32,000 nucleotides of DNA from Archaeoglobus fulgidus DSM 4304. GTDB lineage: Archaea > Halobacteriota > Archaeoglobi > Archaeoglobales > Archaeoglobaceae. The notes under the pieces are model-generated. The model did not search any database and was not told the DNA's origin. It saw only the letters and a list, made by a program, of their open reading frames with translations. This document shows, piece by piece, positions 1-32,000 of this stretch (position 1 is the stretch's first letter; each line of letters begins with the position of its first letter). The DNA lies in assembly GCF_000008665.1 (NCBI RefSeq), contig NC_000917.1, positions 1,650,001 through 1,682,000 on the forward strand, given 5' to 3'. A program made the translations under genes and the position numbers.

Positions 1-12
1 TCCATCGAACAT

Positions 13-914
13 ATGTTCGCCGAACAAATGTTCGACATTGAAAGGCTGAAAAGGCAGAAGAATGCGGTCATTCTGGCGCACAACTACCAGATACTGCCAA
101 TTCAGGGCGTTGCAGACTTCGTTGGAGATAGCTTGAACTATCAATGGCTGCAAAGGATGTTGATGCAGACATAATCCTTTTCTGCGGAGTTGACTTCATG
201 GCGGAGACTGCAGCAATCCTGAATCCCGATAAGAAGGTGCTGATTCCCTCAACGGAAGCAATCTGCCCGATGGCAATGCAGATTGATGCGGAGATGGTGA
301 AAAAGGCCAAGGAGAAGTACAATGCTCCCTTCGTTGCCTACGTAAACACCCACGCAGAGACAAAGGCCGTGGCGGATGTTTGTTGCACCTCTGCCAACGT
401 GGCGAAGGTTGTGGAGAACCTTGATGCTGAAAGAGTTTTGCTTGGTCCTGACGCAAACCTTGCGTGGTATGCTGCCGAGAAAACAGGGAAGGAGGTTATA
501 GCGGTCCCGCAATATGGAAACTGCTGTGTTCACCAGTCTTTCACCGCTAAGGATGTTCTGACAGCGAGGGAAAAGCATCCGGATGCCACCATAATAGTGC
601 ATCCTGAGTGCAGACCTGAAGTGCAGAAGCTTGCTGATTTTGTGGGCTCTACAAGCCAGATGGTCAGATTTGTAGAGCAAAGCGATGCTGAGAAGGTGAT
701 TATAGGAACGGAAATAGGTCTGATTGAGCGGTTGAGACAGCAGAGCGACAAAACCATTCTGCCCCTCAAAGAGAGTGTCTGCAGGGCGATGAAGCGGAAC
801 ACGATGGATGGCGTTGTTAAAGCGCTCGTTGAGGAGAGAAATGTGGTTAGAGTGGATGAAAAAATTGCCGAGAAAGCGAGAAGGGCGATAGAGAGGATGT
901 TTGAGCTATGTTAG
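13..914 (+). pseudogene. nadA: Quinolinate synthase NadA, with the reading frame interrupted as given (apparent 1-nt deletion near 133-138). The intact C-terminal ORF is 144..914.
   Basis: ORF 144..914 (256 aa) carries NadA hallmarks ([26 protein letters not shown]). The frame beginning at nt 1/13/28 encodes the missing N-terminus ([35 protein letters not shown]), which ends out of frame at a TAA near 172. The downstream frame has a TAG at 129-131. One extra base in 'agcttgaac' would give [12 protein letters not shown], colinear with Pyrococcus NadA as I recall it. The start codon (13 or 28) is uncertain because the ORF is open to the window edge. Confidence 0.85.
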
Positions 915-1618
915 TCGGCTTAATTGGATACGGGGCAATTGGAAAATTTCTGGCTGAGTGGCTTGAAAGGAACGGATTTGAGATTGCTGCCATTCTGGAT
1001 GTAAGGGGAGAGCACGAGAAGATGGTTAGAGGCATTGACGAGTTCCTCCAGAGGGAGATGGATGTGGCCGTTGAGGCTGCATCGCAGCAAGCTGTTAAGG
1101 ACTATGCGGAGAAAATTCTTAAGGCTGGCATAGACCTAATTGTTCTGAGCACCGGGGCCTTCGCTGACAGGGATTTTCTCAGCAGAGTCAGGGAAGTCTG
1201 CAGGAAAACGGGCAGGAGAGTTTACATAGCATCTGGGGCAATCGGTGGATTGGATGCCATTTTTTCAGCATCAGAGTTGATAGAGGAAATCGTTCTGACA
1301 ACAAGGAAGAATTGGAGGCAGTTTGGCAGAAAAGGTGTAATATTCGAAGGCTCTGCATCTGAGGCAGCTCAGAAATTCCCGAAAAACTTGAACGTTGCAG
1401 CGACGCTCAGCATTGCCTCAGGAAAAGACGTGAAGGTCAGGCTTGTAGCTGACGAGGTTGAGGAGAACATCCACGAAATTCTGGTGAGGGGAGAGTTTGG
1501 GGAGATGGAAATCAGAGTTAGGAACAGGCCAATGAGGGAAAATCCGAAGACGAGCTATCTTGCTGCCCTTTCTGTAACGAGAATTTTGAGAAATCTTAAG
1601 GAGGGATTGGTGGTTTGA
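908..1618 (+). CDS. nadX: L-aspartate dehydrogenase (NAD biosynthesis)
   Basis: 236-aa ORF with an N-terminal Rossmann motif (GLIGYGAIG). Its start overlaps the nadA stop (ATGTTAG). It sits between nadA and nadC. From memory the sequence matches the structurally characterised A. fulgidus AspDH. Confidence 0.9.
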   Translation: MLVGLIGYGAIGKFLAEWLERNGFEIAAILDVRGEHEKMVRGIDEFLQREMDVAVEAASQQAVKDYAEKILKAGIDLIVLSTGAFADRDFLSRVREVCRKTGRRVYIASGAIGGLDAIFSASELIEEIVLTTRKNWRQFGRKGVIFEGSASEAAQKFPKNLNVAATLSIASGKDVKVRLVADEVEENIHEILVRGEFGEMEIRVRNRPMRENPKTSYLAALSVTRILRNLKEGLVV

Positions 1619-2439
1619 AGGCACTAATAAAGAAAAAGCTGCTGGAGTTTCTGGAGGAGGACATGCCTTACGGGGATGTGACGGCCATCCCTACAAAGGA
1701 TGTGGAGGCAGTTATCGTTTCAAAGGGCGAGGGAGTTTTGGCGGGGGTTGGGGTTGTTAAGATACTTTTCGACCTTGCAGAAATCGTTGTGATGGAGTCC
1801 AAGAAAGACGGGGAGCCAATAAAGCCCGGAGACGTGGTGATGAGGCTGAGGGGAAAATCTGACTCAATCCTTGCAACGGAGAGACTTGCAATCAACATTT
1901 TGATGAGAATGAGCGGGATTGCTACCGCAACAGCAAAAATGGTGGAGAGGGCAAGGAGAGTGAATCCCAAAGTTGTTGTTGCAGCAACGAGGAAAACAAC
2001 TCCCGGCTTCAGAATTTTTGAGAAAATGGCGGTGGAAATTGGGGGAGGAGATGCTCACCGCTTCTCCCTTTCAGACTGCCTCATGCTGAAGGACAACCAC
2101 ATCGCCGTTGCAGGTTCCTTGGAGAGGGCAATGAAGGTGAAGAGAAGCTTCACGAAGAAGCTGGAGGTTGAGGTAGGAAGTGTTGGGGATGCAATTAAGG
2201 CGGCAGAGTTTGGGGCAGATATCATAATGCTTGACAACTTTACACCAGAAATGGTTGCTGAGGCTGTGGAGGAGCTAAGGAGGAGAGGATTGAGAGAGAA
2301 GGTCATTATTGAGGTTTCCGGCAGTGTAACGCCAGAAAACGTCGCTGAGTTTGCTGCCATGGACGTTGACGTCATCTCTTCTGGATACATCACCCACTCC
2401 GCCCCCGCCTTAGATTTCAGCCTGAGAGTTTTGCAATAA
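1615..2439 (+). CDS. nadC: Nicotinate-nucleotide pyrophosphorylase (quinolinate phosphoribosyltransferase)
   Basis: 274-aa ORF with an N-terminal LEEDMPYGDVT motif and ATRKTTPG / LKDNH motifs typical of NadC. A TTG start overlaps the nadX stop, with GGAGGG upstream. Confidence 0.9.
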   Translation: MKALIKKKLLEFLEEDMPYGDVTAIPTKDVEAVIVSKGEGVLAGVGVVKILFDLAEIVVMESKKDGEPIKPGDVVMRLRGKSDSILATERLAINILMRMSGIATATAKMVERARRVNPKVVVAATRKTTPGFRIFEKMAVEIGGGDAHRFSLSDCLMLKDNHIAVAGSLERAMKVKRSFTKKLEVEVGSVGDAIKAAEFGADIIMLDNFTPEMVAEAVEELRRRGLREKVIIEVSGSVTPENVAEFAAMDVDVISSGYITHSAPALDFSLRVLQ

Positions 2440-2469
2440 TTTCAAATATCAGCCTGCCAATTTAGACCA

Positions 2470-3345
2470 ATGGATGACGAGGTAAGGGAAAAGCTGATTG
2501 AGGCAGGAAAAATTCTGAAGCAGGCCGTTAACGAGGCTGCTGAGAAAATTGCCCCCGGGGTAAAGATTCTTGAGGTTGCCGAATTCGTCGAGAACAGAAT
2601 TATCGAGCTGGGAGCAAAGCCAGCCTTTCCTGCAAACATCTCCATCAACAGCGATGCGGCGCACTTCACTCCCAAGAAAAACGATGAAAGAACGTTTAAA
2701 GAGGGAGATGTGGTCAAGCTTGACGTTGGAGCGCACATTGATGGTTACATTGCAGACATGGCAGTTACCGTCGACCTCGGAGACAATACAGAGCTTGTTA
2801 AAGCTGCAAAGGAGGCTCTTGAGGCAGCGATGGAGGTTGTGAGGGCAGGGGTGAGTGTTTCGGAGATAGGAAAGGCCATTGAGGATGCCATAACCAATTA
2901 TGGCTTTAAGCCCATTGTCAATCTCACGGGCCATGGCCTTCTTCCGTATCTAAACCACGCACCGCCGAGCATCTACAACTACGCAACGGAAAAGGGAGTG
3001 ACGCTGGAGGAGGGGATGGTGGTAGCCATTGAGCCCTTCGCAACCAACGGTGTTGGCAAAGTCGGGGAAAGGGGAGAATGTGAGATTTACAGCCTTCTCA
3101 ACCCGAGACCCGTGAGAATGAAGATGGCAAGGGAAATTCTGAAGGAAGTGGAGGAGAATTACAAGACTCTGCCCTTTGCGAAGAGATGGCTGAAAAAGGC
3201 TCCGGACATCATAATCTCAAAGCTCGCAAGAGAGGGAGTGCTGAGAGCCTACCCCGTGCTGACAGAGGTGAGTGGGGGACTGGTTAGCCAGTGGGAGCAC
3301 ACGCTCATTGTTGAGGACGGAGGAGCAACCATAACCACTAAATAA
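2470..3345 (+). CDS. map: Methionine aminopeptidase, type 2 (archaeal)
   Basis: 291-aa ORF with the pita-bread fold metal-ligand context (DVVKLDVGAHIDGYIADMA, LTGHGL, AIEPF, SQWEHT). Confidence 0.9.
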   Translation: MDDEVREKLIEAGKILKQAVNEAAEKIAPGVKILEVAEFVENRIIELGAKPAFPANISINSDAAHFTPKKNDERTFKEGDVVKLDVGAHIDGYIADMAVTVDLGDNTELVKAAKEALEAAMEVVRAGVSVSEIGKAIEDAITNYGFKPIVNLTGHGLLPYLNHAPPSIYNYATEKGVTLEEGMVVAIEPFATNGVGKVGERGECEIYSLLNPRPVRMKMAREILKEVEENYKTLPFAKRWLKKAPDIIISKLAREGVLRAYPVLTEVSGGLVSQWEHTLIVEDGGATITTK

Positions 3346-4054
3346 CTCCCGCTTTCTCCAGCAGTTCCTCATTTTTCAGTATCTCTTTTCCCCCAGCGGC
3401 CTCAATCCTGTGCTCAAGGTTGAGAAGGACGAATTTGTCTGCAAGCTTCTCAGCCACGTCCAGCTCGTGTGTAGCGATTACCAGAGTGCCCTTAAAATCT
3501 TCCAGAATCTTCAGAATCAGCCTCTTCGTCTTCCCGTCAACGTATGCCGTGGGCTCGTCAAGCAGCAAGACCTCAGGTTTGTAAATCAGAACACTTGCAA
3601 TCTCCACTTTCTTCTTCTCCCCACCGCTCAGCCTGAAGGGGGGCTTGTTCAAAAGGTGAGTAATGCCGAACATCTCCGCATACTCCTTTACGGCATTCTC
3701 CATCTCCTCTTCGCTCCACTCAAGCTGCCTCGGAACGTAGAGAAGCTCATCCCTCACTGTTGGATTGAAAAGGAAGTCATCGGGATTCTGGAAAACAACT
3801 CCAATCTTTCTCCTTATCTCCTCAACGTTCTTCTTGTCAATCTCTCTTCCGAAAATCCTGATTTTTCCCTTTGTCGGCCTGAGCAGTCCCGCAAGGAGGA
3901 GAATCAGGGTGGATTTGCCGCTCCCATTGGCCCCTATCAGCCCCACCCTGTCTCCCTCAAAAATCTCAAGACTCACTTCCCTGACTCCTGCACTGCCGTC
4001 CGGGTAGTCGTAGCTGACGCTATCAGCCTCAATAACCTTCAGATTATCACCCAC
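3338..4054 (-). CDS. cbiO: ECF/ABC transporter ATPase of the cobalt/nickel type (CbiO/EcfA-like)
   Basis: Walker A GANGSGKST, signature LSGGEKKK and Walker B LLLDEPT. It overlaps cbiQ upstream. Its 3' end overlaps the convergent map gene by 8 nt. Confidence 0.8.
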   Translation of the reverse strand: MGDNLKVIEADSVSYDYPDGSAGVREVSLEIFEGDRVGLIGANGSGKSTLILLLAGLLRPTKGKIRIFGREIDKKNVEEIRRKIGVVFQNPDDFLFNPTVRDELLYVPRQLEWSEEEMENAVKEYAEMFGITHLLNKPPFRLSGGEKKKVEIASVLIYKPEVLLLDEPTAYVDGKTKRLILKILEDFKGTLVIATHELDVAEKLADKFVLLNLEHRIEAAGGKEILKNEELLEKAGVI

Positions 4055-4770
4055 CAGAAAGCTGTGAAGCCCACGATTACTGCGTAAACGAAATCCAGCA
4101 TTTTAAGCTTTCCTCTGTAGTGGACAATAGCCTCACCCCTCGCCTCCATCGCCAGCTGAACTTTTTCAGCCTTCTCAAAGCTTCTCAGAAAGAACAGCCC
4201 CACCGCCTCCCCTCCCTTCCTCCACACCTCCATGTGACTGCCCTTCGAAACCCTCCTGCTCTCCCTCGCCAGCAGAATGGAAAGAAGCTCCCTGAACATA
4301 AGCACCGCATACCTGTATGCCAGCCATAGAGCCGAGACGAAAATGGCAGGAACCTTGAAGGAGCGGAGAGCAGAGCAAATCTCTGCAAAGCTTGTGGTCA
4401 TTATAAGCATCTGAATCGCAACCAGCGAGGCGGCAACTCTGAGCGTGAAGGTTACTCCATATGTAGGAGATGATATTGCAAAGGGCAGAACCACAATAAA
4501 CGAGAATAGGGTAAAAAGCCAGATTCTCTCTGCAATCCTCCTCAGGCTCAGGCCAACAACCGCAGAAATGACGATGAGAAAAATGAAGACCATCAAAACT
4601 TTCTCAAGGGTGAAGGTTGAAACGGCGAGGACAACAAAAACTATGGTTGCAATTAGCTTTACTCTCGCATCAACCTCATGCAAAGCGCTCCTTTTTGTGT
4701 ATTCGTGGAGCAAAAAATTTTGAAAGTAGCTCGAAGCCTCCTTAATTGTCCTTTCAAGCAGTTCGTGCAT
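4039..4770 (-). CDS. cbiQ: ECF transporter transmembrane T component (CbiQ)
   Basis: 243-aa polytopic membrane ORF lying between cbiM and cbiO, with overlapping stops and starts on both sides. Confidence 0.75.
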   Translation of the reverse strand: MHELLERTIKEASSYFQNFLLHEYTKRSALHEVDARVKLIATIVFVVLAVSTFTLEKVLMVFIFLIVISAVVGLSLRRIAERIWLFTLFSFIVVLPFAISSPTYGVTFTLRVAASLVAIQMLIMTTSFAEICSALRSFKVPAIFVSALWLAYRYAVLMFRELLSILLARESRRVSKGSHMEVWRKGGEAVGLFFLRSFEKAEKVQLAMEARGEAIVHYRGKLKMLDFVYAVIVGFTAFWWVII

Positions 4771-5641
4771 ATCTGGTTAATGCGAATCCAAGAGCTAAAA
4801 CGATTACTGTTCCAACTATACCAGCAATCAGCGTTCCCGCATAGGGGTCAAGGCCCGGCAGGGTGTAATCTGGAAGCAATCCCTCGTAAATGGGGTTTTC
4901 TTCAAGGCCGAGCATCGCGGCAGCGTTCTCAAGAGGTTCAGAGTATCCAACGAGCTCTGCGGCGTAGGCAAAGAGCGGTGAAACTGCAATCATTGCAGCA
5001 ATAACTGCAAGAGCCAGCTTTCCCGGAGCTGCTTTCTGCTCAATGACGTCAGGCCTCGCTGCAGCTATGTAGCTCACAACTCCAGCCGTAATCGTTCCCT
5101 CAACCAAACCGAGGAGTGCGTGCCAAGTCCCCATCACGGGCAATGTAACCTTGAGCCCGTAGCCGAAGGATGTGGAAATGCCGATTTCGATTCCTGCAAA
5201 GATGGCTGCGAGCGTTATGCCAATCCATCCTGCAATGAAGGCCGCTGCAGACCTGTTGAACCTCTCAATGGCTCTGTAAACGTAGTAACCAACGAAAACG
5301 TTAACAATAGCCATGTTCCATACGTTGGCCCCGAGAGCAGTTATGCCTCCATCCGCAAACACCAGACATTGAATTGTTAAAACCACTGCCATCGCGAGCG
5401 CCCCAGCGTATGGACCAAGCAGGATTCCCGCAAGCGCCCCTCCAACGAAGTGGGCTGATGTTCCTCCCGGAATGGGCCAGTTGAGCATCTGTGCAGCAAA
5501 AATAGCCGCTGCAACAATCCCGAAGAGGGACGTCAGCTTCTGCCCTCTCAGCCTGTAAATCGAGTATCCGAGCACCGCTATGCTAAGAATGTAAAACAAA
5601 CCCGCTATGCTCAAATCGAGGTAGCCATCAGGGATGTGCAA
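4754..5641 (-). CDS. cbiM: Cobalt/nickel ECF substrate-capture subunit CbiM with a C-terminal CbiN/PDGLE-like extension
   Basis: The N-terminus MHIPDGYL is the conserved Met-His metal-binding terminus of CbiM/NikM. A TTG start follows GAGGTGA. The extra ~85 C-terminal residues (SEPLENAAAMLGLEEN... plus a final TM helix) resemble the fused small CbiN/PDGLE module. Confidence 0.8.
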   Translation of the reverse strand: MHIPDGYLDLSIAGLFYILSIAVLGYSIYRLRGQKLTSLFGIVAAAIFAAQMLNWPIPGGTSAHFVGGALAGILLGPYAGALAMAVVLTIQCLVFADGGITALGANVWNMAIVNVFVGYYVYRAIERFNRSAAAFIAGWIGITLAAIFAGIEIGISTSFGYGLKVTLPVMGTWHALLGLVEGTITAGVVSYIAAARPDVIEQKAAPGKLALAVIAAMIAVSPLFAYAAELVGYSEPLENAAAMLGLEENPIYEGLLPDYTLPGLDPYAGTLIAGIVGTVIVLALGFALTRYARTA

Positions 5642-5738
5642 TTTCTCACCTCGTATTACTTTTTTTCAGATTTTTCACAAGTGCTAATAAAGTTTTTGAT
5701 TTTAGTATTTTGGAGAAAATTATGAATAAAAAAGAAAA

Positions 5739-6838
5739 TTAAGAGGATGTATATGTGACGCTTATCTTAGTGAAAGCCTCTTCAGTTATTTCAACCTGAA
5801 TGTAGCTGCTCCCCTTGCTGCCCCCAACGAAATACTGTCCTTCAGAGGTGCTGGTCATAACCTCCCAGCCTTCGCTCTTAAGCTTGTTCACGTACCACTG
5901 GAAGACGCTGTTTCCACTGTCTTCAGTGCCGTAAGTAATCTGAACTGTGTTAACTCCACCCGCTGTTACCGTCATGTATTCCAGCATAACTGAGCCGGGA
6001 TACCTCTCCATCGGCTCCTCTCCACTGACCAAGTCGTGAGATGGCAGCCCCTTCTGCCTGTAGTCGATGTCAATTTCCGTGTAAGAAACCCTTCGTAGGG
6101 CTCTATTATGTAGATGTCAATGTACTCCTTTCCCCTGCTGAAAGCCAGGTCGATGCTGGAATCATCCGAGCTTTCGCTCTCCAGCACCCATCCCTCAGCC
6201 TGAAGCTCCTGTTTGTACCAGTGTGCTACCTTTTCTGCACTGTCTTCAGTGCCGTAATCGATGCCTATGGAAACCTCAAGCGGGTTAGAGGTGTCTTTGT
6301 AGTAGCTCAGCATCACTGAGCCGGGGTATCTCTTCACAGGCTCCTCTCCCGATGCCTGATCAGATGCTGGAAGCTGTTCTCCTGCACCTCCAGCCTCACC
6401 GCTCTCGCCCGTCAGCTTGTCTATCGGCCCTTCTACGATGAAATAAACAGCACCACCGCCCTCTACACCGCTACCACTCATCGCCCAGATTCCAACACCT
6501 TTATCGCCCTTCTTAAACAAAATTGCTCCCCACTCAGCGCTTCCCTGGGGGGTGGTCATTTGCACAACGCTCATCTCATTAACAATCTCGTAGTCGGACA
6601 GCTTCTCCTTGTACCAGCTCAGAATATCTTTGGCATTGGCGTTCTCCACCGTGTAGGCTTTAACACTCACCCCCTCTGTCGGAACGCCAATGAGCTGAGA
6701 GTAGAGAGTTGGAGCGCTGTAAACCTTAGAACCGCTGTACTCCGGAACGCCTCCTGAGCTTGGCGACTGGGAGCAGCCGGACAGCACGACTACCACAGCC
6801 AGCGAAATTAAAACCAGAGTTCTAAATTCGAACTTCAT
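5739..6838 (-). pseudogene. Secreted lipoprotein with three tandem copies of a ~100-aa domain, split into two ORFs by an apparent 1-nt deletion near 6086-6091
   Basis: N-terminal signal plus lipobox-like Cys (LVLISLAVVVVLSGCSQ). The domain motif recurs three times (ILSWYKEKLSDYEIV, VAHWYKQELQAEGWVL, VFQWYVNKLKSEGWEV), and the linker SGEEP(V/M)(K/E)RYPGSVML occurs twice. After EPYEG the 288-aa ORF runs into nonsense. The other frame reads VSYTEIDIDYRQKGLPSHDLVSGEEPMERYPGS, continuous with ORF 5739..6032. Confidence 0.6.
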
Positions 6839-6932
6839 TTACCCACCTTCACATTTTTTGTTCCTAAACTGTGCATCCCTTATAAGAAAATTTTGATTTC
6901 GAATTAAAATATCAAACGAATTGATAAAAATT

Positions 6933-7313
6933 TTATCGAACTATGGCAAAAGATGCCAATTCCTCCTTATCTACCTTCTCTATGTCCTTGATCATGCTGT
7001 CAAAATGCCTGAACCACTCTTCCATTGCATCTTTAGCAATCTTTTTGAACTCCTCGAAGTCCTTCGGGAAGTAGAGGTACTTGTACCCCCCACCCTTCAG
7101 AATTCTGTACTCCCTCTTAACAAGCCCTCTTTCCATTAAGTTTCTTAAAGCTTTGTAAACTGTGCTTTCATCTTTCTCAAGCTCTTTTGCGATGGTTTCT
7201 ACATCCAGACCGGGGTTTTTCAGGAGAATGAGATAAACGTCCATTTCGAGACATGAAATGTTGAGGGCGCATTTCAGCACGCACTTCAAATCGGGACTGC
7301 ATGTGGCCTCCAT
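6933..7313 (-). CDS. TrmB/MarR-like winged-helix transcriptional regulator
   Basis: wHTH pattern EMDVYLILLKNPGLDVETIAKELEKDESTVYKALRNLMERGLVKRE. I prefer the ATG at 7313, preceded by AGGTGAT, over the GTG at 7343 used in the ORF track. Confidence 0.6.
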   Translation of the reverse strand: MEATCSPDLKCVLKCALNISCLEMDVYLILLKNPGLDVETIAKELEKDESTVYKALRNLMERGLVKREYRILKGGGYKYLYFPKDFEEFKKIAKDAMEEWFRHFDSMIKDIEKVDKEELASFAIVR

Positions 7314-7360
7314 TATATCACCTGTGAATTTTAGGGCCAGCACATCTTATAATTTTTCCC

Positions 7361-7958
7361 TTAAGCTTTCCCGAAGTACTTCTCCAGCACCTTTTTCTGC
7401 CCCCTTCTTAGTATCTCTGATAGAGTCGAGGGGGCTATGCCGAAAAACTCTGCAAGCTGTTCGAGCTTTACCCTTTTCGGGAAATCGAAGTATCCCTTTT
7501 CGAGGGCAATTTTCAGGATTTCCTCCTCCCTGTAAGTTATCTCGTCCTTGCCGGAGGCTTGCCTTTGTAAATAAGCTCGAAGTCAACACCCTCAAGGTTT
7601 TCAAGCAGGGCGATAAAGCCCTCGTCATCGCAGATTATGCTCCAAACAAGCTCAGATTCGCTGACGTCAACTCCTGTAATGACACAGCCGGACTCGAGGA
7701 TGGGAATCGCAACCAGACAGGTGTGCTCCTTAATGAGGACCTTCGCCTCTTTCGAAGAGATGGACACACCCTCGCAGTGCGAAGGCAATTTCTCTAACAC
7801 CTCCCAAGCGTTTTCTCCCTTTACCCTCAGCAGCCCCTTTACAACCTCCTCTCTCTTGGCGAAGCCTCTACCTTCACAATGCAGCTTTTCATGATTCCGT
7901 TCAGCGTGGCGAGGGTGCAGTTTTCAGGCAGCTTGGTTTTAATCTGCACTTCGAGCAT
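7361..7958 (-). pseudogene. HTH-10 (bacterio-opsin-activator-type C-terminal HTH) family regulator, broken into three frames by two apparent 1-nt deletions
   Basis: There are three colinear pieces on the minus strand. Piece 1 runs from ATG 7958 (MLEVQIKTKLPENCTLATLNGIMKSCIVKVEASPRE..) to the stop at 7839. Piece 2 is EEVVKGLLRVKGENAWEVLEKLPSHCEG...DFELIYKGK, with a stop at 7537. Piece 3 has no start codon and reads KDEITYREEEILKIALEKGYFDFPKRVKLEQLAEFFGIAPSTLSEILRRGQKKVLEKYFGKA, with a stop at 7361, a typical HTH_10 domain. The ORF-track entry 7347..7628 is in a wrong frame. Confidence 0.6.
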
Positions 7959-8039
7959 TACAGTTGGTTCACCGCAGAAAATAAAGATGACGAAAATCTT
8001 AGGGAGTAAGTATATACCACTTGGAGTCAATATCAAATC

Positions 8040-9908
8040 ATGAAGATCGAGGGTAAGGTTAGTGAGCATGAAAGCATAAACATGATGTATGAGAGGGTCA
8101 GCAAGGAGGGCGTAACGAACATTGTCGATAGGTTCAACGCACAGGAGAAGGGGAGATGCCCCTTCTGCGAAAAGGGCCTGAGCTGCCAGCTCTGCAGCAT
8201 GGGTCCATGCAGAATTAGTAAGGACAAGCCGACAGGAGCGTGCGGGATTGATGCTGCTGGAATGGTCGTGAGGAACTTCACCCACAAGAACATGCTTGGT
8301 ACTGAAGCATACACCTACCACGCCATTGAGGCCGCGAAAACGCTGAAAGCAACGGCAGAGGGAAAGACTATTTACGAAATCAAGGATGTTGAGAAGCTGA
8401 AGTGGTTTGCAAAGCTGCTTGGCATTGAAGGGGAAGACGTGAACGAACTCGCTGCAAAGGTTGCAGATTTCGTCATATCCGATTTGAGCTCTTTGGAGAA
8501 AAGCAGGCTTGTTGAAATCTTTGCTCCAGAAAAAAGGAAGGAGCTCTGGGAGAAGCTGGGAATTTTCCCGTCAGGAGTCTTTCAGGAGTTGCTAACTATG
8601 GGCTCTTCGGCCATGACAAACGTCGATTCAAATTACGTCTCTCTTGCAAAGAAGAGCATGTCAATGAGCATCGCCACCTGTATGGCAGCACAAATAGCTC
8701 TTGAAACCATACAGGACATTCTTTTCGGCACTCCGATGCCCCACGAGAGCCATTCTGATCTGGGCATTCTCGACCCTGAGTACGTTAACATCGCTGTTAA
8801 CGGTCATGAGCCCTTTGTGGGCATTGCCCTGATAAAGCTCGCCGAGAGAGAGGAGATTCAGGAGAAGGCGAGAAAGGCTGGAGCAAAGGGGCTGAGAATC
8901 ATTGGATTCATTGAAACCGGTCAGGAGATACTCCAGCGCGTTGACAGCCCGGTGTTTGCTGGAATCGTAGGAAACTGGATTGTTCAGGAATATGCACTCG
9001 CTACTGGATGTGTTGACGTTTTTGCTGCTGATATGAACTGCACTCTTCCGTCACTGCCCGAATACCAGCGCTACGGCGTTAAAATTGTCCCCGTCAGCAG
9101 GCTTGTGAGGCTCAAAGGGATTGATGAGGGGCTGGACTACGAGCCGGAGAAGGCTGAAGAGATTGCGATGAAGCTAATCGATATGGCCATAGAGAACTTC
9201 AAGCAGAGGGACAAGAGCAAGGCTGTTAAGGTTGAGCAGAAGAAGAAAATTGTTGTCGGATTCTCGCCTGAAGCGATACTCAAAGCTCTCAACGGTGACC
9301 TCAACGTACTGCTGGATGCAATAAAGAAGGGCGATATAAAGGGAGTGGTGGCCCTGGTTAGCTGCACAACCCTGAAGAACGGCCCGCACGACAGCAGCAC
9401 CGTAACCATTGCAAAGGAGCTGATAAAGAGAGATATTCTGGTCCTTTCGATGGGGTGCGGTAATGCTGCGCTGCAGGTTGCCGGGCTTACATCTATGGAG
9501 GCTGTAGAGCTTGCGGGAGAGAAGCTTAAGGCCGTTTGCAAAGCCCTTAACATCCCACCGGTGCTGAGCTTCGGAACGTGCACCGATACTGGGAGAGCAG
9601 CCTACCTCGTCAGGCTTATTGCCGATGCCCTCGGCGTTGATGTTCCGCAGCTTCCCGTTGCTGTAACAGCCCCTGAATACATGGAGCAGAAGGCCACGAT
9701 TGATGCTGTCTTTGCCGTTGCATACGGCCTCACAACTCACGTTTCGCCTGTTCCGCCAATCACGGGAAGCGAGGATGCGGTAAAGCTCTTTACCGAGGAC
9801 GTGGAGAAGCTCACTGGCGGAAAAGTTGTGGTGGAGGAGGACCCGCTGAAGGCTGCCGAACTCCTCGAGAAGGTAATTGAGGAGAAGAGGAAGGCACTCG
9901 GAATCTGA
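8040..9908 (+). CDS. cooS: Anaerobic Ni-Fe carbon monoxide dehydrogenase catalytic subunit (CooS family)
   Basis: 622 aa. The N-terminal cluster motif RFNAQEKGRCPFCEKGLSCQLCSMGPCRI matches the CooS B/D-cluster signature, and size and overall composition fit the CooS/prismane family. Confidence 0.85.
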   Translation: MKIEGKVSEHESINMMYERVSKEGVTNIVDRFNAQEKGRCPFCEKGLSCQLCSMGPCRISKDKPTGACGIDAAGMVVRNFTHKNMLGTEAYTYHAIEAAKTLKATAEGKTIYEIKDVEKLKWFAKLLGIEGEDVNELAAKVADFVISDLSSLEKSRLVEIFAPEKRKELWEKLGIFPSGVFQELLTMGSSAMTNVDSNYVSLAKKSMSMSIATCMAAQIALETIQDILFGTPMPHESHSDLGILDPEYVNIAVNGHEPFVGIALIKLAEREEIQEKARKAGAKGLRIIGFIETGQEILQRVDSPVFAGIVGNWIVQEYALATGCVDVFAADMNCTLPSLPEYQRYGVKIVPVSRLVRLKGIDEGLDYEPEKAEEIAMKLIDMAIENFKQRDKSKAVKVEQKKKIVVGFSPEAILKALNGDLNVLLDAIKKGDIKGVVALVSCTTLKNGPHDSSTVTIAKELIKRDILVLSMGCGNAALQVAGLTSMEAVELAGEKLKAVCKALNIPPVLSFGTCTDTGRAAYLVRLIADALGVDVPQLPVAVTAPEYMEQKATIDAVFAVAYGLTTHVSPVPPITGSEDAVKLFTEDVEKLTGGKVVVEEDPLKAAELLEKVIEEKRKALGI

Positions 9909-9953
9909 TGCTAATTTAGAAACATTTTTTAATTACCAATTTTTTCCTTTTTC

Positions 9954-10829
9954 ATGGAGGAGGTTCTTCCCAACGTTTACCTCATAGACACGCTGAAGTA
10001 CGTCGAGCCGGGAGTCATCTCTGCCTACGCTGTTGTTCACGAGAGGGCTGCAATAATAGACCCCGGAACTGCGAAGGGGGCCGAGATAATCCTTGATGAG
10101 ATTGATAGGAGCTGGAATGTTGAGTACATCTGCCCCACTCACATCCACATTGATCACGGAGGTGGGGCAGCGAGGCTTGCCAAAGCCCTTGATGCGAAAA
10201 TCATAGTCCATCCGAGAGGGGTTAAGCATGTCGTCAATCCCGAAAAGCTGTGGGAAGCATCAAAGGCGGTTCTCGGCGAGGTTGCGGAGATTTACGGCAA
10301 GCCAGAGAGCATTGATGAGAGCAAGGTGATTGCTGTTGAGGATGAGCAGGAGTTTGATTTGGGAGGGGAGAGGCTTAAAGTCTTCCACGCTCCGGGCCAC
10401 GCTCCGCACATGCTGGTGTATTATCTGACAAACTCAAAGGTGCTGTTTCCTGCTGATGCCGTGGGGATGTGCTTCGGAGGTGTGGTTTTTCCCCTCACAC
10501 CACCACCCTTTGATGCTGATGCGGCATTGAAAACCCTTAAGAGGCTGAAGGGGCTGAAGGTTGATTACGTGGCCTTCACCCACTACGGGGTGGTTGAGGG
10601 AGACTGGCCAATTGCTAAATCCTACGAGAAGGTAAAGAGCTGGTTGGAAATAGCAAAGGAGGTTGCCAATGCAAATGGAACTGTTGAAGAGTTCGTTGGG
10701 AGGCTTAGGAAAGAAGATGAGGATGTTGAGAAGCTTTTCAACGTGCTTGGCAGCAAGCCAGTTGCGCTGAGCTTCATCTATACCTCAGCCACCGGAATGC
10801 TCGACGCAGCAAGGAGGATGATAGAATGA
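9954..10829 (+). CDS. Metallo-beta-lactamase fold hydrolase/oxidoreductase
   Basis: HxHxDH motif (THIHIDHGGG) and a downstream HAPGHAPH. The stop overlaps the next gene's start by 4 nt (ATGA). Confidence 0.75.
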   Translation: MEEVLPNVYLIDTLKYVEPGVISAYAVVHERAAIIDPGTAKGAEIILDEIDRSWNVEYICPTHIHIDHGGGAARLAKALDAKIIVHPRGVKHVVNPEKLWEASKAVLGEVAEIYGKPESIDESKVIAVEDEQEFDLGGERLKVFHAPGHAPHMLVYYLTNSKVLFPADAVGMCFGGVVFPLTPPPFDADAALKTLKRLKGLKVDYVAFTHYGVVEGDWPIAKSYEKVKSWLEIAKEVANANGTVEEFVGRLRKEDEDVEKLFNVLGSKPVALSFIYTSATGMLDAARRMIE

Positions 10830-11830
10830 TGCTGAAGTTCAACCCTGATTTGTGCCTTAACTGCACAACATACAGCTGCCTCACCAAATGCATCAACCTG
10901 AACTACGATTTCGATTCGGCGAAGGAGGAGAAAAGGAAGATTGCCCTCGGAGAGTACAGCAGGGTTCTTGAGGAGTGCTACACATGCTATGGCTGCGAGG
11001 AGTACTGTGAGTTCAACAACCATCCCTTCTACCGCATGGCAGAGCTTCAGGAAAGTTTGGGAGTGAAGAAAGTCAGCGATGAAACAAAAGCAGCCCTTCT
11101 GCAGCGATACGATGTCAGCAGCGAGTTCATTCCAAAAAAGGTTGGCGGGAAGTTCGTCCACATCTGCCTCTTCCCTGAAGTGAAGGACTTGGTGAAGGGG
11201 AAGCTCTTTGAGGGCTATGATGTCGTCAGGGGGAGGCATGTATTCTGCAACATGCTCTACCTCCACTACGGGATGGTTTCCGTGGTTAAGGAGAGGGCGG
11301 AAAGAACGATAAGCAACATAATGAAGCTTCAACCTGATGAGCTAATCCTTTACCACGATGAATGCTACGCCTTCTACAAGTCCTTTGCCGAAGCTTACGG
11401 GATTGAAGTTCCCTTCCCCTACACACACCTCTTCGAGTTCCTTTATCAGCGTTTGAAGGAGATGGAGGTGAGGGAGCTTGGAGTAAAGGTTGCCTACCAG
11501 AGAAACTGTTCCAACAGGTTTATTGCCGAGACTGACAGAACTCTCGACAGAATCTTTGAGCTAATAGGCGTGGAGAGAGTTGAGAGGGAGTTTGATAGGG
11601 AGAGAGCGATTTGCTGCGGTGCCCCCTTCGTCCTCTCAGATGAGCCGGAGAAGGCTGAGGAGCTGCAGAGGAAGAACATCGATGATATGGTGAGCAGTAA
11701 TGCAGAGTACGTCGTCTTCAACTGCCCTATGTGCTACACCACTCTCGCAGAGAAAGTGAGGAAGAATGGGCTTAAGCCAGTAATGGTGAGCGAGCTCTGC
11801 AGGATGGCGATAGGGGAGGTGGATTATTAG
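10826..11830 (+). CDS. Fe-S oxidoreductase with CCG domains (HdrD/GlpC-like)
   Basis: N-terminal Cys clusters (CLNCTTYSCLTKC, CYTCYGCEEYC). There is one intact CCG domain (NCSNRF...ICCGAPF...FNCPMCY) and one degenerate upstream copy. Confidence 0.7.
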   Translation: MMLKFNPDLCLNCTTYSCLTKCINLNYDFDSAKEEKRKIALGEYSRVLEECYTCYGCEEYCEFNNHPFYRMAELQESLGVKKVSDETKAALLQRYDVSSEFIPKKVGGKFVHICLFPEVKDLVKGKLFEGYDVVRGRHVFCNMLYLHYGMVSVVKERAERTISNIMKLQPDELILYHDECYAFYKSFAEAYGIEVPFPYTHLFEFLYQRLKEMEVRELGVKVAYQRNCSNRFIAETDRTLDRIFELIGVERVEREFDRERAICCGAPFVLSDEPEKAEELQRKNIDDMVSSNAEYVVFNCPMCYTTLAEKVRKNGLKPVMVSELCRMAIGEVDY

Positions 11831-11907
11831 CTTATTTCAATAGGGCTAAGAAAAAGGCAAAGCACGATCGCCTCTTTCATTCAGCATAACGGTTAGTGTT
11901 AAAATTA

Positions 11908-12960
11908 TTAAATCCAGTTAGAGTAGCTTTCGATAAATCCGTTAAATCCGGCGGTTTTCACCCAGCCATCACTCCTCGTGCTGGTTACGCTGAGAGTTGC
12001 CGGGGGTGATGGCACCTTTGTCACACCCAGCGCAACCGTTATTCCCGCAGGATACGAGAACCCTACCGATACGGAAAATGCATAATCGTGCCCTCCCGTA
12101 ATGGCAATTTCCCTCGTATCTCCAGCGGGGGTTATGTAATATTCATCGTAATTCGCTGGCAAATTCCCGTGCCACGATACGTAATCCCTGTAACCTGCAA
12201 CAGGGTCTGTGTTCGTATCAACCGCGTACACCCTCTCGTAGTATATTTTTTCTTCTCCCATCTCAAGCTCCGTTATCGCGTAAACGTATTTTATTTGGAA
12301 ATAGACGGTATACTTGTTTTTTCCTGACAGGTACGGGCTGAAAAGTCCGCTGTCAAGAGTGACTTCGGTATAACCGGAAACCCAAGTTGGGGAACCGTAG
12401 GGACGGGTTTTACTTTCGATTCTAATTTTTGCCCCTCTTGGATAGCCGTATTTAGCAAATATGTCATCCCACGTTGCGAATTTGAGTACCGGGGTAAATT
12501 CGTAAGTCGTCCAAACTCCGGGTGTTGGTTCGGACTTTGTCTTGGGAACGTCCCTTAAAACAATCTTTACTGATTTATGCTCTGGTCTGGCAGGGTCTAC
12601 TGAGAATATTGCCACGCCCATTTTTCCCTCAGTGTAAGCTATAACTTCGAGGTTTATGCTTCTGTAAACCCTGATTTTTTCACCATTGATTTCGAAAGTG
12701 TTCACTTCTTCCTTGGGCAATATCAAACTGGTCGCAACGATTCCCGGTCCAGAACCACTCCAGATTTTTTTTGGACCCTCATCCGTAAGCTCGTTTATAA
12801 TTAAATTCGCAGAAATCGGTTTCCCGCCCTCATCCTCCATCTGGACGGTTATTCCCTGAACCAACTTATCCTTAAAATACACATTCACCGCTATGCTCGT
12901 CACAACTCCCAACACCACGAGCGCTATCAGAGCAACCACTAACCAACCACTCTTTTTCAT
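11908..12960 (-). CDS. Hypothetical membrane-anchored or secreted protein
   Basis: 350-aa ORF with a single N-terminal TM/signal anchor (WLVVALIALVVLGVVTSIAV). The remainder is Tyr/Thr/Gly-rich and looks beta-rich. I recognise no family. Confidence 0.5.
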   Translation of the reverse strand: MKKSGWLVVALIALVVLGVVTSIAVNVYFKDKLVQGITVQMEDEGGKPISANLIINELTDEGPKKIWSGSGPGIVATSLILPKEEVNTFEINGEKIRVYRSINLEVIAYTEGKMGVAIFSVDPARPEHKSVKIVLRDVPKTKSEPTPGVWTTYEFTPVLKFATWDDIFAKYGYPRGAKIRIESKTRPYGSPTWVSGYTEVTLDSGLFSPYLSGKNKYTVYFQIKYVYAITELEMGEEKIYYERVYAVDTNTDPVAGYRDYVSWHGNLPANYDEYYITPAGDTREIAITGGHDYAFSVSVGFSYPAGITVALGVTKVPSPPATLSVTSTRSDGWVKTAGFNGFIESYSNWI

Positions 12961-13060
12961 TCTCTAACTTGTATGCCAGTTTCCCAAATAAAGATTCCGA
13001 CTGTTTCAACTCAGATTGAAGCAATCGAAAGATTTATTTAACTTGATTTGACATGTCCTT

Positions 13061-13402
13061 GTGGATTGGCAACATAGAGAATGCTCATTTTACGTGGTAA
13101 ATCTTCATTCCGAGGGGGCTAAAGCACTGGCTGCTGAGCTAAGCAGCGAGGTTGGCCTCAAAATATTAAAAGAACTGTACAGGAATCCTCTCTCAGTCAT
13201 GGATCTCTCTGCAAATCTCGAAATTCCCGTTTCAACAGTTCAATACCACGTCAACAGGCTGCTGGAACTCGGCGTTATCAGAGAGGCCGAAAGAAAGCTC
13301 GGAAAAAGGCTTAGAGACGTAAAAACGTACGTTTACGATAAAGAGGGGATAATTTTTCTAAACTGTCCAGAGCCATCAGGAGATACCACAAAATCTGAAT
13401 AA
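13061..13402 (+). CDS. ArsR-family winged-helix transcriptional regulator
   Basis: The stretch LKILKELYRNPLSVMDLSANLEIPVSTVQYHVNRLLELGVIRE is a typical ArsR/HTH_20 core. The start codon is uncertain (GTG at 13061 per the track, with an alternative GTG at 13094). Confidence 0.65.
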   Translation: MDWQHRECSFYVVNLHSEGAKALAAELSSEVGLKILKELYRNPLSVMDLSANLEIPVSTVQYHVNRLLELGVIREAERKLGKRLRDVKTYVYDKEGIIFLNCPEPSGDTTKSE

Positions 13403-13421
13403 AAAAGTAAGAAAGAGCTCA

Positions 13422-14846
13422 CTAATCCCTCCTGTAAATCACCCCATCCGCCTTTCCTGCAGGGATGGAGTACTTTGGAGGCAGGATACCGAGCTTCCTT
13501 GCCTCCTCCTCCAGCCAGTCCCTGTGGTCTGGATGGGCAAGCTGAATCATTGCCGCTGCCCTCTTGTAGATTGGCAGACCTCGCAGATAGGCAATTCCCC
13601 ACTCTGTAGCTACATACTGCACAACCGACCTCGGAACTGTCACCCCAGCACCTGTTGGTAGAGCGGGGATAATTCTTGAGGTGCCGTTGTAGGTTGAGTA
13701 GGTCGCCAGAACGCTCTTCCCCTGCCTGTCGAAGCTGTAGAAGCAGCCAAGCACGAAGTCAAGCTGCCCTCCTGTACCGCTGATCTGGAATATCTTGCCG
13801 CTTGGAGACGTTAGACCAATCTGCCCGGAGTTTATCTGTCCCATGAGGTCTATCTGGGCAACCTGATTGAGGGAGAACATCTTCGGCTGCTGGGCAACAA
13901 CGAAGGGGTTGTTGGTGTACTCAACGGGATAGGTTGCGACCTCTGGATTCCTGTCGAGGAAATCGTAGAGCTTTCTTGTTCCAAGGGCAAAGGAGAACAC
14001 AGCCTTTCCCCTGTCAAGCTTCTTGTTCTGGTTGGTAACTATCCCCTCCTCCATCAGCTCCATCAGTCCGTCTCCCATCATCTCGGTGTGGATGCCCAAG
14101 TCCTTCAGTCCTGCTTCCTTCAGCATCCTGACAACCGTGTTGGGCAATCCACCAATGCCAACCTGAAGCGTTGAGCCATTCTCAATCAGCCCTGCCTCCA
14201 TGATGTTCTCGGCTATCATCTCATCCTCCTTTGATGGTGGGGGTAAGAAGGGCAGGAAGGGTGTGGGGAACTCATTGTCCTCAACAATGTAATCAACTTC
14301 CGAAATGTGGATGCACTCGTCGTAACCTCCATTCACCCAAGGCATGTCCTTCTTAACCACCACAACAACCTTCTCTGCCCCCTCAGCTATGGATTTCAGG
14401 AAGGTGCAGGTGACTCCGAAGTTGAAGAAGCCGTGCCTGTCCATTGGCGTCGTGACGAGGAAAGCTATGTCCGTGTACTTCTTCCCTCCCTTCAAAACTC
14501 CACCAAGCTCCTTCGCTATGTATCCCGCATCCGACAGAACTCCGGGGCGGTGCACGCAGGGCCCAAGCTCCTTGCTGCACTTCCTTACTGGTTCGTAGAG
14601 GAAGCAGCTTTCCCACTTAATCTTCTCCTGCTCAGGGTCAGCCTTCAAGAACTCGTAGTGGGCGATGTCGATGAAGGTTCCGACCTCCACATGGCTGAGC
14701 TCGTCCTTCCTCTTTGCAAGGTACTTGTCGATAATAAGGGCAGTGTTGGCAGAACCGCCAATTTCGATGTGCATTCCATCCTTTACGAGGTTTGCAGCCT
14801 CTTCGGGGCTGATGAGCTTTCTTTCATATTCTTTCTGGTAGTCCAT
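13422..14846 (-). CDS. Acetyl-CoA hydrolase/transferase family protein (4-hydroxybutyrate CoA-transferase-like)
   Basis: 474 aa with the family motif GTGGQLDF and overall colinearity to Cat2/AbfT-type CoA-transferases. GAGGTGGTGAT precedes the ATG. Confidence 0.8.
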   Translation of the reverse strand: MDYQKEYERKLISPEEAANLVKDGMHIEIGGSANTALIIDKYLAKRKDELSHVEVGTFIDIAHYEFLKADPEQEKIKWESCFLYEPVRKCSKELGPCVHRPGVLSDAGYIAKELGGVLKGGKKYTDIAFLVTTPMDRHGFFNFGVTCTFLKSIAEGAEKVVVVVKKDMPWVNGGYDECIHISEVDYIVEDNEFPTPFLPFLPPPSKEDEMIAENIMEAGLIENGSTLQVGIGGLPNTVVRMLKEAGLKDLGIHTEMMGDGLMELMEEGIVTNQNKKLDRGKAVFSFALGTRKLYDFLDRNPEVATYPVEYTNNPFVVAQQPKMFSLNQVAQIDLMGQINSGQIGLTSPSGKIFQISGTGGQLDFVLGCFYSFDRQGKSVLATYSTYNGTSRIIPALPTGAGVTVPRSVVQYVATEWGIAYLRGLPIYKRAAAMIQLAHPDHRDWLEEEARKLGILPPKYSIPAGKADGVIYRRD

Positions 14847-14992
14847 ATCACCACCTCTACCTTAAAAATTATGCTGACAATTTAACCTTTTCTAAAAAGA
14901 TTTTGCGGTAGTTTAGGAAATTTTTTAAAATTAAAGATATTGAAAGTTCATTGTCAACATTTAAACAATTTTAACATTACCAACTTTAATCG

Positions 14993-15005
14993 GGAAATTT
15001 TTTAA
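14993..15005 (+). promoter_or_regulatory. Candidate BRE/TATA element (GGAAATTTTTTAA) for the acyl-CoA synthetase gene
   Basis: It is centred ~26 nt upstream of the ATG at 15027 with no SD, consistent with a leaderless transcript. An identical 13-mer occurs at 14916-14928. Confidence 0.3.
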
Positions 15006-15026
15006 GGGATTTGGCAATTATAGATT

Positions 15027-16700
15027 ATGGTAGTTCTCTACGGGAAGGATGTGGTGGACAGATACGTTGCAGAGGGATGGTGGGACAACGTAACGCTTTT
15101 TGAGAGATTCAGGAGGAACTGCAAGAGAAATCCTGAAAGGACTGCTGTTGTTGACCCTCCAAACAAGGAGGAGCTCGTGGGTTTTAAGCCTGAAAGGTTG
15201 AGTTATGCTGAGCTCAGCGATTTTGATGACAGACTGGCCTCATTTCTGCTCGATAACGGAGTTTTCAAGGATAGCTGCGTTTTGGTGCAGCTTCCCAATA
15301 CGGTGGAGCTAATTGCTGCATACCTCGCAACGTGGAGGGCTTCAGCCTTCATCTCTCCCGTTCCAATGCAGTGGAGGGAGCACGAGATGGGGCATGTTTG
15401 CAGGGTTTTGCAGCCAAAGGTTTTCATAACAGCAGACACCTTCAAAGGCTTCGACCACGCTCAGATGGCCTCCAGGATTAAGGAGGCTTTTCCGAGCATT
15501 GAGAAAGTCGTAACGTATTCCCAGCTTTACGAGATTTGCAGAAACTACCGCATAAGGGAGGATCTTGATGAGGCGTCATCCTTTGCATCTGGAAACGATA
15601 TTGCCGTGGTGCAGTGGACCTCAGGAACCGAAGCCGAGCCCAAAGCCTGTCCCCTCTCCCACAACAACTGGGGCTTTCTGCGCTTTCTTTACGATGGAGA
15701 GAGATACAGAGGAGGGCTGCTGAGCGATGGGGATGTTATAATGAACCCGGCCCCCATAGTGAATATGACAGGAATTGGAGTTGGCCTCATTCCGTGGATC
15801 ATGTGCTCCGGAACCTTTGTTCTGCACCACCCCTTCGAACCAATGCTCTACGTCAGGCAGCTGATTGAGGAGGGTGTGAACTTCACTCTCGCTCCTCCTG
15901 CTGTTGTTGTTGCAATTCTAAAACATCCCATGGCTTCACAGCTCAGCTTTGACAAGCTGAAGTACTTCGCCCAAGGCTCGGCACCTCCACCACCATGGAC
16001 TTTTGTCGAGCTGAAAAACAGGGGGATAGAGCCGATGAACATCTGGGGGCAGAATGAGGGGACTGGACTGTTCTCCTACGACAGGACAATCCCTGATCTG
16101 GAGAAGAGGGCAAGGAGCTTTCCCATTCCGGATAAAGTAAGGGATTTGCCCTTCTTCAGGGCTATAGAGATAAAGATTGTTGACGAGAGTGGTAAGGAGA
16201 TGAAGGAGCCGGGCAGTGTGGGAGAGCTGTGCTACAGAAGCCCACTTACGATGCCATGCTACTACCGCCAGCCTGAGTTGACGAAGAAGTCCTTTGATGC
16301 TGACGGCTTCTTCCACACAGGTGATCTGTTTGAGGTAGTTGATGATACTACAATCGCCTTCTTCGACAGAAAGAAGGACATAATAATCAGAGGAGGGTTC
16401 AATGTAAGCTCCGCTGAGGTGGAGGACGTCGTCAAGAAGCACCCCAACGTATTGGATGCTGCAGCAGTGGGTGTTCCTGACGAGAGGCTCGGGGAGAGAG
16501 TTGGCTTGTACGTTGTTCCAAAGCCCGGCACTACCGTAACGCTGGAAGACATAAAGAAGCACATGGAGGAGAGCGGAGTTGCAGTTTACAAGTGGCCTGA
16601 AGTGGTGGTTGTTGTTGACGAGATTCCAAGAAATCCTGTGGGGAAGGTTCTGAAGAGTAGGCTGAGGAAGGAGATCGTTGAGAGGATGAAAGCTGGTTAA
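15027..16700 (+). CDS. AMP-dependent acyl-CoA synthetase/ligase
   Basis: 557 aa with an AMP-binding motif variant (WTSGTEAEPKA), FHTGDL, the DRKKDIIIRGGFNV hinge, and a C-terminal PRNPVGKVLK. Confidence 0.85.
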   Translation: MVVLYGKDVVDRYVAEGWWDNVTLFERFRRNCKRNPERTAVVDPPNKEELVGFKPERLSYAELSDFDDRLASFLLDNGVFKDSCVLVQLPNTVELIAAYLATWRASAFISPVPMQWREHEMGHVCRVLQPKVFITADTFKGFDHAQMASRIKEAFPSIEKVVTYSQLYEICRNYRIREDLDEASSFASGNDIAVVQWTSGTEAEPKACPLSHNNWGFLRFLYDGERYRGGLLSDGDVIMNPAPIVNMTGIGVGLIPWIMCSGTFVLHHPFEPMLYVRQLIEEGVNFTLAPPAVVVAILKHPMASQLSFDKLKYFAQGSAPPPPWTFVELKNRGIEPMNIWGQNEGTGLFSYDRTIPDLEKRARSFPIPDKVRDLPFFRAIEIKIVDESGKEMKEPGSVGELCYRSPLTMPCYYRQPELTKKSFDADGFFHTGDLFEVVDDTTIAFFDRKKDIIIRGGFNVSSAEVEDVVKKHPNVLDAAAVGVPDERLGERVGLYVVPKPGTTVTLEDIKKHMEESGVAVYKWPEVVVVVDEIPRNPVGKVLKSRLRKEIVERMKAG

Positions 16701-16835
16701 GTAGCATCAATTTTTTATTACTAAATAACACATTCTCTTATTTTAAGAATAATTTTTTATTTAAATTTTAAACCGAAACTTTTTTTATATTTTCATGCTA
16801 ATTTTAAGTTAACCTAAAACTGAGGTGATTAAAGG

Positions 16836-18680
16836 ATGGAAGAGAGGGAAAAAGTTGTTTTTGCTGCAACTCTTGCAGCAACGTTTAAGCCAGACTTGAT
16901 GACGAACGACAAAATTGAAGCTGCAACGAAGGGTCATGGAACGCTCGTAATACCGGTTCTCTGTGCCGCAAACTCAATTGCTGAAGACATGTTCGGTGCA
17001 GTTGAGGAGCCCGGAATGAGGCTGATGGGTTCAGCAACCCTTGTTGATGCTGCCGCACCGCTACTCCCGCTCGACCTTGTAATTCAGAAGGCCGTTAATG
17101 AAGCAAAGAACGCCGGAGCATCGCCGGAGAATGCGGCGCTGATCGTTGCTGCCCTCGCTTACTTCTCCGGAGCCGCTGCAAGGGCAGGAGTTCCAATGGC
17201 AAACAGAAAGCTGGGAGCGATGGCCAGAATGCACGCAGGAGCCAGCAGAACGAGCGGTATAGCACTTGTTACAAACAAATTCACGCATAGGATGCCCACC
17301 TTTCCGGCCTACAAAGCAGTTTTCGAGCAGCTCCTCGATAAGAAGCTTACTAGAGTTGACGGCTCCGTTCTGCCACCCTTTATTGCAGGCGGAGCCATTT
17401 ACGGACACAGCGCTCTTGGTGAGGATGTTAACATTCCCGAACTCGCTAAGAATGCCGCAAAGGTTGGAACTGAGGCCATGATGAGAGCCATGGAAGGGGC
17501 TGGAATTACACCCTATCCGCTCTGGCCCGCTTTGATTGGCGCAACAGTCGCAATGGAGATCTTGCATCCAGACGCCTTCCTGGGTGAGGAATACGGCGCG
17601 TTTGGGAGCGTTGATTCAGCGTACATGGCAGGAAAAGGTGCTGCTGAGGCTGCCGGACTGCCTGAGAAGATTCATGTACGCGGAACGGGGGAGGAGTTTG
17701 ATACAGCAAGAGTCATCGGTGATTTCGGTCTTATACTGAAGGACATAGGCGGGTCGTCAGTTATAGACTCAATGGCTCTCAACGAGATTTTTGCAGGTTT
17801 TGAGGAGTCACCGATAATCGGTGCTGGCTTCTCTGGAGGGCCCGTCAACCCACCGCTTGGACACCTCTGCGGGGATAGCGTACCTGCAATCAGGCTGCTC
17901 ATGAAGTACGAAGGGGACATCTACAAAGTTGCTGAGGAAATAAGGAACTACAAGATGAACTCGTTCATCGACCCAGAGATGGCGCTTTGCGCTCTAAACA
18001 CCATAACGAGAAAGGCTGAAGAGGTCAAGAGAGGACCTGTAACCAGAGCATGCATGATAGCAAGTGAAAACGTGAGAGGCAGAGCAGTTTACAGGAGGGC
18101 CGTGAAAGCATACGAGATGCTGAAGGAGGGTAAGAGCGTTGATGAAGTCGCAAAGGCTCTGGATGAAGAGAGAAAGGCATACGTGGAAAAGAGAGGCTCG
18201 GCAATTCTCTCGGCGTTCACAGGCAAGAAGATAGAGTTCAGGTTTACGGAGCTCAGACCTCAGGCGAGAAGGACGGATGGATTCACCAAGAAGTACTGGG
18301 GCTTCGACTCGTACATCTCCTACGACGTTACAATAGACGGGAAGACCTACCACATTGAGAACCTGTCCGCAAAGGCTGTTGTGGACTTCGCTCTTGAAGG
18401 TAAAGGCAGAGACGACCCTGACTACGGAACCGCTTTATTTGCAGGCGCTGTATTGGCACAGGAGCTTCAGTATATCGGGCACACGATCATCAACGTCACC
18501 GTTCCGGCAGCGGTTGCAGCGATCCTTGGTGCTGATGAAAAGGATGCAGCAAAGATGGCCGAAAATGGAGCTTACCTGACAAGGGCCATTCCAGGTGCCA
18601 AGAACAACGCCAAGGAGGTTGCGAAGCTTGCGAAAATGATATACTCAAGATTACAGGAGAAGGGCGAAATATTACCTTGA
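16836..18680 (+). CDS. Hypothetical protein, 614 aa, Ala/Gly-rich and soluble
   Basis: A long uninterrupted ORF with GAGGTGAT before the ATG. Its stop lies 6 nt before the larC start. I recognise no family or motif. Confidence 0.6.
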   Translation: MEEREKVVFAATLAATFKPDLMTNDKIEAATKGHGTLVIPVLCAANSIAEDMFGAVEEPGMRLMGSATLVDAAAPLLPLDLVIQKAVNEAKNAGASPENAALIVAALAYFSGAAARAGVPMANRKLGAMARMHAGASRTSGIALVTNKFTHRMPTFPAYKAVFEQLLDKKLTRVDGSVLPPFIAGGAIYGHSALGEDVNIPELAKNAAKVGTEAMMRAMEGAGITPYPLWPALIGATVAMEILHPDAFLGEEYGAFGSVDSAYMAGKGAAEAAGLPEKIHVRGTGEEFDTARVIGDFGLILKDIGGSSVIDSMALNEIFAGFEESPIIGAGFSGGPVNPPLGHLCGDSVPAIRLLMKYEGDIYKVAEEIRNYKMNSFIDPEMALCALNTITRKAEEVKRGPVTRACMIASENVRGRAVYRRAVKAYEMLKEGKSVDEVAKALDEERKAYVEKRGSAILSAFTGKKIEFRFTELRPQARRTDGFTKKYWGFDSYISYDVTIDGKTYHIENLSAKAVVDFALEGKGRDDPDYGTALFAGAVLAQELQYIGHTIINVTVPAAVAAILGADEKDAAKMAENGAYLTRAIPGAKNNAKEVAKLAKMIYSRLQEKGEILP

Positions 18681-18686
18681 TTTTTT

Positions 18687-19888
18687 ATGAGAATTCTTAT
18701 TTTTGACCCGAAAATAGCAGGCGTATCAGGAGATATGCTCCTCTCTTCACTCATCGACCTTACAAACTCCCTTGACGAGGTGTTAGAGCTTGAGGAGGTA
18801 ATAAACAGGCTGGACTCGTGCAGGAAGTTCAAGGTAAACGTCGTGGAAAGGGATGCTGGAATCAGGGCGAAAGGGCTTGAAATCGAGATTGAAGAGAGAA
18901 AGCTGGCAAACCCTTCGGAATTCAAGAGGGCGGTGGAGTTCGTTGTGAATCACATGGACCTGCCAGAAAGGGGAGCAAAATGGTCTGGAATGTAATTGAT
19001 GACCTCATAAGCGCTGAAGCCGCGCTTCACGGTAATAACTTTCACCTTCACGAGGTTGCGTCTCTCGACACTATTTTTGACGTTGTGGGAAGCGCCGCGC
19101 TACTCTGCAGAAACGGCTACCTCGACGCGGAAATCTACACGACTCCACCAGCGCTAGGCGGAGGGAGCATAGAAATAGCTCACGGCAGAATAACCATTCC
19201 TGCTCCAGCCACTCTCGAAATTCTTAGGAGACATAAGTTCCGCTACTCCAACTTCAACGTTGATGCCGAACTTACAACACCAACCGGCGCTGCAATCCTC
19301 GCAAACTTAACGGAAAACATCGTTGACGTTTTTCCACCCATGACACCGTTTAGGGTGGGCTACGGCTCAGGAACAAGGAAAATACATGGCGTTGTCAACG
19401 TTTTGAGGGTTGCTGAGGGAGATGCTTTCCAGGCGGTTAACGACAGGATAGTGATTCTGGAAACAAACGTTGACGATGCAAGCGGTGAGATTATAGGCCA
19501 TGCAGCAACCAGACTATTCGAGGAGGGGGCTGTAGATGTCTATGTAACTCCTGCAATCGGAAAAAAGAATAGGCCTACACACGTAATTTCAGTAATAACT
19601 GATTACAAAAACTACTCCCGGCTGGTTGAGCTGCTGATGAGAGAAACGGGAACGATAGGAGTGAGAATCTACGAGCTGCCGAGAATGGTGGCTCAGAGGA
19701 AAAAAGAGAGAGTTGAGGTGTTTTTAGAGGGGAAAAAATTCGAGATTACCGTTAAGATATCAAGAGTGGGAGAGAAAGTTATCAACGCAAAGCCGGAGTA
19801 CGAGGATTTAAAGAGGGTGGCGAGGGAGCTTAATCTGCCACTAAGAGAGGTCGCAAAAAAGGTGGAAAAAATACTCACATCTTCCTGA
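18687..19888 (+). pseudogene. larC: LarC (DUF111) nickel-pincer cofactor nickel insertase, split into two overlapping ORFs at an A4 run (18977-18980)
   Basis: ORF1 (18687..18995) begins MRILIFDPKIAGVSGDMLLSSLIDL, the LarC N-terminal motif. ORF2 (18980..19888) continues with AEAALHG..FHLHEVASLDTIFDVVG and TTPTGAAILANL. Reading GCA AAA then ATG (one extra A, or a -1 slip) fuses them colinearly with LarC. Confidence 0.8.
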
Positions 19889-21221
19889 GCGCATCCTCTG
19901 CTGCAAGTATTACTGGTGGGGTGGTGGGAGCTGAAGTTAAAAGCGGATGCGTGCCTATCTGAAGCGTGTCTATCTCTGAGGCGGTCAGGTTGTTCTGGAT
20001 TGCCATTGCTATCTGATTTACCATTTCTCCAACCTCATATCTCCCAGTAACCTGACCTCCAAGGATTACACCACTCTCCTTGGCAAAGATCAGCTTCACC
20101 TTCGTCTTTGCCGCCCCGGGGATACTTGCCAGATGTCTGTTTAAGCTCTCTCCGTAGCCTGCAACGACCTCAAAACCTTCTTTCTTCGCCATCTCCTCAG
20201 TAAGGCCTGCAGCGCCGAGTGCAACATCCCCAACGAAGGTTGAGAAAACACCCACCGTTCCCTTGTTCACTCTCACAACCTTGAGAGAGTACAGATTTGC
20301 CCCAACAATTCTCGCTTCGAAGGTGGCAGTTGAAGCTAACATTACCCTGCTCGTTTCCCTGGTGAAAAAGTCCTTTTCTTCCGAACAGTCCCCAACGGCG
20401 AAAACGTCTTTCTCGCTCGTCCTTCCGTACTCATCCGTCCATATTCTATTTCCTATGCTTATTCTAAGTCCTGCCTTCTTAGCAAGCTCTATGTTCGGAC
20501 GGTATCCCACCGACATTATGACCACATCTGCCTCAATCTTCCTGCCATCCGCGAGTTCAACAGCTTCTACGCTGGAATTGCCCGTAATCCTCTTAACTGT
20601 CGAGTTCAGATAAACTTCTACTCCAAGCTTCTTGAGCTCTTCCTCAGCAATTCTTGCGAATTCCTTGTCAAAAGCGGCTGGAAGCAGCTGATCCATCATT
20701 TCCACCATCGTAAACTTTTTCCCAGCTTTAGCAATCTGCTCTCCTACCTCGACACCTATGAACCCGCCTCCGACTATGACAACCTTTTCAGCCTTTTTTA
20801 CTGCCTCATGCAGTTTTCTGAGCTCTTCTATGTTCTTCGAGACCGTGAAAACTCCTTTCTTCTCAACCCCCTCTATTCTCGGCATCACCGGTGTTGAACC
20901 CGTTGCAAAAACAAGCTTCTCGTATGAAATGCTCTTTCCACCCTTCGTTCTCACGACCTTGGCTTTTACGTCAACATCTTCGACCTCATCGATGATGAAC
21001 TCAATCCCAAGGTTCTCTGCAGGCTTCGTTGGCATCACGTCAGCCTCTACAGAGCCGAGAGTTTTGAAGATGTACGGTATACCGCAAGGCACCAAACTTG
21101 TTTCCTCTTTCTTTATTATCGCCACGCTCTTGGCAGGGTAAAACTTTTTAGCCGTCGTTGCTGTGACTATTCCTGCTGGTCCACCTCCGATAATCAAAAC
21201 GTCGTACTTCATAATACACAT
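19875..21221 (-). CDS. FAD-dependent pyridine nucleotide-disulfide oxidoreductase (NADH oxidase / CoA-disulfide reductase type)
   Basis: The N-terminal YDVLIIGGGPAG FAD motif, a candidate redox Cys in SLVPCGIPY, and a second dinucleotide fold VVIVGGGFIGVE. The start is either 21221 or the ATG at 21212. The 3' end overlaps convergent larC by 14 nt. Confidence 0.8.
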   Translation of the reverse strand: MCIMKYDVLIIGGGPAGIVTATTAKKFYPAKSVAIIKKEETSLVPCGIPYIFKTLGSVEADVMPTKPAENLGIEFIIDEVEDVDVKAKVVRTKGGKSISYEKLVFATGSTPVMPRIEGVEKKGVFTVSKNIEELRKLHEAVKKAEKVVIVGGGFIGVEVGEQIAKAGKKFTMVEMMDQLLPAAFDKEFARIAEEELKKLGVEVYLNSTVKRITGNSSVEAVELADGRKIEADVVIMSVGYRPNIELAKKAGLRISIGNRIWTDEYGRTSEKDVFAVGDCSEEKDFFTRETSRVMLASTATFEARIVGANLYSLKVVRVNKGTVGVFSTFVGDVALGAAGLTEEMAKKEGFEVVAGYGESLNRHLASIPGAAKTKVKLIFAKESGVILGGQVTGRYEVGEMVNQIAMAIQNNLTASEIDTLQIGTHPLLTSAPTTPPVILAAEDALRKM

Positions 21222-21366
21222 GCTCTCGATGAATATTTAAACTTATAAGAATATTAATAAATAAAATCTTTCAGTTATAAACCTTTTGTGAATATTTCTT
21301 TTTCTGTTTCGATAGATTAATTATAATGCTCTAAATATTTTCAACGGAACGCAATCAACAACAAAA

Positions 21367-22236
21367 TCAACTCCGAATCCTGAAAAATCCCATCCCGAAG
21401 CTCGCCTTTGCTCCACCGCCAATAAGCTCGCCTATTGACAGGAGAGTCAGAGCATTATCGTCAATTTCTGAAATCGAATATCTCGCCCTCCCCGTAACAC
21501 CGAAAAAAGACCTTAACCCCTGCCTTTTCGACCTGTGATGCAACTCGTGTTTCTCCCAGCTTGATTCCAGTGTTTCAGCTTCGCAGTAAAATTCAGGCAC
21601 CTCTCCACTGCCATACTCGTTGACGAAGAGGATTAGCCTCCTTCGCACTATGTGAATGAGGAATGGAAGATTTATGGGGGTTTTGGCTTCCATGGGAGTT
21701 AGATAATCAACCTCTATCTCCTTTTCCACCTCTCTGGGTTTGATTTTGCCCAGCTCAATGCTACTAAGGTTCTCAACAAAAACCGTTTCGCCATCGTAAA
21801 CCTCCTTTCCGCTTATGGCATCTGAAATGCTTACTATTTCGTATTTGCTTGTAGCATTGAGCCCCATTTTGCCAAGATATCGGAGACCATATATGATGTG
21901 TGGTAAGTACTTGACGTAGTCCCCAAAAACGTTGATGTAAAGCGTTAGCTCTCCTCTTCCGCTTACAGACCTGCCGAAAAAGGGCGGGATGAACACGATG
22001 GGGCGTACAGGCTGGGATCTGCCCCTTTTCTGCCTGTCTCTTGTGTAAAGGGCATGGTAGAGGCAGTCATCGACAGACTTGCAGATGTTACAGGATGGTT
22101 TAAGGTAGCTGCAGACGGCCTTCAGCAGAACGCTGCCAAAGCCCCCTCTGAACTTGTTGCCGAGGAAGGGCGGAAGGTGATACTGGGGGAAGTAGAGTCT
22201 GGCTTTAAGTCTGGTGAGTTGGAGGGAGAAGGACAT
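21367..22236 (-). CDS. cas6: Cas6-like RAMP endoribonuclease (predicted pre-crRNA processing)
   Basis: 289 aa with a C-terminal glycine-rich loop (IGGGAKASFGMGFFRI) typical of Cas6/RAMPs and an N-terminal FRGGFG motif. It is adjacent to the cmr genes. Confidence 0.7.
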   Translation of the reverse strand: MSFSLQLTRLKARLYFPQYHLPPFLGNKFRGGFGSVLLKAVCSYLKPSCNICKSVDDCLYHALYTRDRQKRGRSQPVRPIVFIPPFFGRSVSGRGELTLYINVFGDYVKYLPHIIYGLRYLGKMGLNATSKYEIVSISDAISGKEVYDGETVFVENLSSIELGKIKPREVEKEIEVDYLTPMEAKTPINLPFLIHIVRRRLILFVNEYGSGEVPEFYCEAETLESSWEKHELHHRSKRQGLRSFFGVTGRARYSISEIDDNALTLLSIGELIGGGAKASFGMGFFRIRS

Positions 22237-22243
22237 ATTTTGC

Positions 22244-22417
22244 TCAAAACCTGTTTTGAAGAGAGTTTTTCACAATTATCCCCGTCTTTCCAAGTATTTC
22301 GAACATTTCGCTGTAACTCTCAGCTCTTTCGAGTCCTAAAGATGAGATGATGTGTGCAGTCTCAATTATGTCTATCTTGCCTTCGATTATATTCCTGTCA
22401 ACCCTATCTAATGCCAT
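22244..22417 (-). CDS. 57-codon ORF resembling the central part of a DUF86/HepT (HEPN-superfamily) protein; probably a truncated remnant
   Basis: The ATG is preceded by GGAGGTTGAGGT. The stretch IIEGKIDIIETAHIISSLGLERAESYSEMFEILGKTGIIVKNSLQNRF resembles the ...P.sY.e.f..L.e.gii... block of YutE/DUF86 proteins. It stops just where the RNxxxHxY motif would begin and lacks the N-terminal helices. The ORF is too short to appear in the supplied track. Confidence 0.3.
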   Translation of the reverse strand: MALDRVDRNIIEGKIDIIETAHIISSLGLERAESYSEMFEILGKTGIIVKNSLQNRF

Positions 22418-22559
22418 ACCTCAACCTCCTCATTCTCTCGTAGTACTCGTGATACGGGCTTTATGTCCAGATACTCCCATCATTACTCTGTTCCACCCTC
22501 CCTCTTTTCATCCTTACAGTGAATGAGGATTGAGTTTTTAGGACGTTAAACATAATCTG

Positions 22560-22591
22560 GCAGGGACGAGAGTCCTCACATCGTCCCTTGC
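22560..22591. other. Inverted repeat / potential RNA hairpin in the cmr6-cas6 gap
   Basis: AGGGACGA (22562-22569) pairs perfectly with TCGTCCCT (22581-22588) around an 11-nt loop. The stem extends to 10 bp if one T is bulged. Confidence 0.35.
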
Positions 22592-22699
22592 AAGATTTGC
22601 CTCGTATAGTGCAGGCGGTCTGAAGTTTTCATTTACGATTGTGGATAGGCTTTCGGCATTCATTTCTATAAATTTTTCAAACTCGCTTTAAAAATTCTT

Positions 22700-25521
<2,822 letters not shown>

Positions 25522-25541
<20 letters not shown>

Positions 25542-26487
25542 TGATATCCACCTCTCGAATTACACCCGTATCTTTCCACTCCCTCAATACATTTCTAACA
25601 TCCACATCGCTTATCAAATTCCAGAGATTCACAATTTTATCAAACATTATACCCTTAGAAACTTTATCTTCTTCAAACTCCAGTATTCTACCCCTGAACT
25701 TTGTCAAAAATTGTTTTCCGAGCCCGTAATTCTCAAGAATCCGCTCCACCTCCCTGATGTTCACGAAACCTCTTCCACCAAACAAATTAGAAATATCTTT
25801 CATGATGCTACCCATTTCCAAGTTGAATATTGGCAACTCCTGCCATTTCTTGAGAATCTCTATTGTTGCCTGCCTTATGTTTTTGTTACTCGGTTTGTCT
25901 ATCCACTCTGGCTCCATCAGAGCCACATCATTCTGAAACAGATAGTAATACTTTGAGATCGTTGCCGTGTATGCGCCTGCTGTGAGCATTGCCAGATTAA
26001 TCTGATTCGTTCCTCCTATCATGTTACCCCAGACTTCCTTATCTTTTAAGGCTCTGAGTATCACTCCAATTTTCTCAAAGCAATCATCAAAATTCTGATG
26101 ATCTACTTTAACAAGATAGAATTTCTTTAAACAGAATTCCAAATTAAAATTTTTTTCGATGTGTCTAAATAGTTTCTTCAAATACTTCACAATTGGTTTT
26201 TCTACCTTCTCTTCAGACCCTCCTGAAAGACTGAACCAATTGGACTTATATTCCAGCTTTTTGCGCCCTTCAATCACATCTCGTGAGGTAAATACCACCA
26301 ATACTTCAGGTATACCTTTTGTCATTTCGTAACTGCCCTTTTTCTCCGCCTCACTCGAGTACTTGAAAAATTCTTTGGCCTCTTCAATTCCAAGAGCTTG
26401 AGCAATCTGAAGAGTGTACACTGCCGTCAATGGTACAGTAACAGCACCCGGTCGAAAGCCTACACCTGAGATGTGATACACACCCAT
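25522..26487 (-). CDS. CARF-like CRISPR-associated protein with a putative C-terminal winged-helix region; function unknown
   Basis: The N-terminal strand-loop YHISGVGFRPGAVTVPL and a later NMIGGTNQINLAM parallel the LGTSPGGV / DITGGRKSM motifs of Crn1/Csa3-type CARF domains. The C-terminal FVNIREVERILENYGLGKQFLTKFRGRILEFEEDKV looks wHTH-like. I see no R-x4-6-H HEPN motif or other nuclease motif. The start abuts the cmr3 stop. Confidence 0.55.
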
Positions 26488-31444
<4,957 letters not shown>

Positions 31445-31465
31445 GCACACTGGCTATCAAAGGAA

Positions 31466-31473
31466 AATATTAA
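31466..31473 (-). promoter_or_regulatory. Candidate TATA box of the cmr operon (leaderless cmr1 mRNA predicted)
   Basis: The minus strand reads TTCGAAAGCTTAATATTTTCC. TTAATATT is centred ~26 nt upstream of the cmr1 ATG (31444) and no Shine-Dalgarno sequence lies in between. Confidence 0.3.
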
Positions 31474-31501
31474 GCTTTCGAAATGTGCTCATTTTACAGT
31501 G

Positions 31502-32000
31502 TTACGGTACAATCAACCCAGCGAGTTCGGTTGCACTCACAATCAGGGGCTTTCTCTTCTTCACCTCAATCAACCCCATCTTCTCAAGAGCTGCAAGATG
31601 CCTCCTTATGGTGCTCTCATCCTTGCCCAAGTGCTTGGATAAGCCTCTCACGTCTCTCAGCCCGTTCATAACGGCCTTAAGGACTTCAACTTTATCATCA
31701 CCAAGCGGTGACTTGACTATTTTCAGAACTCCAACGGGCAGCTCCACAATATCAGAGAAATCTTCTTTCTCAATCTCAACTTTCAGGTTTTCTGGCAGCC
31801 CCAACATGCATGCGAGAAGCACGATGACGACCAAAACTCTCATACCTCCGCTGATATTAACAACAACCAAATCATAGCCCTCAACCTCTTTGATTTTATC
31901 CGCAACCTCTCTGATTGCTTTTTCAACACTCTTCAGCTCAACCTGTAGAACTTCAACCTCCACCCTGTCTCCGTAGGAAGTTTCCAGAAGCTTTCGAATC
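31502..32000 (-). CDS. csa3: Csa3-like CARF plus wHTH transcriptional regulator (N-terminus lies beyond the window edge)
   Basis: The frame stays open to nt 32000. The CARF motif is VVNISGGMRVLVVIVLLA (compare DLTMGMR in Sulfolobus Csa3). The C-terminal wHTH is VLKAVMNGLRDVRGLSKHLGKDESTIRRHLAALEKMGLIEV. Confidence 0.75.
   Translation of the reverse strand, partial: IRKLLETSYGDRVEVEVLQVELKSVEKAIREVADKIKEVEGYDLVVVNISGGMRVLVVIVLLACMLGLPENLKVEIEKEDFSDIVELPVGVLKIVKSPLGDDKVEVLKAVMNGLRDVRGLSKHLGKDESTIRRHLAALEKMGLIEVKKRKPLIVSATELAGLIVP

Follow-up and report, generated by a model that had tools for sequence, protein, structure and literature searches.

The stretch of DNA analysed here (the window) comprises 32,000 nucleotides of the genome of Archaeoglobus fulgidus DSM 4304. 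Its minus strand carries a cmr operon whose genes, as assigned by Pfam, follow the order csa3, cmr1, cmr2/cas10, cmr3, AF_1865, csx3, cmr4, cmr5, cmr6, and cas6. AF_1865 (25522..26487, minus strand, stop codon included) has an ATG start and encodes a protein of 321 amino acids, which the open reading frame, PADLOC profiles and an AlphaFold model together describe as a CARF and winged-helix protein. The gene is annotated as "hypothetical protein", and a database entry named 'Uncharacterized protein AF_1865' matches it exactly. This entry, together with homologues that reach E = 6e-144 and are spread over many archaeal and several bacterial phyla, rules out a chance open reading frame.

The junctions of the gene can be read directly in the sequence, and they are as an earlier note on this DNA had described them. 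The cmr3 gene (26488..27513, minus strand; PF09700 at 5.7e-101) lies directly upstream, and its TAA stop codon (26490-26488) is followed, with zero bases between, by the ATG of AF_1865 at 26487. At the other end, the ATG of csx3/crn3 (AF_1864; 25227..25541, minus strand; TIGR02579 at 1.5e-42) is placed at 25541, ahead of the TGA stop codon of AF_1865 (25524-25522), and the two genes overlap by 20 nt. The csx3 gene encodes a cA4-specific ring nuclease with 100% identity to PDB 6VJG/3WZI, and it overlaps by 17 nt with the downstream cmr4 gene (24176..25243, minus strand; RAMPs match at 9.6e-30).

The cmr2/cas10 gene (27510..30524, minus strand) matches the Pfam Cmr2_N, Zn-binding and palm2 domains and encodes both an HD motif (HDPPDK) and a GGDD cyclase motif that is intact; the cOA signal of this operon is predicted to come from its product. 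The locus possesses a second gene of CARF-wHTH architecture, a canonical csa3 (31502..32000, minus strand; TIGR01884 at 1.1e-43, 149 bits), which runs past the end of the window with its frame still open. An Rfam search of the window returned nothing, and a scan for bacterial promoters and terminators gave no signal above shuffled controls, the models being bacterial and the host an archaeon.

CARF and winged-helix-like domains of AF_1865

The AlphaFold model of the AF_1865 monomer (pLDDT 89.4, pTM 0.86) shows a Rossmann-like alpha/beta core. Residues 1-195 (25903..26487, minus strand) form a CARF domain, as judged by Foldseek and Pfam, that carries two conserved insertions (residues about 41-59 and 73-95). 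All 25 Foldseek matches in the PDB at E <= 1e-3 are CARF proteins, most of them at probability 1.00, and all bind cA4 or cA6. The top match is the Crn1-family protein Sis0811 (E 3e-7); others are EiCsm6, Csa3, Sso2081, Cami1, Card1, Cad1, Cam1, and Can2. At the profile level, the PADLOC model CARF3--CARF (PDLC01864) matches AF_1865 over its full length (E 3.6e-140), the assignment to clade CARF3, which includes Csa3, being made by PADLOC model names. Pfam matches to Csa3_N and HFX_2341_N are sub-threshold and cover residues 101-181, while searches of PDB sequences, with the single sequence or with a profile, returned spurious matches alone (for instance, TCTP and NELF). The earlier note had proposed an N-terminal domain of the Crn1/Csa3 type on the strength of two loop motifs, and both the fold and the motifs are upheld by these comparisons.

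The two motifs, SGVGFRPGAV (residues 7-16) and IGGTNQ (residues 157-162), map in the model to the beta1-alpha1 and beta4-alpha4 loops, which are the positions of the CARF ligand-binding motifs defined for Csa3 (PMC8844856). Nowhere in the protein is conservation higher than in these two canonical ligand loops. Motif 1 (26431..26475, minus strand; residues 5-19, H-x-S-G-x-G-x-x-P-G-A-x-T-x-P) reaches from a strand (residues 3-8) into a helix (14-31) of the model, and its residues H5, G8, G10, G14, and P19 are invariant among 28 homologues. Motif 2 (25996..26037, minus strand; residues 151-164, E-V-W-x-N-M-I-G-G-T-N-Q-I-N) has E151, G159, N161, and N164 invariant in the same set. In hhalign alignments, NMIGGTNQ pairs with NLSGGMRA of Csa3, which places N161 at the position of the Csa3 motif-2 arginine. 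The number of invariant polar residues in the CARF domain is unusually high (H5, S44, S68, D135, K139, E151, N161, N164, Y181, and Y182); they could reflect catalysis rather than binding alone.

The C-terminal region can be divided into a winged-helix-like module (25648..25815, minus strand; residues 225-280) and a two-helix tail (25525..25647, minus strand; residues 281-321, with helices 282-293 and 297-307) that contains an invariant W304 and belongs to no Pfam family. The predicted topology of the module is H-E-H-H-E-E (H225-236, E241-243, H244-253, H258-264, E269-272, E275-278). A putative recognition helix and wing are basic and conserved ([KR]-Q-[FY]-h-[AP]-K-L-R-G-R ... K-V-x-K-G), K263 and L264 being nearly invariant in the family. 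The wHTH-like stretch mentioned in the earlier note fits the predicted topology, but fold comparison of the isolated domain gave weak, non-significant matches (best E 0.024; MarR, PadR, MntR, Sso10a, and the Sis0811 wHTH), and a Pfam search with 24 isolated C-terminal domains found no recurrent family. The net charge of the domain is modest (about +2), and the pI of whole homologous proteins ranges from 5.4 to 9.5. A palindrome common to the sequences upstream of the family genes or operons was not detected, the inverted repeats of seven such regions having nothing in common.

No profile match to HEPN, PD-(D/E)xK or HD domains was found in AF_1865, in agreement with the earlier note. Residues 196-321 contain zero histidines, so a HEPN R-x4-6-H motif is impossible in this region, and a conserved motif of this kind is absent from the family as a whole (28 homologues).

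Distribution of the family and its genomic neighbourhoods

The AF_1865 family is small and already catalogued, since it has its own profile in the published CARF census as distributed in PADLOC; a figure of the Csx3 paper also draws 'uncharacterised CARF family proteins' beside csx3 (PMC7371418). No experimental study of the family was found in the literature. The description of AF_1865 as uncharacterised agrees with this as regards experiments, although not as regards cataloguing. Twenty-one residues distributed over the full length are invariant across Archaeoglobi, Thermococci, Asgard archaea, Thermoproteota, WOR-3, and Elusimicrobia. What look like gene fragments in some close relatives (P0002, P0003 and members of their cluster) derive from a metagenome contig with four single-base homopolymer indels and zero substitutions; these are sequencing errors, and pseudogenisation of the orthologues was rejected. 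The gene was also judged not to come from a virus or plasmid, nor to act as an anti-CRISPR, since tblastn detected no phage or plasmid homologues and no structural match was present in BFVD.

A survey of the neighbourhoods of homologues, as the earlier note had suggested, showed that the family adjoins a known or predicted ring nuclease in 26 of 35 distinct contexts (74%). The neighbour is Csx3 in 18 contexts, a Csx14/Crn1-like protein in six and a TIGR02619-type CARF protein in two; some loci thus have ring nucleases of unrelated families, or none. For comparison, a survey of 38,742 genomes reported Crn3 in 37 loci only, and two ring nucleases together in only about 4% of ring-nuclease loci (PMC12409355). 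The 18 pairings with csx3 comprise both gene orders and a divergent arrangement, and in one of them an IS1634 insertion separates the two genes; in several lineages, the genes overlap and are apparently translationally coupled. There is also a natural protein of 144 amino acids (P0141) in which a winged helix and tail of the AF_1865 type are fused to a short Csx3-like domain. Csx14 (TIGR03642; Cas_NE0113 CARF plus CARF-associated HTH, a predicted Crn1-family ring nuclease) is, like AF_1865, a small type III accessory; it belongs to another family, is a frequent neighbour of the AF_1865 family and appears to replace Csx3 as its partner.

Outside the position seen in A. fulgidus, the pair with csx3 is found after cmr6 or after csm5, or stands by itself with the two genes divergent, and genes of the AF_1865 family also occur next to type III-D-like loci. 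These positions mark the pair as a movable accessory cassette and not a Cmr subunit, a role that was rejected because neither presence nor position in cmr operons is fixed and sister cmr operons hold Csx1 instead. Given this variable position, the stoichiometric co-expression with the effector complex expected in the earlier note is not supported.

In a set of 80 metagenomic Csx3 loci, the slot beside csx3 is occupied by the AF_1865 family in 18 and by Csx1 (scored as CARF plus HEPN, above Pfam cut-offs) in 21, and by both in none. Either gene can occur in three shared contexts: between cmr3 and csx3-cmr4, between cmr6 and csx3, and after csx3. In two loci, the csx3-MNT-HepT stretch shows 93% nucleotide identity, yet one has Csx1 (L082) and the other has the AF_1865 family (L083). 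The slot-sharing proteins have no detectable sequence similarity to each other (hhalign E 0.57), and in the fold search Csx1 structures come low on the list (2i71, E 2e-3).

The GGDD motif is kept in 14 of the 15 Cas10 proteins examined from family loci, as well as in the Cas10 of the AF_1865 operon. Some loci encode another candidate effector, namely CARF-PIN (L001 of Thermococcus barophilus, L006, L024, and L034), a homologue of the PIN part (L004) or TM-SAVED (L027), so the family is not always the sole possible output. Canonical Csa3 coexists with a family member in the A. fulgidus locus and in two others (L011 and L028).

Possible roles in type III signalling

From its genomic context, AF_1865 is more likely to be an effector or a sensor than a second ring nuclease, and it probably acts as an output of type III CRISPR signalling that is not a nuclease. 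In a more specific form, which we propose tentatively and at somewhat less than even chances, AF_1865 would be a cA4 receptor located in the effector slot, with a winged-helix output that is switched off by Csx3. We infer cA4 as its ligand because the neighbouring Csx3 is cA4-specific: AfCsx3 has a Kd for cA4 of less than 0.1 uM and is specific in cleaving it (PMC7371418), at a turnover of 3.5 per min at 50 C. cA4 produced by the Cas10/Cmr2 of the operon would bind the pocket of an AF_1865 CARF dimer and re-orient the two winged-helix modules, as in Csa3 and Sis0811. This movement might switch the binding of a nucleic acid, most likely DNA, giving rise to a transcriptional response or to another response based on nucleic-acid occupancy, until the co-translated Csx3/Crn3 degrades cA4 and ends it. 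In this scheme, AF_1865 and csx3 would form a two-gene cassette of effector and ring nuclease, with AF_1865 as the effector. The proposal is in line with Csa3, whose wHTH domains move when cA4 binds and which lacks ring-nuclease activity (PMC8844856). Against it stands the wHTH of Sis0811, for which docking on dsDNA failed and which was judged to be structural (PMC8643638), and so do the weak fold matches, modest charge, missing shared palindrome and many invariant polar residues described above, as well as the coexisting Csa3 and other candidate effectors in some loci. A type III output triggered by cA4 and exerted through transcription is found in the CalpL-CalpT-CalpS system, which AF_1865 would resemble in this respect. 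That system is exclusively bacterial and works through three components (SAVED-Lon protease, anti-sigma factor and sigma factor), whereas AF_1865 would be sensor and output in one protein.

Several other roles have to be weighed against this proposal. AF_1865 could be a feedback regulator of the Csa3 type, that is, a cA4-responsive transcription factor tuning cmr, cas or CRISPR loci while the immune output resides elsewhere, an alternative that we consider unlikely. Csa3 from S. solfataricus (PDB 2WTE, 6W11, and 6WXQ) has, like AF_1865, an N-terminal CARF domain, a C-terminal winged helix and no nuclease; both are placed in clade CARF3, and their profiles resemble each other locally, in the region of beta3-alpha3-beta4 and motif 2. 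Moreover, adaptation genes and Cmr expression are under the control of Csa3 (PMC9704534), and the CARF-PIN proteins mentioned above provide several loci with a separate candidate effector. However, AF_1865 is about 100 residues longer (two CARF insertions, linker and two-helix tail) and falls below the Csa3 profiles (Csa3_N at 16.8 bits against a cut-off of 27, PF22662; no match to TIGR01884). Instead of the Csa3 motif 1, Phi-G-F-(N/D)-x-z-F (PMC8844856), it has S-G-L/V-G-x-x-P-G-A, and its G-G-T-N carries Asn where Csa3 has Arg98. The family resides in type III operons beside ring nucleases, a tight linkage not described for Csa3, which is found in type I-A loci, and it alternates with the effector Csx1 in one and the same slot. 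Conservation of the putative recognition helix from phylum to phylum is not what locus-specific operators would predict, and the presence of canonical Csa3 alongside the family in three loci would leave a plain role of the Csa3 kind partly redundant.

Distinctly unlikely is a Crn1-like ring nuclease, a CARF and wHTH enzyme that would degrade cA4 like Sis0811 and Sso1393 and act as a second off-switch beside Csx3. The best structural match of AF_1865, Sis0811 (PDB 7PQ2), has precisely this architecture, and many invariant polar residues lie in or near the pocket loops. The tyrosine-rich last strand (YYY, residues 180-182) recalls Y189/Y191 of Sis0811, and N161 stands where Crn1 has its lysine and where TonCsm6, which is active as a ring nuclease, uses N135. 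G10-x-S12 is present in 15 of 28 homologues, and the authors of the Sis0811 structure consider that activity cannot be read from a CARF structure (PMC8643638). Nevertheless, AF_1865 does not match the NCBIfam Crn1 model (NF040581) and belongs to CARF3, while Crn1 belongs to CARF7 or CARF_m13 (PMC12409355). The serine of the GxS/T motif is not conserved, the other 13 homologues having N (seven), R (three, including AF_1865), Y (two) or F (one) at position 12, and the motif-2 lysine is replaced by an invariant Asn. A ring-nuclease-type gene is already adjacent in 74% of contexts, in contrast to the low frequency of double loci, and the family interchanges with Csx1 and not with ring nucleases. 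Unlike several ring-nuclease families, it has no detected phage or plasmid homologues.

Still less probable is an accessory protein that does not bind DNA, either setting a threshold by buffering or sequestering cA4, or docking Csx3 or another protein through its C-terminal module as a timed unit. The overlap and apparent translational coupling with csx3, the natural fusion of the C-terminal part with a Csx3-like domain, the cA4-bridged oligomerisation through which Csx3 works (PMC7371418) and the fact that neither Foldseek nor Pfam provided a convincing DNA-binding relative of the C-terminal domain would be consistent with such a role. However, docking specific to Csx3 cannot be general where the neighbouring ring nuclease is of an unrelated family or missing, a pure sponge would not need a conserved second domain of 125 residues, and a protein that takes the place of Csx1 would more naturally be an output than a buffer.

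The idea of a decayed Csx1-type effector, stripped of its HEPN domain and without independent function, can draw on the legacy PADLOC profile PDLC01427, which labels the family 'Csx1' and matches AF_1865 at E 2.6e-68, and on the CARF-HTH-HEPN layout of Csx1 (PMC9704534), a cA4-activated RNase that shares the operon slot beside csx3. AF_1865 differs from Csx1 in having neither a HEPN domain nor a histidine in its C-terminal third. The lack of detectable sequence similarity to the slot-sharing Csx1, the low rank of Csx1 structures and the attribution of fragments to sequencing errors all argue against decay. This reading was rejected on context and conservation; the invariance of 21 residues over the full length in archaeal and bacterial lineages comes close to refuting it, and its probability is very low.

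Returning to the proposal of a cA4 receptor with a winged-helix output, a broader extension, possible but rather doubtful, is that the family represents a distinct class of non-enzymatic, cA4-activated type III effectors, functionally interchangeable with the RNase Csx1. In such a class, the cA4-bound winged-helix dimer might clamp nucleic acid and thereby silence transcription or launch a defence or dormancy programme, and a response of this strength would select for retention of the adjacent ring nuclease, whether Csx3, Csx14 or a TIGR02619-type CARF protein. The family is a candidate for part of the gap left by 31 ring-nuclease loci without a recognised effector, and it may also account for some of the 133 loci with a cyclase-positive, nuclease-deficient Cas10 and no known or candidate effector (PMC12409355, PMC11229360). 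What is at stake is whether type III immunity includes direct cA4 signalling through a protein that binds DNA or RNA, or whether yet another type of off-switch exists. On the practical side, type III systems that make cA4 in a heterologous host are available with controls for Csx1 and Csx3, the M. tuberculosis Csm system used for Csx3 being one, and AfCsx3 itself is a well-behaved protein that has been crystallised.

The AF_1865 locus and the fold of its product

AF_1865 of Archaeoglobus fulgidus DSM 4304 (25522-26487, minus strand) is a 321-aa ORF that exactly matches the 'Uncharacterized protein AF_1865' and is annotated at NCBI as hypothetical. The minus-strand gene order is csa3, cmr1, cmr2/cas10, cmr3, AF_1865, csx3, cmr4, cmr5, cmr6 and cas6. 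The ATG of AF_1865 follows the TAA of cmr3 with a spacer of 0 nt, the ATG of csx3 (AF_1864; 25227-25541, minus strand; a 104-aa ORF with 100% identity to PDB 6VJG and 3WZI) lies 20 nt inside the 3' end of AF_1865, and csx3 and cmr4 overlap by 17 nt. The ORF, the junctions and the two loop motifs reported in the earlier note are all borne out. These motifs correspond to residues 7-16 and 157-162, situated in the β1-α1 and β4-α4 loops, positions that constitute the cA4-binding motifs 1 and 2 of Csa3 (PMC8844856). G8, G10, G14, G159 and N161 are invariant within them, as are P19 and N164 just outside.

Pfam gave only sub-threshold matches to Csa3_N and HFX_2341_N (residues 101-181), NCBIfam no relevant match, and the PDB sequence search no genuine one. 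PADLOC includes a model devoted to it that covers the full length ('CARF3--CARF', PDLC01864, E 3.6e-140), and its legacy 'Csx1' models, which leave no room for a HEPN domain, also match. Since 'CARF3--CARF' models also score best for canonical Csa3 proteins, including that of the window itself, AF_1865 forms its own subfamily within the major CARF clade to which Csa3 belongs. The AlphaFold2 model, built with 28 homologues as input, is confident (pLDDT 89.4, pTM 0.86), and its significant PDB matches are exclusively CARF proteins. The top one is Sis0811, a ring nuclease of the Crn1 family (E 3e-7); others are E. italicus Csm6, Csa3, S. thermophilus Csm6', Cami1, Cdn1, Card1 and Sso2081. With low TM-scores (about 0.3-0.35), the matches hold locally, at domain level, presumably owing to differing domain arrangements.

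With respect to the C-terminal third, residues 225-278 are predicted to adopt a helix-strand-helix-helix-strand-strand topology, which is the winged-helix order, followed by two helices. A conserved basic pattern, [KR]-Q-[FY]-h-[AP]-K-L-R-G-R ... K-V-x-K-G, spans the putative recognition helix and wing. Folded alone, this domain reaches a pLDDT of 83 and gives weak matches (best E 0.024) to MarR, MexR, HpaR, PadR, MntR and Sso10a, to Cdc6 winged helices and to the wHTH of Sis0811. The wHTH assignment is a prediction from topology, the fold match not being significant, and a winged-helix output, with its predicted DNA binding, is likewise putative. No recurrent Pfam family was found in this domain across 24 members, residues 196-321 contain no histidine, and no R-x4-6-H is conserved in the family. 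The earlier description of a CARF N-terminus and a wHTH-like C-terminus devoid of nuclease was essentially right, and AF_1865 falls in a CARF-wHTH subfamily that is catalogued and for which no experimental study was found. 'Uncharacterised CARF family proteins' adjoining csx3 have been drawn previously (PMC7371418).

Several observations concern the locus itself. The genes csa3 (31502-32000) and AF_1865 (25522-26487) are two different CARF-wHTH genes within one co-oriented string; the same pairing recurs in two other loci (L011 and L028), making redundancy unlikely. The G+C content of the CRISPR-cas part (21000-32000; 0.37-0.46) is lower than that of the metabolic genes to its left (1-20000; 0.46-0.54), consistent with a laterally acquired island. 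The 460-bp gap between cmr6 and cas6 (22237-22699) has no convincing ORF, and neither CRISPR repeats, nor an Rfam match, nor a tandem repeat was found in it.

Distribution, neighbourhoods and exchange with Csx1

When 1.84 billion representatives were searched exhaustively with a profile, only 191 clusters reached E <= 1e-3, of which 50 had E <= 1e-30. The core family is present in Archaeoglobaceae, Thermococcaceae, Hadarchaeales, Nitrososphaeria, Aenigmatarchaeota, Asgard archaea, Thermoplasmata, Methanoperedens and Methanosarcinales, and also in WOR-3, Elusimicrobia and Desulfobacteraceae. Relatives from Chloroflexota and cyanobacteria are more distant, their likeness being confined to the CARF part, and none were found in phages, plasmids or viral structures. 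Two distant relatives join an AF_1865-like CARF domain to other modules, P0148 (776 aa) to an AAA_21/AAA_15 ABC-type ATPase and P0167 (414 aa) to Effector-associated domain 7, indicating that the CARF module of this clade is reused with other outputs. In an A. fulgidus-like metagenome contig (LZCG01000430.1, 2055-3020) the gene is fragmented by four single-base homopolymer indels without substitutions; a pseudogene was rejected in favour of a sequencing artefact, which explains the partial database matches of 96-97% (P0002 and P0003).

Thirty-five distinct core-family contexts were annotated using profiles and phmmer queries from the window and from Pfam-annotated contigs. The gene is nearly always in or adjoining a type III locus, in the cmr3/cmr4 interval, following cmr6 or csm5, or beside III-D-like modules. 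The immediate neighbour is csx3 in 18 of the 35 contexts. In these either gene may come first, one pair is divergent, two contexts carry a short Csx3-like variant, and an IS1634 element splits one pair. A small Csx14/Crn1-like CARF protein adjoins it in six contexts and a TIGR02619-type CARF ('CRISPR system ring nuclease'-like) in two, whereas nine, three of them on truncated contigs, have no such neighbour. Csx14 is a predicted Crn1-family ring nuclease, a survey of 38,742 genomes located Crn3 (Csx3) at just 37 loci, and two ring nucleases occur in only about 4% of ring-nuclease loci (PMC12409355). A protein that lies beside three ring-nuclease-type families behaves as one requiring an off-switch rather than as the off-switch.

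The split pair belongs to a Methanosarcinales MAG (L027), with the IS1634-family transposase at 10976-12634. The short Csx3-like proteins (about 85 aa, divergent) are encoded downstream of the family gene in a bacterial MAG and a WOR-3 MAG (L016, 10924-11187; L017, 10936-11190). They keep the two histidines (AHALH) and show IYSSPVTG in place of the catalytic VYD69-P-R71-LG of Csx3, so they may bind cA4 yet not cleave it.

Scanning metagenome contigs with a Csx3 alignment provided 80 loci, in which the neighbour of csx3 is an AF_1865-type gene in 18, bona fide csx1 in 21 and neither in 41, many with short flanks. The Csx1 proteins checked exceeded the Pfam cut-offs of Csx1_CARF as well as Csx1_HEPN, and at none of the 80 loci do the two occur together. 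They share three positions: between cmr3 and csx3, the latter followed by cmr4 with or without MNT-HepT; between cmr6 and csx3; and after csx3, beside a divergent TIGR02619-type CARF. For instance, the csx3-MNT-HepT blocks of L082 (Ga0190369_1000165) and L083 (Ga0180302_10001303), at about 3028-4087 in both, are 93% identical in nucleotides (Csx3 80%, MNT and HepT 98% each in protein) whereas Cmr3 and Cmr4 are just 47-49% identical; upstream of csx3, L082 carries csx1 and L083 the AF_1865-type gene. This pattern suggests that accessory cassettes within cmr operons have recently been exchanged laterally. AF_1865 shows no sequence similarity to the Csx1 proteins sharing its slot (hhalign E 0.57), and its being a decayed Csx1 is highly improbable. 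The swap replaces one gene by a non-homologous one in a mobile 'effector + ring nuclease' cassette, and it is the strongest argument that AF_1865 corresponds in function to an effector.

In several lineages, toxin-antitoxin pairs of the MNT/HepT (nucleotidyltransferase/HEPN) type, in some cases together with a PIN gene, lie between csx3 and cmr4 (L008, 11247-11881; L010, 2276-3224; downstream of csx3 in L074, L076, L079, L080, L082 and L083). The A. fulgidus cmr operon has no such insertion.

Possible functions of AF_1865

The Cas10 of the operon carries HDPPDK and GGDD motifs, and AfCsx3 binds cA4 with a Kd < 0.1 µM and has a cleavage rate of 3.5 per min at 50 °C (PMC7371418), so AF_1865 is expected to have cA4 as its ligand. 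GGDD was present in 14 of the 15 Cas10 proteins checked, five of which lack the HD motif. The reading tentatively favoured is that AF_1865 would sense cA4 from the effector slot and respond through its winged helix, for a time that Csx3 would limit. New here are the confident fold assignment, the ruling out of any nuclease domain, the systematic association with three families of ring nuclease, the one-for-one swap with Csx1 and a domain fusion with a Csx3-like module.

A Crn1-like ring nuclease is suggested by Sis0811 being the best structural match, by the large number of polar positions that are invariant in the pocket loops, by a YYY strand that recalls Y189/Y191 of Sis0811, and by N161 at the position of the Crn1 lysine, where the ring-nuclease-active TonCsm6 has N135. 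However, the GxS/T serine is not conserved (serine in 15 of 28, arginine in AF_1865), the Crn1 profile gives no match, the CARF clade differs from that of Crn1, and in genomic terms the gene behaves as an effector does. This role is improbable, and it is retained because the authors of the Sis0811 structure stated that cOA cleavage is not predictable from CARF structure (PMC8643638). A feedback regulator of the Csa3 type is a somewhat better, though still unlikely, candidate. The putative recognition helix is kept across phyla, which agrees better with a conserved target or partner than with operators specific to each locus, and the inverted repeats upstream of these genes show no common element.

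A natural 144-aa protein, P0141, bears on the role of the C-terminal module. It fuses the AF_1865-type wHTH and tail (residues 226-318) to a short Csx3-like domain, lacks the AF_1865-type CARF domain and is encoded directly after cas6 (L071, 1363-1797, and also L069 and L070) in three samples/sequencing runs. This fusion ties the module to a cA4-binding partner and is compatible with either an output or a docking unit; that AF_1865 is a sponge or a Csx3 adaptor is very unlikely.

AF_1865 homologues are not always the sole candidate output, since CARF-PIN (L001, 15035-16543; L006, 12422-13873; L034, 5733-7294; L024, 3586-5028), a PIN-part homologue (L004, 2508-3593) or a TM-SAVED protein (L027) accompanies them in some loci. 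The CARF-PIN protein (about 480-500 aa; PADLOC CARF_m1--CARF_PIN, E ~1e-200), itself a candidate effector, recurs near csx3-linked family loci in Thermococci and others. The TM-SAVED protein (187 aa; 13392-13952, after csx3) combines a SAVED domain with a single predicted transmembrane helix. An Elusimicrobia MAG (L037, 17262-19733) encodes an 824-aa protein with a TIGR02619 CARF and a beta-CASP/metallo-beta-lactamase nuclease region, the latter matching aCPSF1 and the type VII Cas14 model below threshold.
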